From a virus, in IMG/VR virus record IMGVR_UViG_3300028376_000003, positions 64,001 to 128,000 of that record: a DNA stretch of 64,000 bases; one strand, given 5' to 3'. This document shows, in pieces, positions 1 through 64,000 of this stretch (positions within the stretch are counted from its first letter, which is position 1; each line of letters begins with the position of its first letter). The notes under the pieces were generated by a model. It saw nothing but the letters and a program-made list of their open reading frames with translations, searched no databases and was not told the DNA's origin. The translations under genes were made by a program, and so were the position numbers.

Positions 1-3000
1 CAAGAAGATGACCCAGCAGATATGTTCCAAGATATGTTACTAGTTATGTTTAATATATAATTACCTGCCTCATTTTGTACAGTTTCCTCATCACTTCCAA
101 TTTCTAGTTCTGGATCACCATCAATTGGTATAATCTCAACAATTGAGGGCAGTGGTAAGAAGTCATTCTCTCCAATATCAGCAGTATCAACAGGCTCTTT
201 TGCATCTGCTATACCACCTTCACTTGCCATTATTTCTGGTTCTGCAAAGACATTCCATATATGACATTCGTTAGAAACAGTTATATCAATACCTCGTTTT
301 ATCAACTCAGCATCAAAATTATCAGTTACGCTTCCATTATACTCTATGAATGAACCATACCAGTTACCATTTCTCCAAGTTCCATCTTCCCAAAATATAT
401 TATAAGCATTCATATACAAGCACGTCCCATTTCTCCATACCATACCATATGCATTGCCTTTATCAAATATACCATTTTCCCATATTGATATATGAAAATC
501 ACTACCTTTTAATTCACCATTTCTCCATATACAACTATCGTTTGTATTAAATGTTTTGTTTGGATCATCCTCAACATTTCTAAACTCTCTATCTACAAAT
601 GGATTAAATGAACTATTTATAAATCTACCATTGCCAAACTCACCGTCTAACCAAACAGAATTTACCATATCAGCATTCCTATTATCAAATATTCCACCTT
701 GCCATAATACACCATCTAATATAACTTTATTAACATTTGGTCTCTGATTACTTTTGGTTGCTTTTGTGAAGAATTTCTTATTATTAGTAACTGCACCATT
801 TCTCCATAAACCATAAAAATCTCTATTGCTTCTTAAAAAAGAGTCAACAAATACACTTGCGTTTTCACTTTTATCCCCTTCATATATATCACTAGAAATT
901 GTATCTAATGATTGCCCAGAACCTTTAAACATACCATTAGTAAAAATTCCATTATTCCAGACTTTTCCTTGAAATTCACCACCATTAAACTCCCCATCCC
1001 ACCATGACGGATTATTAACACTACTTGCGTTACCAAAAACACCACCATTAAATACACCACCTTGCCAAGCATAATCTAACCTATTATTAGAAGAATCTTC
1101 ACCAGCTGTTGATAAGAATACACCACCATTAAATTCACCACCTTTCCACTGCGTATTTCCATTTACTTCACCACCATTAAATCTACCATTATTCCATATT
1201 GTAATATTTTCAGACCCAAGAATACCACCATTAAATTCACCATTGTTCCAAGTTATTATAAATGTGTTATTTCTTGCACTAAAAAGATTTGGACTTTGTG
1301 ATATAAGAGCTGCATTATCAACAGTTGTATTTTTAATTGTACCAGAGTATATGCGAGTATCGCTAGTTCTTAGGGTTTTCTTCCCAAGGACACCACCATT
1401 TATAAAACCAGTATAGAACTTAGAATTATAGAAATTACCTCCTTGAAACTCACCTGACTGCCAATCACTTTTTCTAAATTCACCACTTCTAAAAATACCA
1501 TTTACCCATGCGTATATATTATTTTTTAACAAAGTAGTGCTTGTTCTAACGCCATCTGATGTAGTTATAAATGTCAAACCATTCCTGTAATAAGAAAGAA
1601 TTGAATTAGAATTATATTCAGGTGATTCAGGTGTTGCTATCCCATTGAAGCTTCTACTATCATAAAAGATACCATCATTGAAAATTCCATTTAACCAGGT
1701 AGATTGTTTAAAAACACCATTGTTAAAATCTCCACTTCCCCACACACTATTATATATTATCCCATTTTCAAAAACATCACTTCCTTCTGAAAAATTTGAA
1801 TTCATATATGTTGCTTTTGATAGTATATTATTTAAATTTTTAAATATACTATCCGATATAACTAGACTTTTTATAAGTGATAAGTTGCTGAAATCAATGT
1901 CTCTTACATCATAATCATTATTTTCTATTAATGAATCTTTTATATAAGACCTTCTAAAAATACCACCTTGTATTTTAGATTTAGATATTTTAAGCTTGTG
2001 TACATGTGTGTAATTATTATTTAAGTTCCCTTGTGTAAAAGCACCACCAGTATTAGTACTTATAGATGATAGTATGCTATTATTAGTAAAGACTTCCTTT
2101 AATAATAACTCACCAGTTGTATCAAAATCATTATTAACCACAGTATAAGTATCTGGTATTTCCAGTATGAGTGGTAATTTATTATATACAATCTGATTAA
2201 GATAAACCACATCACCCTCTTTGTAACTATCCTCAATAGATTCCAAGTTATTAGGTTCAGCAGTAGTTTTAATCAATAAAGTACTTTCTGATGGATTTAC
2301 AGTTATATCATAAAGATTAGACCCACTAACAGACAAATTAGATATGTTATTGTCGTTGTTAAGTTCTATATGATCACCACTAACCCAATCACTATTTTCT
2401 ATAAGACCACTATCGAAATCAGAATTGACAATAAATGCATTTTCTATATCTACATAATCTCTTATTTTATTAGTAAGGAATAAATTATCTATATTGTTAT
2501 TAAAAAATTGAGGTGTATTAGTATCGTTGTTAAAATCTAGACCATACCTAGGAACTTCACTAAATGGTATCTCTTGTGTAGATTCTATATCCCTTCTTGA
2601 CACATCTGATATAGATACTAATATATCTAATGAATATAGGTTTTTGTCATTCTGTGTAACTACTCCATTTTTATATATGTTTGCATCTCTATAAGCAGTG
2701 TGTAGGAACTCATTGTCCCCATTTGTTGATAAGAATGATGCCATTTCTATACCTCTTTTATAAAAATCCTTATCTCTCTCGTCAAAACTTTTGTTATAAA
2801 AATCTACATATTCTGTCCACGAAGATATTTTAAATCTCTTGTTAAAAAAGTTTAATGGATATTTTAGACTATCCTTTATCCTAAGTCCTTTTATATAAAA
2901 CTTATCTTTTGACTGTAATGTATTATACCCATCCTCATCTATGTAAAATTTATATAACTTATGACTTACTCTAGTATCTACTGAGTCAGTTAATACAAGT

Positions 3001-4763
3001 TCGTCATAGTCTAATATCTTTATTGAGTTATCACTCAAATAAACAGAATTTAACATCAGAGACCTATTAAATATTGAATTAATAGATGTTATATTATCAA
3101 ATTTAGTTTTATTAGAACGGCAATTATCAACCGATGAATTCAAGACCTTTCCTCCGTTAAATTGACAATTGTTATAATATCCACCATTCAATTCAAATAA
3201 AAATTCTCTATCATTTGATTTTAAATAGTCTTCTATAACAGAGTGATTTACATCACCACCAAATGAAGTGTCATATATGTTACCATTTTCTATAATTACA
3301 TCATTTAAATCAGATTTAAATAAGAAATTAAAACCAGATCCGTTATTATTTTCACCATTTATCTTTTCATATGGCTTATTTCCTTCACCAAACTGTGATA
3401 TAAAACTATCGGGTAGTGTAAATGTTGACTTAATAATACCTTTTAGCCACTTTACATTAAGCAAAGTACCCATATTCCACTCTCCATCCCCAGTCCATGG
3501 AATTTTTTTGTTCTTTGTACCATATAGACCACCATTAAACCTACCATTGAATAAACCCTTTCTAAAATTAGATTTGGTTATTATAGCATCATCAAAATCT
3601 TTATCAATAACCCATTCCCCATCTTCTACGCTCCACTGATATATACCATCCTCTGTAAACTCATATGCTTTATCTTCATACGATATTAATATATTTCCAT
3701 TATTAATCCTAACTCTATCATTAAAAGAAGATATAGAATTTGAAACTATATTTTCGTAGCTACTAGATATAAGTGTCTCTGTAACATCAACCCACTCACC
3801 CTCTATATTTCTTATATAAAATCCCTCTTTCTCTATACCACTATTAGAACCAAGTCCTTCAAACCCATCATAAGATTTATCAACATATAGTATATTATTC
3901 TTACCAGCAGAAAACTTATATTGAAACACGCCACTCCTTGTTGATATTTGTTTACTATATAGTCTAAAGTCTGATACATCTTTTGCCACATATATGTTAA
4001 GAAAATTATCCCTTTTATCTCTTTTGAAAGGAAGTTCTCCAGTGTAATTTATATCTAGAACAACTCTACACTTGTCTATGAATAGAATTTTATAACCATC
4101 TCTACCTTTCTTATATCTATTATTTATCTTAGTCAAATCTATATCATAAGGACCACCTATTATAAAAACCCTATCTCCTATCTTGTAATTTGTATTTACC
4201 TCTGTGTAAAACAATGTTTTAGGTATGTTATTTATATCATATGGTTCTACATAGCTCAAAAGTCTAGGTGATGAAACTCTTTCATTTTCTTGTTCCAAAT
4301 CTCCTATTCTTTGATTGCTTGTCTTACTTTCTGTCGAAATACTACTCCCAACTAGGTCTAAATTATTTTTATATTTAAATAAATCAACTGCACTTAGTAA
4401 AATAGGCTTTTTTGATATAACATCCTTTAATGTTGGTGTCTCTATAGGGACAAACTTTACATTTCCTATATTAACAGACATTTTTTTAATACTCGAAGTA
4501 TTGGTATTAACCACAGTCTTTAGATTTTTTAAGTCTAACCTTTGTTTATCATTCCTAGCTCTTTCTTCATTATAATTTTTAATATCATCAACTGTGATAT
4601 TAAAAACAGATGCTAACTTCCTCAAAAGTTCATCTGTTGGTCTTTTTATATTACTTTCTATATTCCTATAAGCCTTTTCGAAAACTTTTAACCTTTTGGA
4701 TATATCTTTAATACTAATGCTCTGGTTTTCTCGTATGTTTTTGATATTAGAACCTAATGACAT
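1..4763 (-). CDS. Large (>1587 aa, runs off window start) probable virion/adhesin protein: N-terminal XRE-type HTH, G/F/W-rich beta-helix-like repeats, BACON-like domain at the window edge
   Basis: ATG at 4763 (MSLGSNIKNIRENQSISIKDISKRLKV...KLASVFNITVDDI, HTH_3-like); spot-checked in frame at both ends and absent from the track, consistent with no stop before base 1; repeats such as WWDGEFNGGEFQGKVWNNGIFTNGMF; YILNITSNISWNISAGSSS at the edge. Confidence 0.75.
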   Translation of the reverse strand, partial: MSLGSNIKNIRENQSISIKDISKRLKVFEKAYRNIESNIKRPTDELLRKLASVFNITVDDIKNYNEERARNDKQRLDLKNLKTVVNTNTSSIKKMSVNIGNVKFVPIETPTLKDVISKKPILLSAVDLFKYKNNLDLVGSSISTESKTSNQRIGDLEQENERVSSPRLLSYVEPYDINNIPKTLFYTEVNTNYKIGDRVFIIGGPYDIDLTKINNRYKKGRDGYKILFIDKCRVVLDINYTGELPFKRDKRDNFLNIYVAKDVSDFRLYSKQISTRSGVFQYKFSAGKNNILYVDKSYDGFEGLGSNSGIEKEGFYIRNIEGEWVDVTETLISSSYENIVSNSISSFNDRVRINNGNILISYEDKAYEFTEDGIYQWSVEDGEWVIDKDFDDAIITKSNFRKGLFNGRFNGGLYGTKNKKIPWTGDGEWNMGTLLNVKWLKGIIKSTFTLPDSFISQFGEGNKPYEKINGENNNGSGFNFLFKSDLNDVIIENGNIYDTSFGGDVNHSVIEDYLKSNDREFLFELNGGYYNNCQFNGGKVLNSSVDNCRSNKTKFDNITSINSIFNRSLMLNSVYLSDNSIKILDYDELVLTDSVDTRVSHKLYKFYIDEDGYNTLQSKDKFYIKGLRIKDSLKYPLNFFNKRFKISSWTEYVDFYNKSFDERDKDFYKRGIEMASFLSTNGDNEFLHTAYRDANIYKNGVVTQNDKNLYSLDILVSISDVSRRDIESTQEIPFSEVPRYGLDFNNDTNTPQFFNNNIDNLFLTNKIRDYVDIENAFIVNSDFDSGLIENSDWVSGDHIELNNDNNISNLSVSGSNLYDITVNPSESTLLIKTTAEPNNLESIEDSYKEGDVVYLNQIVYNKLPLILEIPDTYTVVNNDFDTTGELLLKEVFTNNSILSSISTNTGGAFTQGNLNNNYTHVHKLKISKSKIQGGIFRRSYIKDSLIENNDYDVRDIDFSNLSLIKSLVISDSIFKNLNNILSKATYMNSNFSEGSDVFENGIIYNSVWGSGDFNNGVFKQSTWLNGIFNDGIFYDSRSFNGIATPESPEYNSNSILSYYRNGLTFITTSDGVRTSTTLLKNNIYAWVNGIFRSGEFRKSDWQSGEFQGGNFYNSKFYTGFINGGVLGKKTLRTSDTRIYSGTIKNTTVDNAALISQSPNLFSARNNTFIITWNNGEFNGGILGSENITIWNNGRFNGGEVNGNTQWKGGEFNGGVFLSTAGEDSSNNRLDYAWQGGVFNGGVFGNASSVNNPSWWDGEFNGGEFQGKVWNNGIFTNGMFKGSGQSLDTISSDIYEGDKSENASVFVDSFLRSNRDFYGLWRNGAVTNNKKFFTKATKSNQRPNVNKVILDGVLWQGGIFDNRNADMVNSVWLDGEFGNGRFINSSFNPFVDREFRNVEDDPNKTFNTNDSCIWRNGELKGSDFHISIWENGIFDKGNAYGMVWRNGTCLYMNAYNIFWEDGTWRNGNWYGSFIEYNGSVTDNFDAELIKRGIDITVSNECHIWNVFAEPEIMASEGGIADAKEPVDTADIGENDFLPLPSIVEIIPIDGDPELEIGSDEETVQNEAGNYILNITSNISWNISAGSSS

Positions 4764-4827
4764 TATGTGGGTAGTTATTTTTATTATATATTATTTGATA
4801 CATGGTTTCTATCTAGTTTTAAATTAG

Positions 4828-4835
4828 TATATTTG
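4828..4835 (+). promoter_or_regulatory. Bacteroidota-type -7 promoter element (TAnnTTTG)
   Basis: TATATTTG upstream of ORF 4854; same motif at 6408, 18080, 22331, 23605, 25414, 25933, 27928, 31010, 37818, 42527, 43397, 46559, 47974 (+) and 35842, 59771 (-). Confidence 0.7.
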
Positions 4836-4853
4836 TAATTATATTCAAAACAA

Positions 4854-5036
4854 ATGAAAAACATAGACATATATAAACAAATCGTGAACAGTCATTATGG
4901 TTCTTTTGGTGGTAATCTTACTAGTAATGAATACAAAATAATTAAAAAGGTAATTACAGATACTATAGAGAAAGAAAATAGGGAAAAGGTTCAAAAGGAA
5001 AGAACAGAAAAATTAAAAAAAAATACTAGGATATAA
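4854..5036 (+). CDS. Hypothetical protein with C-terminal RxxKL motif
   Basis: 60 aa ORF after promoter; ends ERTEKLKKNTRI. Confidence 0.6.
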   Translation: MKNIDIYKQIVNSHYGSFGGNLTSNEYKIIKKVITDTIEKENREKVQKERTEKLKKNTRI

Positions 5037-5057
5037 AAATAATTTAAATAACGAAAA

Positions 5058-5261
5058 ATGAGAGACGAAGGATATTACAAAAGCAATATATATAATAATC
5101 ATATTGAAAATTCAAAGTATTATAACAAATACGAAGAATACAAAGATTATGAACAATTAACTAAACTTTATGACCTTTATAATAAAATTAGCAAAACCAA
5201 AACACTAGAAGAAATGTTAAGAGAAGAACGTGCAGAAAAATTAAAAAAACTATTGAAATAA
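5058..5261 (+). CDS. Hypothetical protein with C-terminal RxxKLxxLL motif
   Basis: 67 aa ORF; ends ERAEKLKKLLK. Confidence 0.6.
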   Translation: MRDEGYYKSNIYNNHIENSKYYNKYEEYKDYEQLTKLYDLYNKISKTKTLEEMLREERAEKLKKLLK

Positions 5262-6368
5262 TTATTCAAATTCTTTTCTATCATTTGATATGTAAAAATC
5301 ATCAAAGTTAAAGTATTCATTATAAACATCCTTAACCTTATCAATGGTTATATCATCTAATACATCATATATAGAATAACCCTCTGGTGATATCCATCTA
5401 CCTACATTACTATATCTTAATATTTCATCCTTTTTAGCTCTCACTACAAAATATTCTTTAATCAAATCAAATCTTTCTTGTGTTAAGAATTCTTCTGGCT
5501 TTCTCATTACATCCTCAATACTATCAACTAATGTGTTAAAATTCTTATTAGAAGTTTGTGTTGCAATATTAACAATAGCTTTATCATTTACTCTAGATAG
5601 ATAGCAATGTATATAATACACCAAACCTTTTTTCTCACGTATTTCTTGATACAGTGGAGATTTTAGCCCAAGGGATAACATAGCATTTATGAAGTGTACA
5701 TATCCAAAATCTTTATCTATAACAGGTGATAGGATAACCAAGGAAGTCTTGTCTTTATAATTGTTATTCAATTCATAAGTTACATCATGCTTACTATATG
5801 ATAGTTCGTGGTCTATTTTTCTTTCTTTAAAATTTATTAAATTACTTTTAAAGTCACTTTTTTTAGATACGTTTATTATCTTAGATGGGTTGGCATACTG
5901 TAATTCGAAATAATTCAAACAATCCATAAACTTTAAATTCTCTAAATCTTCCTTAACACCTATCGGTCCATAGTTATTAAATAGCTTTCTATACAAATTC
6001 ATTTGATGTGATGCTGTTTGGTCATTAAATGAGTCCATGTATTCCTCTAATACAATATTTCTTTCATTTTCAAACTCACTCTTTTCAACATCAAAACCAC
6101 CTAATAAGTCCACAAATTTATACTTCCACTTATTTACCTTCTCATCTAACCCAGTTATGAAAAATACTACTTCATTAGAAGATGTGTATGCATTCCAGTC
6201 AATGCCATCTTTGTCAAAGCTTTCTTGTAAGTGATCGAAGTTTTTGGTCATTAAGTGTTCCATTAAATGTGTTATTCCATATATTCCTTTTTTCTCCAAA
6301 TTAGTAGAACCTTCATATACTACATAAAATCCAGATAAATCGGTTTGTGACTTTAAGTTTATTATCAT
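5262..6368 (-). CDS. M16-family (insulinase-like) zinc peptidase
   Basis: Inverted zincin HLMEH, NAYTS, ERNIVLEE, SPLYQEIREKKGLVY. Confidence 0.9.
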   Translation of the reverse strand: MIINLKSQTDLSGFYVVYEGSTNLEKKGIYGITHLMEHLMTKNFDHLQESFDKDGIDWNAYTSSNEVVFFITGLDEKVNKWKYKFVDLLGGFDVEKSEFENERNIVLEEYMDSFNDQTASHQMNLYRKLFNNYGPIGVKEDLENLKFMDCLNYFELQYANPSKIINVSKKSDFKSNLINFKERKIDHELSYSKHDVTYELNNNYKDKTSLVILSPVIDKDFGYVHFINAMLSLGLKSPLYQEIREKKGLVYYIHCYLSRVNDKAIVNIATQTSNKNFNTLVDSIEDVMRKPEEFLTQERFDLIKEYFVVRAKKDEILRYSNVGRWISPEGYSIYDVLDDITIDKVKDVYNEYFNFDDFYISNDRKEFE

Positions 6369-6443
6369 AATTTATTTATTTTTTATATCTTATATATTAA
6401 TTTGTTGTATATTTGTTTTTATAGAAAATATAAATTTAAAAAA

Positions 6444-6608
6444 ATGGAAGTAAAATTAATACTGAATGGTCATTTGTTAAATAAACTTATGTGTGTTAAG
6501 ATTATTAGGAACCATACTAAAAAGGGACTCATTGAATCTAAGAAATTAATGGAGGTATTAGTCTCTAGTGGTAAAGTTTTTTCCACCTTCACAAAGATAG
6601 TAATGTAA
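6444..6608 (+). CDS. Ribosomal protein L7/L12 C-terminal-domain-like protein, possibly the 5' half of a frameshifted gene
   Basis: KLMCVKIIRNHTKKGLIESKKLME resembles the L12 CTD signature KIxVIKxVRxxTGLGLKEAKxLVE. Confidence 0.55.
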   Translation: MEVKLILNGHLLNKLMCVKIIRNHTKKGLIESKKLMEVLVSSGKVFSTFTKIVM

Positions 6609-6625
6609 TTAATTTTACGTCCGAT

Positions 6626-6850
6626 GTGAGAGAAAATTTAGAGGATGTTGTTGTTGATATAAAAAGTTTCAATAGAAAAAAGAAGTTAATACAGTTAGGT
6701 ATTGGAAATGAAGACACATATAAAGACTTTATTCTAGGAACAATGGATTTCGGAGATTGTGAGACGGAAAGGATATTCGGTATAGCACTGGGACTTATGA
6801 CAATAGAACAACTTAAAAAAATGGTAGAAGCATATGAAAGTAATATCTAA
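6626..6850 (+). CDS. Hypothetical protein, possibly the 3' half of the 6444 gene
   Basis: Frame is open back to 6575 and overlaps the upstream ORF at a T6 run (6577-6582). Confidence 0.5.
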   Translation: MRENLEDVVVDIKSFNRKKKLIQLGIGNEDTYKDFILGTMDFGDCETERIFGIALGLMTIEQLKKMVEAYESNI

Positions 6851-7490
6851 AATAGACACAAGAATTTTGGTCAAAGGAGGGGAATATGAGGTTAGCACGA
6901 TGTTCAATAGTGGTAACCAATGGTCTGAAAAAATATATCTAAAAGGTGTTAGTAATTACTATAAACCTAGTGATTTTACTTGCTTAAACAAAAAATCCTT
7001 ACCAAAAATATATTACCAAGCAGAAAAAGAAAAAATTAATGAAATTAGAAAAGGGTCTTTACTTGAGTGTATTGGTGTTTTTAAATCTCTATTTAAAAAT
7101 AGAATTTATGTAGTAGAGTCTGTTTTTTATTCGACTACTATCAATACAGATGTGTCTATTAAATTTAAGGGAATTGATAGAGTGTTCAAGTTTTCTAAAA
7201 ACAATTTCAGAGTATTATCAAAATCAGAATCAAGGACAACTAATATTAATATAATCAATGATAACGATAATAGAGTGATAACTAGTAATGGTGTTAATTA
7301 TTCTAAAATTGCCGACACAAGCGAAGTATTAACGAGTATATTTCAATCAGTATGTGACAAGAATAGAAATAATCTATCGATTGAAAAATGGGCAGTTTCT
7401 AAAATAAATAACAGATTAAATATCGAAGATTTGGAAAAATATAAAAATATGACATTGGACGAAATATTAAAAATATTAAATGAAAAATAG
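6834..7490 (+). CDS. Hypothetical protein
   Basis: 218 aa ORF overlapping neighbours, operon-like. Confidence 0.7.
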   Translation: MKVISKIDTRILVKGGEYEVSTMFNSGNQWSEKIYLKGVSNYYKPSDFTCLNKKSLPKIYYQAEKEKINEIRKGSLLECIGVFKSLFKNRIYVVESVFYSTTINTDVSIKFKGIDRVFKFSKNNFRVLSKSESRTTNINIINDNDNRVITSNGVNYSKIADTSEVLTSIFQSVCDKNRNNLSIEKWAVSKINNRLNIEDLEKYKNMTLDEILKILNEK

Positions 7491-7788
7491 AAACATTATA
7501 TACGATAAGCTTCAACCACTTTTTGAAAGATTTGTATTTATAGAAAGTGTGAGTTGGGAGCAATATACACCATATGATTTAGAGTCTAATTTTTATTTAA
7601 ATAAAGAAAGTATAAAAATAAATAACAACAACATAACTCCACTATTTAATTTAACTCTTAGAAAAATGATAGAGAGTACGTTTGATAAAAATACGGAGTT
7701 TAAATCTAAAAAAGTATTTGGAGACCATGTAAGTGTAATAATTAAGAGAGATAAAAGTATAACAGTAAAAGATTTACATCATGTGTGA
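7480..7788 (+). CDS. Hypothetical protein
   Basis: 102 aa ORF; VSWEQYTPY...FGDHVSV. Confidence 0.65.
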   Translation: MKNRNIIYDKLQPLFERFVFIESVSWEQYTPYDLESNFYLNKESIKINNNNITPLFNLTLRKMIESTFDKNTEFKSKKVFGDHVSVIIKRDKSITVKDLHHV

Positions 7789-8530
7789 TATATATAATGA
7801 AATTTATAACCTTTGTAAAGTAAGGAATAAAGGAAATGTTTATAGAAACACCAAAGAATTGACACCTAGATTAAAATTCATAACAGAGTTACTATCGAGA
7901 GAAGGAATCAAATATGAGGTAGATAGTAATAAATCTTCTGATACTTATGTACATAACTTAATTCTAAGAGGTAGTTCTGATAAAATGGTAGTGGCACACC
8001 ACGATGTACAAAATTATTCAACAGACAATGCTAATGACAACTCTGCATCTGTTATTAATGCAATAGCACTCAAAAAGATAATACCAAGTGTTAATGTTGT
8101 TTTATTAGATGGTGAGGAAGTTGGTGGATTAGGATCTAAGCAGTTAGCACAACAGATTAATAACAATTACTTTGGGGATATAAAATGGGTTCTTAATTTA
8201 GAACTTACTGGACTAGGTGGTAAAAACTTTTTCATAGGAAATTACAAAGGAGAATTATACAATCATATTAAAGGATTGTTCGATTGTCCCGTATACAATA
8301 CAATATTCAATGACTCTGTCATATTTAGACAATATGGGATAGATTCAACTGTCATAAATCCGCTTCCTAGCCTACCAAGTGGATTAATTTCCAACATAAT
8401 ACATAATGGTGTATATCTAGATGATAGTATTCTTTTTGACTGTCATACTAAAAGAGATACTATTGATAAAATTAGCACATCCGATATGAAAGTATTCGTT
8501 GAAGATATATTGGTACAAATATTAAAATAA
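7781..8530 (+). CDS. M28-family Zn peptidase
   Basis: AHHD, ANDNSAS, DGEEVGG, NLE and C-terminal CH metal-ligand motifs. Confidence 0.8.
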   Translation: MCDIYNEIYNLCKVRNKGNVYRNTKELTPRLKFITELLSREGIKYEVDSNKSSDTYVHNLILRGSSDKMVVAHHDVQNYSTDNANDNSASVINAIALKKIIPSVNVVLLDGEEVGGLGSKQLAQQINNNYFGDIKWVLNLELTGLGGKNFFIGNYKGELYNHIKGLFDCPVYNTIFNDSVIFRQYGIDSTVINPLPSLPSGLISNIIHNGVYLDDSILFDCHTKRDTIDKISTSDMKVFVEDILVQILK

Positions 8531-8566
8531 TCAAAAGGCTTCTAAATTTTAGAAGCCTTTTGATTA
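8528..8566. terminator. Bidirectional intrinsic terminator
   Basis: taatcaaaaggcttctaa / ttagaagccttttgatta inverted repeat between convergent genes. Confidence 0.8.
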
Positions 8567-8583
8567 TTCATAATTACTAATTC

Positions 8584-9675
8584 TTAATTTGGTGATATTA
8601 AGAATATTTTTCTAGATGACCTATCAACATGCAACACTTTAACATCTAAATCTTTTCCTTCTTTAAATTCTTGCGTAAATTTAGCCATTTCGCTAGAGTG
8701 TACTAGTCCTACTGTTTCTGAATCTAAGCTTATTAATGCACCAAACTCTTTAATAGCTTTAACACTACCTGTTAAGACTTGGCCAGGTTCTATGGTACTC
8801 CAGATATCTTCTGTAACCATTTGTGTCAAGATTATTTTAAATCTTTTCCCCTTTTCTTTGATTACCTCTTTTATATAGAAATCAACTTCAAACCCAGGTT
8901 TTATATCACTTATTCTATTCTGCCAGTCCTCATTTAAATTATCCTTGTGAATCATACCAGTAAGACATTTATTAAATTCAACAAAAACTCCAAAAGGTGC
9001 AGTTCCTGTCACATGTCCAGTATAAACCTCATCATAGTCTAATGTTTCAACTACCTCTGGGATTAACGTCTGTAAGTACTTTTTTCTACTTACTATATAA
9101 GTTCCTTCATGTTCTGAATATGATTCTACTGTTACTTCAAATTCATCACCTATGATAGACTTTGGATTTACTAATTTATTTATACCTGCTAGTGTATTGG
9201 GCATAAACGCATCCAAAACAACACCACCTTCTAAAATCTGAACACTATATCCTGCTGGGTTGATGTCCTTTATATAAGCGGTTACTGACTGATTTTTTTC
9301 TAAATTCTTGATATTAAGGTGTGCTCTACCCTCAAACAATTGTGCTATACTTCCCTTTATAAAAAAGTTCATAGTATCAACATCGATAATTATAAAATCT
9401 ATATTATCCTCTATTTCCAAATTATCAATGTGTTTATTCTCACCACTCTTATTTTCTATCCTAACATCATCTTTATAACCCCCAACGCTAAATACGTGTT
9501 GATCCGAGGATATACCTTTATAAGTACCATTTACAACATCTCCTTTTTTCGGTGATATCATTTCATAGGAATTATAAAGCTCTTCGAGTTCTTTGTATTC
9601 TTTAGGACTCATTTTTAAATCTGCTGGATCTTCAAATAGCAAATCTAATTTTTCTTGTGTTACTGTTTCTATCAT
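8584..9675 (-). CDS. rpsA: Ribosomal protein S1-like protein (about four S1 domains)
   Basis: Repeated S1 signatures GHVTGTAPFGVFVEF, GSVKAIKEFGALISL, GLVHSSEM, VKVLHVDRSSRKIFLIS. Confidence 0.85.
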   Translation of the reverse strand: MIETVTQEKLDLLFEDPADLKMSPKEYKELEELYNSYEMISPKKGDVVNGTYKGISSDQHVFSVGGYKDDVRIENKSGENKHIDNLEIEDNIDFIIIDVDTMNFFIKGSIAQLFEGRAHLNIKNLEKNQSVTAYIKDINPAGYSVQILEGGVVLDAFMPNTLAGINKLVNPKSIIGDEFEVTVESYSEHEGTYIVSRKKYLQTLIPEVVETLDYDEVYTGHVTGTAPFGVFVEFNKCLTGMIHKDNLNEDWQNRISDIKPGFEVDFYIKEVIKEKGKRFKIILTQMVTEDIWSTIEPGQVLTGSVKAIKEFGALISLDSETVGLVHSSEMAKFTQEFKEGKDLDVKVLHVDRSSRKIFLISPN

Positions 9676-9721
9676 ATTATTTTTGTTTTATAGGTATTAT
9701 ACTAATTAATACCACAAAAGT

Positions 9722-10099
9722 TTAAAATATATCAAATTTTTTAATATTATTATTCTTCATATAATCTCTTATCTTAGCAGCTTCTTCATATTTTTCATTA
9801 AGAATAGCAATATTTAGTTTATTATTTAACTCATTTGACAACTGACTCTTGCTTTTACCACTAGTCTCTATTAACGAATTGTAATAATCTTGTATTTCAG
9901 AAATAGTACCAAACTTAATATCTTCCACTTTTTCTTGACTTTCAAATACTTCATCTATTTTCTTATTCTGTAATACTTTTTCAATAAATTTATCATCAAA
10001 TGCAGAATTTTCTAGCAAATACCTAGTCAATAGATGTGGTCTATTGTTGAACATTTTTATTAGTAACAGTATTTTATCGTATCTACCTGAGTTATCCAT
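9722..10099 (-). CDS. UVR (UvrB/UvrC-motif) domain protein
   Basis: C-terminal LNNKLNIAILNEKYEEAAKIRD. Confidence 0.75.
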   Translation of the reverse strand: MDNSGRYDKILLLIKMFNNRPHLLTRYLLENSAFDDKFIEKVLQNKKIDEVFESQEKVEDIKFGTISEIQDYYNSLIETSGKSKSQLSNELNNKLNIAILNEKYEEAAKIRDYMKNNNIKKFDIF

Positions 10100-10101
10100 A
10101 T

Positions 10102-10767
10102 CTATATTTTTTTAAATCTAATATTAAAATAATATTCAAAACTATATTTATCACTGTCCAATTGATTGAATGTTATCTTTAGTTCATTGCCAATCCCATT
10201 AAGGTTACTCTCAAATTTATTATACACATCTTTTACATTTGGGTTCCATGTGTTGTTTAATTTTAAACTAATACTATTATCTATCCTTCTGTGTCTTAAA
10301 AACAAATCTATTCTATCAAACTTATATCTATCTAGTACATTTGAGATAATATATGCATTAATACTATCATCAACACTGTCAAAGATAGTTCTGTTATTCT
10401 TAATACCTTCAAATGTTCTATACTTTTTTAAATTAGCGTATAAAAAATTCATAAGTATTTTCTCAATTTTTATATCTATAAACCATTTTGAATCACTTCT
10501 AGATTTGGATTTGTCCATATAAATACTATGGTTAAGTAATTTATCATCAGATGGTGAAAAAAACAAGGCTTGTGTTGATGACTCTATCGATAAGTTTAAT
10601 TGCTCTCCAATACTATTTTCGTACCAGATTATGTCATCTTCCCCAACCAATATATTGTCTTCTATCTCTAGCATTTTAGAACCGAAAAATGTACTATCTT
10701 CGTCCATATTATAAGATCCATTTATATGATTATTGTGAAATTCTGGTGTTATGTAACTTCTTCTCAT
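10102..10767 (-). CDS. Hypothetical, probable virion structural protein
   Basis: 221 aa; overlaps the 1339 aa gene in a putative late operon. Confidence 0.6.
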   Translation of the reverse strand: MRRSYITPEFHNNHINGSYNMDEDSTFFGSKMLEIEDNILVGEDDIIWYENSIGEQLNLSIESSTQALFFSPSDDKLLNHSIYMDKSKSRSDSKWFIDIKIEKILMNFLYANLKKYRTFEGIKNNRTIFDSVDDSINAYIISNVLDRYKFDRIDLFLRHRRIDNSISLKLNNTWNPNVKDVYNKFESNLNGIGNELKITFNQLDSDKYSFEYYFNIRFKKI

Positions 10768-13700
10768 TATAATCTATATTTTTTTTCATTTTCTATCTTA
10801 ACACCCAAAGGTTGTCCTATATTTTGAACAGATATATCTTTTCTTCTATCTATCTTAAGCCTATCCACGTTACTAACACTTTCTATATGAAACTCTTTGT
10901 CCCATGTTGATTTAAAAATATTAAAATCTTTAAATGCATAACCATATTCATCAATCATAGGATAAATAGACTCATTATCCTTAGAGTCTCTTAATTTCAA
11001 AACAGATCCACCTCTGTTTACTTTTCTAAACTTTCTTTCTCTCATATATCCAAAATTTGTTAATGTAGTATCAAATTTGTAATTACCACCATTAAATCTT
11101 ATATTAGACTTATCGAATAAGTCTATGTCGTAAAATATAGGCATATAATAACCACTGTACCTATATATAGTATTATTCTGTATATTACTCAATCCGTTGT
11201 AATTTTTATAAACTTTTGATTCTGTTTCATTATTGGTTATGCTATATGCAAGAGGTGTCCCATTGTACCAATTTATCATGTCTACACTTCTTATACTACC
11301 ACCTTCAAGTGCTAGTCTTACTTTTATATTTGGATAGCTAAGTGGTTTATTTATTAATGAATCCGTTTTTATTTGTAACTCATCTGGTAGTTCACAAGTT
11401 AATAAATATGGTAGTCTAGTAATATTGTTATCAAAATCATAATCTCTAACAGTTCCTTGTTCATCTATAACAGTATACCTTAAATAATTAATAAATCCAT
11501 TTTTATCTGATATATTATTTATAGAATTTGATAAATTATTAGCAGTCAATACATTATATAAGTCTTTATAAATATCGTCTCTGTTAACATTGTTTATGTC
11601 TGTCAAAGTTGCATCATTTATATAAATATTTACTAATATATTTTTCCATTTTTTGTTTATGTAAACATTTATACCATTTGATAATAAGTCACTTGAATTC
11701 ACACCATTATCAGACTTAATTTTATAATAGTTATCATTTAATAAGAAAATATCATAGTTATCATCCATGTTGTTAGAAGAATCAAACGTATATAACTCTA
11801 ACCATAATATAGAAACACCAGGCTCATCACCTATGTCTGTTGTTTCGTCTTCTGATGAAATATACAACTTGTTATTATGTACAACTATGCTATTTATATC
11901 ATAAGGAAGGCTTGTGTTCCATAGTTCTGCTTGCTTCCATTTTACTGCACTATCAGAAGATAAATTAATCACCTCCCAATACTTTTTATTATCTGGTCTA
12001 TATTTATTTTCTTTTATTTTGGATCTATAGTATTTGCCTTTGAAAATAACTATGGTAGACAAATCATAACCATTCCCAGTACCTTGTGCACCAAATACAA
12101 CTCCTGGTTTCCCTAGGGGATTCCAAAAATCAACCAATGTTGAGTTAACATTAAATGTATAATAGAACCTATCTGAATTATAAACAATGTTAAGATTATT
12201 TCTTGTAACAAGTAATGGTTCAGAAATAATACTACCAAGAAATGGGGATCCATTTATAGCACCAATAGAAGACGAAGAACCACCAGGAGTATCAAATATT
12301 GGAGTATTAAGTGGTGTAAACCCACCAAATCCATATACTGGATTCCAAAATATCGTATTATCTTCAAGTGCTTCCCAGTCTGATAAATTATTATAAGGTG
12401 CAGACCTTGTACCATTCTCTAGTAAAGGATTTATTATTATGTTGTCTCTTAGTGCCTTATAAACGATATCATCGAATAAGACTATATTTCCTTCTTTATA
12501 CTCTTTATCCATTTCCCAATTTGTTATGATATCCCATACTTGACTACTATTGCCATTTGATAATAGTATAGAAAACTTATAATCTTCAAAAGAGTTTGAG
12601 TTTGTGGTATTTATAGTTTTTATTTGCTCTTGTCCATTTCTAATAACACTATCAACATCATACATTCTAAATTCCAAACCTCTGAATACTGTGGAGTTAG
12701 GTATAACATCATCACCTGCATTCATGTGGGAGTATTTTCTGACATTCCTAACTATATTTTTATTATCAAAAAACTGTTTTCTTTCAAATATATCACTGAA
12801 GTAATCTATGTCTGGATTTAAATATGTTGAACTTATAAATCGAAATTCTTTCTCAATATTATTGTTAGAGTTGAATCCTTCCACATGCAAGCTATGGTGT
12901 GTGTACATATTACTGTTAGAGTTTATTGTGTAAAAATAATCTAAGTTTCTATTTTCTCTACTTTGATTCTTCATAAATGGATTAGCCGTCCTATTATGGT
13001 CTTCAAATAGTAGAGAGTTATTTAATAAATAAGGTCTATCGTTTGCACCTATTGAATTTTGATATCCCCATCTACAATACACAGGATTAATTCTCCATAT
13101 ATCAGAAAGTTCATTATTAGTAACTTTGAAAGTTTCATAATTGGCTGTGTATTCAGAAGAAACTGGTATACTTTCTACATTATTCTTATATATAAACTCT
13201 TCATTATTTTTGGGATTATTAAGACTCAATGGATCTTCGAAATACATCTTACTTTCTTCTGTTCTAGTTATCTCATCTCTAAGTTCATATTCGTACTTGG
13301 AATAGTCAGTATCTACAATATTAGTATCGAAGTCTTTAATATCAGTAAAGTTAAGTTTGAATATACCAAAACTAAGTGGTGGTTTGTCAAATGTAACATC
13401 GGTATTCAGTCTCTTTGTCTCACCACGTACTTTATAATCAAAGAAATTATCATTTATCTCAAATGAATAGTCTGTATTTATCTTGAGAACAGAACTTGTT
13501 TTTATAATGTTATGATATACTTCCCCAATCTTTATAACCCAAACATCTGAACTATCAAAGTTATCAATAACAAATTCTTCATTATTATATGATAATATTT
13601 TATTATCTTTATCTATTATCCCATAGTTTTTATTTATACTATCTTCTTTACCACTTAAGTCAATGTCAGATACTATTTTATAATTATAAATTATTTTATC

Positions 13701-14786
13701 TTGATAAAGTTCATCCACGAATCCAACAGCTTGCACTTGTCTTATTTCATCATCTTGTTGTATTGTATACTTAGATATCAAATAATAATCACCACCATAC
13801 TCAACATAGAAAGGTGTTTCTTCAGACCAATTTTCTATAAATGGATTTTCTGGATTAGAAGCAGAAAATAATATATTCCCCTCTTTTATTATAACATCCT
13901 CCCTAATAATAGGCGTTGAGTAAGGTGATAAGCTAGAGGCTCTATCCATAGAGTCTAAATAAAATCCATAATAAGTGTTTAATGACCATTTTCTTTTAAT
14001 CGTAGAAGTTGATGGTGTGTCATCAAACAAAAAAGACATGTTTAATATATTTGGAAAAACCACACCATTGTCTTTGTAGCTATCATAAATATATTTTTCT
14101 AACTCATATATCTCCTTTTCTTCCTCAAAATAATCCCCCATAAATTTAGATTTAGAAACATATCCACCTCTTTTATAATCTATACCATTCCATTTGCTAA
14201 ACTCAGTATTTCTAAAGTCTATTTCTAATGGTGATTTTGGAAAATATTCGTTCTCAACAAAATTTTTATTCATCCATTTGCCCAATGGTGTTTCTGAGGA
14301 GAAATCATACACCTTAACTGCTTTTAATTTGTTTATGATTTCTCCTTTAAAGTTATCTTTTGCTAATATTTTCACACCAGGATTATCACATCTGAATATT
14401 ATAAAGTTAGATGGTAAACTTCTTGGATTTATATAAAGTGGTGCAAAGTATTCATACTCTTCTGAATAATTTTTATTATTTATTATATTTCTAGCACCAT
14501 AATTATAAATACTATCATATTGTGTATTTAACTCACTTGACATAGCATCAGAGTCATCTCTGTACTTAACATCAAAGGCTATTTCACTTGGTGTGTCCTT
14601 GAAGTATAATGGTAAAACTTCATCATATAAAGAATCTTCTTTTAGTTTAAAATATTTGTACCTCCCTGATGATAAAGTATCATTACTATCAATACTATCA
14701 ATACTGATACCATATTCGTTATTCACCATTATTTTAGAATTGGTAGTTAATCCAACATTTGTTCTTAGTATTGAAAAGCTTTTCAT
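10767..14786 (-). CDS. Large probable virion/baseplate protein with CBM5/12-like carbohydrate-binding repeats
   Basis: 1339 aa; WEMDKEYKEGNIVLFDDIVYKA and WNTSLPYDINSIVVHNNKLY repeats. Confidence 0.6.
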   Translation of the reverse strand: MKSFSILRTNVGLTTNSKIMVNNEYGISIDSIDSNDTLSSGRYKYFKLKEDSLYDEVLPLYFKDTPSEIAFDVKYRDDSDAMSSELNTQYDSIYNYGARNIINNKNYSEEYEYFAPLYINPRSLPSNFIIFRCDNPGVKILAKDNFKGEIINKLKAVKVYDFSSETPLGKWMNKNFVENEYFPKSPLEIDFRNTEFSKWNGIDYKRGGYVSKSKFMGDYFEEEKEIYELEKYIYDSYKDNGVVFPNILNMSFLFDDTPSTSTIKRKWSLNTYYGFYLDSMDRASSLSPYSTPIIREDVIIKEGNILFSASNPENPFIENWSEETPFYVEYGGDYYLISKYTIQQDDEIRQVQAVGFVDELYQDKIIYNYKIVSDIDLSGKEDSINKNYGIIDKDNKILSYNNEEFVIDNFDSSDVWVIKIGEVYHNIIKTSSVLKINTDYSFEINDNFFDYKVRGETKRLNTDVTFDKPPLSFGIFKLNFTDIKDFDTNIVDTDYSKYEYELRDEITRTEESKMYFEDPLSLNNPKNNEEFIYKNNVESIPVSSEYTANYETFKVTNNELSDIWRINPVYCRWGYQNSIGANDRPYLLNNSLLFEDHNRTANPFMKNQSRENRNLDYFYTINSNSNMYTHHSLHVEGFNSNNNIEKEFRFISSTYLNPDIDYFSDIFERKQFFDNKNIVRNVRKYSHMNAGDDVIPNSTVFRGLEFRMYDVDSVIRNGQEQIKTINTTNSNSFEDYKFSILLSNGNSSQVWDIITNWEMDKEYKEGNIVLFDDIVYKALRDNIIINPLLENGTRSAPYNNLSDWEALEDNTIFWNPVYGFGGFTPLNTPIFDTPGGSSSSIGAINGSPFLGSIISEPLLVTRNNLNIVYNSDRFYYTFNVNSTLVDFWNPLGKPGVVFGAQGTGNGYDLSTIVIFKGKYYRSKIKENKYRPDNKKYWEVINLSSDSAVKWKQAELWNTSLPYDINSIVVHNNKLYISSEDETTDIGDEPGVSILWLELYTFDSSNNMDDNYDIFLLNDNYYKIKSDNGVNSSDLLSNGINVYINKKWKNILVNIYINDATLTDINNVNRDDIYKDLYNVLTANNLSNSINNISDKNGFINYLRYTVIDEQGTVRDYDFDNNITRLPYLLTCELPDELQIKTDSLINKPLSYPNIKVRLALEGGSIRSVDMINWYNGTPLAYSITNNETESKVYKNYNGLSNIQNNTIYRYSGYYMPIFYDIDLFDKSNIRFNGGNYKFDTTLTNFGYMRERKFRKVNRGGSVLKLRDSKDNESIYPMIDEYGYAFKDFNIFKSTWDKEFHIESVSNVDRLKIDRRKDISVQNIGQPLGVKIENEKKYRL

Positions 14787-14791
14787 TTAAA

Positions 14792-17700
14792 TTATGTTAT
14801 ATTTGAATTTATTGGTCTTGATGATTTCTTAAATATAAGTTTGTTTCTGTTCATATTAAATTTAAGAGTAAATGCAAAAGGTCTATTTTCTGATTCGTTT
14901 TCAAATAAAAATTTTACCTTTTTAATATGGCTTACTGTATTCTTTGATTTAGTTAAATCAATATATTCAAAGTTCACACCTGATTGGTTGCTATCTAAAG
15001 CATTCATCTTGAAATAAATGTTTAATGGTATAATAATATCATTTTCACCACCTGGTTTTATATTTTTAATCTTCTCAGAATTGTTTTCTTGTATAGATTC
15101 TAAATCTTTTATAACAGGATGTATAGATGTTAATAGCTTATTAGTCGAGTCTACTGATGTTGTTGTATCAATCCACTTATTTTGCTCCATCAAGGAGTTG
15201 TTATTACCATTGAATGATAATATGCTATTACCAGAATAACCTAAATTATATTCAGGTGATGATAATACATTAGTCAAAGAATTTGAATTTGATATCCTAA
15301 AATCATTACCAACATTTTCTGATAATTTAGAATTTGTATTATCTGTTATAGAATCATAATTAACACACCATATAAACTGATTATTTAATTGGCTTCTGCT
15401 CACACCAGTATTATCATTTTTTAACAATTCATCTTGCTCATTTACGAAAAATACTTGAGGTGAGTTATTCCTATAAACATTGGAATTGCTAATATAACTT
15501 TTATCTGACAATAAGCCTAGTGGGGAATCAACAGCCTTGTTTCTTATTCTGACTACGAAATCTTTTATAACATATATGTTATTTTCGTAAACTCTACCAC
15601 TAGATATATTTGTACCACTAAAAGGTTCTAGATAATCTTCACAGTCTATATTGAATGATGTTTCGCTACCATTTGAAACTACAAATTCTTGATTATTTCT
15701 TAGTATAACAGCTTCCAACACACCCCTTGACCTAGATATTCTCTCTTCTAAGCCTTTAATCTTATCTTCTAACGCTTTCAAATATTGAAATAAATCTAAC
15801 GCAACTCCATTATCATCTTTAAATCCCGACAATATCTTATTTGAATCATGGTGATATGTGTTAGAATTAAGAGATACTTGTGTTGATAAGTGATCATCTA
15901 AGCCTCTTGACTCTAGAGTGCTGTCCATTTCTTGTAAAACATCTTCCTTTAAAGCATCTTTAGATATGTTTTCTCTCTCATTTAACTCATTATTTACTTC
16001 ACTAGGAAATTCAAATGAAATAATCTCAGACCATTCAGATTCTATTGGAGATTCTGGGTATCCAACTTCTGATATTGATTTTATTCTAAACTCAACTCTT
16101 TCATTGTTTTGTATAGGTATATCTAGACTATTTATATTTGGTACATCAGGATTAGACAAATCTTCATCTTTCCATAAATATTGACCAGTTTGTGTATCAA
16201 AAATTCTTTCCCTTATATCCGTTTTTGTAGTTTTCCAATTTGAAAAACTAGCTTTTGTACCTTCTATTTTATACTGTTCTATTGGGGTCTCCTCTCCATC
16301 AACACTAACATACCTATACTGTATTCTAAACTGTATAACTTCCTGTGGGAGTGTTCCACGCTTAGATATAGCAGTTGGGAATTCCCAGAATCCTCTTAGT
16401 CTATATTTGGGTTCTGATTTGGTATCCACACTTCTAGAAATATCAATTATCTCTTTTGTGACTGTGTTTAATAACCTACTTCTAGTTTCTTTCTTAGATG
16501 TGAGGTCTTTTAATTCTAAACTAGCTTGTTTCTTTTCTGATTCAGATTTGAATCTAGTTATTTTTATCTTTTTGTTTCTATCAGAAATAGCTTTCTCTAT
16601 TTGTCTGACTTCTGATTTAAGGCTAGATTGATAGTTACTCTTTTGTTTCAATTCAGAGTTATTAGACGTATTTGTCAAGTGCTTATTCACCTGAGCAACT
16701 TTAAAATTGTTTATATCTAATATAGGAGCAACTGGTGTAGCACCTAATTTATTTGGTATTTTCTTAGAAACTAAATCCTGTAAAACCACACCATAGTCAT
16801 TAACATATTCTGTATAAAATTGCTCCATTGTCAAACCATCAGTATCATCATCTGATGACATTCTTAAATCATTAGTAAAAAACCCAGTCCCTTTGCTCCA
16901 TTTTTTAGCAACTAGATTATTATCAGTATTTATTGGTTTTAGAAAAATAACATTCCTTTCATTATATCCTATGCTTACTCTTACAGATTTGTTATATACA
17001 ACTGGTGAATATATTTTAAGTGTTCCTTTGCCAATTGCAATAGGTTCTATACCCTCAACTCTTTCGAATCTAACACGTGGATTAGAATCACTCTTTGATA
17101 TTTCTAAAACTCGATATCTAGTGGATGATTTAGTAGTATTTATAATGACATCATCATCTATAGATAGTTCAAGAACTTCATCATTATTACTCATATCTAT
17201 GTAGTTTAGTGTGTTAAGTACATACCAAAGCTTTCTATTAAGCCTATCTTCATCAGTTTTAAGTACAGTAAACTCACCATCAAAGCGTATAGTATTAGGC
17301 TCTAGTTCAAATTTTTCTTCATCAAATCTAACATTTCTTGGATTAGATACACCTGGTGTGGTTTCTGTCCATTTATTAAACTCAATAATGGTTATATCAG
17401 TCTGTCCCCTAAATGTTTGATTAAAGCTATTTAAAGCAGACTGTCCTTTTGGTGTTAGGACATCGTCATTAGTTCTTTCAAACTCTATAATATACCTTCT
17501 GACTAAGCATTTACTAACATTGTTATCTATTTTAGAAGATAGATCAAATTCCACTTGTAACATAGGATCTATCATTGAATCAAAGAACCAATTAGCCTTT
17601 GTCTTGAAATCAATAACCACACCCAAATCAGATACTGGTATTGGATCTCTGTTTAAATCAACTGTTATTATTTTTTTAAATTTGTTGCTACCACTTTGTT

Positions 17701-17956
17701 GAATCATAGATCCATTAGCATCTATGCTGTATAGTGAATTTATGTTATTATTCAACCTGTCTATCTCACCCTTTAGGGATACAAAAGAAGGCAATGTATA
17801 ATTTCTCAGGACACCCTCTTCGTCAAATATCTGGATATCAACAGATGATGATGTTGTTGTTGTCAACGTGTTTATCTTTGATAAAGTATCTACCAAATTT
17901 TTGTTGAAACTTATAACTTGATCTGCTACTTTTGGAAAGCTACTATTTATAGACAT
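14792..17956 (-). CDS. Large probable virion structural protein with coiled-coil and FN3-like segments
   Basis: 1054 aa; VEFRIKSISEVGYPESPIESEWSE; TTAATATATA motif upstream at 17976-17985. Confidence 0.6.
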   Translation of the reverse strand: MSINSSFPKVADQVISFNKNLVDTLSKINTLTTTTSSSVDIQIFDEEGVLRNYTLPSFVSLKGEIDRLNNNINSLYSIDANGSMIQQSGSNKFKKIITVDLNRDPIPVSDLGVVIDFKTKANWFFDSMIDPMLQVEFDLSSKIDNNVSKCLVRRYIIEFERTNDDVLTPKGQSALNSFNQTFRGQTDITIIEFNKWTETTPGVSNPRNVRFDEEKFELEPNTIRFDGEFTVLKTDEDRLNRKLWYVLNTLNYIDMSNNDEVLELSIDDDVIINTTKSSTRYRVLEISKSDSNPRVRFERVEGIEPIAIGKGTLKIYSPVVYNKSVRVSIGYNERNVIFLKPINTDNNLVAKKWSKGTGFFTNDLRMSSDDDTDGLTMEQFYTEYVNDYGVVLQDLVSKKIPNKLGATPVAPILDINNFKVAQVNKHLTNTSNNSELKQKSNYQSSLKSEVRQIEKAISDRNKKIKITRFKSESEKKQASLELKDLTSKKETRSRLLNTVTKEIIDISRSVDTKSEPKYRLRGFWEFPTAISKRGTLPQEVIQFRIQYRYVSVDGEETPIEQYKIEGTKASFSNWKTTKTDIRERIFDTQTGQYLWKDEDLSNPDVPNINSLDIPIQNNERVEFRIKSISEVGYPESPIESEWSEIISFEFPSEVNNELNERENISKDALKEDVLQEMDSTLESRGLDDHLSTQVSLNSNTYHHDSNKILSGFKDDNGVALDLFQYLKALEDKIKGLEERISRSRGVLEAVILRNNQEFVVSNGSETSFNIDCEDYLEPFSGTNISSGRVYENNIYVIKDFVVRIRNKAVDSPLGLLSDKSYISNSNVYRNNSPQVFFVNEQDELLKNDNTGVSRSQLNNQFIWCVNYDSITDNTNSKLSENVGNDFRISNSNSLTNVLSSPEYNLGYSGNSILSFNGNNNSLMEQNKWIDTTTSVDSTNKLLTSIHPVIKDLESIQENNSEKIKNIKPGGENDIIIPLNIYFKMNALDSNQSGVNFEYIDLTKSKNTVSHIKKVKFLFENESENRPFAFTLKFNMNRNKLIFKKSSRPINSNIT

Positions 17957-18104
17957 ATTATAATTATATTTTATTTATATATTAAAACTATTCCATTTCA
18001 TATAATTAATGCAATGACAAAAACCTTATTAATATTTAAATATTTATATAATTCTTGTTATTGTATTAATTATTTTGCTTATATTTGTTCAAAATAAAAA
18101 AAAT

Positions 18105-19943
18105 ATGATTAGTAATCTTAAAAAAAGAATTGTAGAAGCCAATGATGCTTATCGATTAGGTGTTCCTATTATGTCGGATAAAGTATATGATGGTTTAGTT
18201 GATGAATTAAGTAAACTATCACCAAGTGATGAATTACTTACAAAGATAGGACACGCAACAGAAGATGAAAGTCGAAAGCAAAAACTTCCTATTGTAATGG
18301 CATCTATGAATAAGATAAAAACAATAGAAGATATTGACGATTGGTCTAGACTTAGGGATGTCCCCAAATCTACATTGGTTATACTAACCCCTAAATATGA
18401 TGGTCTAGCACTTTGTGTTGACGAGAGTAATGGGGATGCATACACAAGAGGGGATGGTATTGTTGGTCAAAAGTCAAACGAACACTATGACCTCATAGGA
18501 AATAAGCTTATATCTAATGAAAGTTTATTTCAATATACTTATGGTGAGGTGATGATAGCCAAAAGAGTATTCACTGATAAGTACTCGACACAGTTTGCAA
18601 ATCCACGAAATCTAGTTGCTGGATTATTAAATTCTAAAACACCTACTGATAAATTAAAAGATTGTAAATATATAAAGTATGGGATATCTAATGAATTTAG
18701 ACCACACTTTCAAAGTAAAAAGCAAGTTATAGAATTCTTAAATAAAAACCAAGAATCAAAAGTTAAATATAAAATATGTAGGATATCCGACATAACAGAG
18801 GATTTAATGATTGAGTTATTCAAAGAATGGTCTGAAGAATTTGAAATTGATGGTATTATAATAGAGGTAAATGATTTGAACCACCAAAGAGTTTTGGGTA
18901 GAGAGACTTCTTCTAAAAATCCAGTCTTTGCTAGAGCATTTAAGCATAATAGTTTTGAACAGACTGCCACAACACAAGTATTAGACATGACTTGGAATGT
19001 TTCAAAACATGGCTTAGTAAAACCTATTGTAAATATAAACCCTGTTCAACTTGATGGTGTTAAAGTATCTAATGTAACTGGTAATAATGCAAGATTTGTA
19101 AAGGAAATGGGTATAGGCATAGGTGCAGTTATAACCATTAAAAGAAGTGGTATGGTTATACCTCTTATAGTTGATGTATTAGAAAGAGTTGATTTTGAAA
19201 TACCTCTAATAGAAGGCAGCGAACTTGAATGGGATGAAAACGGGATAGAACTTATTACGAAGACTGAAACTGATGAGCAAAAAATTAAAAAAATTATAGC
19301 ATTTTTTGAAATACTAGGTACTGATAATGTATCTGATGGTACTATTAGACAACTATGGGATGCTAATTATAGAAGTATTAAAGATGTTCTAAGCCTATCA
19401 ATAGATGATTTATTACAAATTGATAGATTTGGCAAGAAAAAAGCTGAAAAAGTATATAATTCTTTTAAAAAATCAGTTACTGATGTTAGGCTTAGCAAAT
19501 TGCAACATGCCACTGGTATATTCAAAGGCTTAGGGTCTAAGAAGCTAGCACTTCTAGAACATTTTAAACATAGACCAAGTGTTGAAGAAGTTAAAGCATT
19601 AGAAGGCTTTGCAGACACTAGTGCTAATGTATATGTAGATTCGTTTGATGTGTTTTTTGAATTTATTAAAGACCTACCAGTAACTATAAGTTATGAAGAT
19701 AAGAATATTGAATCTGAAAATCTTAAAGGAAAGTCATTTGTTTTTACTGGTGTAAGAAGAAAAGATTTAAATGAAATAATCGAATCTAATGGTGGTAAGG
19801 TAAGCACATCTGTCTCTAAGAACACTACATACTTAGTAGTGAAGGAATTAGGAAGCGGTTCTTCAAAGGAGGTGAAGGCTACTAGTTTAGGAATAGAGAT
19901 TTTGAGTGTAGAGGGATTGGAAAAAATCTTAAACGAAATATAA
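18105..19943 (+). CDS. ligA: NAD-dependent DNA ligase
   Basis: KYDG adenylation motif, YTRGDG, NPRN, EIDGII, OB fold, HhH, C-terminal BRCT (GKSFVFTG...SVSKNT); ATG at 18105 after promoter. Confidence 0.95.
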   Translation: MISNLKKRIVEANDAYRLGVPIMSDKVYDGLVDELSKLSPSDELLTKIGHATEDESRKQKLPIVMASMNKIKTIEDIDDWSRLRDVPKSTLVILTPKYDGLALCVDESNGDAYTRGDGIVGQKSNEHYDLIGNKLISNESLFQYTYGEVMIAKRVFTDKYSTQFANPRNLVAGLLNSKTPTDKLKDCKYIKYGISNEFRPHFQSKKQVIEFLNKNQESKVKYKICRISDITEDLMIELFKEWSEEFEIDGIIIEVNDLNHQRVLGRETSSKNPVFARAFKHNSFEQTATTQVLDMTWNVSKHGLVKPIVNINPVQLDGVKVSNVTGNNARFVKEMGIGIGAVITIKRSGMVIPLIVDVLERVDFEIPLIEGSELEWDENGIELITKTETDEQKIKKIIAFFEILGTDNVSDGTIRQLWDANYRSIKDVLSLSIDDLLQIDRFGKKKAEKVYNSFKKSVTDVRLSKLQHATGIFKGLGSKKLALLEHFKHRPSVEEVKALEGFADTSANVYVDSFDVFFEFIKDLPVTISYEDKNIESENLKGKSFVFTGVRRKDLNEIIESNGGKVSTSVSKNTTYLVVKELGSGSSKEVKATSLGIEILSVEGLEKILNEI

Positions 19944-19944
19944 T

Positions 19945-20358
19945 ATGGACATGATATCATTATTAATTGGGATAGGGATAGGGATGGGGATAATTTTTTT
20001 ATATAATTATGTTATGTCTTTTTTAAAAAAAAAGAAACTAGATCCTTATATTAACTCAAGACGTGGCATATATCAAAAAGAATTTACAATGGTTTATAGT
20101 CCTAATGATGAATATCATTTTGGTGTTGTTTTTGAAATAACAGAACTTAAGGTTGTTAAAAATAATTCAGGTACTATGATTTCTAAAATAAGAGTTGATG
20201 ATATTAATATTAACAATAGTAGAGCATCATCAAAGGAAAATATTTCTAAAATAATGGAAATGATAGATGGTTCTTGGGTAGAATCGGATGCTATAATATT
20301 TTTGGATGATGATATAAGGTTTCAACGAAGTGAAAAGCTAAAAACTGTATTAAAATAA
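19945..20358 (+). CDS. Hypothetical protein with N-terminal membrane anchor
   Basis: Hydrophobic N-terminus; ends QRSEKLKTVLK. Confidence 0.7.
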   Translation: MDMISLLIGIGIGMGIIFLYNYVMSFLKKKKLDPYINSRRGIYQKEFTMVYSPNDEYHFGVVFEITELKVVKNNSGTMISKIRVDDININNSRASSKENISKIMEMIDGSWVESDAIIFLDDDIRFQRSEKLKTVLK

Positions 20359-20436
20359 TACTTAATATATACACAACTTATTACAAATATAATATATAAC
20401 TATTAGTGTTTAATAACTAAAAATAAAAGGCAATAA

Positions 20437-21042
20437 ATGGAAATAAAACAAGAAAGCTATTTCTCGGAAAAAGAGAAATTATTTAAAGAAAGAACTGGTA
20501 AAGATTTTACATTTCTATATAAAAAGTATTATCCTAAACTAATATACTTCACATCTAAGATATGTAATGATAGAAAAAAGGCAGAGGATATATCTACTGA
20601 CTCTTTCATAGTAGCATTTAATAAAATAGAACTTTATGATAAATCAAAGGCACAATTTTCTACATGGTTATTTACAATAGCTAAAAATTTATCTTATCAA
20701 GATGTGAAAAAAAGCAAAAAGTCTATATCACTCGATGTTGAATATGACAATGATGGTACAACAATGAAAAGCTTCATATCAAATGATGAAGATGAAGATG
20801 AGTCTAAGTATATTGTTATTAATAAAAAGGCTAAGTTAATGAAAGATTCGATATATAAGTTAAAAGAGCCTTATAGAACAGTTATTGAAATGAGAGAGAT
20901 TAGAAAGATGTCTTATAAAGACATCTCTAGTGATCTTGGTAAAAACTTGTCCACTATAAAATCACAGATTAGAAATGGTCGTATGCTTTTAATTGACATA
21001 TGTGAAAACAATTTCGATAAAATAGATAAAATGTATTCTTAA
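20437..21042 (+). CDS. ECF-type RNA polymerase sigma factor
   Basis: Region 2 AEDISTDSFIVAFNKIELYD...FSTWLFTIAKN; region 4 MSYKDIS...TIKSQIRNGR. Confidence 0.9.
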   Translation: MEIKQESYFSEKEKLFKERTGKDFTFLYKKYYPKLIYFTSKICNDRKKAEDISTDSFIVAFNKIELYDKSKAQFSTWLFTIAKNLSYQDVKKSKKSISLDVEYDNDGTTMKSFISNDEDEDESKYIVINKKAKLMKDSIYKLKEPYRTVIEMREIRKMSYKDISSDLGKNLSTIKSQIRNGRMLLIDICENNFDKIDKMYS

Positions 21043-21055
21043 AAATAAATGAATT

Positions 21056-21376
21056 ATGGTAGCTTATATTACAGATTTAAAAGATAATACTTTTGATAAT
21101 TTTGTCAAGAAAGGGATAGTATTAATAGATTTATATGCTGATTGGTGTGCACCTTGCAAATCTTTATCACCAATAATAGATGAAATTTCTAGCGAATACC
21201 TCAACAAAATTAGAGTTGGTAAGCTAAATGTTGATAATAATAGCAAGATACCAGCACTATTAGGTATAAGGAGTATTCCTACTATACTAGTATACAAAGA
21301 TGGTGAAATAGTATCAAGAACATCAGCCGTGTTGTCTAAGAAAGATATAATCACCGAACTAGATAAGCACATATAA
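21056..21376 (+). CDS. trxA: Thioredoxin
   Basis: WCAPC active site, GIRSIPT. Confidence 0.92.
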   Translation: MVAYITDLKDNTFDNFVKKGIVLIDLYADWCAPCKSLSPIIDEISSEYLNKIRVGKLNVDNNSKIPALLGIRSIPTILVYKDGEIVSRTSAVLSKKDIITELDKHI

Positions 21377-21384
21377 ATTAAGAT

Positions 21385-21873
21385 ATGAGAGATTCAATAT
21401 CAATAGAGGAAACTACTCGTTTTATGCGTATGTCGAAAATATCCTTTATAGAGTATGATACTCATAGCATAGATGTGTTCAAATATTTAACCACAAAAGA
21501 AACACACATCAAATACATTAATGAGTTCACTAAATATGGTATTAAATCATCAATCCGCAATCTTAGAATAAAAGAGTTATTAGGTAGTGAGAACATAAAT
21601 AATAGTAAAATACCCAGAGAGAAAGATGTAGACACCTTTGTAATTCATATAAATGAAATTCATGGATATTCATATTCTTCATTTGTTAAGAGAGGCAAGG
21701 ATTTGTTAGATATATTAAGGTATGTTAGAACAAGCAAATACAACTTAATATTCACAGTTCCTTTAAATAATAATAATATCACAAGTATAGATAGAAAAAT
21801 CTTATATAGTTCTAGTTTTGGATGTAATATAGAAAATAATATAATAACTAGTGTAAAAAATAGATACGTCTAA
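21385..21873 (+). CDS. Hypothetical protein
   Basis: 162 aa ORF in operon. Confidence 0.65.
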   Translation: MRDSISIEETTRFMRMSKISFIEYDTHSIDVFKYLTTKETHIKYINEFTKYGIKSSIRNLRIKELLGSENINNSKIPREKDVDTFVIHINEIHGYSYSSFVKRGKDLLDILRYVRTSKYNLIFTVPLNNNNITSIDRKILYSSSFGCNIENNIITSVKNRYV

Positions 21874-21874
21874 A

Positions 21875-22309
21875 ATGAAAACTATAAAAAATAAAAGAGC
21901 ATATTTTGATTTTAATATATTAGAGGAATTTGACTGTGGTATAATGTTAGAAGGTGGTGAGGTTAAAAGCATTAGGGATGGTAATGTGTCTATGAATGAT
22001 TCTTTTATATTCATATCTAACTCTGAGGTCTATATTAAAAGCTTTAGAGTAAGCAAATATAGCCATGCACACCCATCTGTTGTACATATAGAAGATAGGG
22101 ATAAAAAGCTACTTTTGACAAAAAAACAAATAGAGAAGATACAGAAATTTCTAAAAGATAAAGGAAATACGTGTGTGCCTTTAAAAGTGTTTATTAAATC
22201 TAATAAGATAAAAGTAAAGATAGGACTTGGCAAGGGTAAAAAACTGTATGATAAAAGAAAAGATTTAAAAGAAAAAGATTTAAAAAGAGAAATATCTAGA
22301 AATACATAA
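21875..22309 (+). CDS. smpB: SsrA-binding protein SmpB
   Basis: NKRAYFDF, GIMLEGGEVKSIR, RDKKLLL, GKGKKLYDKR. Confidence 0.93.
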   Translation: MKTIKNKRAYFDFNILEEFDCGIMLEGGEVKSIRDGNVSMNDSFIFISNSEVYIKSFRVSKYSHAHPSVVHIEDRDKKLLLTKKQIEKIQKFLKDKGNTCVPLKVFIKSNKIKVKIGLGKGKKLYDKRKDLKEKDLKREISRNT

Positions 22310-22354
22310 CTTTGTATTGTATTAAATAAGTATATTTGCCAAAATATTTTAAAT

Positions 22355-22633
22355 ATGATTATGAACGAATTTTTACAAACAAAAAAAGCTAATTCAGTAT
22401 ATGATGTATTAGTAGAATTAGCAGGTGCGAATGAGTCTGACAGACAAGACTTTGTTTATAACCATTGTAGTGGTGAAAACGGTTGTTCTGAATGGAGATT
22501 TTGTGGACACTTTGGTTTTGGTGGAAAATATAGATCCCAAAGAAATATAATAAGCTATTATATTGAAGATACAACGGATTCTAGAGAAGCATTAAAAAAA
22601 GATATAAACAATAGATTGAGTGAAATATATTAA
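22355..22633 (+). CDS. Hypothetical protein
   Basis: 92 aa; EWRFCGHFGFGGKY; promoter at 22331. Confidence 0.7.
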   Translation: MIMNEFLQTKKANSVYDVLVELAGANESDRQDFVYNHCSGENGCSEWRFCGHFGFGGKYRSQRNIISYYIEDTTDSREALKKDINNRLSEIY

Positions 22634-22653
22634 AAATAATCAAAAAAAAACAC

Positions 22654-23334
22654 ATGATACATTTAGAACCTTGTGAAGAAACAATGCCTAGGTTTGAAGA
22701 TGGTAGTTTTGACACTATTATAACATCACCACCTTACAATATTGGTAAAATGCATAGTAATAATTTACAGTTTGGCACTTATGCGAATAATGATATGAGC
22801 GAAGGTGCTTATCAAGAATGGCAAATAGAAATACTGAATGAATGTTATAGAATACTTGAGGATGGTGGGAGCATGTTCTACAATCATAAGGTTAGAATAA
22901 AAAATGGAGTTGCAACACATCCCCTATCTTGGATATTAAAAAGCAATTTTTTATTAAAACAAGAAATTGTCTGGGATATGGGTAAAAGTGCCAATTGTGA
23001 TAAGATTAGATTTTTTCCATTTTCAGAAAGAATCTATTGGTTGGTTAAAAATCCCAAAACAAAATTATACAATGAAAATAAATTGAGTGATGTTTGGCGA
23101 TGTGTCCCTACTCATAAAAGAAAAAAAGAAGGCCATATTGCTGTTATGCCAGATGAAATAGTTTCAAACATTTTAGAGAGCTTACCTAATGTAAGAAAGG
23201 TCTATGATCCATTTGGGGGAAGTGGTACTACTCTAAAAGTATGTAACGAAAAAAACATATATTGTGAAATATCAGAAATAGACATTAGTTTAGAAGAGAC
23301 AATTAACAAAAAAGTAATAAATAAAGTACGATGA
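22654..23334 (+). CDS. DNA N4-cytosine/N6-adenine methyltransferase (beta class)
   Basis: TSPPYN motif IV precedes DPFGGSGTT motif I. Confidence 0.9.
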   Translation: MIHLEPCEETMPRFEDGSFDTIITSPPYNIGKMHSNNLQFGTYANNDMSEGAYQEWQIEILNECYRILEDGGSMFYNHKVRIKNGVATHPLSWILKSNFLLKQEIVWDMGKSANCDKIRFFPFSERIYWLVKNPKTKLYNENKLSDVWRCVPTHKRKKEGHIAVMPDEIVSNILESLPNVRKVYDPFGGSGTTLKVCNEKNIYCEISEIDISLEETINKKVINKVR

Positions 23335-23546
23335 GGCTAATTAAAAAAGAAATTAATAAAAAAAATAACATAGTATTAACTTGTCAGGACTCTGTTCTTC
23401 TTGGATTGTTTAAACAACAGGTAAAATTCATAGCAACAGAGGAATACTCTTGTGGTTATTGGAATTGGAGAAAACTACCAGACAAGACATTAATTGATGA
23501 TGAACTTAGTTCTAAATTGGATATCTTGTGCAGAAATTCTAAATAA
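23331..23546 (+). CDS. Hypothetical protein
   Basis: 71 aa, ATGA overlap with the methyltransferase stop. Confidence 0.6.
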   Translation: MRLIKKEINKKNNIVLTCQDSVLLGLFKQQVKFIATEEYSCGYWNWRKLPDKTLIDDELSSKLDILCRNSK

Positions 23547-23873
23547 TATCAAATTGTTTATTTTAAATGTGATAAATTATGAGTAGATGTTTAATAAAAT
23601 GTTGTATATTTGTTTTCTGAATACTAAACTAATAAAATTATACACATAGATAATAACTTAAATCAAAGAGAAAAAGCTTTGAAAGAAATAGAAGATACTT
23701 TTAAACAAAGAGAAAAAGTTTTGGATTTAATGGATGAAAATCTTGAAACTAGAGAAATTTATAACCAATAAACACAACTATATCTATTTAAGCATAATAA
23801 GATATATTCCACAAGGAAACGGTGTGTTCGTAAGTCTTTAGATTTTTATGTTATAGCCACTTCTTTTTATTTT

Positions 23874-24308
23874 TTAAAAATTTTGATCGATTTCGTATCT
23901 AACCCAATTGTCTGTTGATATACATTCGTAAATAAATAAGTCGTCTGAAGCTCTTTGTCCTTGAACACCCGAAGATGTACTGTTTGTTGGTATAGAAACA
24001 TATTCTAGTGGAGTAGCATCATCAACTGTTAAATATCTTGACCAAGTACTACTACTAGTGCCATTACTAGCGTTACTGTATAGTACACCTTCTTCATCAA
24101 ATGCTAATGCAAAGTACTCTGGTGTTGATGAAAATACTGATGATGATGTACCACTAAATCCTAAATAGTTATTTTCTGAATCATATATTAGATTAGAATA
24201 ACTTAGACCACTAGATTCCATTTTTATATCATCACTTCCTTGTGTTGATAATATACTACCACCATTCATATTTATTTTACCACCTCCTAAAATAATTATC
24301 TCGGTCAT
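23874..24308 (-). CDS. Hypothetical protein with tail-fibre-like C-terminal motif
   Basis: PTNSTSSGVQGQRASDDLFIYECISTDNWVR. Confidence 0.55.
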   Translation of the reverse strand: MTEIIILGGGKINMNGGSILSTQGSDDIKMESSGLSYSNLIYDSENNYLGFSGTSSSVFSSTPEYFALAFDEEGVLYSNASNGTSSSTWSRYLTVDDATPLEYVSIPTNSTSSGVQGQRASDDLFIYECISTDNWVRYEIDQNF

Positions 24309-24485
24309 ATGCTATTACATAACCACCTAGCTCAGGAGCAATTGCTTAGTCTATTGTTATTTTTTTTTGAAAGTATACTAATACCATACGTTATAATATT
24401 TTTTATTATACTATATATATTTAATTTCACAATTGCTTTTAAACTTAATGTAGTAATTTTAATATATAAGTAAATATGCTTTCAT

Positions 24486-25007
24486 ATGACACGGAATTTT
24501 AAATCAGTTAAAGAAGTACGAGATTTCAAGAAAAAAACTCTTGATATTTATGAGAAAATAGATAATGGAAGAAAATTCACAAACCACTATAAAGAATATG
24601 ATATCTTCAATATGTCTAAGCACTTGGAGATTGGACAACATTTTTTATACGAGAAATATTTATACAAAAGAAGTAAAGGAAATAGTAGTCTTATATGTTA
24701 TCCAGAAATGGGTGTGTTTTTAAATACAATACCAATAGATCAGACCTTTGAGTTGGAATGGTATGATTATAGAAGAACATGGGAATATAATATAAGTGTA
24801 ACAAATGATGATAGTGAGATGTTAATGTATGATTTTCCTAGTGAGATTAGTACTCTTATATTATGGCAAGATAGTTTATTTGTTTATGACGTTTGGGACA
24901 AAAAACCTGACTGGAAACAAATGAGAAAAGCATATGATAAAACTTGGTGGTTCCATAAAACTAAAGAAAAGATAAGACATTTAAAGATAAATTCCATATT
25001 AAGATAA
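24486..25007 (+). CDS. Hypothetical protein
   Basis: 173 aa; ends IRHLKINSILR. Confidence 0.7.
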   Translation: MTRNFKSVKEVRDFKKKTLDIYEKIDNGRKFTNHYKEYDIFNMSKHLEIGQHFLYEKYLYKRSKGNSSLICYPEMGVFLNTIPIDQTFELEWYDYRRTWEYNISVTNDDSEMLMYDFPSEISTLILWQDSLFVYDVWDKKPDWKQMRKAYDKTWWFHKTKEKIRHLKINSILR

Positions 25008-25010
25008 TTG

Positions 25011-25343
25011 TTATTTAGGTAATTTCATATCACTTGTTACTTCAATCTTAAATCCAAGTCCTGTGCTTTCATCAGAACCATACTTAGTCTCAGAGTGATA
25101 TCCATTATCAGAATGAAATGTTATTGGTTTAGCACCATGCATCTTTTGCTTATCCTTTTCCTCTTTTTCTTTAAGCATTTCCTCAAATGTTAGATTATCT
25201 GATTTATTTACACTATTATCTCTTATAGTATCTTGTCTATCAGAGTAACCGTACTTTCTTAGTAGTTCCTCTGCCTCTTGTCCAGTTACTTCCCTTTCAC
25301 TTTCAACTCTTTGTCCTTCTATTTGTCTTGTAGTAGCTCTCAT
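25011..25343 (-). CDS. Hypothetical protein
   Basis: 110 aa; TTAATATATA immediately upstream. Confidence 0.7.
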   Translation of the reverse strand: MRATTRQIEGQRVESEREVTGQEAEELLRKYGYSDRQDTIRDNSVNKSDNLTFEEMLKEKEEKDKQKMHGAKPITFHSDNGYHSETKYGSDESTGLGFKIEVTSDMKLPK

Positions 25344-25478
25344 ATCATATATATTAAAATAATATCTTTGTTAATTATATCTTAAAAATAGTGTGTTAAA
25401 TTAATACATTTCATATATTTGTATAATAAATATCAAAAGAGACAAAACTTTTTTAATATATAGTATATAAACATAAAT

Positions 25479-25551
25479 CGCGGGGTAGAGCAGTAGGTAG
25501 CTCGCTAGGCTCATAACCTAGAGGTCGTTGGTTCGAGTCCAACTCCCGCTA
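25479..25551 (+). tRNA. tRNA-fMet (CAT), initiator type
   Basis: Cloverleaf; C1:U72 mismatch; ctagg-CTCATAA-cctag. Confidence 0.9.
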
Positions 25552-25571
25552 CAAATAAATAAATAAATAAA

Positions 25572-25655
25572 ATGAATACTTTTACTAACATAGAATATTA
25601 TTATGAAGAATCTGAACGAAAACGCTCGGCTAGTCTTTTGATGTCTATAATGTAA
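25572..25655 (+). CDS. Attenuator leader peptide 1 (MNTFTNIEYYYEESERKRSASLLMSIM)
   Basis: 27-codon ORF with GAA TAT TAT TAT GAA GAA TCT GAA, directly before a terminator and tRNA-Tyr/tRNA-Glu. Confidence 0.8.
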   Translation: MNTFTNIEYYYEESERKRSASLLMSIM

Positions 25656-25672
25656 ATTAAATTATAGTATAA

Positions 25673-25709
25673 AAAAAACCCAGTCTAGTAATATAGACTG
25701 GGTTTTTTG
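25673..25709 (+). terminator. Attenuator terminator 1
   Basis: aaaaaacccagtcta-gtaata-tagactgggtttttt. Confidence 0.9.
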
Positions 25710-25721
25710 TTTTAAAAATAT

Positions 25722-25804
25722 GGGGGTAATATGGCACAGGTAGTCATGTCGGTCTGTAAAACCGATTCCGAAAGGTATTGTGGGTTCGAGTCCCACTACG
25801 CCCA
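25722..25804 (+). tRNA. tRNA-Tyr (GTA)
   Basis: tcggt-CTGTAAA-accga, long variable arm, gtggg-TTCGAGT-cccac; one acceptor mismatch. Confidence 0.85.
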
Positions 25805-25814
25805 CTTAGTACAT

Positions 25815-25887
25815 GCTCCGTTCGTCTAGTGGACTAGGACCCCAGGCTTTCAACTTGGTAACGGGAGTTCAATTCTCCCACGGAGTA
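25815..25887 (+). tRNA. tRNA-Glu (TTC)
   Basis: ccagg-CTTTCAA-cttgg; canonical cloverleaf. Confidence 0.9.
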
Positions 25888-25969
25888 CTAGTTTTAATAT
25901 TGTTTAAAATAGGATTATAATAATATAATGCTTATATTTGCCTATTATTTAATTTTAAAAAGCTTTTAA

Positions 25970-26134
25970 ATGGAAAAAAACACAATACAAGATTTTAAGT
26001 GTGTATATGTTTATAGAACTGGTAAAAAAATACATGAATGTGTATTTAAAGCCTACAATGTTGAGCAAGCTAAGACACATTTTTCGTTTTTTTATCCGAA
26101 AAGGATATTGAAAGAAATTGAATTACAAAAATAA
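25970..26134 (+). CDS. Small hypothetical protein (MEKNTIQDFKCVYVY...)
   Basis: 54 aa ORF read from the sequence, after promoter at 25933. Confidence 0.5.
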   Translation: MEKNTIQDFKCVYVYRTGKKIHECVFKAYNVEQAKTHFSFFYPKRILKEIELQK

Positions 26135-26140
26135 ATTATT

Positions 26141-26359
26141 ATGGTTTTAAAAATAGAGATAGAAGGAATTGGCGAATTCGACATAAAACATGATTTGTTA
26201 CATCGAGGTAATCGACCAAGACTGAAAACTTACCATAAAGGGATATTTAGAGAAGTATCTTTTAATAGTTTTGAAGACTATCTAAATCCTACCTATCAGA
26301 GAGGATTTGATTATGAAGGAACAGAAATACAGATTAAAATTTTAGAAAATACAGATTAA
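26141..26359 (+). CDS. Hypothetical protein
   Basis: 72 aa ORF. Confidence 0.6.
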   Translation: MVLKIEIEGIGEFDIKHDLLHRGNRPRLKTYHKGIFREVSFNSFEDYLNPTYQRGFDYEGTEIQIKILENTD

Positions 26360-26406
26360 TTTAAGAGGGAGAGTAAACTTTTAATATATAGTGTAATATA
26401 ACAATT

Positions 26407-26481
26407 ATGAGAACAATTAATAACATAGCAATAATAGCGATAGGCAAAGGGAAAACTCATTGGCTGGGAATTGTTATGTAA
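26407..26481 (+). CDS. Attenuator leader peptide 2 (MRTINNIAIIAIGKGKTHWLGIVM)
   Basis: 24 codons with ATA GCA ATA ATA GCG ATA GGC AAA GGG, before a terminator and tRNA-Ile(UAU)/Gly/Gly/Ala. Confidence 0.82.
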   Translation: MRTINNIAIIAIGKGKTHWLGIVM

Positions 26482-26504
26482 TTAATTTAATTATAAATTA
26501 TCAT

Positions 26505-26533
26505 AAACCCAGTCAGAAATGACTGGGTTTTTT
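26505..26533 (+). terminator. Attenuator terminator 2
   Basis: aaacccagtca-gaaa-tgactgggtttttt; 5' arm also pairs with tggctggg (26461-26468). Confidence 0.9.
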
Positions 26534-26547
26534 ATTTTATTATAAAT

Positions 26548-26621
26548 TGGTATGTAGCTTAGATGGTAAAAGCACATGGCTTATATCCATGAGATAGTGG
26601 GTTCGATACCCATCATACCAA
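26548..26621 (+). tRNA. tRNA-Ile (TAT)
   Basis: catgg-CTTATAT-ccatg; acceptor tggtatg/catacca. Confidence 0.88.
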
Positions 26622-26629
26622 CAAAATAA

Positions 26630-26703
26630 GCAGGTAACGCATAAGTGATGGTGCACTAGCCTTCCAAGCTAGAATAGAATCGGTTTGATCCCGATTACCT
26701 GCT
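26630..26703 (+). tRNA. tRNA-Gly (TCC)
   Basis: ctagc-CTTCCAA-gctag; U73. Confidence 0.82.
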
Positions 26704-26714
26704 CGATATAAAAT

Positions 26715-26788
26715 GCAAATGTAGCTCAATTGGCTAGAGTGTCTGATTTCCATTCAGAAAGTTGTAGGTTCGAATCCTATCATTTGCT
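26715..26788 (+). tRNA. tRNA-Gly (TCC)
   Basis: tctga-TTTCCAT-tcaga; U73. Confidence 0.88.
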
Positions 26789-26795
26789 CATTAAT

Positions 26796-26873
26796 GGGGG
26801 ATTAGCTCAGTCTGGTCGTAAGCGATAGCTTTGCAAGCTGTGTCATACATCGGTTCAAATCCGATATCCTCCA
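26796..26873 (+). tRNA. tRNA-Ala (TGC)
   Basis: atagc-TTTGCAA-gctgt; G3:U70 identity pair. Confidence 0.88.
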
Positions 26874-27165
26874 CAGCTTAATTAAAAAAAACAATAATTA
26901 TAGAAGATTTGAGTGCGAGATAGATAGAGAGAGGAGTAATTACTAAATTTGCATCAGATGAATTGGAGAAGTTGTCTAAAAATCATCAGGCTAGAAAATA
27001 TCAAAGCTTCACTATAGATAGGTGAGTTGTTGATATTGTGGACATGTCACCGATTTCTAAGCTAACAAATTCAGTAGATGTGATAGTTTATGGTGGTGAT
27101 TCATTAATGGAGATTTCTTAGAAACATATTAATAATATATATATAGAGAAAATGTACATATTATT

Positions 27166-27921
27166 ATGATTATAAGATTTAGAAGTAGAGGAGAAAAAGT
27201 TAAGGATTTACAAAACTTGTTAGGACTAAAACCTGATGGTATATTTGGTCCTAACACTTTGAAAGCTTTGAAGAATTTTCAAAGAGATAATGGATTAAGC
27301 GTAGATGGTATAGTTGGTCCTAATACTTGGTCTGTTTTAGTAAAAAACGATAAGAATAGAATAAGACCAATTTACGATGTTGATCTAAACGAAGAAGATT
27401 CTGTATCTGATCCAGAGTGTATGTTCTGTGTAGAAGATATTGAGGAAACACAACCTTTGTCCCCTAGTACAAGGGAACTTATAAACCTAATAGAATCTAG
27501 TGATATTACTAGGAATATAAAAAGGCTTGTTTTCCATTGTACTGCAACATCTCAAAAAGCTACTGTATCTGCCATTGTGAATTATTGGAAGAATACACTT
27601 GGGTGGCGTTCACCAGGTTATCATATAATTGTTAGGCCAGATGGAACTTGGAATCAACTACTAGACTTTAACAGAGTCTCTAATGGTGTTCGTGGTATCA
27701 ATTCTACTACTATAAATATATCATATATTGGTGGTGTTGACCGAAATGGTAGAGCATTGGATAATAGAACTAAAAAGCAAAAGGATGTCTATGAAACCAT
27801 TTATAGAGCTTTTAAGCATAAATTACCTAGAATAACATTTCATGGACATAATGAATTTTCATCAAAAGCATGTCCATCTTTTAATGTTAAAAATTGGATA
27901 AAGTCTTTAAGAGTAATTTAA
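27166..27921 (+). CDS. Endolysin: peptidoglycan-binding domain plus N-acetylmuramoyl-L-alanine amidase (T7 lysozyme type)
   Basis: DGIFGPNT/DGIVGPNTW repeats; HCTAT, GYH, YIGG, GHNEF, KACPSF. Confidence 0.92.
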   Translation: MIIRFRSRGEKVKDLQNLLGLKPDGIFGPNTLKALKNFQRDNGLSVDGIVGPNTWSVLVKNDKNRIRPIYDVDLNEEDSVSDPECMFCVEDIEETQPLSPSTRELINLIESSDITRNIKRLVFHCTATSQKATVSAIVNYWKNTLGWRSPGYHIIVRPDGTWNQLLDFNRVSNGVRGINSTTINISYIGGVDRNGRALDNRTKKQKDVYETIYRAFKHKLPRITFHGHNEFSSKACPSFNVKNWIKSLRVI

Positions 27922-28049
27922 TTAGTATATATTTGCATAGTAAGAATTCTAAAAGAAAGAAAAATTATAATATTATTTTACTATATATCATGATGTTGCA
28001 TGTTTTTAGATGAATTAACAACACTAATCACTTAATAATACAAATCTAT

Positions 28050-28478
28050 ATGACCACAATTCAAACAAATAATATAATTAACTTTTATTTCAATATTAGC
28101 ACTGAATGTGGTATTGATATATTACATCTATCACCAAGCTATCTTAGAGAAAAGTGGATACTCCATATAGGAACTGATATTGAAAATAATAATATAACCA
28201 AAAGTGTTAAGTTGGATACTTGGACTAAAATATGGGGTGTTACTGATAAAAATACAACATCAATATATTATATAATTCTAGAATTAAATTCAGTTCCACT
28301 AAGGGAAGCTAATATAACGTCTGTAGTTAATAAAATTATTCCTTATATTGATGAAAATAAGATAAACAAAGAAGAATATAATGGTTTACACCCATCAATA
28401 AATAGTTGTAAGGATCAATGGATGATGAAGAAAGAAAACAAAAGATACTTAAATATTCAAATGTTATTGAATGACTGA
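28050..28478 (+). CDS. Hypothetical protein
   Basis: 142 aa ORF. Confidence 0.65.
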   Translation: MTTIQTNNIINFYFNISTECGIDILHLSPSYLREKWILHIGTDIENNNITKSVKLDTWTKIWGVTDKNTTSIYYIILELNSVPLREANITSVVNKIIPYIDENKINKEEYNGLHPSINSCKDQWMMKKENKRYLNIQMLLND

Positions 28479-28501
28479 TATTTATATATAAGAGAAAAAC
28501 A

Positions 28502-28957
28502 ATGAAATTAAGAAAGACTATAGCAACCACAATGAGAGGATATCTTAATGAGAATAATAGTAATGAAAGTCATTTTTTATCTGAAAGTGAAAAATATGGC
28601 TCTTATGAAGGTATTATTCATTCTGATATAGAAAAAGTCAAGAATTAGTTCTCAAAACGAGGTATTGACTACAATTCATATCTTAATCAAATTGAACTAC
28701 CTGTAGCATTTTTAAACAATATAAATGTAGAATTAAAATATAGAGGAAAGGGATATGGTGATGAACTATATTTTGATTTTGAACAGAATTGTTATTATTA
28801 TAACACTAAATGCATAATATTAGAAAGTGATAGTGGCGAATCACAGAAGAAAGGTTTTAATTTGGACAATTGGTATGAAATCTTAGACTATGAGATAATT
28901 GGGGAAGAAAGTGGTAATTCAATTATGAAAAAAAAATTAATTAGTTCACAACGATGA
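28502..28957 (+). pseudogene. GNAT acetyltransferase interrupted by an in-frame TAG at 28646
   Basis: MKLRKTIATTMRGYLNE...KVKN*FSKRG...NINVELKYRGKGYGDELY; frame continuous across the stop. Confidence 0.7.
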
Positions 28958-29018
28958 TGGTGATAATAGTGCTTTACTTAATTCTGATTATGAAATGATA
29001 ATTATTTAAAAATAAATT

Positions 29019-29240
29019 ATGGGACTATACGATACAGTAAAAGTACCTTGCCCTTCATGTGGTGAGAAGAAAGATTTTCAAAGTAAGAGTGGTGATGGTT
29101 TTTTAGAAGTAGTTGATTTAGAAAACTGCCCATATGATATACTAGTAGGCGTAAACAGACATTCACCCCATACTTGTAAGTGTGGAGAAATATTTAAAGT
29201 GGATTTAAATACTAGAAAAAGTGTAAAAACAGAAAAATAG
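29019..29240 (+). CDS. Small Zn-ribbon-like protein
   Basis: MGLYD..CPSCG...FQSK...CKCG. Confidence 0.7.
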   Translation: MGLYDTVKVPCPSCGEKKDFQSKSGDGFLEVVDLENCPYDILVGVNRHSPHTCKCGEIFKVDLNTRKSVKTEK

Positions 29241-29497
29241 ACTATGATAATGTCCCAAATATCTATTAAATAAGGGACTTTAAAAATTAGGTAATTTTAT
29301 ACATTGTTGTGCAGAGTAGGTTATTAATTTAATTATGAGATGAGTAGTATTAATTATATAAAAAATACAACTTATTATCTGTTTGTAAGTATAAGTGTGT
29401 AAGTGCTACTTATGATAAACTTCTAATATCACAAACAATCAATTTTAATAAAAGCATATACTAGAAAATAGAAAATAAAAAATAATAAATTAAATAT

Positions 29498-30733
29498 ATG
29501 AATAACACATCAATTATAGATTCATTTACTGAGCTTAAGTCAGACAAAATGATTAATAAAATAGAGATAATGGAAATCCTAGACTCTGTTTTTAGATTTG
29601 AGTTTAGAAAAAAATATGATACAGATGAAAACTTTGATATAATTCTAAACCCAGATAACGGAGATTTAGAAATATGGCAAAACAAAATCGTTGTACAAGA
29701 TGGCGAGGTTGAAAACCACAATACTGAAATAGAAATTTCAGAAGTTCTTAAGGTGGAGTCAGATTTTGAAATAGGGGAAGAATATCCACAAGAATTCAAA
29801 ATATCAGAATTAGGAAGAAGATCTATATTAAGTTTAAGACAGAATCTAAAGGCTAGAATAAAAGACTACGAAAATAAATCAACAATAGAGAAGTTTGAAG
29901 ATATGATTGGATATATTTTCAATGCCGAAGTCCATCACATAAAAAGAAATATGGTTATATTACTAGATGATGAGGGTATTGAAATTTGTTTACCAAAAGA
30001 TAATCAGATACCTGGTGAGTTTTACAGAAAAGGTGATACAATATCATTTGTGGTAGAAGAAGCTGAAATTAGAAACAATAAGCCATACATTATTGCATCA
30101 AGAACATCAAGTAAGTTTCTAGAAAGAATAATGGAACAAGAAATACCTGAAATATTCGATGGTCTAATAAATATAAAGAACATAGTTAGAGTACCTGGTA
30201 TTAAAGCTAAGGTAGCAGTGGAAACATATGATGATAGAATTGATCCTGTTGGAACTTGTGTTGGTAGTAGAGGAAGTCGAATAATGGCAGTTACTAGAGA
30301 GCTAAATGGTGAGAGTATAGATATCATAAGCTACACAAATAATATGGATTTATATATAACTAGGTCGTTAAAACCAGCCGTTGTTAAATTTATAAAGGTA
30401 GAAGATGGTAAAGCTGACGTTCATTTAAATGGTGAAGATATTGGTAAGGCTATTGGTAAGAAAGGTTCTAATATAAGATTAACTAGCTTACTTACTGGTC
30501 TAGAAATAAATCTTATAAATGATGAGCAAGCTACAGAGGAAGATATAGATCTTATGGAATTTTCTGATGAAGTTGATTTATGGGTAATAAATGAATTTAA
30601 AAAAGCTGGTATAGATACTGCTAAATCATTACTATCTTATGGTTTTAGTGAACTTGTAAATATGACAGATTTAGAGGATGTGACTATTGAGAAGATAATA
30701 AAAATAATCAAACAAGAATTTGTTGATAGTTAA
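29498..30733 (+). CDS. nusA: Transcription termination/antitermination factor NusA
   Basis: NTD, S1 and KH domains; EIPEIFDG, IDPVGTCVGSRGSRI, AIGKKGSNIRL. Confidence 0.95.
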   Translation: MNNTSIIDSFTELKSDKMINKIEIMEILDSVFRFEFRKKYDTDENFDIILNPDNGDLEIWQNKIVVQDGEVENHNTEIEISEVLKVESDFEIGEEYPQEFKISELGRRSILSLRQNLKARIKDYENKSTIEKFEDMIGYIFNAEVHHIKRNMVILLDDEGIEICLPKDNQIPGEFYRKGDTISFVVEEAEIRNNKPYIIASRTSSKFLERIMEQEIPEIFDGLINIKNIVRVPGIKAKVAVETYDDRIDPVGTCVGSRGSRIMAVTRELNGESIDIISYTNNMDLYITRSLKPAVVKFIKVEDGKADVHLNGEDIGKAIGKKGSNIRLTSLLTGLEINLINDEQATEEDIDLMEFSDEVDLWVINEFKKAGIDTAKSLLSYGFSELVNMTDLEDVTIEKIIKIIKQEFVDS

Positions 30734-30742
30734 AACAAAATA

Positions 30743-30970
30743 ATGTCAAATAGAAACTATAAAATAGATAAGGAAATCGAGGTAACACTTAAAGTTAAAG
30801 TAAAGATTAATTCTTGCAATGACTATAATAGGTTGAACGAATTACAAATAGAAAATAATGTATCTGATTTTAAAAATGATATTAAAGAACATCTGCTAGA
30901 TAAGCTAAGAAATAGCTATCAAGAAGAAGTTACAATAGGTATTGATTTTTGGGATTATGAAGTAGATTAA
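30743..30970 (+). CDS. Hypothetical protein
   Basis: 75 aa ORF. Confidence 0.6.
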   Translation: MSNRNYKIDKEIEVTLKVKVKINSCNDYNRLNELQIENNVSDFKNDIKEHLLDKLRNSYQEEVTIGIDFWDYEVD

Positions 30971-31029
30971 TTAAATACCATAAAATACTTGTATAATATT
31001 TTTTATTTGTATATTTGTAAAAAAATAAT

Positions 31030-31299
31030 ATGAAAACTTTTAAGAAATCATTTATTATAATAGGACTTGGCGTACTTAACATACTACATGCTAGCCTTCA
31101 TATATTTCAATTTGTTCAATCTTTTATGCTTGTAAAGGCATCTATAGAACTACAAGACACATCAACAAATCACAGTGGTTTATTTTCAGATTTACTACAC
31201 AGTCCATATTTTACAATAGTTTGGGCATTAGTAGGCATCTTGACCTTATACATCGGTATCAAGGATTTTATTCATCATAAAAAATGTAAAAATGGGTAG
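31030..31299 (+). CDS. Small membrane protein (two TM helices)
   Basis: Two hydrophobic segments; promoter at 31010. Confidence 0.65.
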   Translation: MKTFKKSFIIIGLGVLNILHASLHIFQFVQSFMLVKASIELQDTSTNHSGLFSDLLHSPYFTIVWALVGILTLYIGIKDFIHHKKCKNG

Positions 31300-32197
31300 T
31301 TTTAATATAATATGTTCAATATCTAATACAGTCATAAGTGACGGCGATAGAGCAAGTATTCAGATATTAGTCCCTGGTGGAAGTGAAAATTTCAATTCAC
31401 ATAAGAACATAATTGTATCAGAAAGTGGTACACAAGAGTTCTTCTCACCATTTGGGTTTCCAATAAATGGTCGATATGATAGCTATGGAAGATTAAGACA
31501 TATAGAAAATGACATAAATGTAGAAATGTTAGAAAAATTCTTTAACATAAATATATATGAATTACTTAATCTAATACATTCTAGTAGTAGAACTTATGAT
31601 GAAGAGGTTAAAAACACAGACATAATTGACAATTTGTTCATATCTTTTTTTAGAACAGAAGTCATTGACTACATAGACAATGGAAGCCTAGATATAAATA
31701 TTGACAACCCCGAAGAATATACTAGAGGTGCTTACATAAAAAGTATTTTAGATGGTATTGATGATTATAACATAACAAACATATCAGAAAGAATATCATA
31801 TATTGAAAGTATGGCAGAAGCTGATATTACAGAAGAAATTTCGAAAGAGTTTTTTGATTTAATAAGAAAACAAACTACAAGAAAAAAGACATATATTCAA
31901 TCATTATGGCAATATAATATGTTTGAATTGCTACCAATTGATTTAATATTTAAAGACTATATAATTAAACAATATAATCTTATTTCAACGATGACAAATG
32001 AATTGAAAGTATTATTGAGACCAAGCTTATATGGATCACAAGAAGGTGATGATTTATATAGATACAAATTTAATAAAGAAATAAATAATCTAATCATTAA
32101 TGATTTAGAATCAGAATCAGAATGGTTAGATGGTGAAGAAAAATCCATTATAAAGACACATAATCGATCTGTCAAACTAGACAAATTGTATTCATAG
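31292..32197 (+). CDS. Hypothetical protein
   Basis: 301 aa; MGSFNIICSISN...PINGRYDSYGR; ends NRSVKLDKLYS. Confidence 0.75.
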   Translation: MGSFNIICSISNTVISDGDRASIQILVPGGSENFNSHKNIIVSESGTQEFFSPFGFPINGRYDSYGRLRHIENDINVEMLEKFFNINIYELLNLIHSSSRTYDEEVKNTDIIDNLFISFFRTEVIDYIDNGSLDINIDNPEEYTRGAYIKSILDGIDDYNITNISERISYIESMAEADITEEISKEFFDLIRKQTTRKKTYIQSLWQYNMFELLPIDLIFKDYIIKQYNLISTMTNELKVLLRPSLYGSQEGDDLYRYKFNKEINNLIINDLESESEWLDGEEKSIIKTHNRSVKLDKLYS

Positions 32198-32461
32198 ATG
32201 AAATTTAATAAAGAAGATAGCCTTATTGGTATGCATTTTGTATACATGTCTGGATATGATAAGAATCCTAAATTTGATAAGATAATAAAACTCGTTGAAC
32301 CAGTAGGTTTAACTATACAAGAATTTATAAATAAAGCTTATTATCCTATAGATTCATATGTAATTTCACAAAATGGCATAAGGTACGAAATGAGAGAGAT
32401 AAAGCTAACTCCAATTAGTGAAATTAGAAAAAACAGATTAAAAAAATTAGGAATTAAATAG
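32198..32461 (+). CDS. Hypothetical protein
   Basis: 87 aa; ends IRKNRLKKLGIK. Confidence 0.65.
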   Translation: MKFNKEDSLIGMHFVYMSGYDKNPKFDKIIKLVEPVGLTIQEFINKAYYPIDSYVISQNGIRYEMREIKLTPISEIRKNRLKKLGIK

Positions 32462-32477
32462 ATATATGTAATTAGTT

Positions 32478-32915
32478 ATGGCAGAACTTAAAAAGAAAAG
32501 AAAACGTTATAGATTAAATACATTTTTCTACATTGAAGTATATGATATAGCAGCACTTAGGAGTAAAAAACTAAATAAAGTAATGGGATTAGATAATAAC
32601 ATAAGACCCACCTATTTTAGTACACTAAGTAGAAATACTTCTATAAAGAATATATATCTTTCTAGCTTTTGGAAGAAGAAACAAAGTGCTATCAACCAAA
32701 AGGCTGCTATGAAAGAAATGTGTGATAAAAAGAATCTAACTATGGAAATAATCGAAATTAATAGATTAGAGTTTATAAAATTAATACCGCTAAAAGTACC
32801 AGAGTGTTCAAAATGGGATATGGGATTATACATAATTAATATAGGCATTGTGCGTGATGAGAAAGCATATATGGAAACATTAAAGTGTAGGGAAATAGAC
32901 AACATTAATGAATAA
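32478..32915 (+). CDS. Hypothetical protein (possible paralogue of 32908)
   Basis: FYIEVY..LRSKKL..NIYLSSFW versus YYIEMY..RRLRI..NIYFALFF in the neighbour. Confidence 0.65.
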   Translation: MAELKKKRKRYRLNTFFYIEVYDIAALRSKKLNKVMGLDNNIRPTYFSTLSRNTSIKNIYLSSFWKKKQSAINQKAAMKEMCDKKNLTMEIIEINRLEFIKLIPLKVPECSKWDMGLYIINIGIVRDEKAYMETLKCREIDNINE

Positions 32916-33324
32916 TCAAAATAAGACACGAATTAGATATCTATATTATATAGAAATGTACACACTTGTACAATATAGAAGATTAAGGATTGCTCAAGTG
33001 TTGTCTCATCAAACAGAAACATTAGAGACCCTTTACTATAATGGACCTAGGGGATATATCGAACCCCAAAATAATATATACTTTGCCTTATTTTTTAGAA
33101 GTTCAGAAAGTGCAAGGAAGTGTATAAACCTAGTTAGTGAGAATAACTACAAAAATTTTCAATTTATTATTAACAAAATTAGTTCGACTGACTTTGTTAA
33201 TATAATACCAACTACAAAACCATTTAGGATAAACACAAGTCTTACATCAAGATACTACTATAGAAATAACCTAGGGCTAAGAAATGTTGAACTAACTCAC
33301 TTAAAAGAATTAAATTTAAAATAA
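32908..33324 (+). CDS. Hypothetical protein (possible paralogue of 32478)
   Basis: 138 aa ORF. Confidence 0.65.
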   Translation: MNNQNKTRIRYLYYIEMYTLVQYRRLRIAQVLSHQTETLETLYYNGPRGYIEPQNNIYFALFFRSSESARKCINLVSENNYKNFQFIINKISSTDFVNIIPTTKPFRINTSLTSRYYYRNNLGLRNVELTHLKELNLK

Positions 33325-33334
33325 TTAATACACT

Positions 33335-33709
33335 ATGGAAAGCATGGATACAAATATTAAAGACATTATAAGAGGTATTAAAATTGATATAGTTAATAAT
33401 AGATATAAATGTATATCAGCATACAAAATACCAAAAGACGTTGAGCATTGGTTGAATTGTCCAATTTGTGATTTAAAGCCACTTATATGGGAATTTAATA
33501 ATGGATCTTCTACTGGTTGTGGCTGTGGTGAAAACCAATACAGAAACTTTAGTATTGTGACAGAATCTATAATGTCACATATAAGTAGAAATAATGGATC
33601 TGCACTTAATTATGACCATCGTAAATTGAAAAATAACTGGAATCATTGGGTATGTACTAGAGAAGAACTAGAAACACACAAAGGATTATTAGAAGAGGGT
33701 AAGTGGTAG
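33335..33709 (+). CDS. Hypothetical Cys-containing protein
   Basis: CPIC...CGCG. Confidence 0.65.
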   Translation: MESMDTNIKDIIRGIKIDIVNNRYKCISAYKIPKDVEHWLNCPICDLKPLIWEFNNGSSTGCGCGENQYRNFSIVTESIMSHISRNNGSALNYDHRKLKNNWNHWVCTREELETHKGLLEEGKW

Positions 33710-33710
33710 T

Positions 33711-34052
33711 TTATTCCACAATATCTTCTGCTGTTTCTGATAGTGCTATACAAGCCTTTGCAGTTTCTTCGTGTTTAAACTCTAAACACCTATCAGCACA
33801 ATAAACAGAACTTTCAAATACCAAATCCGATATATTAGAGAGATGGTGTGATTTATTCTCAAGTGCATACACAAAAGCTTCACATATCTTAATAAACTCT
33901 CCTAGGTCTACTGAAAAGGCTTTAACTTTAGTCTTTTCCATTGACTTATTTAGTAACTCTATACAGCTATTAACATCATCTATTAGCTGAGAGTTATCAT
34001 TTACCTCCTCTGTTTCTTCATTCTGTTCTAAAAACTTTTTAAGATGTATCAT
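33711..34052 (-). CDS. Probable capsid-internal protein
   Basis: N-terminus MIHLKKFLE; TTAATATATA upstream. Confidence 0.6.
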   Translation of the reverse strand: MIHLKKFLEQNEETEEVNDNSQLIDDVNSCIELLNKSMEKTKVKAFSVDLGEFIKICEAFVYALENKSHHLSNISDLVFESSVYCADRCLEFKHEETAKACIALSETAEDIVE

Positions 34053-34168
34053 TATAATTTATTTATTTACTTATATATTAAATATTTACATAGTAAACAG
34101 ATACAAATGTTAAAGTATCCTTTTTATATAAACTTTTCCATAGGTATGTATATATTAATAAAGAAACT

Positions 34169-34840
34169 ATGGTAGAGTTATTACATTTTGATATAGAAAC
34201 CACAAGTGAGTATGAAAACTTCGAATCATTTAAGGAAAACGATGAGAGGGGATCAGCTTTATTTGAAGCCAAATGCAAAAAAATGAATTGGATAGAAAAG
34301 TGTGGGAGTATAGAGCAAGCATACATTGAAAATGGTGGGATAATATCAACATATGGTAAGATAATATGTATATCATTTGGATTTACCGTTAACGGAGAAA
34401 AAAGAATAAAATCGTTATACTCTGATAATGAAAAGGATTTAGTCAATAAGTTCAATGAATCTCTAAAATACATAGAAAAAAAAGCTTTTCATTTATGTGG
34501 ATTCAGGATAAAACATTTTGATATTCCTTGGATATTACACAAATTACATAAATATGGTATAGAGCCAGTTGATATGATATATGTATATGATAAGAAACCA
34601 TGGGAGATGAGAGTAGCTGATATGTCTGATGATTGGAAAACTGGTTACTTATTATCACATACCTTTGATGAAATGTGTTATGAATTAGGTGTGGAATCCC
34701 CTAAGAATGAACTAGATGGTTCTAAAGTCCATAAAGCATACTGGTCTGGTAATTTAGATTCAGTTGTAAAATACTGCGAATCAGATGTTTCATCATCAAT
34801 TGATGCTGGGATTAAACTATATAAACATTATAAACATTAG
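34169..34840 (+). CDS. 3'-5' exonuclease (PolB-exonuclease-like, DEDDy)
   Basis: FDIET, GKIICISFG, FDIPW, YCESDV. Confidence 0.85.
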   Translation: MVELLHFDIETTSEYENFESFKENDERGSALFEAKCKKMNWIEKCGSIEQAYIENGGIISTYGKIICISFGFTVNGEKRIKSLYSDNEKDLVNKFNESLKYIEKKAFHLCGFRIKHFDIPWILHKLHKYGIEPVDMIYVYDKKPWEMRVADMSDDWKTGYLLSHTFDEMCYELGVESPKNELDGSKVHKAYWSGNLDSVVKYCESDVSSSIDAGIKLYKHYKH

Positions 34841-34842
34841 AT

Positions 34843-35283
34843 ATGGGAGAAAAAATCACAAAAGGAGATTTATTTTTATTTACATCACATTATGATAATG
34901 GTCGTTCAGTCCATTACTATGGTTCACTTGTAGAAATAATTGGTATTGCAAGTAATAGCATAATGATGGTAACTGGTGAAGGAGATTTAAACACTAAAGA
35001 GAAATTGCTTATAAGAATAATAAAGGATAGTAACTTTAAAGACATTGATTCTAGTAAATTTTCTAAAACGCTTGTAAAAGATTTAAAAATTAAATTTAAA
35101 TTTAATCTAGAAAATGATACCATTGAAGCAGATTCACATGATGTGCACAAGATAAATATAGACTATGGATTAGTTGAAATTGATAAAAAAATAGATAGGC
35201 TTTTAAAAGAGAAAACTCTTTACAATGACTTTCATATCAGGACAAGAAAGCTAAGGAAATTATTAGATGATTCTAATGACTAG
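34843..35283 (+). CDS. Hypothetical protein
   Basis: 146 aa; ends IRTRKLRKLLDD. Confidence 0.65.
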   Translation: MGEKITKGDLFLFTSHYDNGRSVHYYGSLVEIIGIASNSIMMVTGEGDLNTKEKLLIRIIKDSNFKDIDSSKFSKTLVKDLKIKFKFNLENDTIEADSHDVHKINIDYGLVEIDKKIDRLLKEKTLYNDFHIRTRKLRKLLDDSND

Positions 35284-35822
35284 TTATTCTCAAATGGACT
35301 TATCTTAGAATCTATCAAAGACATCAATTCATTGTGTGTTTGTGATAGATTCCTTGATACTAAACCATCTAAAATAAATCTAGTTTCTGTCACATACTTG
35401 CTGACAAATTTATCACTACCTTGTTCTAAATCTGAGCAATTGTGTAATCTATCAGCTAACTTTATAACAAGAGCATAACTAGTCATATTTAGCATTTTAT
35501 CTAATAAATACTCTGATTTACCTACCTTCTCTATTTTGTTATTATCAGATGTAAGTTCTTCTACTATACTACTGACCATTTTTCCAAACTCTTCTTCTAT
35601 ATTACTAATAGTAACATCACAATCTTCAACAGTGTCGTGAAGTAATGCCGCAATACAAATTAGCTCCTTATTTTTACTCACCTTGACCTCCCTAACTATT
35701 TTGCTTACTGCAATTGGGTGCCATGCATATTCTTTGCCAGAAAATTTTCTAAACTGTCCATCGTGTGCCTCTATCATAAATAATAGAGCCTTTCTTAGCT
35801 TTGTTTCTTTTTTAGTTTTCAT
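35280..35822 (-). CDS. Stand-alone RelA/SpoT-type HD hydrolase (small alarmone hydrolase/Mesh1-like)
   Basis: AHDGQFRK.SG.EY..HP, AALLHDTVED, FG..V..IVEELT, IKLADRLHN. Confidence 0.88.
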   Translation of the reverse strand: MKTKKETKLRKALLFMIEAHDGQFRKFSGKEYAWHPIAVSKIVREVKVSKNKELICIAALLHDTVEDCDVTISNIEEEFGKMVSSIVEELTSDNNKIEKVGKSEYLLDKMLNMTSYALVIKLADRLHNCSDLEQGSDKFVSKYVTETRFILDGLVSRNLSQTHNELMSLIDSKISPFENN

Positions 35823-35918
35823 AGTTGTCATATATATTAAACAAATATAACCTTTTTATTTGATATATACAACAGGGGAGATATATACTTTTATATATAT
35901 AATAAAATATAAAAAATC

Positions 35919-36077
35919 ATGGGTACAAAGAATAAAATGTTTTCATTTAGAATACCACCAAAATTATTAGAAGAATATCACGAAATGTGTGATGAGAACT
36001 CAATAAACATATCAAAAAGGATTAGAAAGTTCATTGAGCGTGATTTAGAAGGATGGAGAAATAAGAAAAAGGAATAA
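35919..36077 (+). CDS. Ribbon-helix-helix DNA-binding protein
   Basis: MGTKNKMFSFRIPPKLLEEYHEMCDENSINISKRIRKFIE, 52 aa, below the track cutoff. Confidence 0.7.
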   Translation: MGTKNKMFSFRIPPKLLEEYHEMCDENSINISKRIRKFIERDLEGWRNKKKE

Positions 36078-36187
36078 ATTTAATAAAATATTTCATAAAT
36101 ACTTTAATAATTCGAAATATATTCAGTATGTTTGTATCATATAATTTACTACAGATAATAGTATTATGAACAAACAAAGAAGTTATT

Positions 36188-36424
36188 ATGAAAAATCTTA
36201 AAAAATGGTTTAGAAATTTATCAATTACTAACCTTGCTCACTACTACTGGCTAAAAATAAGAGAAGAATCAAAAGATAGACATGGTGAAAAATTATGTTA
36301 TTGTGGACACACTAATAAATGTAGTTGTGATGACCCAGATAAACAAACTTTTAAAGATTCTGTAAAAAGAGGAACTATAATTATATTTGATAAAAAGAAC
36401 GGTTGGAAAACTTCCAAAAAATAA
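36188..36424 (+). CDS. Hypothetical protein
   Basis: 78 aa; CYCGHTNKCSC. Confidence 0.6.
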   Translation: MKNLKKWFRNLSITNLAHYYWLKIREESKDRHGEKLCYCGHTNKCSCDDPDKQTFKDSVKRGTIIIFDKKNGWKTSKK

Positions 36425-36443
36425 ATGTAATAAATATAAAACT

Positions 36444-36653
36444 ATGGAATCTAATAAAAAAGAAACTAATGGGATATTGTCAGTAGTTCTAAATGTTTTC
36501 CTAGTAGCTACAGAAAATAGGCTAATAAGCTTCGCTATCAAAAATAAAGAATTAAGCCCTGAGCAGACTAGTTATATAGAGTCTGAATACGGCAAAATAG
36601 AATCTATCGAAGATGGTAGTAGTGGGTTCACTAAAACTGTTATATACATTTAA
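36444..36653 (+). CDS. Hypothetical protein
   Basis: ORF 36387..36653; probable ATG start at MESNKK. Confidence 0.5.
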   Translation: MESNKKETNGILSVVLNVFLVATENRLISFAIKNKELSPEQTSYIESEYGKIESIEDGSSGFTKTVIYI

Positions 36654-36664
36654 TAAAATGAACT

Positions 36665-36859
36665 ATGTTAATTAGAAAAATGTATACCTTGTACATAAAT
36701 ACAACACTTAGAACTGCATACTTTGGTAATCTAAAGTTTGGATGTAGAATAGGTGGTGCAAAGTTTGGTAAAGTAATTGATTGTAATTTATCTGATTTGA
36801 AACACAACCTAAGAATACTAGCAGAAGAAAATTATTTAATTAATAAACGCACGTATTAA
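36665..36859 (+). CDS. Hypothetical protein
   Basis: 64 aa ORF in a tandem run. Confidence 0.5.
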   Translation: MLIRKMYTLYINTTLRTAYFGNLKFGCRIGGAKFGKVIDCNLSDLKHNLRILAEENYLINKRTY

Positions 36860-36860
36860 A

Positions 36861-37208
36861 ATGAAAATAACAAAAGGAACATTCAAATATACTGGTATTA
36901 ACGATATAGATATTGACTTAGTCACAGACAAGTGGAATCATTTATGGATGCTTGCTGAGTGGAAAGTAGACAATTCTTGGAAAATAGTCAAATATATTAG
37001 AAAAGACTCTCAAAATACCGAGATAAAGCTAACGATATCATGTGAACAAGCAACTGAACTTATTAAAAACCTTGGCTTAATTAATATTAATACTGGGTTT
37101 CAAAGTGGTTACTCTTGGAGGACTAAAAAGGATATGGTGTATTTAGAGAACTGGAGATTGGCAAGACATAAGAAATTACAGACCAAATTAATAACAAACA
37201 ACTTTTAA
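36861..37208 (+). CDS. Hypothetical protein
   Basis: 115 aa ORF. Confidence 0.6.
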   Translation: MKITKGTFKYTGINDIDIDLVTDKWNHLWMLAEWKVDNSWKIVKYIRKDSQNTEIKLTISCEQATELIKNLGLININTGFQSGYSWRTKKDMVYLENWRLARHKKLQTKLITNNF

Positions 37209-37211
37209 ATT

Positions 37212-37478
37212 ATGAAAGATACATTTAGATACTTCATCAGAAAGAACTTCTCTGAGATTGGCGAAATAAGCAATGAGGATATTGATGAAATCGGAATTGA
37301 ATTTCACAAGTACTTGGATAGCAAATTAAATGATGACCAAAAGGCTAAAATACTACCAAAAAGTGCGATTGATGTAATAATGAATAGCGACCACCCACTT
37401 AAAACAAACGGATTTGAGCCAGCATATATGCTACATTTTACACAATGGACAAAGGAACAAAGTGAATCGCAAGACTAG
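37212..37478 (+). CDS. Hypothetical protein
   Basis: 88 aa ORF. Confidence 0.6.
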   Translation: MKDTFRYFIRKNFSEIGEISNEDIDEIGIEFHKYLDSKLNDDQKAKILPKSAIDVIMNSDHPLKTNGFEPAYMLHFTQWTKEQSESQD

Positions 37479-37543
37479 TTAAATGTTTTTATAAATTTTT
37501 TGGCTATTAGCTTCTATATTTACACAATAATAATAATAAAACA

Positions 37544-37765
37544 ATGAATAAAGACAATAATTCTATTATAGATACTAATGTACCTCTTTTTAAGTATATC
37601 GAGATTAAGGATTATGACAATGATAGTGTTGTTAAGCGACTAGATGTAAGCGATAAATCCGATAGGCGTATAGATACTATCGAAAGTGGGATTGATATAA
37701 ACTTAAACCATGACCAATACTATACGTTTAGTCATGATAGTGAAGTTGAATTAGAACTCATATGA
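37544..37765 (+). CDS. Hypothetical protein
   Basis: 73 aa ORF. Confidence 0.6.
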   Translation: MNKDNNSIIDTNVPLFKYIEIKDYDNDSVVKRLDVSDKSDRRIDTIESGIDINLNHDQYYTFSHDSEVELELI

Positions 37766-37794
37766 AAATAAATTTAAATCTTTTTAAAAAACAC

Positions 37795-37905
37795 TTGTGA
37801 GAAACAAATATTAGTTATATATTTGCACAGAACCTAAAATAATTTAAACTTTTAGTAAAAAAAAGAATATAAATAACCAAAGGAAGAAATAAAATTTAAT
37901 ATATA
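37795..37905 (+). promoter_or_regulatory. Stacked promoter cassette (TTG-N20-TATATTTG; AAACTTTT-N14-TATAAA; TTAATATATA)
   Basis: Motifs at 37795-37825, 37846-37873, 37896-37905; near-duplicate at 42504-42613. Confidence 0.65.
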
Positions 37906-37911
37906 ATAGTG

Positions 37912-38031
37912 ATGAAAAATTTAAACCTAAATACAAATAGAAACTTAACGCTCAATGTGGTGAATATTATGTTATGTAATAGACCATCTAGGGGTTCTAG
38001 TGTATTTAATAAATTTCATCTTATGACATAG
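37912..38031 (+). CDS. Attenuator leader peptide 3 (MKNLNLNTNRNLTLNVVNIMLCNRPSRGSSVFNKFHLMT)
   Basis: Codons 3-24 encode only N/L/T/R/V/I/M/C, the amino acids of the 11 downstream tRNAs. Confidence 0.82.
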   Translation: MKNLNLNTNRNLTLNVVNIMLCNRPSRGSSVFNKFHLMT

Positions 38032-38054
38032 TGAAATAAAAAATACAAATAACT

Positions 38055-38090
38055 AAAACCCCTAGAAATGAAAATTCTAGGGGTTTTTTT
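38055..38090 (+). terminator. Attenuator terminator 3
   Basis: aaaacccctagaa-atgaaaa-ttctaggggttttttt; 5' arm also pairs perfectly with tctaggggtt (37987-37996). Confidence 0.9.
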
Positions 38091-38097
38091 GTTTTAT

Positions 38098-38182
38098 GCT
38101 AGTGTGGTGGAATGGTAGACACGAGGGATTCAAAATCCTTTAATCAGAAATGATTATATGAGTTCAAATCTCATCATTAGTA
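38098..38182 (+). tRNA. tRNA-Leu (CAA)
   Basis: aggga-TTCAAAA-tcctt, long variable arm. Confidence 0.88.
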
Positions 38183-38194
38183 CATATATTACAA

Positions 38195-38268
38195 TCCTCG
38201 TTAGCTCAGTGGTCAGAAGCTCTCGTCTGTTAAACGAAAGGTCGGTGGTTCGAATCCACCACGAGGAG
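38195..38268 (+). tRNA. tRNA-Asn (GTT)
   Basis: ctcgt-CTGTTAA-acgaa; G73. Confidence 0.9.
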
Positions 38269-38276
38269 CAAATAAT

Positions 38277-38358
38277 CGGCATATACCAGCCCAAGCTGAT
38301 ACCTTGGAGAACTGTAGTTGGTAAGTTGAAAACGTAGGTTCGAGTCCTACTGTGCCGA
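38277..38358 (+). tRNA. Atypical tRNA-Ile (GAT): no D-arm, 26-nt variable region
   Basis: cggcata/tgtgccg acceptor, 7-nt linker, ccaag-CTGATAC-cttgg, gtagg-TTCGAGT-cctac. Confidence 0.7.
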
Positions 38359-38372
38359 CTTTTATGACACTT

Positions 38373-38457
38373 GTCGGAGTGGTGGAATGGCAGACACGCT
38401 GGGTTTAAGCTCCAGTGGGCAGTGATGTCCGTGAGGGTTCGAGTCCCTTCTCCGATA
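38373..38457 (+). tRNA. tRNA-Leu (TAA)
   Basis: ctggg-TTTAAGC-tccag, long variable arm. Confidence 0.88.
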
Positions 38458-38466
38458 CGAATAAAT

Positions 38467-38556
38467 GCCAGTGTGGTGAAATTGGATGAAACACGCTAGT
38501 CTTAGGAACTAGTACCCAAGAGGTAAACATTGTCGGTTCGAGTCCGACCACTGGTA
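38467..38556 (+). tRNA. tRNA-Leu (TAG)
   Basis: ctagt-CTTAGGA-actag. Confidence 0.88.
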
Positions 38557-38566
38557 CAAAATAAAT

Positions 38567-38647
38567 GCCTTAGTAGTCCCGATTGTCTTCTAAACAATTA
38601 AGGGTAATTGGAAGCTGAAAATATAGGTTCGAGTCCTATCTAGGGTA
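38567..38647 (+). tRNA. Atypical tRNA-Arg (TCT): no D-arm, 24-nt variable region
   Basis: gccttag/ctagggt acceptor, 8-nt linker, attgt-CTTCTAA-acaat, atagg-TTCGAGT-cctat. Confidence 0.7.
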
Positions 38648-38656
38648 CAAATAAAA

Positions 38657-38730
38657 AGTTCTGTAATTCAGGGGTTCAGAATGCTTCCCTTACAAGGAAG
38701 AAGTCGTTGGTTCGAATCCAACCAGAACTA
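38657..38730 (+). tRNA. tRNA-Val (TAC)
   Basis: cttcc-CTTACAA-ggaag. Confidence 0.9.
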
Positions 38731-38736
38731 CAAAAT

Positions 38737-38808
38737 GTACCTATGACCGAGTGATTTAGGTAGGTGGCTGCAACCCATCGTACGGGGGTTTGAATCCCTC
38801 TAGGTACT
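38737..38808 (+). tRNA. tRNA-Cys (GCA)
   Basis: ggtgg-CTGCAAC-ccatc; U73. Confidence 0.88.
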
Positions 38809-38815
38809 CTAATAT

Positions 38816-38888
38816 GCTGACATAGCTCAATTGGTAGAGCATTTGATTTGTAATCAAAAGGTTGTGGGTTCGAAGCCCTCTGTCAGCT
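38816..38888 (+). tRNA. tRNA-Thr (TGT)
   Basis: tttga-TTTGTAA-tcaaa. Confidence 0.9.
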
Positions 38889-38898
38889 CTGAAAAAAT

Positions 38899-38988
38899 GC
38901 ACTAGTGGCGAAGTGGATGAAACGCATCAGACTTAAAATCTGATACCCTTTGAGGTGAACAACGTGGGTTCAAATCCCACCTGGTGTA
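38899..38988 (+). tRNA. tRNA-Leu (TAA), second copy
   Basis: tcaga-CTTAAAA-tctga, long variable arm. Confidence 0.88.
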
Positions 38989-38992
38989 CTAA

Positions 38993-39078
38993 ATCGCTAT
39001 GAACAGATGTGGTAATTGTGCTTGGCTCATATCCAAGTTAGAGAAATCTTATTGTTGGTTCAAGTCCAACTAGCGGTA
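38993..39078 (+). tRNA. tRNA-Met (CAT), elongator or Ile2, with long variable arm
   Basis: cttgg-CTCATAT-ccaag; acceptor atcgcta/tagcggt. Confidence 0.75.
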
Positions 39079-39080
39079 CA

Positions 39081-39120
39081 AAAAAAGAGGGGATATAATT
39101 AATTATATCCCCTCTTTTTT
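39081..39120. terminator. Bidirectional terminator
   Basis: aaaaaagaggggatataattaattatatcccctctttttt, a perfect palindrome. Confidence 0.88.
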
Positions 39121-39132
39121 ATATTATTTGTT

Positions 39133-39564
39133 TTATTTATTTTTAAGACTTTCTATATCATCCCTTATCTCATCTATATCATCTAAAGATATATCATCCA
39201 AATCTTTACCAGCATCACCAGTATTATCTGTTACTACAGGAATAACATCTTCTATCCCTTTATCTATTTCCTTAGCAATGTAATCATCCCCTGCAATACT
39301 CTCTCTTTCTATTTGTAAACAGAACTGTGCTAATACTGCTAAATCATCATTTTTCTGTGCTAAATCGAATACTTTGCTATTAAGTTCATATTTTGACATA
39401 CCTCTAAATTTCTTTCTAGTATAGTAGTCATAGAAATCTTGCTCTTCTCTAGACATAACATTAGATGGTTTTCTATCAATACCAAATATCTCTGTCTTTT
39501 TAGCTTTTGCAGTTACTGCTTCGCTCACTTTTTTATTGTTAAAGTCTTTATATTTTTTTATCAT
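39133..39564 (-). CDS. Probable capsid-internal protein
   Basis: MIKKYKDFNNKKVSE N-terminus; TTAATATATA upstream. Confidence 0.6.
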   Translation of the reverse strand: MIKKYKDFNNKKVSEAVTAKAKKTEIFGIDRKPSNVMSREEQDFYDYYTRKKFRGMSKYELNSKVFDLAQKNDDLAVLAQFCLQIERESIAGDDYIAKEIDKGIEDVIPVVTDNTGDAGKDLDDISLDDIDEIRDDIESLKNK

Positions 39565-39582
39565 ACTCTTATATATTAATTT

Positions 39583-40218
39583 TTATTTACCATTTATTTC
39601 TTCAAACTCTTTTTCTAAATAAAGATAAATGTATTTTTTATACCTTTTCTTAATATCATCACTCACCGCCCTTGATATTCCCATCCATAGACCAATACTT
39701 TTTAATTTAGAAAATGCATCTTTTATATCATTTGGATTTCTTTCCATTATTAGGTCTGTTATAGATTGTGAAAAAGCCATTACCTCATCTTTATTCGAAA
39801 AATAAGCCTTTTGATCTGAAATGTTTCCTAAAAATTCAAAATTTAAATCAGCTGGTCGTCTCAAACCTTGTTTTAAATGTATATTTTCATGCTTTAATAC
39901 GTGGATAGCAAAACTGATATCATTACTCTCAAGATATCTTACATTATTAGCAAGAACCAATCTAGGCTTTTTAGTAACTGGGTTTAATAAACCAAATACT
40001 TTCATACCATTTGGTGGTGCATCTTCCCTCATTTTATCAGTTGGTAATTCATCATAGAATGTTCTGTAATAAACAACCTCTATATCATTTTTTGCACCAA
40101 TTCTTTGTAATTCATCAACACTAATACTCCACTCAGCCTCGACCTCTTTTATAAACTTTTCTAAATTATCAGACTTCCAATCTATTATTGCCTCATTAAA
40201 CTTTTTTAAATGTTTCAT
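39583..40218 (-). CDS. Probable capsid-internal zincin-motif (HExxH) protein
   Basis: MKHLKKFNE N-terminus; HENIHLKQ...YFSNKDEVMAF. Confidence 0.65.
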   Translation of the reverse strand: MKHLKKFNEAIIDWKSDNLEKFIKEVEAEWSISVDELQRIGAKNDIEVVYYRTFYDELPTDKMREDAPPNGMKVFGLLNPVTKKPRLVLANNVRYLESNDISFAIHVLKHENIHLKQGLRRPADLNFEFLGNISDQKAYFSNKDEVMAFSQSITDLIMERNPNDIKDAFSKLKSIGLWMGISRAVSDDIKKRYKKYIYLYLEKEFEEINGK

Positions 40219-40234
40219 TATTATTCTTTTTTTT

Positions 40235-42460
40235 TTAGAAATTTTCGTTTAATGGAAAATTCTTTAGATAAATTTTATCATTGGCATTATCACCAAATAT
40301 TAAATATTTAGAGTCATCACCCAATATATATTGATTCAATACTTTATTATGAGCTTCCTCTGGGATAACATCACTAAAAAGTCTTATGTTAGTAACCTTC
40401 ATATCAGATGCTAATATCTTAGGATTTTTATCAATATTATACTGAATAGGTTCTATGTCTTGTTTATTATAATACTCTTTTCTCAAAATTGTACTATTAA
40501 GCATTTTTGCATCATCTTCTATATCTACATTTCTCTTATATATATAATTTTCAATATACCTTTGACGTTGGTTTAAATTTAGCACATAACAATACCAAGT
40601 ATCTTCCTCTAATGCATCACTTTCCCCATCATTTAACTCAAATATATATTCTTCTTCATTCATAGTAACTGTAATGCTATCATTCTTTAGACTAGACTTC
40701 CATCCTTTATTAATCCCATTGTCATAAACGTCCATAAATTTATAAACTTCATCTTTTATGTAGTTATTTATACTAAACCAAACTTGTAATGATATGTTGT
40801 CAGATACATCAAGTATAGAATTAAAGTTCTTGTATTGAACTGCCAAACCATTATATTCTACTGTTGATAAATCATAACAATATTTAGATATTATGGTTGT
40901 TGAGTTTTCAATAAGTTCTTTATCAACTTCAGAAAAATACTCAAGTCTAATAGGATCTCTAGATAAAGGTTGTTGTTCCTTCTTATTAGCAATTGACTTC
41001 TTATCTTGTTCTATCTCCTTTCCAAATAGTTCATCAATAGTAGTATTCTTTGTTAACTCACTAATGCTATTAGAAATTTCTGGAATATCTGTCTGAACAT
41101 TTGATTTTTGAGAATATTTTTTGAGAATAAGTTTATAATAAACAGCCGCATTATTAAAATTTCTAAACTGTTGAGCATGGTCAACTTGATACATTCTATT
41201 AACTTGACAAAAATGTATAAAATCTTCTTTAGAAGGTCTTCTCTGGACACCAAACATTTCCTTAAATTGTTTCTTTGTTATATGTGCTTCCATTGAATCA
41301 AATAATCCTAAATCGAATATGTTCATCTTAATCTGTGAGTCTGGAAAATTATTACCATCAATAGATATTTTTAAATCTCCCTCACACACAACATTATATA
41401 ATTGATATTCATTAAGTGTGTGGTCTTGACCATTGGCATCTGGATCAGTTGCATAATAAGTTACTTTATGTCCTAGTACTTGTTCAGAGTCTGTACTTAA
41501 TTTTTCATATAGTTGAGTAGCTTGTGTTTGTTCATAAGGATTATATAACTGAGCCTTGTCTGTATCTGTCATTGGTTTAAATGCATCATTCTCACCTTCA
41601 CAGTTGTTACCTGTTGTGTTTAAATTATCATTCATTATATACTTACCTTCACTGTTTATATAGCCTATCTGGTTGGATTTACAACATTCTCTTATCCCAA
41701 ATAGATTACTCTTTTTATAATCTTCCTTAACATTTTGAAAATCTCCTACTAAATTTATGTCTTGAAACCTAGACACTGATCCCGATTTGTTATCAATAAG
41801 ATATTCTATTTCAAAGAAACGTATAGGGTTTATCCTTTTGGTTGTTATATTTTCTTTAGTCAATGGTTCCCATTCAGTCCAAGTTCTAGAGTTATCTTGT
41901 GAGAATCTATACTTTATACTTATGTCATCTAAACTAGTTATATTAATGATTTGTATATCTTCTAATTTAAAAACTTTATATATGAAAGGTGCTTTTACTA
42001 TCTTAGAATCACCTGGCTCTATATAAAATGCTTGTTCACCATTGAATTGTATTTCTTGTCTATCTATAATACCTTCTAATTTATATTCTAGTATTCTTAT
42101 ACTACCTATTTCAGAAGTTCCCTTTCTCACCCATTTAATTTCAAGGTACATACTATCTAGTGTATCAACAACTGGGAAGTTGGTTATATTAATATTTAAG
42201 TCTAACCACTCAGACCATGTGTTACCATCTCTGGAAACTCTATAATATTGTAAGAGAAATCTATCTTGTTTAAGACCTAAACTATCGTATGTAAATCTTT
42301 TGAACTTTTCCACATTATCTAACTTATCAAAAGATAATATGTATTCATCATTGATAGAATTTAGATAAGGAGTTTCATCTTCAACACCAGTTGCCATCAC
42401 GTCATATTCATCTGATATAGTTATTATTCCTTTCTCAAAATCTGAGTTTATATTTACCAT
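40235..42460 (-). CDS. Neck/head-completion protein with T4 gp14-like core and extra domains
   Basis: LYNPY...GHKVTYY...DHTLNEY...FKEMFG..RPSKEDFIHF..NRMYQV; LamG-like C-terminus. Confidence 0.55.
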   Translation of the reverse strand: MVNINSDFEKGIITISDEYDVMATGVEDETPYLNSINDEYILSFDKLDNVEKFKRFTYDSLGLKQDRFLLQYYRVSRDGNTWSEWLDLNINITNFPVVDTLDSMYLEIKWVRKGTSEIGSIRILEYKLEGIIDRQEIQFNGEQAFYIEPGDSKIVKAPFIYKVFKLEDIQIINITSLDDISIKYRFSQDNSRTWTEWEPLTKENITTKRINPIRFFEIEYLIDNKSGSVSRFQDINLVGDFQNVKEDYKKSNLFGIRECCKSNQIGYINSEGKYIMNDNLNTTGNNCEGENDAFKPMTDTDKAQLYNPYEQTQATQLYEKLSTDSEQVLGHKVTYYATDPDANGQDHTLNEYQLYNVVCEGDLKISIDGNNFPDSQIKMNIFDLGLFDSMEAHITKKQFKEMFGVQRRPSKEDFIHFCQVNRMYQVDHAQQFRNFNNAAVYYKLILKKYSQKSNVQTDIPEISNSISELTKNTTIDELFGKEIEQDKKSIANKKEQQPLSRDPIRLEYFSEVDKELIENSTTIISKYCYDLSTVEYNGLAVQYKNFNSILDVSDNISLQVWFSINNYIKDEVYKFMDVYDNGINKGWKSSLKNDSITVTMNEEEYIFELNDGESDALEEDTWYCYVLNLNQRQRYIENYIYKRNVDIEDDAKMLNSTILRKEYYNKQDIEPIQYNIDKNPKILASDMKVTNIRLFSDVIPEEAHNKVLNQYILGDDSKYLIFGDNANDKIYLKNFPLNENF

Positions 42461-42503
42461 AACTCTATATATTAAAAAAGATTATTTTAATTTAAAAAAA
42501 ACC

Positions 42504-42613
42504 TTGTATAAACCATTTATTTATATTATATTTGCATAGAAATAATATAATTCTAAACTTTTATAAAAAAAAGTCTATAAATAACCATAGAGAGAAATAA
42601 AAGTTAATATATA
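42504..42613 (+). promoter_or_regulatory. Stacked promoter cassette (TTG-N20-TATATTTG; AAACTTTT-N13-TATAAA; TTAATATATA)
   Basis: Motifs at 42504-42534, 42555-42581, 42604-42613. Confidence 0.65.
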
Positions 42614-42620
42614 AAACATA

Positions 42621-42725
42621 ATGAAAAATTTAAACTTAAACATAGTAGTTAACCCTCAACCCCAAGTTGATATCGATCAGGATTCTGATACGAAAGGTGC
42701 TAACTATGTTTTAAATTTAAGTTGA
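42621..42725 (+). CDS. Attenuator leader peptide 4 (MKNLNLNIVVNPQPQVDIDQDSDTKGANYVLNLS)
   Basis: PQPQVDIDQDSD block before a terminator and (Asp-Gln-Pro)x2 tRNAs. Confidence 0.82.
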   Translation: MKNLNLNIVVNPQPQVDIDQDSDTKGANYVLNLS

Positions 42726-42743
42726 TATTTAAATAATAAAAAC

Positions 42744-42783
42744 AAAAACTCGGTTAGTCTTTTAGATTAACCGAGTTTTTTTT
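42744..42783 (+). terminator. Attenuator terminator 4
   Basis: aaaaactcggttagtct-ttt-agattaaccgagtttttttt. Confidence 0.9.
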
Positions 42784-42791
42784 GTTTATAT

Positions 42792-42864
42792 AGCTCTGAG
42801 GTCAAATGGTTAAGATGTACGTCTGTCTCACGTAACGGAGTGGGTTCGATTCCCATCAGAGCTG
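42792..42864 (+). tRNA. tRNA-Asp (GTC)
   Basis: tacgt-CTGTCTC-acgta; G73. Confidence 0.85.
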
Positions 42865-42876
42865 CTAATATTAAAT

Positions 42877-42950
42877 TGCCCCATAGTGTAATTGGCTAAC
42901 ACATCTGGTTTTGGTCCAGAAGATTGCAGGTTCGAACCCTGCTGGGGTAA
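42877..42950 (+). tRNA. tRNA-Gln (TTG)
   Basis: tctgg-TTTTGGT-ccaga. Confidence 0.9.
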
Positions 42951-42959
42951 CAAGTTAAT

Positions 42960-43033
42960 CGAGAAGTGACTAAGGTTATAAGCACGGGTGCATTGGAGGC
43001 ATCAGTTAGCAGGTTCGATTCCTGTCTTCTCGA
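42960..43033 (+). tRNA. tRNA-Pro (TGG)
   Basis: ggtgc-ATTGGAG-gcatc; C1:G72, A73; weak D-arm. Confidence 0.78.
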
Positions 43034-43045
43034 CAAATTTTTAAT

Positions 43046-43117
43046 AGTCCATTAGTGTAAAGGTTATCATTTCCGACTGTCTCTCGGAAGATAGGGGTTC
43101 GAATCCCCTATGGACTG
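43046..43117 (+). tRNA. tRNA-Asp (GTC), second copy
   Basis: tccga-CTGTCTC-tcgga; G73. Confidence 0.85.
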
Positions 43118-43123
43118 CAAAAA

Positions 43124-43197
43124 TGCTCTATAGTGTAATTGGTTAACACGTCTGGCTTTGGTCCAGGAGATTGTAGGTTCGAACCCTACTGGGGCAA
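43124..43197 (+). tRNA. tRNA-Gln (TTG), second copy
   Basis: tctgg-CTTTGGT-ccagg. Confidence 0.9.
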
Positions 43198-43206
43198 CAA
43201 GTATAG

Positions 43207-43279
43207 CGAGGGTGTAGTGTAATCTGGTAACACACGATGTTTGGGACATCGAATTGCTGTTCGAATCGGACATCTTCGA
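43207..43279 (+). tRNA. tRNA-Pro (TGG), second copy; 8-bp acceptor and short T-stem
   Basis: cgatg-TTTGGGA-catcg; cgagggtg/catcttcg. Confidence 0.72.
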
Positions 43280-43302
43280 CAAAAATTATAGTTAAAACTA
43301 AA

Positions 43303-43351
43303 TGTTGTTAATAAGCAACATTTTAGCACTTTTTGTTGTTAATAAGCAACA
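43303..43351. repeat. Two copies of the 18-nt imperfect palindrome TGTTGTTAATAAGCAACA
   Basis: Identical copies at 43303-43320 and 43334-43351. Confidence 0.8.
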
Positions 43352-43416
43352 AAAAAAATTAACACAAAAAACAACATATAATTCAAACTAAACTGTTATA
43401 TTTGAATATATAGTAT

Positions 43417-43869
43417 ATGGATCGTATATATAAAATTAAGTTTGATGTTACTGATGAAGAGTTAGATGACCTATTTATGTATTTCTCTGATGAAGACCTA
43501 GATGATGTTGAAGAGTTAGAGGCTGAGGCATATTTCTATTTTCACGAAGAAGGTAACTATGTATGTTATTTAATAACTACTGAGGTAGAGATGAGAACTT
43601 ACGTGGGTGTTATGGATAAAAACAAAATAAATATATATGTTAAAGATTTTTCCGATAGAATATTAAATTCAACTGTTAATCTAGAAGATAACTTAAGACA
43701 TAACATCGATAAGGAAAATTGTGAAGACTTTGAAGACTTCATTATTTGCCTAAATGAATGGGTTCTTGGAAAATTAGATATAGACTTTGTATTAGATAGG
43801 ATATCTAGCGTAGGAATTGATAATCTAACAGAAAATGAAAAATACTTTTTAAACTCATATAAAATATGA
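43417..43869 (+). CDS. Hypothetical acidic protein
   Basis: 150 aa; C-terminal LDIDFVLDRISSVGIDNLTENEKYFL. Confidence 0.7.
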   Translation: MDRIYKIKFDVTDEELDDLFMYFSDEDLDDVEELEAEAYFYFHEEGNYVCYLITTEVEMRTYVGVMDKNKINIYVKDFSDRILNSTVNLEDNLRHNIDKENCEDFEDFIICLNEWVLGKLDIDFVLDRISSVGIDNLTENEKYFLNSYKI

Positions 43870-44246
43870 ATATATTCTTAGATGATATAAGAGAACCAAA
43901 TATGTCACATAATAAAACTAAAGGATTAGGTAATGAATATTCTGATTCTAATAAATGGATTATAATAAGAGATTATTTTTCTTTCATTAAATTCTTAGAT
44001 GATAATATAGAAAATATAACACTTATATCATTTGATCACGACATAGCTTCATATAAAGATAGTAAAGAATACACTGGTAAAGATGCTGCCAATTATTTAA
44101 TAGAGATATGTTTAGATAATAGTTTAAAAATGCCTAAATGGTATGTACATTCTGACAACACAGTTGGTGCTCATAATATAAATAGCATACTACATAACTA
44201 TGTTAGGGTTGTTGAGCAGTTTAAAGGTCCAAATCACCACCTCTAG
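43866..44246 (+). CDS. Cyclic-phosphate-processing receiver-domain protein
   Basis: IFLDDIREP, ISFDHD, TGKDAANYL, VHSDNTVG..NI. Confidence 0.75.
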   Translation: MNIFLDDIREPNMSHNKTKGLGNEYSDSNKWIIIRDYFSFIKFLDDNIENITLISFDHDIASYKDSKEYTGKDAANYLIEICLDNSLKMPKWYVHSDNTVGAHNINSILHNYVRVVEQFKGPNHHL

Positions 44247-45258
44247 TGTTATATCCACCACATGTGCTATCAAGTAGATAGTATCCCTCATATTCTACAT
44301 TATTGTTATATAAAATTTTTCTTTCCTTATCGTAATTTCTGAAAGTATCCATAAATGGATAAGCATTATAATCACCTTCTAACTTTATGTTCATATTAAC
44401 TCTATATGTCTTATCACCATAGTTCATTAAATCCATGTTTTTAATACTATTGTGAGTTCTGTAACCCCAACCATTATCCTTAGCATATTTAACTAACTTA
44501 TCACCATCTGAATCAGTGAAATAATATCTTCTATCCATATAATATTCTACATCCCCAAGTTCATCACTTATAGTATTAATACCATTTAGTTTAAATACTA
44601 AAGCTCTAGCTAATAACTTACCATCTTTAACTAATATTGCTAGGCTACAAACATCTTTATTATTTACAAACATTTTAAACAAATTAGAATCAACGCCTAC
44701 CATACAAGACTTCCCTAGTGTACCAGTTCGTTTTTTTATAAAGTGTTTGTCCGCGTCATACCACTCTGGTATTTCATCACCAGATACTATTTCAATGTGT
44801 GCTTCTGAATAATTTGAGTTTGATTTATATTTATTTACAAAATTTTCAACTTCTTCTTTACTAAATCGGCTCGGGAATGCTCTATTAATAAATTTGCCTA
44901 TTTTAAACTCACTTCTATTCCCTTTGTATATGCCACCAACATCATTATTGTGTATCTCATCTGCCAATTCTTCACTAAACTCATCAAATTTAGTTATGGG
45001 TACTCTGACATTATTATTAACTTTTCTAATAGCACTATTCATTGTTGTAAAACTAACATATCCTTCTTTTTTACCGTTATCAATAAAAGTTATATCTGGG
45101 TTTATATCCTCGCCTTCTAATGAAAGTAATGCATCTGATATATCACCACCAATTATTGATATAGTATTTCTAAAATTTGGTGAGTAATACACAACAGATT
45201 CTGTTATTAACTTTTCCATAATAGAATGGTTTTTAAAACTTAAATAATTTTTAATCAT
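44221..45258 (-). CDS. Probable capsid-internal protein, conserved phage hypothetical
   Basis: MIKNYLSF...ME N-terminus; GTLGKSCM, ARALV, YMDRRY, YPFMDTF. Confidence 0.65.
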   Translation of the reverse strand: MIKNYLSFKNHSIMEKLITESVVYYSPNFRNTISIIGGDISDALLSLEGEDINPDITFIDNGKKEGYVSFTTMNSAIRKVNNNVRVPITKFDEFSEELADEIHNNDVGGIYKGNRSEFKIGKFINRAFPSRFSKEEVENFVNKYKSNSNYSEAHIEIVSGDEIPEWYDADKHFIKKRTGTLGKSCMVGVDSNLFKMFVNNKDVCSLAILVKDGKLLARALVFKLNGINTISDELGDVEYYMDRRYYFTDSDGDKLVKYAKDNGWGYRTHNSIKNMDLMNYGDKTYRVNMNIKLEGDYNAYPFMDTFRNYDKERKILYNNNVEYEGYYLLDSTCGGYNTRGGDLDL

Positions 45259-45296
45259 ATAAGGTATATATTAAATATAATTACTACATTTGCAAA

Positions 45297-45815
45297 ATGA
45301 AGCCAGCCTTAAACATATCCGAATTAAAGACACCATTTATCATAATGTTGATTGGATTACCACTATCTGGCAAAACCACTTGGATTAAAGAGAATATACT
45401 AAATATGAAAGGTTATGAAAATATTGATATTATATCTAGAGATGATATAATTATGGAGTTATCAAGTAGTGATGATTATAATAAGTCTTATTCAGAAGTT
45501 GATGAGAAAGAAGTAAATACACTATTAAGAGAAAGGCTCATAGAATCTAACAAAAATAGAAGATGTGCTATTGTTGATATGACTAATATGTCTAAAAAAA
45601 GAAAAAACACTCTTAACTATTTTAAAAAAGATTATACTAGAGTAGCTATTTTATTCCCTTTGTTAGATGATGAAAAGTATACTATTAGAAATGATAAAAG
45701 AAAACGAGAAGAAAAAAAGCATATCTCCTTAACAGTATTAAAGGATATGTTAGAAAAATACGCAATTATTAATGAGGAAGATAAATTTGATATAGTAGTT
45801 ACCGTTGAAAAATAA
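45297..45815 (+). CDS. P-loop kinase, polynucleotide-kinase/AAA_33-like
   Basis: IGLPLSGKTTW, ISRDDI, IVDMTN, RNDKR. Confidence 0.8.
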   Translation: MKPALNISELKTPFIIMLIGLPLSGKTTWIKENILNMKGYENIDIISRDDIIMELSSSDDYNKSYSEVDEKEVNTLLRERLIESNKNRRCAIVDMTNMSKKRKNTLNYFKKDYTRVAILFPLLDDEKYTIRNDKRKREEKKHISLTVLKDMLEKYAIINEEDKFDIVVTVEK

Positions 45816-45827
45816 ATAAAAATATAA

Positions 45828-46529
45828 ATGAAGTATTTAGGGAGTAAGAATAGAATATCTAAGTACATATTGCCAATTATACTAGAAGGTAGAACTAATG
45901 GACAATATTATGTCGAGCCTTTTGTGGGTGGTGGGAACACAATTGATAAAGTTGGTGGCAATAGAATTGGTTCTGATAGTAATAAATATATGATAGCACT
46001 ACACAAAGCTTTACAAAAAGGCTGGATACCACCAAAGAATGTGTCTAAGGAAGAATATCTACATTTGAAGGATAACAGAGATGATTATCCACTTGAAATG
46101 GTTGGTTACTTTGCTACACAACTAGTATTCGGTAGTGTGTGGTTCGGCTCTTATAGAAGAGATAACAAAGGAAATAGAGACTATGATATTGAAGCATATA
46201 ATAATGTTATGAAACAACAACCAAATCTAACAGATGTTGAATTTGTTTGTTGTAGCTATGAGTGTCTAGATATACCACCAAACAGTCTTATTTATTGCGA
46301 TCCACCTTATAGAGGTGCTAGACCTTATATTGGTGATAATAAAATTAATCATAATATGTTTTGGGACTGGTGTAGAAAGGCATCAAATGAAGGTCATCAA
46401 GTATTTATAAGTGAATATAATGCTCCTGATGATTTTGAATGTGTGTGGGAAAAAGAAATATCATCAAGTGGGAATGGGATAACAGATAAAAAGTTAAGAG
46501 CCACAGAAAAACTATTCACAATAAAATAA
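45828..46529 (+). CDS. DNA adenine methyltransferase (Dam/D12-like)
   Basis: MKYLGSK, YVEPFVGGG, YCDPPY, ISEY. Confidence 0.9.
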   Translation: MKYLGSKNRISKYILPIILEGRTNGQYYVEPFVGGGNTIDKVGGNRIGSDSNKYMIALHKALQKGWIPPKNVSKEEYLHLKDNRDDYPLEMVGYFATQLVFGSVWFGSYRRDNKGNRDYDIEAYNNVMKQQPNLTDVEFVCCSYECLDIPPNSLIYCDPPYRGARPYIGDNKINHNMFWDWCRKASNEGHQVFISEYNAPDDFECVWEKEISSSGNGITDKKLRATEKLFTIK

Positions 46530-46598
46530 AAAATATATACAAATCAATTATTTATTCGTATATTTGTTTAAACAAAACCATAAACTAAAACTATAACC

Positions 46599-46838
46599 AT
46601 GGTAGACACATTTAAAAATCATAGATTTGAAAGAAATTTATTAGAGAAAAAAATGGTAGATGAGTTCTCAGAGGAAGTAAACTTAGCAGAAATAGAATCA
46701 AGAGTTTTTGGTGATTTTAATTCTAAGTATGAAATACTAACAAAAAGAGAATTAAAAATTGTAAATTCTACTGTACAATGGTTAGGTACAGAAGTTGGAC
46801 AAGACTATCTTAAAAGATGTGGATTTGAAAAAGTATAG
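46599..46838 (+). CDS. Hypothetical protein
   Basis: 79 aa; STVQWLGTEVG; promoter at 46559. Confidence 0.65.
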   Translation: MVDTFKNHRFERNLLEKKMVDEFSEEVNLAEIESRVFGDFNSKYEILTKRELKIVNSTVQWLGTEVGQDYLKRCGFEKV

Positions 46839-46843
46839 AATAT

Positions 46844-46931
46844 GAGAGAGTTCCAGAGTGGTCAAATGGGCTTATATAAAGTAATATGAGTGTCTTAACA
46901 GACTTCGGGGTTCGAATCCTATCCTCTCTCA
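46844..46931 (+). pseudogene. Degenerate tRNA (Tyr/Leu-like body, non-canonical anticodon loop)
   Basis: gagagag/ctctctc acceptor, D-arm CCAGAGTGGTCAAATGG, GGTTCGAATCC T-loop; anticodon loop is not 7 nt. Confidence 0.6.
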
Positions 46932-47014
46932 CTAATTGGGTGCTAGTATAATAGGCAAAGCTTAATTGTGATAAGCCCTTCCCATCTCGAAGGATAAAAT
47001 CATAGCCCTTTGTA

Positions 47015-47046
47015 AAAAAGTTTATCTTTTAAAGATAAACTTTTTA
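47015..47046 (+). terminator. AT-rich hairpin with U-tract
   Basis: aaaaagtttatcttt / aaagataaactttttt. Confidence 0.55.
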
Positions 47047-47063
47047 AATTTAATTAAAAAATT

Positions 47064-47561
47064 ATGAAAAAAGAAGAAAATCTAGAATTAAGAATGTATG
47101 GACTAGTCCCTTATAATATATCGGACATACAAAAGGGAATACAGTTTGGACACTCCGTAGTTAGATATGGAAGAAATGTTACTAAACTCAATTCCTTTAA
47201 TAAATATCATAAACAGTATATAGATTGGGCAGATAATCACGAAACTTTTGTTATATTAAATGGTGGTACTACTAACATCAGAAAAGGTATTGATGGTAAT
47301 TGTCTAGGTAGTCTCAATAATTATCACAAGATGTTAACTGATAGAGGTATCCTAACAAGTGATTTTTACGAACCAGATCTCGGAGATCAATTAACTGCCT
47401 TTTGTCTAATAATAGACGAGAGAGTTTTTAATAGGAAAAAATATCCTGAATATGACACTGACATTCTTGGTGGTCAATCTTATGAAGAATGGGTTGATAC
47501 AATAGGTGGTGAGGAAAATGTATTTATAAGAAATTTACTATATCCACTTAGACTAGCATGA
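47064..47561 (+). CDS. Peptidyl-tRNA hydrolase PTH2-like protein
   Basis: MYGLVPYNIS.IQKGIQFGH, W...HETFVIL, FYEPDLGDQLTAF. Confidence 0.65.
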   Translation: MKKEENLELRMYGLVPYNISDIQKGIQFGHSVVRYGRNVTKLNSFNKYHKQYIDWADNHETFVILNGGTTNIRKGIDGNCLGSLNNYHKMLTDRGILTSDFYEPDLGDQLTAFCLIIDERVFNRKKYPEYDTDILGGQSYEEWVDTIGGEENVFIRNLLYPLRLA

Positions 47562-47896
47562 TAACTGAAATTAATATAGAGGGGATAGGAATAATAGAAG
47601 TTACTGATTTTAACACTCTATCAAATTCATATACAACATACACTGATGTAATACCTTCTATAGATTGGTCAATTATTACAAATTTGGATTTGGATCTATT
47701 GAATAAACTAAAAAATATGTACAAATTTAATGTTAATAGCAATGTGTTTAATTTTTATAACACATTTGTTAAAAATGTTACGTATGGATATAATCCCAAT
47801 TCTAAATCAATGCATATTACTTTTTGCAGTGATCACTTTGTAAGATTAAGCAAACAAGAAATAAGAAGCTACAAATTAAAAAAAATACTTCATTAA
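47558..47896 (+). CDS. Hypothetical protein
   Basis: 112 aa; ends IRSYKLKKILH. Confidence 0.65.
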   Translation: MITEINIEGIGIIEVTDFNTLSNSYTTYTDVIPSIDWSIITNLDLDLLNKLKNMYKFNVNSNVFNFYNTFVKNVTYGYNPNSKSMHITFCSDHFVRLSKQEIRSYKLKKILH

Positions 47897-48025
47897 AACA
47901 CAATGAATCAGTTGGTTATAAAAACTAAAAAAATTATTGAGCAAATTATAACAATTTAATTAAAACTATTTTGTATATTTGTCCATATTTAAGAAACAAA
48001 ATACTTATCAATCACTATAAACATT

Positions 48026-50167
48026 ATGAATAAAAATCAAATTATGCAAAAAGACAAAGAAGGGAAAGATTACTTAAGAAAAACTATCGATGTGAAAAAC
48101 TCTATTGCAGATGATGGACCACCAGATGAAGATTTTAAAGTCCCTGACAAGAAGAATGGTAAATCTAAGACTCCTGTCCTTGATACATATAGTAGAGATC
48201 TTACTAATATGGCAGAAGATGGTAAGCTAGATCTTATTGTTGGTAGAGATAAAGAAATAGAACGTGTTTCTCAAATTTTATCTAGGAGAAAAAAGAACAA
48301 TCCTATTCTCATTGGTGAAGCTGGTGTTGGTAAATCTTCTATTGCAGAAGGTCTAGCACTTAGAATTGTACAGAGAAAGGTAAGTAGAGTTCTTTTTGAT
48401 AAAAGAATTGTTATGTTAGACTTAGCATCTATGGTAGCTGGTACTAAATATAGGGGTCAATTTGAAGAAAGAGTTAAGGCTCTTATGAGTGAAATAGAAG
48501 ATGAACCAAATGTTATTCTTTTTATCGATGAAATTCATACTATGGTTGGTGCTGGTGGAGCATCTGGTAGCCTAGATGCCTCCAATATGTTCAAACCAGC
48601 ATTAGCACGTGGTGAAATTCAGATAATTGGTGCAACAACATTAGACGAATACAGAAAGCATGTTGAGAAAGATGCTGCTTTGGAAAGAAGATTTCAAAAA
48701 GTAATCGTAGAACCTGCCACACCAGAGGAAACTTTACAAATCATAGGAAACATCAAAGATAAATATGAGAAGCATCATAATGTGGTTTACTCACAAGAGG
48801 CAATTGAATCTTGTGTTGATCTTACAGTCAGATATATGAGTGATAGATTCTTACCAGACAAAGCAATTGATGCATTAGATGAGGCAGGATCAAGAGTTCA
48901 TATCTCAAATATAGTTGTTCCTAAAAGGATAACTGAAATCGAGAAAAAGATTGAGGATATTAAAGAAGAAAAGAAAAAAGTAATTAGGTCTCAAAAATAT
49001 GAACAAGCTGCTAGACTTAGAGATGTTGAGAAAGAACTTGATGCCGAATTAGAATTGGCTAGAGATAAGTGGGAAGAAGATACTAAAAATAACCCACAAG
49101 TTGTGTCACAAGAAGATGTTGCACAAGTAGTATCTATGATAACTGGAGTTCCTGTTAGTAAGGTTGGGCAAAAAGAAAATTCTAAATTAGCCAAAATGTT
49201 TGATGTTATTTCAAATAACGTTGTTGGTCAAGACAAAGCAGTTAAAAAAGTAGTACAAGCTATACAGAGAGGTAGAGTTGGTATGAAAGATCCTAACAAG
49301 CCAATTTTCTCAGGAATACTAATTGGTAATAGTGGAGTTGGTAAAACTGAATTGGCTAAACAAATTGCTAAGTATATGTTTGACTCAGAGGATTCTATTA
49401 TTCGTTTAGATATGTCTGAATACATGGAGAAAGTCTCCCTTACTAGAATCCAAGGTTCTGCACCTGGGTATGTTGGATATGAAGATAGTAATGTATTGGA
49501 TAAGGTAAGGAGAAAGCCTTACTCTGTTATTCTTTTTGATGAAATTGAGAAAGCCCACCCTGATGTTGTCAATCTATTTTTACAAATGTTAGATGATGGA
49601 GTTGTAACAGATTCACATGGAAGAAAAGTATCTTTTAAGAATTGTGTTATTCTGATGACATCAAACGTTGGTACTAGAAAGGTTAAGAGTTTTGGAACTG
49701 GACTAGGCTTCTCAACAAAAACATCAGTTGAGAAAGAACACAATAAAGTTAAAGCTATTTTACAAAAGGAATTAAGTGTGGCTTTTCCACCAGAGTTTAT
49801 CAATAGATTAGATGATATTATCTACTTCAAAGATTTGGACAGAGATGACATTATGAAGATTGTTGAACTTGAAATTACTAAGACACTTAAAAGAGGTTCT
49901 GATATTGGATATAATCTAATTGTAACAGATGAATTGAAGGAACACCTTCTAGATGTTGGTTATAACTTAGATAGTGGTGCTAGACCTCTTAAAAGAGCTT
50001 TACAGACTTGGATTGATGATTATGTAACAGAGTTTATCATCCAAGAAAGTCCTAAAGAGGGTTCTACACTAACAATTAGCTATGATAAAGATTTGGATGA
50101 GTCAGTAGTTAGTCTTGGTAAGAAAAGAAAGAAGAGAGTTTCTAAGCCCAGGGACGAAGAAATTTAG
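48026..50167 (+). CDS. clpC: ClpC-like AAA+ ATPase lacking the N-terminal Clp repeats
   Basis: Two Walker A motifs (GEAGVGKS, GNSGVGKT), FIDEIH, central UVR domain, LGF ClpP-docking loop, GARPLKR. Confidence 0.92.
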   Translation: MNKNQIMQKDKEGKDYLRKTIDVKNSIADDGPPDEDFKVPDKKNGKSKTPVLDTYSRDLTNMAEDGKLDLIVGRDKEIERVSQILSRRKKNNPILIGEAGVGKSSIAEGLALRIVQRKVSRVLFDKRIVMLDLASMVAGTKYRGQFEERVKALMSEIEDEPNVILFIDEIHTMVGAGGASGSLDASNMFKPALARGEIQIIGATTLDEYRKHVEKDAALERRFQKVIVEPATPEETLQIIGNIKDKYEKHHNVVYSQEAIESCVDLTVRYMSDRFLPDKAIDALDEAGSRVHISNIVVPKRITEIEKKIEDIKEEKKKVIRSQKYEQAARLRDVEKELDAELELARDKWEEDTKNNPQVVSQEDVAQVVSMITGVPVSKVGQKENSKLAKMFDVISNNVVGQDKAVKKVVQAIQRGRVGMKDPNKPIFSGILIGNSGVGKTELAKQIAKYMFDSEDSIIRLDMSEYMEKVSLTRIQGSAPGYVGYEDSNVLDKVRRKPYSVILFDEIEKAHPDVVNLFLQMLDDGVVTDSHGRKVSFKNCVILMTSNVGTRKVKSFGTGLGFSTKTSVEKEHNKVKAILQKELSVAFPPEFINRLDDIIYFKDLDRDDIMKIVELEITKTLKRGSDIGYNLIVTDELKEHLLDVGYNLDSGARPLKRALQTWIDDYVTEFIIQESPKEGSTLTISYDKDLDESVVSLGKKRKKRVSKPRDEEI

Positions 50168-50442
50168 GCTTCGAAAGAATGCCCCCCTATATTCTGTAGA
50201 ATAGGCACATATTCAAGCGAGTTAGATTTCTGACTCGCTTTTCTTATGTTATCATTGCTTATAGAATGTACCATTTCATTTGGATACTTAGTAAAGTACT
50301 CAATCATAGAATCTACATTTTCATCCTCAGACAAACTCTTGTTCCATAAATCTGGTAGGTTGTACTTATTCATACTCACATACTCCTTTACTTTTAAATC
50401 TAATACAGGATTGAACTCTTTCCATTCTTTTAAATATTCCAT
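50164..50442 (-). CDS. Hypothetical protein
   Basis: 92 aa; MEYLKEWKEF N-terminus. Confidence 0.6.
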   Translation of the reverse strand: MEYLKEWKEFNPVLDLKVKEYVSMNKYNLPDLWNKSLSEDENVDSMIEYFTKYPNEMVHSISNDNIRKASQKSNSLEYVPILQNIGGHSFEA

Positions 50443-50446
50443 ATAA

Positions 50447-51046
50447 TTATATTTTTTGTATTATAGTAGTAATATTCTTTGTCTCTAATACCTTACTCTT
50501 ATCTAATAAAAATTCTATGTCATAGAAGTTGAAACTAAACGTTAGTGTAAATTCTTTACCAGTAACTCTTTGTTGGGAGTAATTGAAATTGACATCTGAT
50601 AAACTCCTAAGAATTATCTCACCAAATTTAATTATGTATATAGCATCTCTATGTATGTCCAATGATGTTATAGTAAATGGATCCAGAAAAGAATTCTCAA
50701 CATCTATATAATGCTTGTTTATAATATCAAATAATAGCCAATAATTAAGATAAGCATCAACTGATCTAAAAGTTATTTGAAGTTCTCTAGTAGATACTAT
50801 ATCTTGTGGATTCTTAGAAGGTTTGAAATTTCTTTTCTTACCCCTCATTCTTATCTGCTCTGGCATATCAAAAGATATACCTGGAAAATTCACTGACAAG
50901 ATTGTAGAATTTATATAGTCTATGACGTTTTCATACTGAACCCAGTTTTTTTCCAATATAGGTTGATAACTCTCTATCAATTCATTTGGAAGAAATGATT
51001 GTGGTAGGTTAAAGATGAACTGTGATGATTGCGAACTAAGTCTCAT
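50447..51046 (-). CDS. Tail tube/tube-terminator (T4 gp3-like) protein
   Basis: ILSVNFPGISF, LQITFRSVDAYLNYW, FTLTFSFNFY. Confidence 0.55.
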   Translation of the reverse strand: MRLSSQSSQFIFNLPQSFLPNELIESYQPILEKNWVQYENVIDYINSTILSVNFPGISFDMPEQIRMRGKKRNFKPSKNPQDIVSTRELQITFRSVDAYLNYWLLFDIINKHYIDVENSFLDPFTITSLDIHRDAIYIIKFGEIILRSLSDVNFNYSQQRVTGKEFTLTFSFNFYDIEFLLDKSKVLETKNITTIIQKI

Positions 51047-51090
51047 TCAATTATATGTATTTATAGTATATATTAACTTATGAAAATCTC

Positions 51091-53040
51091 TTATTCATTG
51101 AATATATCATCACCAGAATCCCTAAATCTAACATCATTTGGTCTGCTATTAGTATTGGGTGTATTAGCAGAACTAGACTTTTTAATTGGTCTGTTGTCAT
51201 CACTAATAACTCTTCTAGTTACTATTGCAGTTTCCTTCTCTGGTTCAGTTACAACATCTTGTTCTACCCCACCATTTTCTATGTCATCATTTAATTCTCC
51301 AACATTGTTCATATCATCATATATTTTAAATAACCCAGTATAGACAACTGAAGTAGTTGATGAATTAGTACCAGTTATATAAAAAACGTTTATACCACTA
51401 GTAAATATTTGTTTTATTTGACTGAATTTACCTTGTGTTATTTTAAATACAACTATACCATTTGCTAGGTCTACTTCACCAGATTCTATAAAAGGAGAGA
51501 ATGATATTGATGTTTTGTCGTTCTTTATGGTAAATAGAATTTCAGAATAACCTGTTAAATCTAGGTATTTTGGTTTTTCATTAGTACCAGAAGCTATTGT
51601 GAATGATATTACATTATCAAACGGATATAAAAGTATTTGTATTTTACCAAATCCATAGAACCTACTTTCGTCCAATACTGAACTTTCTGATTTAGCCATT
51701 ATATTAAACCTATCTACCAAAACAGGGAATGGTACTTTAACTTGTTCTACAATAACGCCACCATTGCCACCATTATTACTATTGTTATTATTTGAATTTA
51801 ATTCATCTAGTGTTATTCTAGGTCTAATAGGTGATTTAGGAGTGTTGTTTATTGGTATAACACCAAAAGAGTTAGCAACTCCAACTAAATCTGGATTTAT
51901 TGAAGATTTTATATTATACACCTTTGGCTTGGATGCATTAGCTATATTTATTTTAGTCATTCTAAGAGAATACTTAGATACCTCATCTTGTAACATACCA
52001 TATGATGCCCTTCTTATTATATAAGACTGGTCAACAGAGTCTATAAGTCTAAGTTCTACATCTATAATAGCAGTTGTAGTTGAGTACTTTATAATAGGTC
52101 TATATTCAACAGTCTCATTGAAGTTATTAGTAAGTGTTATAGTAGTTGTTTTACCCCTTATATTTTGCTCATATATCGTTATATTGTATTGTACATAGTA
52201 TCTGTTACCCAATGGTATTGCATCATCTATAAACCTTTTAAATTCAGCTATATTACCATTGTATGTTCCATAAATCTCAAAAAAGTCACCATTAGGCGAG
52301 TTTTCTATTTTAAGACCTAGTTTTTCAAATTCTGGTGTCTGTGGAATTGTTGTAGTAATTGCACTTTCTAATAAATATGTCTTTATTTGATTTATTCTCT
52401 GAGTTTTATTTATAAAATGAAAATCTATAAATACTGGGGAATTTATATTTAGACCAAGACCATTAGTAAGAACAGAGTTAAGACTATTTTCAGTTGGTTC
52501 TTGATTTGTTAATTGTGTAGAAACCTCACTTAAAGCTGGTATATCTAATACAATATTCTTACCCCAAAGTTTCTCTTGGAATAGAAGTGGTGGTGATGAA
52601 AAATTAAGTAAATACTGTTGTTCAACATCTGTCATATCAAAATAGAAATTTGATAAATCATGTTGTGTTTGATTTAACCTATCAAATGCATATATTCTAA
52701 CATAAAATCCTAAGTATTGTCCAAATGTCCAATTTATAGGTAAATGTATTTTAACTGTATCATGTCTTAGTGGTGAGGATGCAGTATAGTTTTTTTCTTG
52801 TAAAAATGTATAATTACTTTCATCTACCTTACCCCATTTAGATTCTATTGGATCTAGTCTAAATAATTGATTTGTTTTTGTATTGCTAGTGGATGATGTA
52901 CTTGTTGAAAAATATCCAGTTGTCCTATCTTTTGAGTTAACCAATATGTTATATGGTTCACTCAGTAGGTTAGCATCATTATAAATATATTCTAATAATA
53001 TATCTTTATTTAATTTTACAAATTTAGAGATTTTAGCCAT
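51091..53040 (-). CDS. Probable virion structural protein
   Basis: 649 aa, beta-rich; TTAATATATA upstream at 53059-53068. Confidence 0.6.
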   Translation of the reverse strand: MAKISKFVKLNKDILLEYIYNDANLLSEPYNILVNSKDRTTGYFSTSTSSTSNTKTNQLFRLDPIESKWGKVDESNYTFLQEKNYTASSPLRHDTVKIHLPINWTFGQYLGFYVRIYAFDRLNQTQHDLSNFYFDMTDVEQQYLLNFSSPPLLFQEKLWGKNIVLDIPALSEVSTQLTNQEPTENSLNSVLTNGLGLNINSPVFIDFHFINKTQRINQIKTYLLESAITTTIPQTPEFEKLGLKIENSPNGDFFEIYGTYNGNIAEFKRFIDDAIPLGNRYYVQYNITIYEQNIRGKTTTITLTNNFNETVEYRPIIKYSTTTAIIDVELRLIDSVDQSYIIRRASYGMLQDEVSKYSLRMTKINIANASKPKVYNIKSSINPDLVGVANSFGVIPINNTPKSPIRPRITLDELNSNNNNSNNGGNGGVIVEQVKVPFPVLVDRFNIMAKSESSVLDESRFYGFGKIQILLYPFDNVISFTIASGTNEKPKYLDLTGYSEILFTIKNDKTSISFSPFIESGEVDLANGIVVFKITQGKFSQIKQIFTSGINVFYITGTNSSTTSVVYTGLFKIYDDMNNVGELNDDIENGGVEQDVVTEPEKETAIVTRRVISDDNRPIKKSSSANTPNTNSRPNDVRFRDSGDDIFNE

Positions 53041-53097
53041 TAATGTAATTGTTTTACATATATATTAAATGGTAGTTGCTCTAATTAAGTTGTTTTA

Positions 53098-53156
53098 AAG
53101 TGTTCATTATTTTAAAGTGTTCAGTGTCACTGAACAGGATAAAATAATGAACACTT
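53098..53156. repeat. Nested inverted repeat (long hairpin) just downstream of cas3
   Basis: aagtgttcattatttta/taaaataatgaacactt enclosing tgttcagtg/cactgaaca. Confidence 0.8.
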
Positions 53157-53157
53157 A

Positions 53158-55407
53158 TTAAATAATCTTTTTAATTATCCCTAGCCTATAGTCGTAAGAG
53201 AAATTAATAGCTATATAGGGTGATTTATCTAACCTAGCTTTTCTTCTAAGATCGTCTATTTTAATATTTTTATAATGTTTATTACTATTTATACCATAAT
53301 TATATTTATACCCAGAAGTAGGTGATGATATATTTTTTATTATTTTTATCATCTTACCTACCGAAATGGCGGTACCACCTTCATTAAAATCTTTATCAAA
53401 ACTATCGTACATGCTCTTGGTGAATGGACCAACCCATTTGCCTTTAACGTCCTGTACTATAAAAAATACTTCTGAACCGTTGCTTCTAAGTGGGTTAGAA
53501 TTTGCCGACATATAACTTGGTGGTGTTGTGTTATAATGCTTGACTGGGTATATATTGTTACTCGAACTTTCATTACTTTGATGAAGACTGTCATCTATGT
53601 AATCTACTATTTCAGTATTATTTGTAATATTAAAATCATTATAATGTACATATATCTCGTCAAGTGTTAAGGAACTACCACTCAATAATTTTAAATGATC
53701 AACCCAAAGTTTTCTTAAACTCTCATTATATTTTATATCAACGACATAGCCATTTGATGTGGTGGGACAAGTGTCTATAATATTTATAGTAGCAGTTTTA
53801 TTCCGACCCCATCTGTTACATCTTCCTATCCGTTGTAATGTGGATTCTGGGGATAATGGTATCTCATATAGATTATTAAAAGATATATCAAGAGCCGCTT
53901 GTAAAATAAGTGTTGATATGTAAGGCTTTCTGTTAGTTGTTTTAGAATCCTTACCATAATCCTTTAATAATTTATCAAACATCTTTAATTTATCACCTTC
54001 TATGAAATTAGAGTGTATTAATATAGCATCTGTTAACTCCTTTGCAATTTCTTGGGATTCTTTTATTGAGTTAACAAATAATATCTCATCGTTTGATATT
54101 GTACTAGGTATCTTATTTATAATATTAACTTTATATTCTTTCTTATGTATAGAAGGTAAGTGGTTTTTTCCATTAGGTATAATCTTAGTTTTGTTTGAAT
54201 TAGTAGTCCACAAATGGCTTATATCGATGGGTGTAGCACTTAATAACAAAGTTCTAGAATCTGTCTTTATGTTTCTAACTCTCATAAGGTTTATAAAGAG
54301 GCTAAATATAGGTAAATCAGTTACATTTTCATGATACTCATCAAATATAACATCACTATGTATTATAAAATACATAAGAGACATGTCTTTACCAGCATTA
54401 CTATATGGTCTTAGATAATAATCAATGTTTGTAATAATGATATCTGCTTCTTTTCCTTCTCCATTAAAGCTTGACTTTTGAACCTTCCCAGCATACCTTA
54501 GTTCTATATTTACTTTCTTTTCAGAGTCTTCTAATTCTTTTACAATAGAATAGTATGTTGATATTGCTATATTATTTCTAGGACATACCCACAATAACTT
54601 TTTATCTGACTTCTCACTCCACATAAGACCTAACATAGTTTTACCAAATCCTGTAGGTGCTTTAATTATTGTAGTTTTATCCTCATCCTTAATATCATTT
54701 ATAATCTTTTTTTGCTCTTTGAATCTTTTGTCGTCAGGGAAGTGACAAACTTCAAATAAGAACTTGTTTGCTTTTTTAAGATTTATATCATCAGCACCAG
54801 ATATAGTTCTATCAGAATAAACTAATATCATTCTAATTAATGTTATATCTCGGTTGAGGTTGTCTGTTTTTTCTTTCCTATCTTTGTTAAATAAAAAGTA
54901 ATCAGGTCTAGTATTGTTATTTTTTTTAGGATTATTAATGATATACTTACTGTCAATTAGTTTACCAAGCTCTTTCTTCATGGTATCTATATCACTAGAT
55001 GGTATACTACCTAAAACATCTTTGGCACAAATCCCCTCATTGTCCAAGATACCATGATGCCAATATATTAGATTGGGTATTATGTTTTTACCAACACAAT
55101 TCTTTATTTCGTTGTCTTTGAAATAATTTACATAATCGAAATAAGTATCTACAAAAGCCCATGAAACTTGTTGATGTAAGTACTTGTTTTTATGTTTCTT
55201 ATCTACTTTCTCTCCATTTATATGTTTTTGGAAAGAGTCTGTTGACTTCCCAATATCGTGTAATAGAGAAGCTACCTTTATGTTTACCATTAAGTGTTCT
55301 TTCACATTTGGTAATTTTTTTAATTCTTTCACAGCCTTATCACTGACTTCCTTTGAATGTTCCTCTAATGATATATTATTACCATTATTCGACTTTGCTA
55401 CTATCAT
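53158..55407 (-). CDS. cas3: CRISPR-associated HD nuclease-helicase Cas3 (no Cas2 fusion)
   Basis: LEEH, LLHDIGK, HHG, APTGFGKT, DEYH, SAT, QRIGRCNR; next to the array. Confidence 0.93.
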   Translation of the reverse strand: MIVAKSNNGNNISLEEHSKEVSDKAVKELKKLPNVKEHLMVNIKVASLLHDIGKSTDSFQKHINGEKVDKKHKNKYLHQQVSWAFVDTYFDYVNYFKDNEIKNCVGKNIIPNLIYWHHGILDNEGICAKDVLGSIPSSDIDTMKKELGKLIDSKYIINNPKKNNNTRPDYFLFNKDRKEKTDNLNRDITLIRMILVYSDRTISGADDINLKKANKFLFEVCHFPDDKRFKEQKKIINDIKDEDKTTIIKAPTGFGKTMLGLMWSEKSDKKLLWVCPRNNIAISTYYSIVKELEDSEKKVNIELRYAGKVQKSSFNGEGKEADIIITNIDYYLRPYSNAGKDMSLMYFIIHSDVIFDEYHENVTDLPIFSLFINLMRVRNIKTDSRTLLLSATPIDISHLWTTNSNKTKIIPNGKNHLPSIHKKEYKVNIINKIPSTISNDEILFVNSIKESQEIAKELTDAILIHSNFIEGDKLKMFDKLLKDYGKDSKTTNRKPYISTLILQAALDISFNNLYEIPLSPESTLQRIGRCNRWGRNKTATINIIDTCPTTSNGYVVDIKYNESLRKLWVDHLKLLSGSSLTLDEIYVHYNDFNITNNTEIVDYIDDSLHQSNESSSNNIYPVKHYNTTPPSYMSANSNPLRSNGSEVFFIVQDVKGKWVGPFTKSMYDSFDKDFNEGGTAISVGKMIKIIKNISSPTSGYKYNYGINSNKHYKNIKIDDLRRKARLDKSPYIAINFSYDYRLGIIKKII

Positions 55408-55460
55408 ATTAATATTTTAGACTGCGAATATACTAATAAAAAAAACAATTGCTATATATA

Positions 55461-57000
55461 TTTATGATTACCTTATGTATTAATATGATTACTACTAATA
55501 ATTAGCTTCGATTGTTGCGAAGGTCGGTTTTGATTACCTTATGTATTAATATGGTTACTATCTCCAAAAAGGGGTGTTAAGTCTACTTCGTAGTTGTGAT
55601 TACCTTACGTATTAATATGATTACTATCTACATAACTTTTACTCCTGGGAGAAGAGTAGTTGTGATTACCTTGCGTATTAATATGATTACTATCATCACG
55701 TTTACAATGATTAAAGGGGTGATGGTTGTGATTACCTTGCGTATTAATACGATTAGTACAAACCGCTAGCATTCATGTTGTGATTACCTTGTGTATTAAT
55801 ATGATTATTATCTCCTTTAACTGAAAATTAGACCATTTCATGTTGTGATTACCTTGCGTATTAATATGATTAATATTTCATATTCAGACAGTTTAAACGT
55901 GTATTTAGTTGTGATTACCTTATGTATTAATATGATTACTATCTAAAGTAGGAGGCAGAACATCATCTATATTGTTGTGATTACCTTACGTGTTAATATG
56001 ATTACTATCATGCTACCATGCTTTATAAAATAATTACCAGTTGAGATTACCTTACGTATTAATATGATTACTATCTTAAAATCAAAACAGCCAATATAGA
56101 CGAGTGTTGTGATTACCCTATGTATTAATATGATTACTATTTTTTGTATAATCCTAGCCATAATGGCGTTGTTGTGATTACCTTATGTATTAATATGATT
56201 ATTATCACTTTTCAAAAAGAGTCCTATTAAGTATTTGTTGTGATTACCTTGCGTATTAATATGATTACTATCAAAAATAACACTAAGATATTCAGGTTCT
56301 ATGTTATGATTACCTTACGTATTAATATGATCACTATCTAAGCCTTTTGGTAGATATTTGTGTTAAGGTTGTGATTACCCTATGTATTAATATGATTTCT
56401 ATATAGTGCTATTAAAGCATATGTCAATAAAGTGTTGTAATTACTACATTTAATTATTTAGTGGTTTGTTTTAAAATGTCAAAGAACTATTTTTATCTAT
56501 GTAGATAATTACCTTACGTATTAATATGATTACTATCAAAGAATGATGAAGCTACTTATTAAGCTACCGTTGTGATTACCTTACGTATTAATATGATTAC
56601 TATCTAGGAGGTCTTTTGCTACAAATTTTTATGGGTTGTGATTACCTTGCGTATTAATATGATTACTATCATAATCGAGTTGTTGGAACTTTGATTTGTG
56701 GTTGTGATTACCTTGTGTATTAATATGATTACTATCTTGCAAGATTTTCTAGCTTGCGTTGTAAGTGTTGTGATTACCTTGCGTATTAATATGATTACTA
56801 TCATGCTGTAATTAAGATGATGGTAGGTCCATGTTGTGATTACCTTGCGTATTAATATGATTACTATCTATCACGTACCAATTCATTTTTACCCTTATGT
56901 TGTGATTACCTTGCGTATTAATATGATTACTATCAGAAAATTTATCCAAAGGAATACTTATCCCGTTGTGATTACCTTGCGTATTAATATGATTACTATC
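55461..57000. CRISPR. CRISPR array: 36-nt repeat GTTGTGATTACCTTGCGTATTAATATGATTACTATC, ~24 repeats, mostly 29-31-nt spacers, in two blocks
   Basis: Repeats at 55461, 55527, 55593 ... 56368, partial at 56434, then 56502 ... 56965; best conserved at the right (cas6) end, degenerate at the left. Confidence 0.97.
56476..56488 (-). promoter_or_regulatory. boxA-like antitermination element inside the array
   Basis: Minus strand reads AGTTCTTTGACAT in the non-spacer interruption. Confidence 0.5.
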
Positions 57001-57003
57001 CTA

Positions 57004-57038
57004 ACTTATATATCTAGCTGAAAGCTAGATATATAAGT
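57004..57038. repeat. 16-bp perfect hairpin between the array and cas6
   Basis: acttatatatctagct-gaa-agctagatatataagt. Confidence 0.8.
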
Positions 57039-57060
57039 GTCATTTAGGATATAAAAACTA

Positions 57061-57765
57061 CTAAAATAGCTCTTCTTTTGGATGGTATTTGCTAATATTA
57101 TCAGTTCTAATTAGAGTCCCAAACCCCGAACCAGTGCTATTACCCAATCCATAATTATATATATGTTCAATAAGACTTCTATCACCATATATAGTGAGTG
57201 GACAATAGCTAGATTTGTTTCTGATGTTATTTACATAAACATTTATAGTTCTGTTTGATTTGTTATTATGACCAATTTCAATTTTGAAGTCTTTGAAACT
57301 TAATCCTTTATTTATCTTAGAAAACTTGGATCTAGTTTGTTCTTCTAAAGCTTTTTCAAATCCACTATCTTTTAATGTTAAAAATCCTAATTTTGTCTTT
57401 AGAAGAATACCATTCCTAAGTGTTTTAAAATGATTATATCCACTATAAAAATTTCCAGATATGTAATCAATACCATTTACTTTCATACCCTTTCCTAGAT
57501 TACCATCTAAATGTAATCCATTTATGACTTTACCGATAAAATCTTCTTTCAACGAACTCACAACAATAAAGCCACCATTTGGAAAATTTACATCTCGTCC
57601 ACCATTTATAAACACACCACCTTCTAGGTTTGATATTGTATAATCTGATACAGAGTTATGATATTTGTTGTTCTTGCCTAGACATTTATGTATAAATCCA
57701 TTTACTATTTTCTGATTATTAATTAATGGTTCAGTGTTTGGAGTAAAACTAATTTTAATTCTCAT
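57061..57765 (-). CDS. cas6: CRISPR endoribonuclease Cas6
   Basis: C-terminal G-rich loop YGLGNSTGSGFG; YH...SDYTIS.L. Confidence 0.9.
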   Translation of the reverse strand: MRIKISFTPNTEPLINNQKIVNGFIHKCLGKNNKYHNSVSDYTISNLEGGVFINGGRDVNFPNGGFIVVSSLKEDFIGKVINGLHLDGNLGKGMKVNGIDYISGNFYSGYNHFKTLRNGILLKTKLGFLTLKDSGFEKALEEQTRSKFSKINKGLSFKDFKIEIGHNNKSNRTINVYVNNIRNKSSYCPLTIYGDRSLIEHIYNYGLGNSTGSGFGTLIRTDNISKYHPKEELF

Positions 57766-57775
57766 GTTTTATGTT

Positions 57776-58645
57776 TTAATGGTTAATAATTTGATTTGAT
57801 ATATCAGATACTTTTTTGTATTTATCAAACTCTCTGCTACTTATATCTTCTTCATCAATGATGCCATCAATAAATACAATACCACCATCTAATATAGTTG
57901 AAAATGGCTTCATCACACTCTCCCTTTCTCGTAAAAAGTCATTTACTGGTATTAATATTTCACCATTGTATATTTCAAACTTCTCAATACCACTATTTAC
58001 CAATATAGGACTTCCATCTTGTATTGATGAAGTTACAGTATTTTTACCAGTCTGGATAGTTCTAACCAATGCTGTTTTACCAAGTCTAGAAATAGCTACA
58101 AAAACAGCTTTGACTTTTGTGTCATCTTTTATATTTCTTATCTCTGACTCTATGTCTTTGTAGTTATATTCTAGAATGTTCTTTTTAAGTATTTTTGAAA
58201 ACTCCTTTACAAAATACCCCCAGGCTAGACCTTTATTATAAGTCATATATTTTCTAACTAGTTCCCAATTCAATTTAATTGATGGATTAAATGAATTGTA
58301 GAAAGCTTTCTTAGTTGATATAGTCTCTAGATACTTATTGACCTTATTGTTTTTAAAAACAGGTTTAAACACAGTTTCTACACGAATAAGTGAATTTGAC
58401 ACCAAGTCATCAATTTCACTTATTCTCTTATAAAAGACTTTTCTATGAAGAGGAACAGGTCTCTCACCTAGAAGTACATGAATTGAATTAGACAATTGAT
58501 GATGTGTTATTGGCTCTACATAAGAAAATAAGTTATTTCTATTAACTCTATGAACTTTAGGCCCAGAATATATAGACTTGTCTTTAGTGCCTTTATTATA
58601 CCTAAATAATTTGGCATCTTTGAATATTAGTTTAAGATATTCCAT
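57776..58645 (-). CDS. cas5: Probable Cas5 (Cas5fv-like)
   Basis: Lies between cas7 and cas6; ITHHQLSNSIHVLLGER helix motif and C-terminal TILDGG; size fits a Cas5 with an inserted helical domain. Confidence 0.6.
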   Translation of the reverse strand: MEYLKLIFKDAKLFRYNKGTKDKSIYSGPKVHRVNRNNLFSYVEPITHHQLSNSIHVLLGERPVPLHRKVFYKRISEIDDLVSNSLIRVETVFKPVFKNNKVNKYLETISTKKAFYNSFNPSIKLNWELVRKYMTYNKGLAWGYFVKEFSKILKKNILEYNYKDIESEIRNIKDDTKVKAVFVAISRLGKTALVRTIQTGKNTVTSSIQDGSPILVNSGIEKFEIYNGEILIPVNDFLRERESVMKPFSTILDGGIVFIDGIIDEEDISSREFDKYKKVSDISNQIINH

Positions 58646-58654
58646 AAATTATTT

Positions 58655-59740
58655 TTATTTCTTTTTAGACTTTAATGCTTTCTCTTCAGCCGCCTCTTTG
58701 ATTATAGCCTTTTCTTTTTCGATACCTTTATTAATTCTTTCTTCTGTTTTTTCAACTATATGACCACTAACTTCCTCATAAAAATCAAAGGGTTTAAACG
58801 AGATATTTTTAATATCTTTCATATTTTTTATATCATCCCAACCTTCTGGATTTCTCATAGTATCTACATAAGGATCTCTTACTAGCTTTATTCTAACGCT
58901 AATTACATCAGCACTAGCATTACTTCTTTTTATTTGTGTTTTTAACAAACGGTATATATATTCTTTTACCAAATATACAACATTATCATCATTCAGCTTA
59001 ATACCATATTCTGCAAGATCTAGACATGATGTTGATAATTTGTAATATGCCAACTTTGTATCAGTGCTATTAAGATTCATATTCAAAGACTTTATCAATA
59101 TCTCAGCATTATCTGGATTAAATCCATATCTATCGAAAGCTGCATCACAAGATAAAAATTGTAATTGTCCAATGTCTATAAAGGAAGTACCACTATATTT
59201 TATATCTCCTAAAGACTCATATTGAAACAAGCTTGTACTACCCTTTCCAGAGATTGGAGACTTTTTACTACCTGCTTTAACTGCTTGTGGTAAAGTAGGT
59301 AGTGCAGTACATGTCTGTTGGATATTGCCTGTGGTTATTGGACCTTTTCTTTTTAAACTTTCACCCTTTGTTGCTTTCAAATAACCCTTTAGGATTGCAT
59401 GTGTAGATCCTAGGTAGTTATAAAGAGTATTCTTATCATATAAAGCTCTTGGGTTATCTTCTACGTAATCTTCTTTAAACAGTGCCTTGTTAAAACATTC
59501 TGCTGATATCTTAACCTTAAAATCTAACTGACCTTTCTCGTTATAGAAGAAATTCTTTTTAGAATAGTTACAATTATCGTTAATCTGTGCCAATGCTTTT
59601 ACTTTTGGCATTCTATCATCATCTTTTTTATTAGCATCTTTGAAGAACATGAACTTCTGATCTGTTGAATCAAAGTTTACAATACCACTTCCTTCTAATT
59701 TAAAGTCTACTAGAATACCACTTACTGGTGAATTACTCAT
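58655..59740 (-). CDS. cas7: Cas7, type I-F2 (Cas7fv)-like
   Basis: Blocks GSGIVNFD, ISAECFNKALF, ILKGY...KRKGP, STSLF..ESLGD.KY, IGQLQFLSCDAAFDR, EYGIKLNDD resemble the Shewanella Cas7fv sequence as recalled. Confidence 0.8.
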   Translation of the reverse strand: MSNSPVSGILVDFKLEGSGIVNFDSTDQKFMFFKDANKKDDDRMPKVKALAQINDNCNYSKKNFFYNEKGQLDFKVKISAECFNKALFKEDYVEDNPRALYDKNTLYNYLGSTHAILKGYLKATKGESLKRKGPITTGNIQQTCTALPTLPQAVKAGSKKSPISGKGSTSLFQYESLGDIKYSGTSFIDIGQLQFLSCDAAFDRYGFNPDNAEILIKSLNMNLNSTDTKLAYYKLSTSCLDLAEYGIKLNDDNVVYLVKEYIYRLLKTQIKRSNASADVISVRIKLVRDPYVDTMRNPEGWDDIKNMKDIKNISFKPFDFYEEVSGHIVEKTEERINKGIEKEKAIIKEAAEEKALKSKKK

Positions 59741-59859
59741 AATTTATGTTTTAAGTTTATATTATTTTGACAAATATACAAAACATATTCTATTAAAATG
59801 TAGTTTTTTACTTTTATTATGAGATAATACAGTAATCGATTATTTTACATAGTCAGAAT

Positions 59860-60255
59860 TTATAAATTTTCTTGTCTAAGCCTATCCCCAACCTCTTTAA
59901 TTATCTGATCATCAGATAATTCTGGGTTTTTTTCTTTTAATGTTCTAAATAACTCATTTTCTTCCTTTTGTAGTTTCTCAATCTCTTTATTCATGGGTGC
60001 CATAAGTGTTTCTAGCTTATTTCCCTCTACCTCTACCTCTTTAATAACCTCCATTAGCTTAGATATTGACTTCTCTGGATCAGTTACCTTCTTACTCTTG
60101 ATGTCTTTTTGTAGCTTATCTAGACTCTCTATATTCTTATCTAGAATAGATACTATTTCTTTTGATCTTTTGTGATATAGTTCTATATTAGATGAAACCT
60201 TTAAATACTCTTGTCTTATAGTTACTGCTGATTGTAATAAATTTTCTTGAATCAT
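59860..60255 (-). CDS. Coiled-coil hypothetical protein
   Basis: 131 aa helical ORF. Confidence 0.7.
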   Translation of the reverse strand: MIQENLLQSAVTIRQEYLKVSSNIELYHKRSKEIVSILDKNIESLDKLQKDIKSKKVTDPEKSISKLMEVIKEVEVEGNKLETLMAPMNKEIEKLQKEENELFRTLKEKNPELSDDQIIKEVGDRLRQENL

Positions 60256-60262
60256 ATTATAT

Positions 60263-61237
60263 CTATTTTTTTAGTTCACTAATTCTTTTCTTACCCGCTT
60301 TTTTTACAGTCTTAGCAGTCTCGCCTTTTAAAGCTACATCAATTTCTTCTACTGTTTCTAACTTAGATATCGATTTAACCCTATCACTTGCACTAGGCTT
60401 TTTACTAGATTTAGCTTTAGGTTTAGATTCTTTCTTATCAGATTCAGATTCACCATAGACTTTTATCTCAATTTCTCTCTTAATTCTATCTTTTACTAAG
60501 GATGGATTATGTAATAACTCTCTAGTGAATTCCTCAGCTAAAAAATCAATAATAGATACATTATATGAATCCTCCATCATCTCTATAAAATCTAGACGAG
60601 GTATTTTCCTATCTATCTCTAAATCAAAAGTAAACGGTACATTCTTCTTGACATTTTTAAACATTGCTATAATCGGATCTTCATCTATCCTCTGTGTTTG
60701 TTGTATAGGTTCTGCATTAGATTGTCTTGTTGTAGTTTCCCTAGTTTCGCTAGTTTGTTTAGTATCATAAGATATATCTTGTGATTTTCTAGCATTACTA
60801 GGATTTTCACTAGGGGTATCATCACCGTTTATGATTCTATTCATAGCTTCATTCTGCTTATTCACACTATCAGAAACATCAACCTCAGCACCATACTTTT
60901 TAGCTAATGCTGCTCTTTCTTCCTCTTCGCTAGATTGTATGATTGCACTCTCATTACTAGAAGGTTTAAAAGAGTCATCTCTATCAAAACTAACATTTTC
61001 ATCAATCATATCATCTGTTTTTAGATTTTTGATGTCATTAAGCACACTAGAAAAGGCACTAGATGTATCTAAAAAAGAACTAGGATCTATTTGTTCCGAG
61101 TATTTAGATGTATCTAATAATACACTCTTATCAATCTTAGTCTTGTTTTCTAAAACTACAGTATCCCCAAAATTATCTAAAACTCTTATAGTTTCTCCTG
61201 TCTTATTGTTTCTAAAAGTTTTGTTAGCTAAAGTCAT
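60263..61237 (-). CDS. Hypothetical protein
   Basis: Track ORF extends to 61360; probable ATG at 61237 (MTLANKTF). Confidence 0.7.
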   Translation of the reverse strand: MTLANKTFRNNKTGETIRVLDNFGDTVVLENKTKIDKSVLLDTSKYSEQIDPSSFLDTSSAFSSVLNDIKNLKTDDMIDENVSFDRDDSFKPSSNESAIIQSSEEEERAALAKKYGAEVDVSDSVNKQNEAMNRIINGDDTPSENPSNARKSQDISYDTKQTSETRETTTRQSNAEPIQQTQRIDEDPIIAMFKNVKKNVPFTFDLEIDRKIPRLDFIEMMEDSYNVSIIDFLAEEFTRELLHNPSLVKDRIKREIEIKVYGESESDKKESKPKAKSSKKPSASDRVKSISKLETVEEIDVALKGETAKTVKKAGKKRISELKK

Positions 61238-61353
61238 GTTATTTATTTTATTTTTTATTGTTTTAATAATTTTGTTTAAATATTCTATCAAAACACTTTT
61301 ATTATTTATTATTATATACTTAAATATTAATTTGTTTAATAATACAACAAAAA

Positions 61354-61381
61354 AAAGCACACATTGTATAATGTGTGCTTT
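61354..61381 (-). terminator. Intrinsic terminator after the SSB gene
   Basis: aaagcacacatt-gtat-aatgtgtgcttt with an A-tract on the left. Confidence 0.8.
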
Positions 61382-61399
61382 CTTAATATTAACTATCTA

Positions 61400-62374
61400 C
61401 TAGAGGTCGTCAAAAAAGTCATCTTCGTCAGTACTAACTGCTTCTTCTTTACCTTCCGTGAAGTTATTCTCGAAATCGAAGTCGCTTGATTCGGGCTTTT
61501 GTTCAGAAGCACTAGTTGAATTAGCACTATTAAAGCTATTAGACGACTTACCAAGTAATATATTCGTAATTTCTGAAATTTTCGAATGTTGTTCGTCAGT
61601 AAGTGGCTTAGGACCGAAGTCTTCTACATTATGATCTCTATCTAATAAAAATCCTTTAATCTTTCCTTGTGCCTTTTGACTTACTTTGTTATTTTCATCT
61701 AAAGGTACATTCTTAAACTCTTTAGTTTCTTTAAAGTAGATTGGTAGAGATGTAGTTTGTTGCTTAAACATACTCATTTTGTAATCAGGGTAAGTTGCAT
61801 CTCCTGTAGAGATTTCTTTTACGATTAATACAAAGTCCTTACCATCTGCTAGTTCAAACACATTACAAGGTTCACCAGAGATTTCTCCATTCTTTTCTGC
61901 CGAAATCTTGTCCTTAATTGTCTTACCATACTGCATAACCATAATCTTACCAACTAACTCTGGTTGTTGCTCATCTTCAAGTACTAATACATAAGAGTAG
62001 TACTTTCTAGAGTAGTTAAGAACGTTCGCCTTCTCAACAAGAACTGCATTCTTAGAGTTCTTCATCTGGTAAAAAAGATTTGTAAGTGGACATGGTTCTC
62101 CAAAGTTTTTAGGAGAGTCATAATAACCACCTAATTCTCTTGGTTCTTTAATTTCTACATAGTGTGAAATCTTTTCAAGTGCTACTTGTCCTAATTTACC
62201 TTCCTCTGTTAGGTTAGGTAAAAACCTAACAACTGAACGATATCCTCTTTTAGTGTCCTTAACCTTTGTCAAGTCAACACGATAAATTCCATCGTTGTTT
62301 GAGGTCTTTTTTTCCTCTAAGAAGTCCATTTTCGTGTCTAGACTTCCGTCAAATAATTGATCTAATTCTTCCAT
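61400..62374 (-). CDS. Single-stranded DNA-binding protein (T4 gp32-like)
   Basis: VRFLP, CPL, YSYVLVLED, GKIMVMQYGKTI, G.DFVL, YPDY, acidic tail DEDDFFDDL. Confidence 0.85.
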   Translation of the reverse strand: MEELDQLFDGSLDTKMDFLEEKKTSNNDGIYRVDLTKVKDTKRGYRSVVRFLPNLTEEGKLGQVALEKISHYVEIKEPRELGGYYDSPKNFGEPCPLTNLFYQMKNSKNAVLVEKANVLNYSRKYYSYVLVLEDEQQPELVGKIMVMQYGKTIKDKISAEKNGEISGEPCNVFELADGKDFVLIVKEISTGDATYPDYKMSMFKQQTTSLPIYFKETKEFKNVPLDENNKVSQKAQGKIKGFLLDRDHNVEDFGPKPLTDEQHSKISEITNILLGKSSNSFNSANSTSASEQKPESSDFDFENNFTEGKEEAVSTDEDDFFDDL

Positions 62375-62576
62375 AATATTGCTTTTTATTTATTTTTATA
62401 TTCAACTTAATTGTTGATATATGTTATATTAAAAAGGTCTGAAAAGTTTAGATTTATTTTTATTTATTTTTCTTTATTTCTCGACACTTTATAATACTGA
62501 ATCTTTATATAAGCAATATTACTGTTTGTTTATTTTTTAGTATTTATTTAACATATTCACTCTATCTATCTAAGGT

Positions 62577-62780
62577 TTACTGGGTCCAAATAATAGATAG
62601 TTCAATTAAAGGAACTTCTAATTTTGGTATATCAAAGTCTTTGAAAGATATTGTTGCAGTATCTGTTTCTTTATTATATACTCTAAGATATACCATTTCC
62701 TCATATTTCCAAAACACTAAACAACCTTCAAATAGCTTGGAATCTGGTCTTGTTGTTTTATCTGTTGTATCTAATTTCAT
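62577..62780 (-). CDS. Hypothetical protein
   Basis: 67 aa, overlaps the exonuclease stop. Confidence 0.6.
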   Translation of the reverse strand: MKLDTTDKTTRPDSKLFEGCLVFWKYEEMVYLRVYNKETDTATISFKDFDIPKLEVPLIELSIIWTQ

Positions 62781-63517
62781 TGTTTCTTAGTCTTTATAAC
62801 ATTCACTCTATCTAGCTGATACTTCTCTATGTCTAAAGAATGGTTATCTTTCATAGTTCTAAATATACTTATACACATCTCACCCATTAATACACAATCT
62901 GTAAGTGCATCATGGTATCCTTTCATATCTATATCTAGTGCTGGACCGATTTTGGACAAAGAAGATGATATAAGACCATTGTCTCTATCAGATGTTCCAA
63001 TTTTATTTAGGAGTTCTTTATAATGGTTATCAGTTTCAGATAATTTTTGGAAAATAGGTATTAAATATAACCTAATAAGCATTTTAGTATCAAAAACTTC
63101 TTCAACTATTTTATGATTATACCTACCAGTTAACATATCAACATCAAACGGTGCGTTTTGTGCAACTAATAGACTAGGAGTATTTTGTTTTATAAATTCA
63201 AAAAAACTATCTAGTACAATATTTTCATTTTTATACACATAATCACCATCATCATAATGATTAAACTCTAATATAGGCTTAACTATATCATAACGCCTAA
63301 TTGTTTCAGCGGTTAATAATATTTTTTCATCAAATTCTGCCTTGTATAAGAATTTATTTTCTAAATAATCATATTTAACTAACTTAGCAGACACTTGAGT
63401 TAGTTGCTCTATTTTAGAACCTTTGAGTCCTGTGGTTTCAGTGTCCAGTAAAATCCAATTTATTTCAGATTTATTTTCTAACCAACTAAGCATTTCTGGT
63501 ATTGACTTGTAATTCAT
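62777..63517 (-). CDS. DEDDh 3'-5' exonuclease (DnaQ-like)
   Basis: LDTETTG, AQNAPFD, HDALTD. Confidence 0.88.
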   Translation of the reverse strand: MNYKSIPEMLSWLENKSEINWILLDTETTGLKGSKIEQLTQVSAKLVKYDYLENKFLYKAEFDEKILLTAETIRRYDIVKPILEFNHYDDGDYVYKNENIVLDSFFEFIKQNTPSLLVAQNAPFDVDMLTGRYNHKIVEEVFDTKMLIRLYLIPIFQKLSETDNHYKELLNKIGTSDRDNGLISSSLSKIGPALDIDMKGYHDALTDCVLMGEMCISIFRTMKDNHSLDIEKYQLDRVNVIKTKKQ

Positions 63518-63533
63518 TTTATTTATTTTAAGG

Positions 63534-64000
63534 TTATTCTTCTAGTTTAAACATAGTCTTTTCATCTGCCGAGTACATAACTTTTTTAGATGATAGAGTA
63601 GCATTGTAATTATCAACAACATACTTTTTACCCTTACCTTTCTTCACATAAGCTATTGTGATATGTGGATTATAATCAGGGAAGTCTGTAGTATGTGGCA
63701 ATATAGATAATTTTTCATTAATATCTAACAATTCTTTAGTTTTTTTAACTTTGAATTTAACAACATCAAACTTATCATTCTCAAATAAATCAACTGACTC
63801 TAATTCTATATCAATAGAAGTATAACCTTCAAATGCCTTTTTCACGTCATCTATGCTAACTTCATCTTTATGAAGTCCAAATAGAAGTGTTAAGTGAGGC
63901 TCATCTTCCAAACCATCTTCACCTATATCCTCTTTGTCTATAAAGCTAGTTATTTCTTCCCAGTTCTTAACATTGAAGTATAACATAGCACATCCATATT
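63534..64000 (-). CDS. 2H phosphoesterase, T4 gp57B/Acb1-like (start probably beyond the window)
   Basis: Two HxT motifs, PHLTLLFG and PHITIAY; frame open to the window end (YGCAMLYF). Confidence 0.75.
   Translation of the reverse strand, partial: YGCAMLYFNVKNWEEITSFIDKEDIGEDGLEDEPHLTLLFGLHKDEVSIDDVKKAFEGYTSIDIELESVDLFENDKFDVVKFKVKKTKELLDINEKLSILPHTTDFPDYNPHITIAYVKKGKGKKYVVDNYNATLSSKKVMYSADEKTMFKLEE

What the first reader, a model, noticed from the sequence alone, without database searches (positions are those of the whole stretch)
38277..38647. Two D-armless tRNAs with a D-loop-like motif relocated to the variable region
Seen: tRNA-Ile(GAT) and tRNA-Arg(TCT) have intact acceptor, anticodon and T arms but only 7-8 nt where the D-arm belongs, and 24-26 nt variable regions sharing TA-RTTGG(T)AAGYTGAAAAY. 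Apparent covariation: linker CAG can pair with post-anticodon CTG in Ile, and linker CCC with GGG in Arg, each directly before the GG-containing motif. Inference: an alternative topology that rebuilds the D/T elbow from the 3' side. The leader contains ATT and AGA codons, and no other Ile(GAT) or Arg tRNA is in the cluster, which suggests they are functional. Standard tRNA finders may miss them.
Basis: partly seen in the sequence, partly recalled or inferred. Interest (0 to 1): 0.8.

Follow-up and report, generated by a model that had tools for sequence, protein, structure and literature searches.

The report
Rewired-core phage tRNAs, Ile and Arg
Two genes in a giant phage's tRNA operon very probably encode working isoleucine and arginine tRNAs that have no D hairpin and present a D-loop-like segment from a strand after the anticodon arm, a conserved non-cloverleaf design that I could not find described in print.

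Summary
Window 38277-38358 (anticodon GAT, Ile) and 38567-38647 (TCT, Arg) have normal acceptor, anticodon and T arms. They have 7-8 nt where the D arm belongs and a 24-26 nt segment with a D-loop-like motif after the anticodon arm.

They are not decayed genes. I collected 103 distinct relatives from viral contigs: Arg TCT/TCG/ACG/CCT, Ile TAT/GAT, one Trp and one Lys.

- **15-48 pair:** the purine after "UA" switches together with the pyrimidine before the T stem, like the canonical 15-48 pair (102 of 103).
- **Helix P:** Arg members have a second, previously unmentioned helix. Nt 8-11 pair with the four nt before AAAAU. RNAalifold recovered it from a MAFFT alignment without my model.
- **Identity:** all 71 Arg members have A after GG, where the ArgRS element A20 sits in E. 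coli tRNA-Arg.

The phage is a relative of the 630-735 kb "huge phages". AGA is 70% of its Arg codons. The operon's leader peptide uses only the amino acids served by the operon, including Ile ATT and Arg AGA.

Function in translation is inferred, not shown. Earlier agents of this scan found the same class many times on other DNA. One of their checks reported that part of the claim fell, without saying which part.

The parts
38277..38358 (+). Rewired tRNA-Ile(GAT) gene, 82 nt including discriminator A; no encoded CCA
   Evidence: Sequence read. Model R1 scores it 86.9 bits, but it was a seed member. ARAGORN and Rfam do not call it.
38284..38289 (+). Ile: 5' splint strand. UAC (nt 8-10) plus H 5' strand CAG (38287-38289).
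   Evidence: H pairs C-G, A-U, G-C with 38312-38314. Family covariation. A9-U and C10-G can pair with GU at 38325-38326. That register holds in 28 of 30 Ile members, with G-C and U-A variants.
38291..38307 (+). Ile anticodon arm, 5 bp plus loop CTGATAC, anticodon GAT at 38298-38300
   Evidence: covariation of all five pairs.
38312..38314 (+). Ile: H 3' strand CTG
38315..38333 (+). Ile: D-loop-like segment U-A-G-UU-GG-U-A-A, then GUUG-AAAA-C. G at 38317 is the '15' partner of C at 38333, the '48' position.
   Evidence: 15-48 covariation: GC 22, AU 14, none broken in alignment A2; 102 of 103.
38334..38350 (+). Ile T arm, GTAGG / TTCGAGT / CCTAC
38567..38647 (+). Rewired tRNA-Arg(TCT) gene, 81 nt including discriminator A; no encoded CCA
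   Evidence: Rfam tRNA 39.1 bits with the D arm deleted. R1 64 bits as a seed member.
38574..38580 (+). Arg: continuous 5' splint strand. P 5' strand UAGU (38574-38577) plus H 5' strand CCC (38578-38580).
   Evidence: P pairs U.G, A-U, G-C, U.G with GCUG at 38614-38617. H pairs with GGG at 38602-38604. RNAalifold predicts both on an unfitted alignment. Pair counts.
38582..38598 (+). Arg anticodon arm, ATTGT / CTTCTAA / ACAAT, anticodon TCT at 38589-38591
38602..38604 (+). Arg: H 3' strand GGG
   Evidence: H 100% paired, 3 of 3 pairs covary.
38605..38613 (+). Arg: D-loop-like bulge U-A-A-UU-GG-A-A between H 3' and P 3'. The A after GG sits where A20 sits in a canonical D loop.
   Evidence: A follows GG in 71 of 71 Arg members; Ile members have T or G there.
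38614..38622 (+). Arg: P 3' strand GCUG (38614-38617), then AAAA-U. U at 38622 is the '48' partner of A at 38607.
   Evidence: Position 10/53: GC 41, AU 23. Position 11/52: CG 37, UA 17, UG 6. Register shifts abolish the pairing.
38623..38639 (+). Arg T arm, ATAGG / TTCGAGT / CCTAT
37912..38034 (+). Context: 39-codon leader ORF of the 13-gene tRNA operon. Residues 8-24 use only the amino acids served by the operon, including Ile ATT and Arg AGA x2.
   Evidence: Translation; probability 5.7e-7.
38055..38087 (+). Context: terminator-like hairpin between the leader ORF and the first tRNA
39081..39120 (+). Context: terminator-like hairpin closing the operon

Best explanation
Both genes encode elongator tRNAs, tRNA-Ile(GAU) for AUU/AUC and tRNA-Arg(UCU) for AGA/AGG. 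They belong to a conserved, mostly phage-borne class whose core is wired differently from the cloverleaf.

The acceptor stem (7 bp), T arm (5 bp, TTCGA loop) and anticodon arm are ordinary. There is no D hairpin. Instead, the strand that follows the acceptor stem (nt 8-13/14) acts as a splint.
- Its 3' part pairs with three nucleotides that lie after the anticodon arm (helix H). H extends the anticodon stem across a small asymmetric internal loop.
- Its 5' part pairs with nucleotides further downstream (helix P). P is 4 bp in Arg. In Ile it is at most 2 Watson-Crick pairs.
- Between the H and P partner strands, a bulge of 9-10 nt in these two genes (8-11 nt across the family) carries the D-loop signature U-A-R..GG-N-A.
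- After P come A-rich nucleotides and a pyrimidine that covaries with the bulge purine.

Inferred, not shown:
- The bulge does the job of the D loop. GG contacts the T loop, and purine '15' pairs with pyrimidine '48'.
- In Arg, the A after GG serves as the A20 identity element for ArgRS.
- The molecule therefore still folds as an L, and is processed, CCA-tailed, charged and used by the ribosome to supply the AT-rich phage's frequent AGA and AUU codons.

Shown: the secondary structure by covariation, conservation of the tertiary-contact and identity nucleotides, and the operon context.
For: **Family.** 37 viral loci matched a first motif scan. Further scans and a structural parser gave 103 distinct members: Arg TCT 50, TCG 12, ACG 8, CCT 1; Ile TAT 19, GAT 11; Trp 1; Lys 1.

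**Covariation.**
- On 36 distinct sequences, 98.7% of cells are paired, against 62% in shuffles and 30-47% in slid registers. H covaries at 3 of 3 pairs. The 15-48 pair is GC 22 / AU 14, with none broken, and it was not in the model.
- On a MAFFT alignment of 66 Arg members that was not fitted to any model, RNAalifold itself returns acceptor + P + H + anticodon + T. There 97.7% of cells are paired. In P, two pairs covary and two are invariant. H is 100% paired.

**Identity features**.
- A follows GG in 71 of 71 Arg members. Ile members have T or G.
- The discriminator is A in all 30 Ile members and G in the Trp member.
- Anticodon loops keep U33 and R37.

**Orthologue.** The huge phage LR745206.1 carries Asn-Ile*-Arg* in the same order. 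Its Arg copy has compensatory changes in the acceptor, anticodon and T stems. Its Ile copy has them in H, the anticodon stem and 15/48. A 741-aa protein is 61.5% identical between the two phages.

**Context.**
- Both genes sit in a tRNA array with 7-14 nt spacers.
- The record has no canonical Arg or Ile(GAT) tRNA.
- AGA is 70% and AGG 21% of Arg codons; ATT+ATC are 36% of Ile codons.
- Residues 8-24 of the leader ORF use only the eight amino acids of this operon, including Ile and Arg. Those two are served here only by the rewired genes. Three other arrays in the window show the same leader logic.
- In a complete 172-kb phage with 22 canonical tRNAs, no Ile tRNA is called and the rewired Ile(GAT) fills that gap; one of two Met(CAT) calls could be an AUA-reading Ile.
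Against: - No expression, processing or charging data.
- The 3D fold is not modelled. If P stacks on H and the anticodon stem, the arm is 2-3 layers longer than in a cloverleaf. Only 1-2 nt link GG to P.
- Some phages, and one bacterium, carry a canonical tRNA with the same anticodon beside the rewired one: G019 (7 nt apart), LR745206.1, Felix O1 and Brucella haematophila. So the rewired copy is not always needed as the only decoder.
- The Ile orthologue in LR745206.1 has lost the TTCGA T loop. Individual copies can decay.
- The discriminator of Arg members varies (A 31, U 21, G 19).
- This record is only about 20% of the genome.
- Earlier notes of this scan say that part of the same claim fell in a check on other DNA, without saying which part.
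Confidence: 0.8

Rival explanations
1. They are tRNA-shaped RNAs with a role other than, or additional to, ordinary decoding. Two examples: versions that escape host or phage nucleases which recognise the canonical D arm or elbow of tRNA-Arg and tRNA-Ile, or decoys that titrate such enzymes. The rewiring would then be an adaptation in a conflict, not a neutral alternative fold.
For: - Rewired and canonical tRNAs with the same anticodon lie side by side in G019 and LR745206.1, and both occur in Felix O1. That is hard to explain by codon supply alone.
- The class is concentrated in two or three amino-acid families.
- In PA11 and Felix O1 the rewired gene abuts or overlaps an HNH endonuclease gene. 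A gene-level conflict, in which the allele is immune to a homing nuclease, is also conceivable.
Against: - No nuclease or defence gene is linked to it here. The neighbours have no HNH domain.
- Identity elements, a canonical anticodon loop and a 7/5 acceptor-T branch are all kept. A pure decoy would not need all of them.
- It is the only Ile(GAT) gene in a complete phage.
- The escape version of this idea is compatible with the best explanation rather than a true alternative.
Confidence: 0.13
2. They are decayed tRNA pseudogenes: relics that lost the D arm and gained an insertion in the variable region.
For: - ARAGORN and, for Ile, Rfam do not call them.
- One orthologue, the Ile copy of LR745206.1, has a degenerate T loop.
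Against: - 103 distinct members share one architecture, with compensatory changes in every helix and in the 15-48 pair.
- The GG, UA and T-loop motifs are invariant.
- Spacing in the operon is exact.
- Decay would not preserve pairing at 97-99%.
Confidence: 0.03
3. The Ile RNA folds as the minimum-energy prediction suggests. Nt 8-14 (UACCAGC) pair with GUUGGUA of the GG motif, making one long rod. The GG is then a helix strand, not an elbow contact.
For: - This is the MFE and centroid fold of the window sequence, at -24.9 kcal/mol, z = -2.5.
- In Ile members, a mean of 5.3 of these 7 positions can pair, mainly U8-A, C10-G and C11-G.
Against: - Those positions are nearly invariant, so they give no covariation.
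- The three variable positions pair in only 21, 12 and 19 of 30 Ile members. Arg members average 2.5 of 7.
- The competing H helix is 97-100% paired with changes on both sides, including C11-G to A-U in L019.
- K20 is G in many TAT members, which breaks A9-U20.
Confidence: 0.04

Closest known systems
Canonical class I elongator tRNA (Rfam RF00005), e.g. bacterial and phage tRNA-Arg(UCU) and tRNA-Ile(GAU)
   Same: - 7-bp acceptor stem stacked on a 5-bp T stem, with a TTCGA T loop.
- 5-bp anticodon stem with a 7-nt loop (U33, purine 37).
- UA after the acceptor stem, a GG motif, a covarying 15-48 type pair, and A after GG in Arg.
- Placement in tRNA operons.
   Different: - No D hairpin between the acceptor and anticodon arms.
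- The D-loop-like segment lies 3' of the anticodon arm, as a bulge.
- Its two flanking strands do not pair with each other. Both pair with one continuous 5' strand (helices H and P).
- The result is a three-way rather than a four-way junction.
Metazoan mitochondrial D-armless tRNAs (tRNA-Ser AGY/UCU type; nematode and mite armless tRNAs), as reviewed in PMC7609411 and PMC4013460
   Same: No D hairpin, and only a short connector between the acceptor and anticodon stems.
   Different: - By those reviews, the mitochondrial forms lack conserved GG/T-loop elbow motifs, are shortened, and rely on flexible or boomerang shapes and co-evolved factors.
- The phage RNAs are full length (79-82 nt).
- They keep GG, TTCGA and the 15-48 covariation.
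- They presumably have to work with ordinary bacterial enzymes.
allo-tRNAs and (8/4) tRNA-Ser/His of bacteria and phages (Mukai et al., PMC5389517)
   Same: Non-canonical tRNAs found in metagenomes and in phage tRNA clusters, missed or mislabelled by gene finders.
   Different: They alter the acceptor/T split (8/4, 9/3) and have long variable arms, but keep a D arm in the normal place. Here the split is 7/5 and the D region is rewired.
Circularly permuted tRNA genes of the red alga Cyanidioschyzon merolae (from my own knowledge, not checked here)
   Same: tRNA segments are in a non-standard order along the gene.
   Different: There the 3' half precedes the 5' half, and processing through a circular intermediate restores a normal cloverleaf. 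Here the acceptor halves are at the two ends. No excision could restore the canonical order, so the mature RNA itself must be non-cloverleaf.

Membership tests
Canonical tRNA (Rfam RF00005 cloverleaf) | 7-bp acceptor stem, 5-bp T stem and T loop of TTCRA type | tested here: met
Canonical tRNA (Rfam RF00005 cloverleaf) | 5-bp anticodon stem with a 7-nt loop, U33 and purine 37 | tested here: met
   loops CTGATAC and CTTCTAA; family.
Canonical tRNA (Rfam RF00005 cloverleaf) | D hairpin (stem 10-13/22-25 closed by the D loop) between the acceptor and anticodon arms | tested here: not met
   Only 7-8 nt lie there. Rfam aligns the Arg gene with the D arm as a deletion. ARAGORN calls neither gene.
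Canonical tRNA (Rfam RF00005 cloverleaf) | Score at or above the Rfam gathering threshold (29 bits) | tested here: inconclusive
   Arg scores 39.1 bits (met). Ile scores only 13.9 bits, on the T arm alone (not met)..
Canonical tRNA (Rfam RF00005 cloverleaf) | Aminoacylation and use in decoding | not testable with these tools
Rewired-core phage tRNA class (defined here by model R1 and alignments A2, A4) | 3-bp helix H between nt 11-14 and the strand 2-5 nt after the anticodon stem, with covariation | tested here: met
   Window pairs are CAG/CTG and CCC/GGG.
Rewired-core phage tRNA class (defined here by model R1 and alignments A2, A4) | U-A-R..GG-N-A segment directly after the H 3' strand | tested here: met
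Rewired-core phage tRNA class (defined here by model R1 and alignments A2, A4) | Purine '15' covaries with the pyrimidine before the T stem | tested here: met
   G/C in the Ile gene and A/T in the Arg gene. Family 102 of 103.
Rewired-core phage tRNA class (defined here by model R1 and alignments A2, A4) | Helix P between nt 8-11 and the four nt before the A-rich tail | tested here: inconclusive
   The Arg gene meets it: 4 bp, with family covariation. The Ile gene has only A9-U and C10-G, with little variation in the family.
Mitochondrial-type D-armless tRNA | Loss of the D arm together with loss of the conserved GG / T-loop elbow motifs; truncated length | tested here: not met
   GG and TTCGA are invariant and length is 79-82 nt.
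allo-tRNA / (8/4) tRNA | 12-bp acceptor branch split 8/4 or 9/3 | tested here: not met
   The split is 7/5 in both genes.
Class II tRNA (long variable arm) | The extra region forms its own hairpin | tested here: not met
   The consensus folds give no hairpin in the 24-26 nt region. Its nucleotides pair with the 5' linker instead.
Permuted tRNA gene | 3' half of the tRNA encoded upstream of the 5' half | tested here: not met
   The acceptor 5' and 3' strands are at the two ends in normal order.

The most novel reading that the evidence does not exclude
The rewired core is an adaptive, phage-specific tRNA design. It keeps every surface needed by RNase P, the CCA enzyme, the cognate synthetase, EF-Tu and the ribosome, but removes the canonical D hairpin. 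These tRNAs would then survive nucleases (host defence, or the phage's own host-shutoff enzymes) or homing endonucleases that recognise ordinary tRNA-Arg and tRNA-Ile or their genes. That would explain why rewired and canonical copies with the same anticodon sit side by side, and why the class is concentrated in Arg and Ile.
Probability: 0.2. Interest if true: 0.92.

Novelty: new variant of a known kind. Interest (0 to 1): 0.82.

Why it matters
Outside organelles, the cloverleaf with a D hairpin is treated as universal for tRNA. A 2020 review of non-canonical tRNAs (PMC7609411) lists no such case and does not mention phages.

If these RNAs are charged and decode, three things follow.
- The L-shape can be built from a different strand topology that ordinary bacterial enzymes accept.
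- tRNA gene counts in phage genomes, and codon-supply or recoding analyses built on them, are systematically short for Arg and Ile.
- tRNA engineers gain a natural alternative scaffold.

Cultured carriers (Pseudomonas phage PA11, Salmonella phage Felix O1) make the question directly testable.

Tried and rejected
- **megablast of 8 kb around the array against GenBank phages:** no match. blastn with the Ile gene also gave nothing.
- **First Arg motif with variable gaps:** gave mostly chance hits in coding sequence. Only 6 of 80 loci were real. I replaced it with a T-arm-anchored pattern.
- **Genome-contig scan:** only 5 of the 102 loci (6 genes) were rewired tRNAs. The two in isolates (Brucella haematophila, Ochrobactrum sp.) lie near tRNA-Gln(CTG), with no recognisable phage genes in the 8 kb read. 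That genome has its own canonical Arg(TCT). I therefore do not call the class 'phage-only'.
- **D hairpin AACT/AGTT inside the Ile variable region:** seen by eye, not conserved in the family.
- **CC (nt 10-11) pairing with GG:** rejected, see the fourth rival.
- **Literature:** seven full-text searches and two papers read found no description. Subscription journals and the older T5/BF23 literature are not covered.
- **A guessed coordinate for the Lys(CTT) member:** it was wrong, and that row should be ignored.

Full report
**What is in the sequence**

The window is bases 64001-128000 of a 141.5-kb IMG/VR virus record that CheckV rates 20% complete. Its GC content is 28.7%. A 741-aa protein next to the array is 61.5% and 55.6% identical to proteins of the uncultured huge phages LR745206.1 (634.8 kb) and LR756502.1 (642 kb). 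It has weaker matches to 636-735 kb phages and to phages of Bacteroidota hosts. The record is therefore a fragment of a very large phage, probably of a Bacteroidota host.

ARAGORN finds 20 tRNAs in the record, all in the window. It leaves two roughly 100-nt gaps in the array at 38098-39079. The flagged genes lie in those gaps. The first, at 38277-38358, has anticodon GAT. The second, at 38567-38647, has anticodon TCT.

Spacers to the neighbouring tRNAs are 7-14 nt. Rfam's tRNA model reaches its threshold only for the Arg gene, at 39.1 bits, and only by deleting the D arm. For the Ile gene it scores just the T arm.

**It is a family**

A scan of viral contigs for the tail-plus-T-arm motif returned 37 loci, about 27 of them with the same architecture. 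A covariance model built from 24 sequences (R1) found further copies in the same phages. These included a Trp(CCA) member and members whose tail differs from AAGYTGAAAAY.

A T-arm-anchored Arg pattern, which replaced a first gapped motif that gave mostly chance hits, and a structural parser brought the total to 103 distinct sequences:
- Arg: TCT 50, TCG 12, ACG 8, CCT 1
- Ile: TAT 19, GAT 11
- Trp: 1
- Lys: 1

. Members outside the seed score 41-55 bits with R1. Ordinary tRNAs score 16-40 bits.

**Secondary structure**

On 36 distinct sequences, 98.7% of pair cells are standard pairs. Shuffles give 62% and slid registers give 30-47%. Sixteen different H helices occur.

The purine after the invariant UA switches together with the pyrimidine just before the T stem. 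The counts are GC 22 and AU 14 with none broken, and this pair was not part of the model. Over all 103 sequences the counts are AT 81, GC 21 and one exception. Both states occur within the Ile-GAT group and within the Ile-TAT group, so the switch happened more than once. This matches the behaviour of the canonical 15-48 pair.

In Arg members, nt 8-11 (U-A-R-Y) pair with the four nucleotides (R-Y-U-G) just before the AAAAU tail.
- Position 10 is GC 44 / AT 24.
- Position 11 is CG 39 / TA 19 / TG 6.
- There are 5 mismatches in 70, and the pairing disappears in shifted registers.

RNAalifold was given only a MAFFT alignment of 66 Arg members. It predicted acceptor + P + H + anticodon + T by itself. 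Pair counting on that unfitted alignment gives 97.7% paired, with P at 97.7% and H at 100%.

In the window's Arg gene, P is U.G, A-U, G-C, U.G (38574-38577 with 38614-38617). In Ile members only A9-U and C10-G are available. They hold in 28 of 30, with one G-C and one U-A variant, and RNAalifold does not call them.

The resulting picture is a three-way junction of acceptor, T arm and one long arm. The long arm is built from P, H and the anticodon stem on one continuous 5' strand. A bulge of 9-10 nt in these two genes (8-11 nt across the family), U-A-R..GG-N-A, lies between the partner strands of H and P.

The bulge's flanks are the strands that would be 10-13 and 22-25 in a cloverleaf. Here they pair with a splint instead of with each other.

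**Function: inferred steps**

- The bulge keeps the nucleotides that make the canonical core contacts. From general tRNA knowledge these are A14, R15-Y48, and G18 G19 to the T loop.
- A follows GG in 71 of 71 Arg members, but T or G follows it in Ile. From my own knowledge, A20 is the major D-loop identity element for E. coli ArgRS.
- All 30 Ile members have A73, and the Trp member has G73.
- The LR745206.1 orthologues, in the same Asn-Ile*-Arg* order, differ from the window genes by compensatory changes in several stems.
- The phage's codon use fits. AGA is 70% and AGG 21% of Arg codons. ATT+ATC are 36% of Ile codons, and a canonical Ile(TAT) gene serves ATA.
- The record has no canonical Arg or Ile(GAT) gene, but it is only a fifth of the genome.
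- In a complete 172-kb phage (G017) ARAGORN canonical tRNAs and none for Ile, so the rewired Ile(GAT) fills that gap. One of its two Met(CAT) calls could be an AUA-reading Ile.

**The leader ORF**

The operon is preceded by a 39-codon ORF and a terminator-like hairpin. Residues 8-24 of the ORF (TNRNLTLNVVNIMLCNR) use only the eight amino acids served by the downstream tRNAs. The probability is 5.7e-7 given the phage's amino-acid usage. Ile (ATT) and Arg (AGA twice) are among them, and in this operon only the rewired genes serve those two.

Three other arrays in the window have short upstream ORFs enriched in the amino acids of their own tRNAs:
- EYYYEESE before Tyr and Glu
- IAIIAIGKG before Ile, Gly, Gly and Ala
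- PQPQVDIDQDSD before Asp, Gln and Pro

. If these are attenuator-type leaders, the phage's own regulation treats the rewired genes as decoders. This is circumstantial, and it belongs to another finding of this scan.

**Against, and open**

- There are no expression or charging data.
- The 3D shape is unknown. If P stacks on H, the anticodon arm is 2-3 layers longer than normal.
- Canonical and rewired genes with the same anticodon co-exist in G019 (7 nt apart), LR745206.1, Felix O1 and a Brucella haematophila chromosome. That suggests redundancy or a special role.
- The Ile orthologue in LR745206.1 has lost its TTCGA loop.
- The minimum-energy fold of the window's Ile gene is a different, rod-like pairing of nt 8-14 with the GG motif. 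In the family it rests on invariant positions, and its variable positions pair poorly. I reject it in favour of H.

**Known or new**

- Cultured phages carry members that their records do not annotate. Pseudomonas phage PA11 has one at 47672-47751, overlapping the end of an HNH gene.
- Felix O1 has a diverged one at 25951-26029, overlapping the start of an HNH gene.
- Seven full-text searches and two relevant papers gave no description of such a tRNA. Coverage of subscription journals is poor.
- Earlier agents of this scan reported the same class many times on other DNA. They noted that part of the claim fell in one check, without saying which part. I therefore avoid 'phage-only' and 'always missed by finders'. 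Two bacterial isolates carry a copy. Rfam calls the Arg gene, and ARAGORN called the Arg copy of LR745206.1 with wrong ends.

**Verdict**

These are real, conserved, non-cloverleaf tRNA genes. They are a new structural variant of a known kind of molecule. Function in translation is likely but untested.

Noticed in passing
window 37912-38095; 25573-25710; 26408-26536; 42621-42785: Each tRNA array is preceded by a short ORF, then a terminator-like hairpin. The middle of each ORF is enriched in exactly the amino acids of the downstream tRNAs. Two leaders share the start MKNLNLN. This looks like leader-peptide attenuation of tRNA operons.
   Followed up: partly
window 29498-30733 (+): The phage encodes a NusA homologue with NusA_N and KH domains (Pfam E 5e-23 and 4e-24). 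This is notable beside the putative attenuators.
   Followed up: no
window 35280-35831 (-): HD_4 / HD domain protein (RelA/SpoT-type hydrolase fold) about 2.3 kb upstream of the array.
   Followed up: no
window 26630-26703 and 42960-43033 (+): Two further tRNA-like genes that Rfam calls (44 and 30.4 bits) but ARAGORN misses. Read by eye, their anticodon loops suggest TCC (Gly) and TGG (Pro). Irregular D or T regions.
   Followed up: no
window 38993-39079 (+): An 87-nt tRNA with anticodon CAT, a long variable region and an irregular D region. Its Rfam score is low (39.6 bits). Identity unclear.
   Followed up: no
family-wide; window 38567/38646: A G1.U72 wobble closes the acceptor stem in 46 of 103 rewired tRNAs. 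It also occurs in several ordinary tRNAs of this phage, for example at 38467 and 38899.
   Followed up: no
L100 (NC_007808 47672-47751); L488 25951-26029 (NC_005282): In PA11 and Felix O1 the unannotated rewired tRNA-Arg gene overlaps the end or the start of an HNH endonuclease CDS.
   Followed up: partly
L344 6519-6598 (Brucella haematophila CCUG 38531); L405 (Ochrobactrum sp. CM-21-5): A rewired tRNA-Arg(TCT) sits in two isolate chromosomes near tRNA-Gln(CTG), a catalase and a PAS/HWE kinase. This is in addition to a canonical Arg(TCT). No phage genes were recognised in the 8 kb read.
   Followed up: partly
L101 2409-2487 (LR745206.1): The orthologue of the window's Ile gene keeps H, the anticodon arm and 15/48, but has CTCAGAA in place of the TTCGA T loop. 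A canonical Ile(GAT) lies 500 nt away. This copy is possibly decaying.
   Followed up: no
L487 6833-6908 (G019, complete 362-kb phage): ARAGORN calls a tRNA with anticodon CTA (amber reader) and one with ATA. This hints at stop-codon reassignment in that phage.
   Followed up: no

Follow-up and report, generated by a model that had tools for sequence, protein, structure and literature searches.

A probable leader-peptide transcription attenuator ahead of six phage tRNA genes

Results

We analysed a window of 64,000 nucleotides from a viral metagenome record (IMGVR_UViG_3300028376_000003, positions 64,001 to 128,000), in which a cluster of six tRNA genes is preceded by a short open reading frame (ORF) and a terminator, all on the plus strand. 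As in the original prediction, the genes stand in the order Asp-Gln-Pro, Asp-Gln-Pro. They comprise tRNA-Asp(GUC) copy 1 (42792–42865; 50.7 bits with Rfam), tRNA-Gln(UUG) copy 1 (42877–42951; 64.6 bits), a non-canonical tRNA-Pro(UGG) (42960–43033; 30.4 bits), tRNA-Asp(GUC) copy 2 (43046–43118; 58.5 bits), tRNA-Gln(UUG) copy 2 (43124–43198; 63.9 bits), and tRNA-Pro(UGG) copy 2 (43207–43280; 40.1 bits), the Rfam RF00005 cut-off being 29 bits. ARAGORN called all of them in the window except the one at 42960–43033, which was found by Rfam only; the program does label the orthologs of this gene in relatives as tRNA-Pro(UGG). Among 10 orthologs of this odd tRNA-Pro, covariation is seen in the arms of the acceptor, anticodon, and T stems, where 10 of 19 pairs have compensatory changes, but the 17-nt D region never varies and is predicted to be unpaired.

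The Asp and Pro copies had been described as divergent in their bodies with the same anticodons, and this is what we found: the copies share 69% identity for Asp and 63% for Pro, compared with 88% for Gln. The idea of one simple duplicated unit did not survive, because the copies differ in their closest relatives. Both Asp copies and the odd tRNA-Pro have closer kin in other phages (75–84%) than in their partner within the genome (63–69%), while the two Gln copies are each other's closest relatives. The paralogs of the Asp and Pro pairs are old and have been conserved separately, and the Gln pair is recent. The anticodon loops of both Asp copies are identical. In search of a tRNA-repair context, no RtcB or RNA_ligase gene was found in the 141-kb fragment that carries the locus; as CheckV rates the fragment as about 20% complete, this absence is uninformative. 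An alternative genetic code was also considered for this contig and dropped, as its long ORFs read well in table 11 and it carries no suppressor tRNA.

The layout of the locus is, in order, promoter motifs, the short ORF, a strong terminator, and, at 8 nt from the end of the U tract, the tRNA genes. The gene upstream is divergent, and the terminator therefore serves no upstream gene. A candidate host-type (Bacteroidota) promoter lies at 42504–42534, with TTG at 42504–42506, a 20-nt spacer, and TAnnTTTG at 42527–42534, 94 nt upstream of the leader ATG; we read it as a promoter by its likeness to the published Bacteroidetes consensus. Of 11 related Pro/Gln/Asp leaders that were checked, 10 have a TAnnTTTG 52–94 nt 5' of their ATG, and in most cases a TTTG stands some 20 nt further 5'. 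A sigma-70 promoter scan returned 9 sites versus 6.4 expected and is uninformative for a host of the Bacteroidota type. Closer to the ORF, the TAATATATA motif (42605–42613, 8 nt upstream of the leader ATG) is a candidate phage-specific promoter or start-site element. It occurs 76 times in the contig, as compared to 45 copies expected under a first-order model, and is found 5–25 nt 5' of many ORF starts, as well as before leaders 2–4 of the window and a tRNA-Met gene at 25479.

The leader ORF (42621–42725) runs from ATG to TGA over 34 codons and translates as originally predicted; its Pro/Gln/Asp run lies at codons 12–23 (42654–42689). The run, which we refer to as the sensor, holds 2 Pro, 3 Gln, and 4 Asp codons, so that 9 of its 12 codons have their cognate tRNAs encoded downstream and the putative regulatory codons form a cluster within the leader. 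This density was unique among the 526 short ATG ORFs (20–60 codons) of the 141-kb contig and has a probability of about 1.8e-5 in a random 34-mer of phage amino-acid composition. The frame, the start, and the stop are kept, together with the Pro/Gln/Asp run, in 22 related phage loci from other metagenomes; a conserved short ORF, complete from start to stop, thus lies between the promoter motifs and the tRNA genes. Across relatives, the NPQPQ codons have 0, 0, and 3 variable sites at codon positions 1, 2, and 3, respectively, and changes in the Pro and Gln codons of related leaders are confined to third positions. From this third-position-only variation and the preserved start, stop, and frame, we infer that the ORF is translated.

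Leaders 3 and 4 of the window share a conserved N-terminal peptide segment, which is kept among relatives as well. These two leaders have one common promoter and 5' cassette, and their sensor inserts differ. Among the listed sequencing runs that contain this DNA, none is registered as an RNA run. When four DNA contigs were compared, the attenuator and tRNA cluster differed at three small sites, namely G42666A (Val16 to Ile), a U tract shorter by one U, and C43195T, and the 5' untranslated region had one extra A at 42564. This variation is too small for testing the leader pairings.

Four RNA regions can be assigned. Region 1 (42627–42654), the 5' strand of the anti-antiterminator, pairs with 42696–42723 in the unconstrained minimum-energy fold. 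Region 2 (42694–42723) contains a core at 42699–42712 that pairs with either region 1 or region 3. Region 3 (42745–42760) consists of the terminator 5' arm and the AAAAC directly before it, and pairs with region 2. Region 4 (42764–42783) is made up of the terminator 3' arm (42764–42775) and a U8 tract (42776–42783). The complementary strings named in the original prediction, 42638–42646 with 42703–42711 for 1:2 and 42699–42712 with 42745–42758 for 2:3, are in place, and so is the terminator hairpin (42744–42780, followed by the U tract). This intrinsic terminator, which has a 12-bp stem and U8 (42749–42783), or 17 pairs with the A/U extension counted, separates the leader ORF from the tRNA genes.

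Without constraints, the RNA folds into 1:2 plus the terminator with an energy of −48 kcal/mol and z = −7.6; none of 200 shuffles did as well. By computation, 2:3 excludes the terminator and 1:2 excludes 2:3, with the pairing potential present in 12/12 and 8/8 relatives. The terminator stem is 90% paired in 11 relatives and shows three compensatory pairs. The region 2 core, GCUAACU, is kept as CUAAC (CUAAU in one) in 11 aligned leaders. In a MAFFT alignment, 76.5% of the antiterminator cells are paired versus 27–51% in slid controls, the core being invariant and the outer helix broken by indels; the covariation score of the antiterminator, reached by 15 of 500 shuffles, is weak because the core is invariant. 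Three relatives have swapped the stem for another hairpin, in which GUUAGU, the complement of region 2, is kept in the upper stem and loop. The region 2:3 duplex has an energy of −14.5 kcal/mol for cognate and −12.6 kcal/mol for non-cognate partners, a result reached by 77 of 20000 permutations.

The effect of a ribosome on these pairings was modelled. In the full-length RNA at equilibrium, with the ribosome masked, the terminator always formed and the states were not told apart; the attenuator model consequently needs the usual kinetic assumption, and nascent transcripts that stop short of the 3' arm were folded instead. In such RNA, with the ribosome on the sensor, 9–13 of the 13–15 nucleotides of the 5' arm paired with region 2 in 12/12 leaders, whereas with the ribosome at the stop codon the 5' arm was unpaired with region 2, again in 12/12. 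In the present leader, folding gave region 2:3 when the RNA ended before the 3' arm and the ribosome occupied codons 8–17. When one ribosome alone stalls at Asp codons 19–23, region 1 is free to re-pair with region 2, and according to the model read-through from this stall would require either a steric block or another ribosome trailing behind. For all 19 leaders modelled with a footprint of 29 nt, the last stall that permits the antiterminator falls 0 to +3 codons past the last sensor codon. The geometry of the modelled leaders is thus that of an attenuator, with Asp codons 19–23 of the present leader needing a trailing ribosome.

The distance from the stop codon to the stem is 18–29 nt in the related loci, and Asp/Pro/Gln tRNA genes lie downstream in all members of the 22-locus set with readable downstream DNA. 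Extra Gln tRNAs, where relatives have them in a separate block, come with a Gln-run leader and terminator belonging to that block, and several relatives keep Gln codons in the Pro/Gln/Asp leader though their Gln tRNAs are behind the second attenuator. All four tRNA clusters of the window have a leader of the same design. When leaders were matched to clusters, each of the four window leaders and the two types from relatives scored best with its own tRNA set; the observed score was reached by 1 of 24 permutations for the window only and by 1 of 720 for all six. Leaders of this family occur widely among giant phages with Bacteroidota-type hosts, and gene callers miss them because the ORFs have only 16–43 codons. 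Pattern scans of viral contigs gave many chance matches in coding DNA, which were filtered out.

Rfam searches of the whole window at gathering thresholds gave tRNA matches only, without a Trp, His, Leu, or Thr leader or a T-box. In positions 42780–43300, searched with E up to 1, the non-tRNA matches were two weak ones far below the cut-offs.

Discussion

We consider it probable that the region between the promoter motifs and the tRNA cluster works as a transcription attenuator of the ribosome-mediated, leader-peptide type and gates the six phage tRNA genes, a reading already put forward in the original prediction and upheld here by folding, statistics, and 22 related loci. Transcription would begin upstream of the 34-codon ORF, and a ribosome would read the nascent RNA. 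When Pro, Gln, or Asp codons are decoded slowly (codons 12–23), the ribosome would sit on region 1 as region 3 emerges, region 2 (42694–42712) would pair with the terminator 5' arm (42745–42762), the terminator would not form, and the polymerase would enter the Asp-Gln-Pro-Asp-Gln-Pro genes. With fast decoding, the ribosome would reach the stop codon at 42723 and cover region 2, allowing the 12-bp/U8 terminator to form and transcription to end at about 42783; without translation, 1:2 pairing would lead to termination too. The net effect would be negative feedback, in which the tRNA set is made in proportion to the poor reading of Pro, Gln, and Asp codons. The phage probably makes these tRNAs only when ribosomes slow on those codons.

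The presumed physiological signal deserves some care. Such a switch cannot separate tRNA shortage from amino-acid shortage, as a stalled ribosome is blind to whether a tRNA is missing or uncharged, which holds for the trp, his, and leu attenuators as well. The same switch might thus answer to general translation stress, to amino-acid starvation through uncharged tRNA, or to an infection-stage timer; two promoter-like motifs before the leader, one host-type and one phage-type, would suit stage-dependent use, and the tRNA array of Anabaena is induced by general translational stress (PMC8421152). We regard these other signals as unlikely: a general-stress sensor needs no cluster-specific codons, yet every leader best fits its own set and Gln is split into a Gln-run leader of its own in relatives, and amino-acid starvation is not relieved by more tRNA. 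It is also quite improbable that the hairpin acts as a constitutive terminator or insulator, partly leaky or bidirectional, with the ORF encoding a micro-protein or serving as an upstream ORF without sensing. With an A tract on one side and a U tract on the other, the hairpin would be a good terminator on the minus strand as well, and the conserved N-terminal part of the peptide could speak for a micro-protein, though this conservation is accounted for by the role of region 1. What an insulator leaves unexplained is that the variable middle of the leader tracks the identity of the downstream tRNAs, that complementarity between region 2 and the terminator arm has survived even a replacement of the stem, and that the switch point follows the last sensor codon in 19/19 leaders.

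The GACUAA/UUAGU motifs of regions 2 and 3 recur in the D and variable regions of the odd tRNA-Pro, and in one relative (L037) 11 nt are, on our reading, common to region 2 and the 5' part of this tRNA. A switch made of RNA only, or acting in trans, in which the leader RNA binds a tRNA or its precursor in a T-box-like manner or via these motifs and without translation, is nevertheless very improbable in our estimation, since neither a T-box nor another cis-regulatory family was found and the codon-position pattern with its retained start, stop, and frame points to translation; being short and for the most part invariant, the motifs in common may reflect chance or shared descent. We give practically no credence to the idea that a short ORF and a terminator merely stand together by chance. 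The contig is AT-rich and indeed rich in short ORFs (the 526 of 20–60 codons), but the composition of the sensor run is by itself rare, and the comparative data, with 22 loci from other metagenomes and the same design at all four clusters of the window, refute this explanation.

The proposed attenuator shares its main features with classical leaders. Like thrL (Thr/Ile), ilvL of ilvGMEDA (Ile/Leu/Val), hisL, trpL, pheL, and leuL, it has a promoter-proximal short ORF, and like the multivalent thrL and ilvL its regulatory codon run stands for more than one amino acid. The 1:2, 2:3, and 3:4 alternatives, the intrinsic terminator, and the covering of region 2 by a ribosome at the stop codon are likewise those of enterobacterial leaders. 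In contrast to these leaders, to which it shows no relation in sequence or by Rfam, the element belongs to a phage of a Bacteroidota-type host, the genes concerned are tRNA genes and not those of biosynthetic enzymes, and decoding capacity instead of amino-acid supply would be fed back. The pheM leader attenuates E. coli pheST, which encodes phenylalanyl-tRNA synthetase, and concerns one amino acid and a cellular gene. As in pheM/pheST, a leader peptide would attenuate a component of translation by sensing how fast cognate codons are read; the products, however, are tRNAs for three amino acids and not a synthetase protein. The six tRNA genes, being neither genes of amino-acid biosynthesis nor of an aminoacyl-tRNA synthetase, set the element apart from any described attenuator regulon.

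T-box riboswitches similarly choose between terminator and antiterminator in a 5' leader, control translation-related genes, and respond to the state of a specific tRNA, but they bind uncharged tRNA directly and without translation, and the present leader has no specifier loop, T-box motif, or Rfam match. In Anabaena sp. PCC 7120, the trn operon is a long tRNA array that is induced under translational stress (PMC8421152), and its repressor TrcR binds direct repeats and exerts control at the promoter (PMC10272220). Both systems have supernumerary, horizontally mobile tRNA genes that are normally silent (here, by prediction) and come on when translation is impaired, whereas the array of Anabaena uses a protein repressor at a promoter, is not codon-specific, and is not from a phage. 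The terms attenuat-, leader, and terminator are absent from the paper on this array (PMC8421152). Our full-text literature search found no paper on attenuation or leader-peptide control of tRNA genes, the nearest case being this repressor-controlled array.

The diverged copies may be diversified backups against sequence-specific nucleases, as the original prediction proposed, which agrees with the hypothesis that phage tRNAs serve as counter-defence against host tRNA nucleases (PMC10264068), although the two Asp copies do not differ in their anticodon loops; the abstracts of two further papers also concern phage tRNAs and host tRNA nucleases (PMC11464382, PMC11555353). The phages described there likewise encode tRNAs, in many cases more than one for the same anticodon and with changes in the anticodon loop, but these texts treat the function of the tRNAs and not the switching of their genes. 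It is conceivable, if rather doubtful, that the attenuators serve as the sensing part of a circuit for counter-defence, one that turns on matching diverged, possibly nuclease-resistant isodecoders. A nuclease of the host or of a competitor would then destroy the host Pro, Gln, or Asp tRNAs, or the demand of the phage would exceed the host pool, and the ribosome would stall in the leader. If true, such a circuit would account for the retention, together behind one sensor, of old and divergent paralogs that have an anticodon in common, and it would amount to a demand-driven repair of the translation apparatus, one codon family at a time.

The purpose of phage tRNAs has been debated for decades, with codon compensation set against escape from tRNA-targeting defence, and to our knowledge almost nothing is known about the control of phage tRNA genes. 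The cassette that leaders 3 and 4 share with different inserts suggests that these elements could provide compact, modular, codon-specific sensors for synthetic biology. If the attenuator reading is true, it would give a direct, testable read-out of the tRNAs that limit phage translation, and would show a textbook mechanism for amino-acid supply at work on the machinery of translation itself. The phage would gauge the decoding speed of each codon family and top up only those tRNAs that run short.

Leader ORF and alternative hairpins

The original prediction placed an attenuator with a full set of mutually exclusive stems before the Asp-Gln-Pro-Asp-Gln-Pro tRNA genes (42792-43280), and all of its elements were found where it had located them. 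The leader ORF (42621-42725) has 34 codons, of which codons 12-23 (the sensor, 42654-42689) hold two Pro, three Gln, and four Asp. Regions 1 and 2, the anti-antiterminator, carry complementary 9-nt strings (42638-46 with 42703-11); the 2:3 antiterminator joins 42699-712 with 42745-58 by 7 + 5 pairs with a 2-nt internal loop between them; and the 3:4 terminator is a 12-bp hairpin (42749-60 with 42764-75) followed by eight U.

Folding of the 170-nt leader stretch gave -48 kcal/mol (z = -7.6), and none of 200 shuffles was equally stable. The contig contains 526 ATG ORFs with 20-60 codons, and no other has nine Pro/Gln/Asp codons in a run of twelve, the runners-up having six; such a run has p ~1.8e-5 in a random 34-mer with the amino-acid composition of the phage. 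Strong hairpin-plus-U-tract sites number 28 in 141 kb on both strands, and four of them separate a short ORF from a tRNA cluster. The terminator region (42740-42787) carries an A tract on one side and a U tract on the other, and its minus strand also scores as a terminator; this hairpin could also stop antisense transcription that passes through the tRNA cluster toward a divergent 741-codon gene.

Related leaders and codon constraint

Pattern scans of viral contigs and two huge-phage records revealed a homologous leader at 22 other loci. The ATG-to-stop frame is kept in all 22, with 27-35 codons in 20 of them; an upstream stop cuts one leader to 22 codons, and another has 53 codons from its first in-frame ATG and 29 from an internal start. 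At all 22 loci the leader has a Pro/Gln/Asp run and is followed by a hairpin plus U tract, the stem starting 18-29 nt after the stop codon. The first tRNAs downstream are Asp, Pro and/or Gln in every related locus with downstream DNA available; one cluster also has tRNA-Ser, some have a tRNA whose anticodon loop is unassigned, and in two near-identical loci the tRNAs do not begin until 722 nt past the terminator.

The NPQPQ motif shared by nine leaders has 0, 0, and 3 variable sites at codon positions 1, 2, and 3, and all four Pro codons are used for the second Pro. Such variation at third positions only is the mark of selection acting on the reading frame, not on the RNA sequence. CCA, the codon with a Watson-Crick match to the UGG anticodon, is one of the 18 Pro codons of this motif (42654-42662 in the window), as compared to 55% of Pro codons in the long ORFs of the phage, and the leaders may favor the Pro codons most difficult to read. 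At the Asp-Gln-Asp codons (42675-42683 in the window), the nine bases GATCAGGAT are invariant, third positions included, in the first 12 leaders; the later pattern scan demanded GATCAGGAT, so its leaders were excluded from this count. The Gln codon within GATCAGGAT is always CAG, the rarer one, and the invariance is a constraint beyond coding. There is a GATC site inside GATCAGGAT, and 45828-46529 encodes a D12-class adenine methyltransferase.

Predicted switch and conservation of its pairings

The terminator always wins in the equilibrium fold of the full RNA, as it likewise does in classical attenuators, and therefore the nascent RNA ending just before the terminator 3' arm was folded. In the ribosome-free RNA, region 2 (42696-723) is paired with region 1 (42627-54), and the terminator 5' arm is left free. 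When a ribosome occupies the sensor, 42694-712 pairs with 12 of the 14 nt of the 5' arm; when the ribosome is at the stop codon, the 5' arm has no partner. The same three states were obtained in all 12 leaders folded with all RNA behind the ribosome masked. With a realistic 29-nt ribosome footprint, the antiterminator is permitted by stalls between the first codons and a sharp boundary, which lies 0 to +3 codons past the last sensor Pro/Gln/Asp codon in all 19 leaders modelled. A ribosome slowed on the sensor would thus let region 2 pair with the 5' arm and block the terminator; a ribosome at the stop codon, or none translating, would leave the 5' arm free for the terminator to form.

For the leader of the window, modelled single-ribosome stalls at Pro12, Gln13, Pro14, Gln15, and Asp17 permit the antiterminator. 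A limitation particular to this leader is its strong 1:2 helix. With a lone ribosome on Asp codons 19-23, region 1 is free to recapture region 2, so the model gives read-through at these codons only with a second ribosome queued behind the first.

Alignment of 11 leaders shows a terminator stem that is 90% paired and three pairs that have changed in a compensatory manner, values reached by only 1 and 4 of 500 shuffles, respectively. The antiterminator core (GCUAACU with GGUUAGU) is nearly constant among leaders and shows little formal covariation because it hardly varies. A CUAAC/UUAAC motif is common to region 2 and the terminator 3' arm, and therefore regions 2 and 4 compete for a single GUUAG site; three relatives with a very different terminator stem retain GUUAGU in the upper stem and loop, within reach of region 2. 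The shared motif and the retained GUUAGU speak for the predicted antiterminator core. The outer antiterminator helix varies in sequence among leaders with its complementarity kept. Cognate 2:3 duplexes have a mean of -14.5 kcal/mol as compared to -12.6 kcal/mol for non-cognate ones (difference reached by 77 of 20000 permutations), and the values for 1:2 duplexes are -14.6 and -12.5 kcal/mol (181 of 20000).

Correspondence between leaders and tRNA sets

The four leaders of the window and two further types from relatives were each scored against each tRNA set. The own set was the best match for every leader, and the true assignment alone reaches the observed total, among 24 permutations of the window leaders as well as among 720 permutations of all six. 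In several relatives, Gln tRNAs beyond the main cluster form a separate block with its own terminator and a Gln-run leader of 16-17 codons, four to seven of them Gln; these leaders directly precede two to four tRNA-Gln genes in the relatives L001 (2468-2581), L002 (2500-2608), L028, L029, L037, L043, and L055. Thus, when clusters are rearranged, what the leader contains tracks the tRNAs behind it. The Gln-run element is absent from the contig of the window. Another leader type, rich in Thr/Tyr/Gln/Pro/Lys/Gly, is present in L004 (minus strand, 6763-6924), L005, and L012, where the clusters begin with Pro and Gln tRNAs; Tyr, Gly, Thr, and Lys tRNAs lie further downstream in L004 and L005.

Leaders 3 and 4 of the window are 77% identical from the promoter to codon 8 (37786-37935 and 42495-42644) and only 48% beyond, in the sensor and switch. 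They are paralogous cassettes that differ in the sensor and switch inserted, and attenuator evolution appears to proceed by cassettes whose sensors can be exchanged.

Phage setting and candidate promoter motifs

The viral contig, of which the window is bases 64001-128000, has 141.5 kb, 28.7% G+C, and a completeness of ~20% (CheckV). All 20 of its tRNA genes (ARAGORN) are inside the window, as four clusters. In the phage collection only two records are similar, both from uncultured phages: the genomes LR745206.1 (635 kb) and LR756502.1 (642 kb). In a study of huge phages, all genomes >634 kb belong to the Mahaphage clade, with Bacteroidetes as predicted hosts (PMC7162821), and from their sizes we infer the same link for these two records. 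DNA nearly identical to the window is present in metagenomes of lake water and salt lakes.

TAnnTTTG lies 52-94 nt before the leader ATG in the window and in 10 of 11 relatives checked, with TTG or TTTG ~20 nt further upstream, a pair that we take to fit the -33/-7 promoter consensus of Bacteroidetes. The leader has no Shine-Dalgarno sequence, as is usual in Bacteroidetes. A second motif, TAATATATA, is located at 42605-42613, 8 nt upstream of the leader ATG. The motif T(T/A)ATATATA has 76 copies in the contig as compared to about 45 expected, mostly with a T run in front (e.g., 42605-42613, 42474 on the minus strand, 26382, 37897, and 25454 in the motif scan), and is found 5-25 nt before many ORF starts, leaders 2-4, and tRNA-Met. 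It may be a phage-specific promoter giving very short 5' UTRs.

Doubled tRNA genes

The tRNA order after the terminator is Asp, Gln, a sixth gene, Asp, Gln, Pro. The sixth gene (42960-43033) is recognized by the Rfam tRNA model only (30.4 bits, cut-off 29) and has UGG in its anticodon loop. The predicted doubling of Asp-Gln-Pro with divergent Asp and Pro bodies holds, as the copies are 69% identical for Asp and 63% for Pro; those for Gln are 88% identical. Asp1, Asp2, and the odd Pro have their nearest relatives in other phages (75%, 78%, and 84% identity), not in their own partners, while the two Gln genes are mutually closest; the cluster thus combines old, separately kept paralogs with one recent duplication. 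Three relatives have a doubled Gln-Pro-Asp order, and there are up to four Asp genes per cluster.

The odd Pro, a candidate non-canonical tRNA-Pro, has orthologs in L001, L002, L004, L010, L011, L012, L015, and L018. In ten orthologs, the acceptor, anticodon, and T arms show compensatory changes at 10 of their 19 pairs, and the 17-nt D region (UGACUAAGG...) never varies and is predicted to be unpaired. The gene is a conserved structured RNA. Position 33 of the orthologs is mostly C instead of U, two have the anticodon AGG for UGG, and ACUAA could pair with UUAG of the variable region. In L037, 11 consecutive bases are common to leader region 2 and the 5' part of the odd tRNA-Pro, and leader region 3 resembles its variable region; this likeness could reflect a switch descended from a tRNA gene, or chance.

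The doubled copies had been proposed as diversified backups against sequence-specific nucleases. The anticodon loops of Asp1 and Asp2 (42824-42830 and 43077-43083) are identical, CUGUCUC with U37; position 37 of bacterial tRNA-Asp is usually a purine, and the Asp genes of L001 have A37 in some copies and U37 in one. The loops of the Gln copies differ at position 32, and those of the Pro copies at positions 32, 37, and 38. According to a published hypothesis, anticodon-loop changes let phage tRNAs escape host tRNA nucleases (PMC10264068). A role of the doubled copies as nuclease backups would be in line with this hypothesis. Just past the cluster are two genes that could constitute a module for RNA-end healing, one for a cyclic-phosphate-processing receiver domain protein (43866-44246; PF20274, 1.8e-18) and one for an AAA_33/KTI12-type P-loop kinase (45297-45815). 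The 141-kb fragment, itself ~20% complete by CheckV, has no RNA ligase gene. Right after the last tRNA, two copies of a 16-nt element (GTTGTTAATAAGCAAC) give two hairpins (43301-43358), and the first, followed by four U, may be a weak operon end.

Comparison with known attenuators

No Rfam leader or T-box model matches the element. Every structural feature of leader-peptide attenuators that was testable here is present, and the design is the same as that of thrL and ilvL, the multivalent enterobacterial leaders; from sequence, statistics, and comparison, we consider its reading as a leader-peptide attenuator well supported. It differs from the described attenuators in that the regulated genes would be tRNA genes. 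The nearest system in function is the tRNA array of Anabaena, which is induced by translational stress, but its control is a promoter-bound repressor. Full-text literature searches found no description of attenuation or leader-peptide control of tRNA genes, and therefore, the design itself being known, we rate the element as a variant on that design, with tRNA genes as its predicted and new targets.

What the first reader, a model, noticed from the sequence alone, without database searches (positions are those of the whole stretch)
53158..59740. Phage-encoded minimal type I-F2-like CRISPR-Cas with a non-I-F Cas6, unfused Cas3 and no adaptation genes
Seen: cas7, cas5-like, cas6, array, cas3, all genes on the minus strand, with no cas8, cas11, cas1, cas2 or cas4 in the window. 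Cas7 resembles Cas7fv. Established: I-F2 uses Cas5fv, Cas7fv, Cas6f, a Cas2-Cas3 fusion and 28-nt repeats. Here Cas6 has the longer form with a GLGxxxxxGFG loop, Cas3 starts directly with the HD domain (749 aa), and repeats are 36 nt. Inference: a chimeric, very compact, interference-competent class 1 variant.
Basis: partly seen in the sequence, partly recalled or inferred. Interest (0 to 1): 0.8.

Follow-up and report, generated by a model that had tools for sequence, protein, structure and literature searches.

The report
Huge-phage Cas8-less type I CRISPR-Cas3 module
A salt-lake giant phage carries an intact four-gene, DNA-shredding CRISPR system related to the smallest known type I system (I-F2) but built with a different RNA-processing enzyme, an unfused Cas3 and no spacer-capture genes. 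Copies of the same phage from other samples show that its array still gains new spacers.

Summary
On the minus strand lie cas7 (58655-59740), a 289-aa gene (57776-58645), cas6 (57061-57765), 23 repeats of 36 nt with 30-nt spacers (55461-57000), and an HD-helicase cas3 (53158-55407). No cas1, cas2 or cas4 was found in the 141.5-kb viral contig, nor in three complete related phage genomes of 310-362 kb.

- **Cas7:** a distant relative of Cas7fv.
- **The 289-aa protein:** no sequence family. Its model's best structural match among 48,161 PDB chains is Cas5fv, followed by other Cas5 proteins, not Cas8.
- **Cas6 and repeat:** I-B-like, not I-F-like.
- **Cas3:** no Cas2 domain; its helicase is closest to the I-F2 Cas3.

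The same four genes plus a 36-nt-repeat array recur in 27 IMG/VR loci. The Cas5-like family has 526 clusters at 50% identity. Only one hit appeared in 185,579 prokaryotic species genomes. This is therefore one member of a widespread huge-phage lineage, not a one-off chimera. I found no published name for it. This scan had already noted the family on several other phage genomes.

New here: 12 near-identical copies of this phage (11 fetched loci plus the window), with three partial arrays, carry collinear arrays that differ mainly at the cas6-proximal end. That indicates recent polarised spacer gain. Spacer targets and the PAM remain unknown.

The parts
58655..59740 (-). cas7 (361 aa). Cas7fv-like backbone subunit with a K/E-rich C-terminal tail of about 40 aa beyond the Cas7fv model.
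   Evidence: NCBIfam Cas7fv 1.1e-24. PADLOC Cas7fv 9e-20. PDB 5o6u_C and 9g44_F 2.6e-13. Relatives carry Pfam PF28157 Cas7fv-like. Sequence.
57776..58645 (-). cas5-like gene (289 aa). RRM core with an inserted helical domain of about 85 aa (residues ~123-207). Proposed PAM-reading subunit that caps the crRNA 5' handle.
   Evidence: No sequence family. AF2 model pLDDT 84. Best fold match Cas5fv 5o6u_F: Foldseek prob 0.97, VIA Z 7.4 over 199 residues; then 9g44_B and Cas5 of other type I systems. Always found between cas7 and cas6.
57061..57765 (-). cas6 (234 aa). Classical or I-B-type pre-crRNA endoribonuclease with a glycine-rich loop at residues 206-216.
   Evidence: TIGR01877 5.5e-14. Pfam Cas_Cas6_C 1.6e-11. 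PADLOC Cas6b 1.2e-36, full length. Sequence.
57001..57060 (-). Leader. Contains a perfect 16-bp hairpin (57004-57038) ending 3-4 nt before the first repeat.
   Evidence: RNA fold -20 kcal/mol, z -5.5. New spacers appear next to this end in sister alleles. The hairpin loop is inverted in two alleles.
56502..57000 (-). CRISPR array block 1: 8 repeats of 36 nt and 7 spacers of 30-31 nt. This is the block that gains spacers.
   Evidence: Allele comparison.
56404..56501 (-). 98-nt non-repeat gap between the two blocks. It holds the best sigma-70-like match of the region, on the minus strand.
   Evidence: TTGACA-18-AATAAT, 11 of 12, at 56482->56453. Its similarity to the repeat is not significant.
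55461..56403 (-). CRISPR array block 2: 15 more degenerate repeats and 14 spacers, with a decayed terminal repeat. It changes only by loss.
   Evidence: Every allele with a complete block 2 starts with the same spacer and ends with the same one; contig-truncated copies agree as far as they extend. Alleles differ by presence or absence.
53158..55407 (-). cas3 (749 aa). HD nuclease fused to an SF2 helicase, with no Cas2 domain.
   Evidence: TIGR01596 HD at residues 14-203 and TIGR01587 helicase at 246-557. PADLOC Cas3fv 6.3e-47 (helicase part) and Cas3b 2.6e-37 (full length). PDB 9g44_A 9.3e-32. Motifs H17, H50-D51, H117-H118, D199, GFGKT 253-257, DEYH 356-359, SAT 390-392, QRIGRCNR 525-532.

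Best explanation
This is a functional Cas8-less and Cas11-less type I CRISPR-Cas3 interference module, carried by a giant phage from lake and salt-lake water.

**Proposed mechanism (inferred by analogy with I-F2 and classical Cas6 systems).**
1. The array is transcribed from the cas6-proximal leader on the minus strand.
2. Cas6 cuts each unstructured 36-nt repeat, probably 8 nt from its 3' end, leaving the conserved handle AUCACAAC.
3. The Cas5-like protein caps that handle.
4. About five or six Cas7 subunits coat the 30-nt guide.
5. The helical insertion of the Cas5-like protein reads the PAM and opens the duplex, as the AH domain of Cas5fv does.
6. The Cas7 backbone docks the stand-alone HD-helicase Cas3, which shreds the target.

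**Likely role.** The phage uses it against competing mobile elements or phages, or possibly the host.

**Spacer supply.** New spacers are still added at the leader end. They must come from Cas1-Cas2 supplied in trans by the host, or from the unsequenced four fifths of the genome.

**Shown versus inferred.** Shown: gene identities, intact motifs, family-wide conservation of the gene set and repeat, and array turnover. Inferred: the complex architecture, cleavage site, PAM reading, Cas3 docking, the targets, and the source of adaptation.
For: **Gene identities.**

**Intact catalytic motifs.** Cas3 HD and helicase motifs; Cas6 G-loop.

**The 289-aa protein is Cas5-like.** Its top match among 48,161 PDB representatives is Cas5fv (Z 7.4, 199 residues aligned). 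The next matches are Cas5 of I-A, I-E, I-C and I-F.

**The module is conserved.**
- The four genes co-occur, with an array after cas6, in every sufficiently long related locus: L001-L004, L007-L032, L043.
- They share only 27-43% identity, which indicates selection on the whole module.
- Family repeats are all 36 nt with a 66-nt period and a conserved 3' end AAGG(G/T)AATCACAAC.
- The Cas5-like family has 526 clusters at 50% identity, 218 of them at E<=1e-30.

**Orientation.** Decayed terminal repeats lie distal to cas6. Alleles differ by unique spacers at the cas6-proximal end.

**No adaptation genes found.** No cas1, cas2 or cas4 in the contig or in three 100%-complete relatives.

**Mechanism template.** In I-F2, the Cas5 AH domain reads the PAM and Cas7 subunits recruit Cas3 (PMC12956352).

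**Phage identity.** IMG/VR virus record, gp32-like SSB, 20 tRNAs, and relatives with direct terminal repeats.
Against: - No protospacer was found for any spacer tested, so targeting, the PAM and the biological role are unproven.
- The Cas5 assignment rests on a middling structural score (Z 7.4, rmsd 9.7 A) with no sequence support.
- No expression data: no RNA run was listed.
- Only about 20% of this phage genome is in hand, so cis-encoded cas1/cas2 cannot be excluded for this phage.
- The window's copy sits on a long branch within the family.
Confidence: 0.75

Rival explanations
1. The system is a canonical member of an already described subtype (I-F2 or I-B) that merely looks odd because it is divergent.
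For: Cas7 hits Cas7fv models. The Cas3 helicase hits Cas3fv and 9g44_A best. Cas6 hits a PADLOC Cas6b model over its full length.
Against: **Defining I-F2 features not met.**
- No Cas2-Cas3 fusion.
- No Cas6f.
- Repeat is 36 nt and unstructured, not a 28-nt hairpin repeat.
- No cas1.
- Cas7 scores 87 bits against a 200-bit family cut-off.

**Against I-B.** No Cas8b was found, and Cas7 and Cas5 are of the I-F2 kind.

**Consistency.** The deviations are constant across more than 25 loci.
Confidence: 0.06
2. The 289-aa protein is a reduced Cas8 (large subunit), so the complex lacks Cas5 rather than Cas8.
For: It has no sequence family. Cas8 proteins are notoriously divergent. It carries a helical domain.
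Against: - The top structural matches are Cas5fv and then Cas5 of five other subtypes. No Cas8 chain appears in the top rows of either search.
- Its size of 289 aa fits Cas5fv (336 aa) rather than Cas8.
- Its position between cas7 and cas6 matches cas5fv.
Confidence: 0.05
3. The module no longer cleaves DNA. It is a decaying remnant, or a regulator that only binds targets.
For: No targets found. Block 2 of the array is decaying, with degenerate repeats and a truncated spacer. No expression data.
Against: - All Cas3 nuclease and helicase motifs are intact.
- All four ORFs are full length and 99-100% conserved across samples.
- Block 1 repeats are perfect and have recently gained spacers.
- The four-gene set is retained across a family at about 30-40% identity.
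Confidence: 0.08
4. The array differences between samples arise only from recombination and deletion among pre-existing arrays, not from ongoing acquisition. On this view no adaptation machinery is needed.
For: Block 2 varies purely by presence or absence of collinear spacers. Deletions clearly occur, for example spacers 26-29 lost in the window allele and a 14-nt deletion.
Against: - Nine spacers, in five lineages, occur only at the leader end of block 1, stacked on a shared older core.
- The intermediates are nested: 4; then 37 on 4; then 36 on 37; and 3 on 4, followed by either 22 or 2 and 1.
- The cas proteins stay 99-100% identical across these alleles.
- Deletion alone cannot create leader-end novelty.
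Confidence: 0.12

Closest known systems
Type I-F2 (formerly I-Fv) CRISPR-Cas of Shewanella putrefaciens CN-32 (PDB 5O6U, 5O7H, 9G44; PMC4937334, PMC12956352)
   Same: - No Cas8 and no Cas11.
- Cas7 is homologous to Cas7fv.
- The Cas5-like protein best matches Cas5fv in fold and carries an inserted helical domain.
- The Cas3 helicase is closest to the I-F2 Cas3.
- Three-protein Cascade plus Cas3.
   Different: - Cas6 is of the classical or I-B type, not Cas6f.
- Cas3 has no Cas2 domain.
- The HD region aligns with Cas3b models rather than the I-F2 HD.
- Repeat is 36 nt and unstructured with handle AUCACAAC, against a 28-nt hairpin repeat.
- Spacers are 30 nt.
- No cas1.
- The Cas5-like protein has no detectable sequence similarity to Cas5fv.
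- It is carried by huge phages, not bacteria.
Type I-B CRISPR-Cas
   Same: Cas6 matches a Cas6b model over its full length. The repeat is long and unstructured with an 8-nt handle of the AUxxxAAC kind (handle comparison from general knowledge). Cas3 is stand-alone, with HD followed by helicase.
   Different: No Cas8b or Cas11. Cas7 and Cas5 are of the I-F2 kind. No Cas1, Cas2 or Cas4.
Vibrio phage ICP1 type I-F system (PMC10161043) and huge-phage CRISPR-Cas systems lacking adaptation genes (Al-Shayeb et al. 2020, PMC7162821)
   Same: Phage-borne type I system. Like most huge-phage systems, it lacks Cas1, Cas2 and Cas4.
   Different: ICP1 has Cas8f (Csy1), a Cas2/3 fusion and its own Cas1. The type I variant described in the 2020 paper is I-C-like, lacks Cas6 and has a non-Cas3 helicase. 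It is not this gene set.

Membership tests
Type I-F2 (I-Fv) | Cas7fv backbone subunit | tested here: inconclusive
   Clear homology (NCBIfam 1.1e-24; PDB 2.6e-13), but 87 bits against a 200-bit equivalog cut-off. It is a distant relative, outside the curated family.
Type I-F2 (I-Fv) | Cas5fv with an AH domain; no Cas8 or Cas11 | tested here: inconclusive
   The best fold match is Cas5fv (Z 7.4 over 199 residues) and a helical insertion is present. There is no sequence similarity. No Cas8 or Cas11 candidate is conserved next to the module.
Type I-F2 (I-Fv) | Cas6f endoribonuclease with a 28-nt hairpin repeat | tested here: not met
   Cas6 matches Cas6b and TIGR01877 models. The repeat is 36 nt, MFE -0.6 kcal/mol, z 0.05.
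Type I-F2 (I-Fv) | Cas2-Cas3 fusion | tested here: not met
   Cas3 is 749 aa and its HD domain starts at residue 14. Relatives are 737-792 aa. No cas2 in the contig.
Type I-F2 (I-Fv) | Adjacent Cas1 adaptation gene | tested here: not met
   No cas1 in the 141.5-kb contig, in three complete relatives, or in five other related records.
Type I (class 1, Cas3-dependent) | Cas3 HD nuclease-helicase together with Cas5, Cas6 and Cas7 and a CRISPR array | tested here: met
Type I-B | Cas8b large subunit with I-B Cas7 and Cas5 | tested here: not met
   No Cas8b hit among the module's genes or its neighbours. Cas7 hits only Cas7fv and Cas7f models.
Huge-phage Cas8-less four-gene family (unnamed) | cas3 + Cas7fv-like + ~290-aa Cas5-like + classical cas6, with a 36-nt repeat ending ...AATCACAAC and 30-nt spacers, on viral contigs | tested here: met

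The most novel reading that the evidence does not exclude
This lineage of giant phages keeps an interference-only, Cas8-less CRISPR-Cas3 system. It updates the array by borrowing a Cas1-Cas2 integrase in trans, from the host or from a co-resident element. The phage would thus run an adaptive immune memory without owning the adaptation genes. The family may also be the sister or ancestral form of subtype I-F2, predating the capture of Cas6f and the Cas2-Cas3 fusion.
Probability: 0.35. Interest if true: 0.8.

Novelty: new variant of a known kind. Interest (0 to 1): 0.62.

Why it matters
- **Diversity of Cas8-less systems.** I-F2 is the only characterised Cas8-less type I design and is being developed as a compact genome-targeting tool. 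A large, diverse, phage-borne sister family greatly widens the sequence space for that design. It differs in its Cas6, its repeat and its stand-alone Cas3. The three Cascade genes here total about 2.7 kb.
- **Evolution of I-F.** It bears on how I-F systems arose.
- **Adaptation without adaptation genes.** The array alleles give a natural data set in which a phage array gains spacers although no adaptation gene is found nearby or in complete relatives. This makes the question of in-trans adaptation by phages directly testable.

Tried and rejected
**Spacer targets: none found.**
- No self-match in the 141.5-kb contig or in any fetched locus.
- The array against GenBank phages gave only chance-level hits.
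- Eight leader-end spacers were scanned with every sixth base wild, in IMG/VR or JGI metagenomes. They found only sister arrays.

**Host repeat: not found.**
- The repeat core is absent from 185,579 species genomes.
- No array with the conserved 3' motif was found in the 401 sampled Bacteroidia genomes.
- No cas1 in the one Bacteroidia MAG that carries a family member.

**Other dead ends.**
- The profile of the Cas5-like family against PDB sequences gave only spurious low-complexity hits.
- The Cas5-like protein is not a Cas7 paralogue by hhalign.
- The 131-aa coiled-coil ORF upstream (59860-60255) had a weak Cas11a hit (E 0.017). It is found only in this phage, not in other family members, so it was rejected as a small subunit.
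- The 98-nt gap is not significantly similar to a repeat.
- Sigma-70-like sites are no more frequent than chance in this AT-rich region.
- No RNA holder was listed among sequencing runs.
- An alternative genetic code is not needed.

**Tools and papers not available.**
- The Cell 2022 paper on virus-encoded CRISPR-Cas systems is not held. I could not check whether it depicts this variant.

Full report
**1. What is in the sequence**

The window is bases 64001-128000 of a 141,527-bp linear IMG/VR virus record. CheckV rates the record about 20% complete. It reads well in the standard code and is about 29% G+C. It carries 20 tRNA genes, a gp32-like SSB and a phage-type NAD ligase. Runs that hold this DNA are lake-water and salt-lake metagenomes.

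On the minus strand, in order of transcription, lie the following:
- cas7, 58655-59740
- a 289-aa ORF, 57776-58645
- cas6, 57061-57765
- a 60-nt leader
- 8 perfect or near-perfect 36-nt repeats, 56502-57000
- a 98-nt gap
- 15 more degenerate repeats, 55461-56403
- cas3, 53158-55407

Spacers are 29-31 nt. The repeat occurs nowhere else in the contig.

**2. Gene identities**

*Cas7.* It hits NCBIfam Cas7fv at 1.1e-24, but with 87 bits against a 200-bit cut-off. It also hits PADLOC Cas7fv and the solved Cas7fv chains 5o6u_C and 9g44_F at 2.6e-13. It has an extra K/E-rich C-terminal tail.

*Cas6.* It matches TIGR01877 and Pfam Cas_Cas6_C. Its best match, over the full length, is a PADLOC Cas6b model at 1.2e-36. 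The glycine-rich loop is at residues 206-216.

*Cas3.* It has the HD domain from residue 14 and the helicase core. The helicase part matches the PADLOC Cas3fv model best (6.3e-47) and the I-F2 Cas3 chain 9g44_A (9.3e-32). The full length, including the HD region, aligns with Cas3b models. All HD, Walker A, DEYH, SAT and motif VI residues are present. There is no Cas2 domain.

*The 289-aa protein.* It has no hit in any profile library or among PDB sequences, even as a 32-sequence profile.
- An AlphaFold model built on that alignment (pLDDT 84) shows an RRM-type sheet interrupted by a helical insertion of about 85 residues.
- Foldseek ranks Cas5fv of the Shewanella I-Fv Cascade first (5o6u_F, probability 0.97), then 9g44_B.
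- VIA-align gives Z 7.4 over 199 residues for 5o6u_F.
- An exhaustive comparison with 48,161 PDB representatives again puts 5o6u_F first, about two Z units above the rest. The next rows are mostly Cas5 subunits of I-A, I-E, I-C, I-F and I-B Cascades.
- The score is middling on its own.
- The top hit out of 48,161 is, however, the partner subunit of the closest relative of the neighbouring gene. No Cas8 appears. I therefore read this protein as a Cas5fv-like subunit, not a Cas8.

**3. It is a family, not a one-off**

- The Cas5-like protein has 70 word-indexed homologues at 27-37% identity.
- An exhaustive profile search finds 526 clusters at 50% identity, 218 of them at E<=1e-30.
- Contexts from assemblies and 27 IMG/VR loci all show cas3, Cas7fv-like, the Cas5-like gene and cas6 together. 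An array follows cas6.
- Many loci lie on contigs of 100-362 kb. Two of these have direct terminal repeats, and three are rated 100% complete.
- There are two gene orders. Most loci read cas3-cas7-cas5-cas6-array. The window, L018 and L024-L032 have cas3 after the array.
- In Cas7 and Cas3 trees the window's copy sits on a long branch and does not group with L018/L024. The rearrangement may therefore have arisen more than once, though the tree is poorly resolved.
- Family repeats are all 36 nt with 30-nt spacers and share the 3' end AAGG(G/T)AATCACAAC.
- The repeat is essentially unstructured (MFE -0.6 kcal/mol, z 0.05). At most it forms a 3-bp stem just before the last 8 nt, with one covarying pair.
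- Among 185,579 prokaryotic species genomes only one locus was found. It is a 9.8-kb contig binned into a Bacteroidia MAG, with the same gene order and repeat type.
- The lineage is thus essentially viral.

**4. Adaptation genes**

TIGR00287 (cas1), TIGR01573 (cas2) and TIGR00372 (cas4) find nothing in this contig. They also find nothing in the three complete relatives or in other related records. For this particular phage, about 80% of the genome is unseen.

**5. The array is alive**

The Cas5-like protein is indexed in 102 blocks of the assembly collection. Fifteen copies with 96-100% identical proteins were compared:
- 11 fetched loci with usable arrays: L008 and L033-L042
- the window itself
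- three partial arrays: L006, L041 and L051

They share 47 distinct spacers in collinear order.

In block 1 the trailer spacers (numbered 5-6-7, then 29, 28, 27, 26, 4) are shared. The cas6-proximal end differs by lineage:
- 1-2-3 on 4 (the window)
- 22-3 on 4
- 23-24-25 on 4
- 37 on 4
- 36-37 on 4 (L051)
- 36-37 with 4 lost

This is the classic signature of polarised acquisition at the leader. It also fixes the leader end and the minus-strand orientation. That agrees with the decayed terminal repeats and the conserved 3' half of the repeat.

Block 2 starts with the same spacer in every allele and ends with the same one wherever the contig reaches its end. It varies only by presence or absence. 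One spacer in the window is a 16-nt truncation of a full spacer seen elsewhere. Block 2 is therefore a decaying older part.

Spacer gain without cas1/cas2 nearby or in complete relatives points to adaptation in trans. This is an inference. The unseen part of this genome is the alternative source.

**6. Mechanism**

By analogy with I-F2, the Cas5 AH domain alone reads the PAM and the Cas7 backbone docks Cas3 (PMC12956352). By analogy with classical Cas6 systems, Cas6 would cut 8 nt from the repeat's 3' end. The Cas5-like protein would cap the AUCACAAC handle and read the PAM with its helical insertion. Five or six Cas7 subunits would hold the 30-nt guide, and Cas3 would degrade the target. None of these steps is tested here.

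**7. Targets**

No protospacer was found. The PAM and the biological role therefore remain open. The role could be rival phages, as reported for other huge-phage systems, other mobile elements, or the host.

**8. Comparison with what is known**

- It works like I-F2, but it fails three of the five defining I-F2 features tested: Cas6f with a hairpin repeat, the Cas2-Cas3 fusion, and Cas1.
- It is not I-B, because it has no Cas8b and its Cas7 and Cas5 are of the I-F2 kind.
- That huge phages carry CRISPR-Cas systems without adaptation genes is established (PMC7162821; PMC11656645).
- The type I variant described there is I-C-like and different from this one.
- Full-text searches found no description of this gene set. 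The Cell 2022 survey of virus-encoded systems could not be read.
- A Pfam family named Cas7fv-like (PF28157) already covers the Cas7 proteins.
- Earlier notes of this scan describe the same family on several other huge-phage genomes. I re-derived the family independently here.

**9. Verdict**

This is a real, intact and compact system. It is a new variant of a known kind and a member of a widespread, apparently unnamed huge-phage lineage. The added value of this window is the population-level evidence for ongoing spacer gain.

Noticed in passing
window 57004-57038 (minus strand): A perfect 16-bp hairpin (RNA -20 kcal/mol, z -5.5) ends 3-4 nt before the first repeat. Its loop is inverted (TTTCA versus TGAAA) in sister alleles L008 and L033. 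By eye, other family members also have a palindrome between cas6 and the first repeat. It could be a cas6 terminator or a leader element for spacer integration.
   Followed up: partly
window 56404-56501: A 98-nt non-repeat gap splits the array. It holds the best sigma-70-like match of the region on the array strand (TTGACA-18-AATAAT). It is identical in every sister allele whose contig reaches it, and may be an internal promoter for the older block.
   Followed up: partly
window 63534-63986 (minus strand; ORF cut by the window end): A 2H-phosphoesterase with a hit just above threshold to the anti-CBASS protein Acb1 (Pfam 30.2 bits against a 27-bit cut-off). It lies about 4 kb upstream of the CRISPR module, next to an RNase T-like exonuclease and the gp32-like SSB.
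   Followed up: partly
L018:4712-6502 and L024:4233-6851: Two related huge phages have 7-10 tandem paralogous ORFs of about 88 aa directly upstream of cas7. They share N- and C-terminal motifs (…GDKLLCKK… and …YFYTKQE.RK.KL.K). Function unknown. They are absent from this window.
   Followed up: no
window 55725-55776: The 16-nt 'spacer' and the odd repeat start are a 14-nt deletion across a spacer/repeat border. The full 30-nt spacer is present in sister alleles.
   Followed up: yes
window 25479-43280: Twenty tRNA genes lie in four clusters. Earlier first-reader notes on this genome propose leader-peptide attenuators in front of them. I did not examine this.
   Followed up: no
window 59860-60255 (minus strand): A 131-aa coiled-coil ORF lies just upstream of cas7, with a weak PADLOC Cas11a hit (E 0.017). 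It is conserved only in copies of this phage, not across the family.
   Followed up: yes
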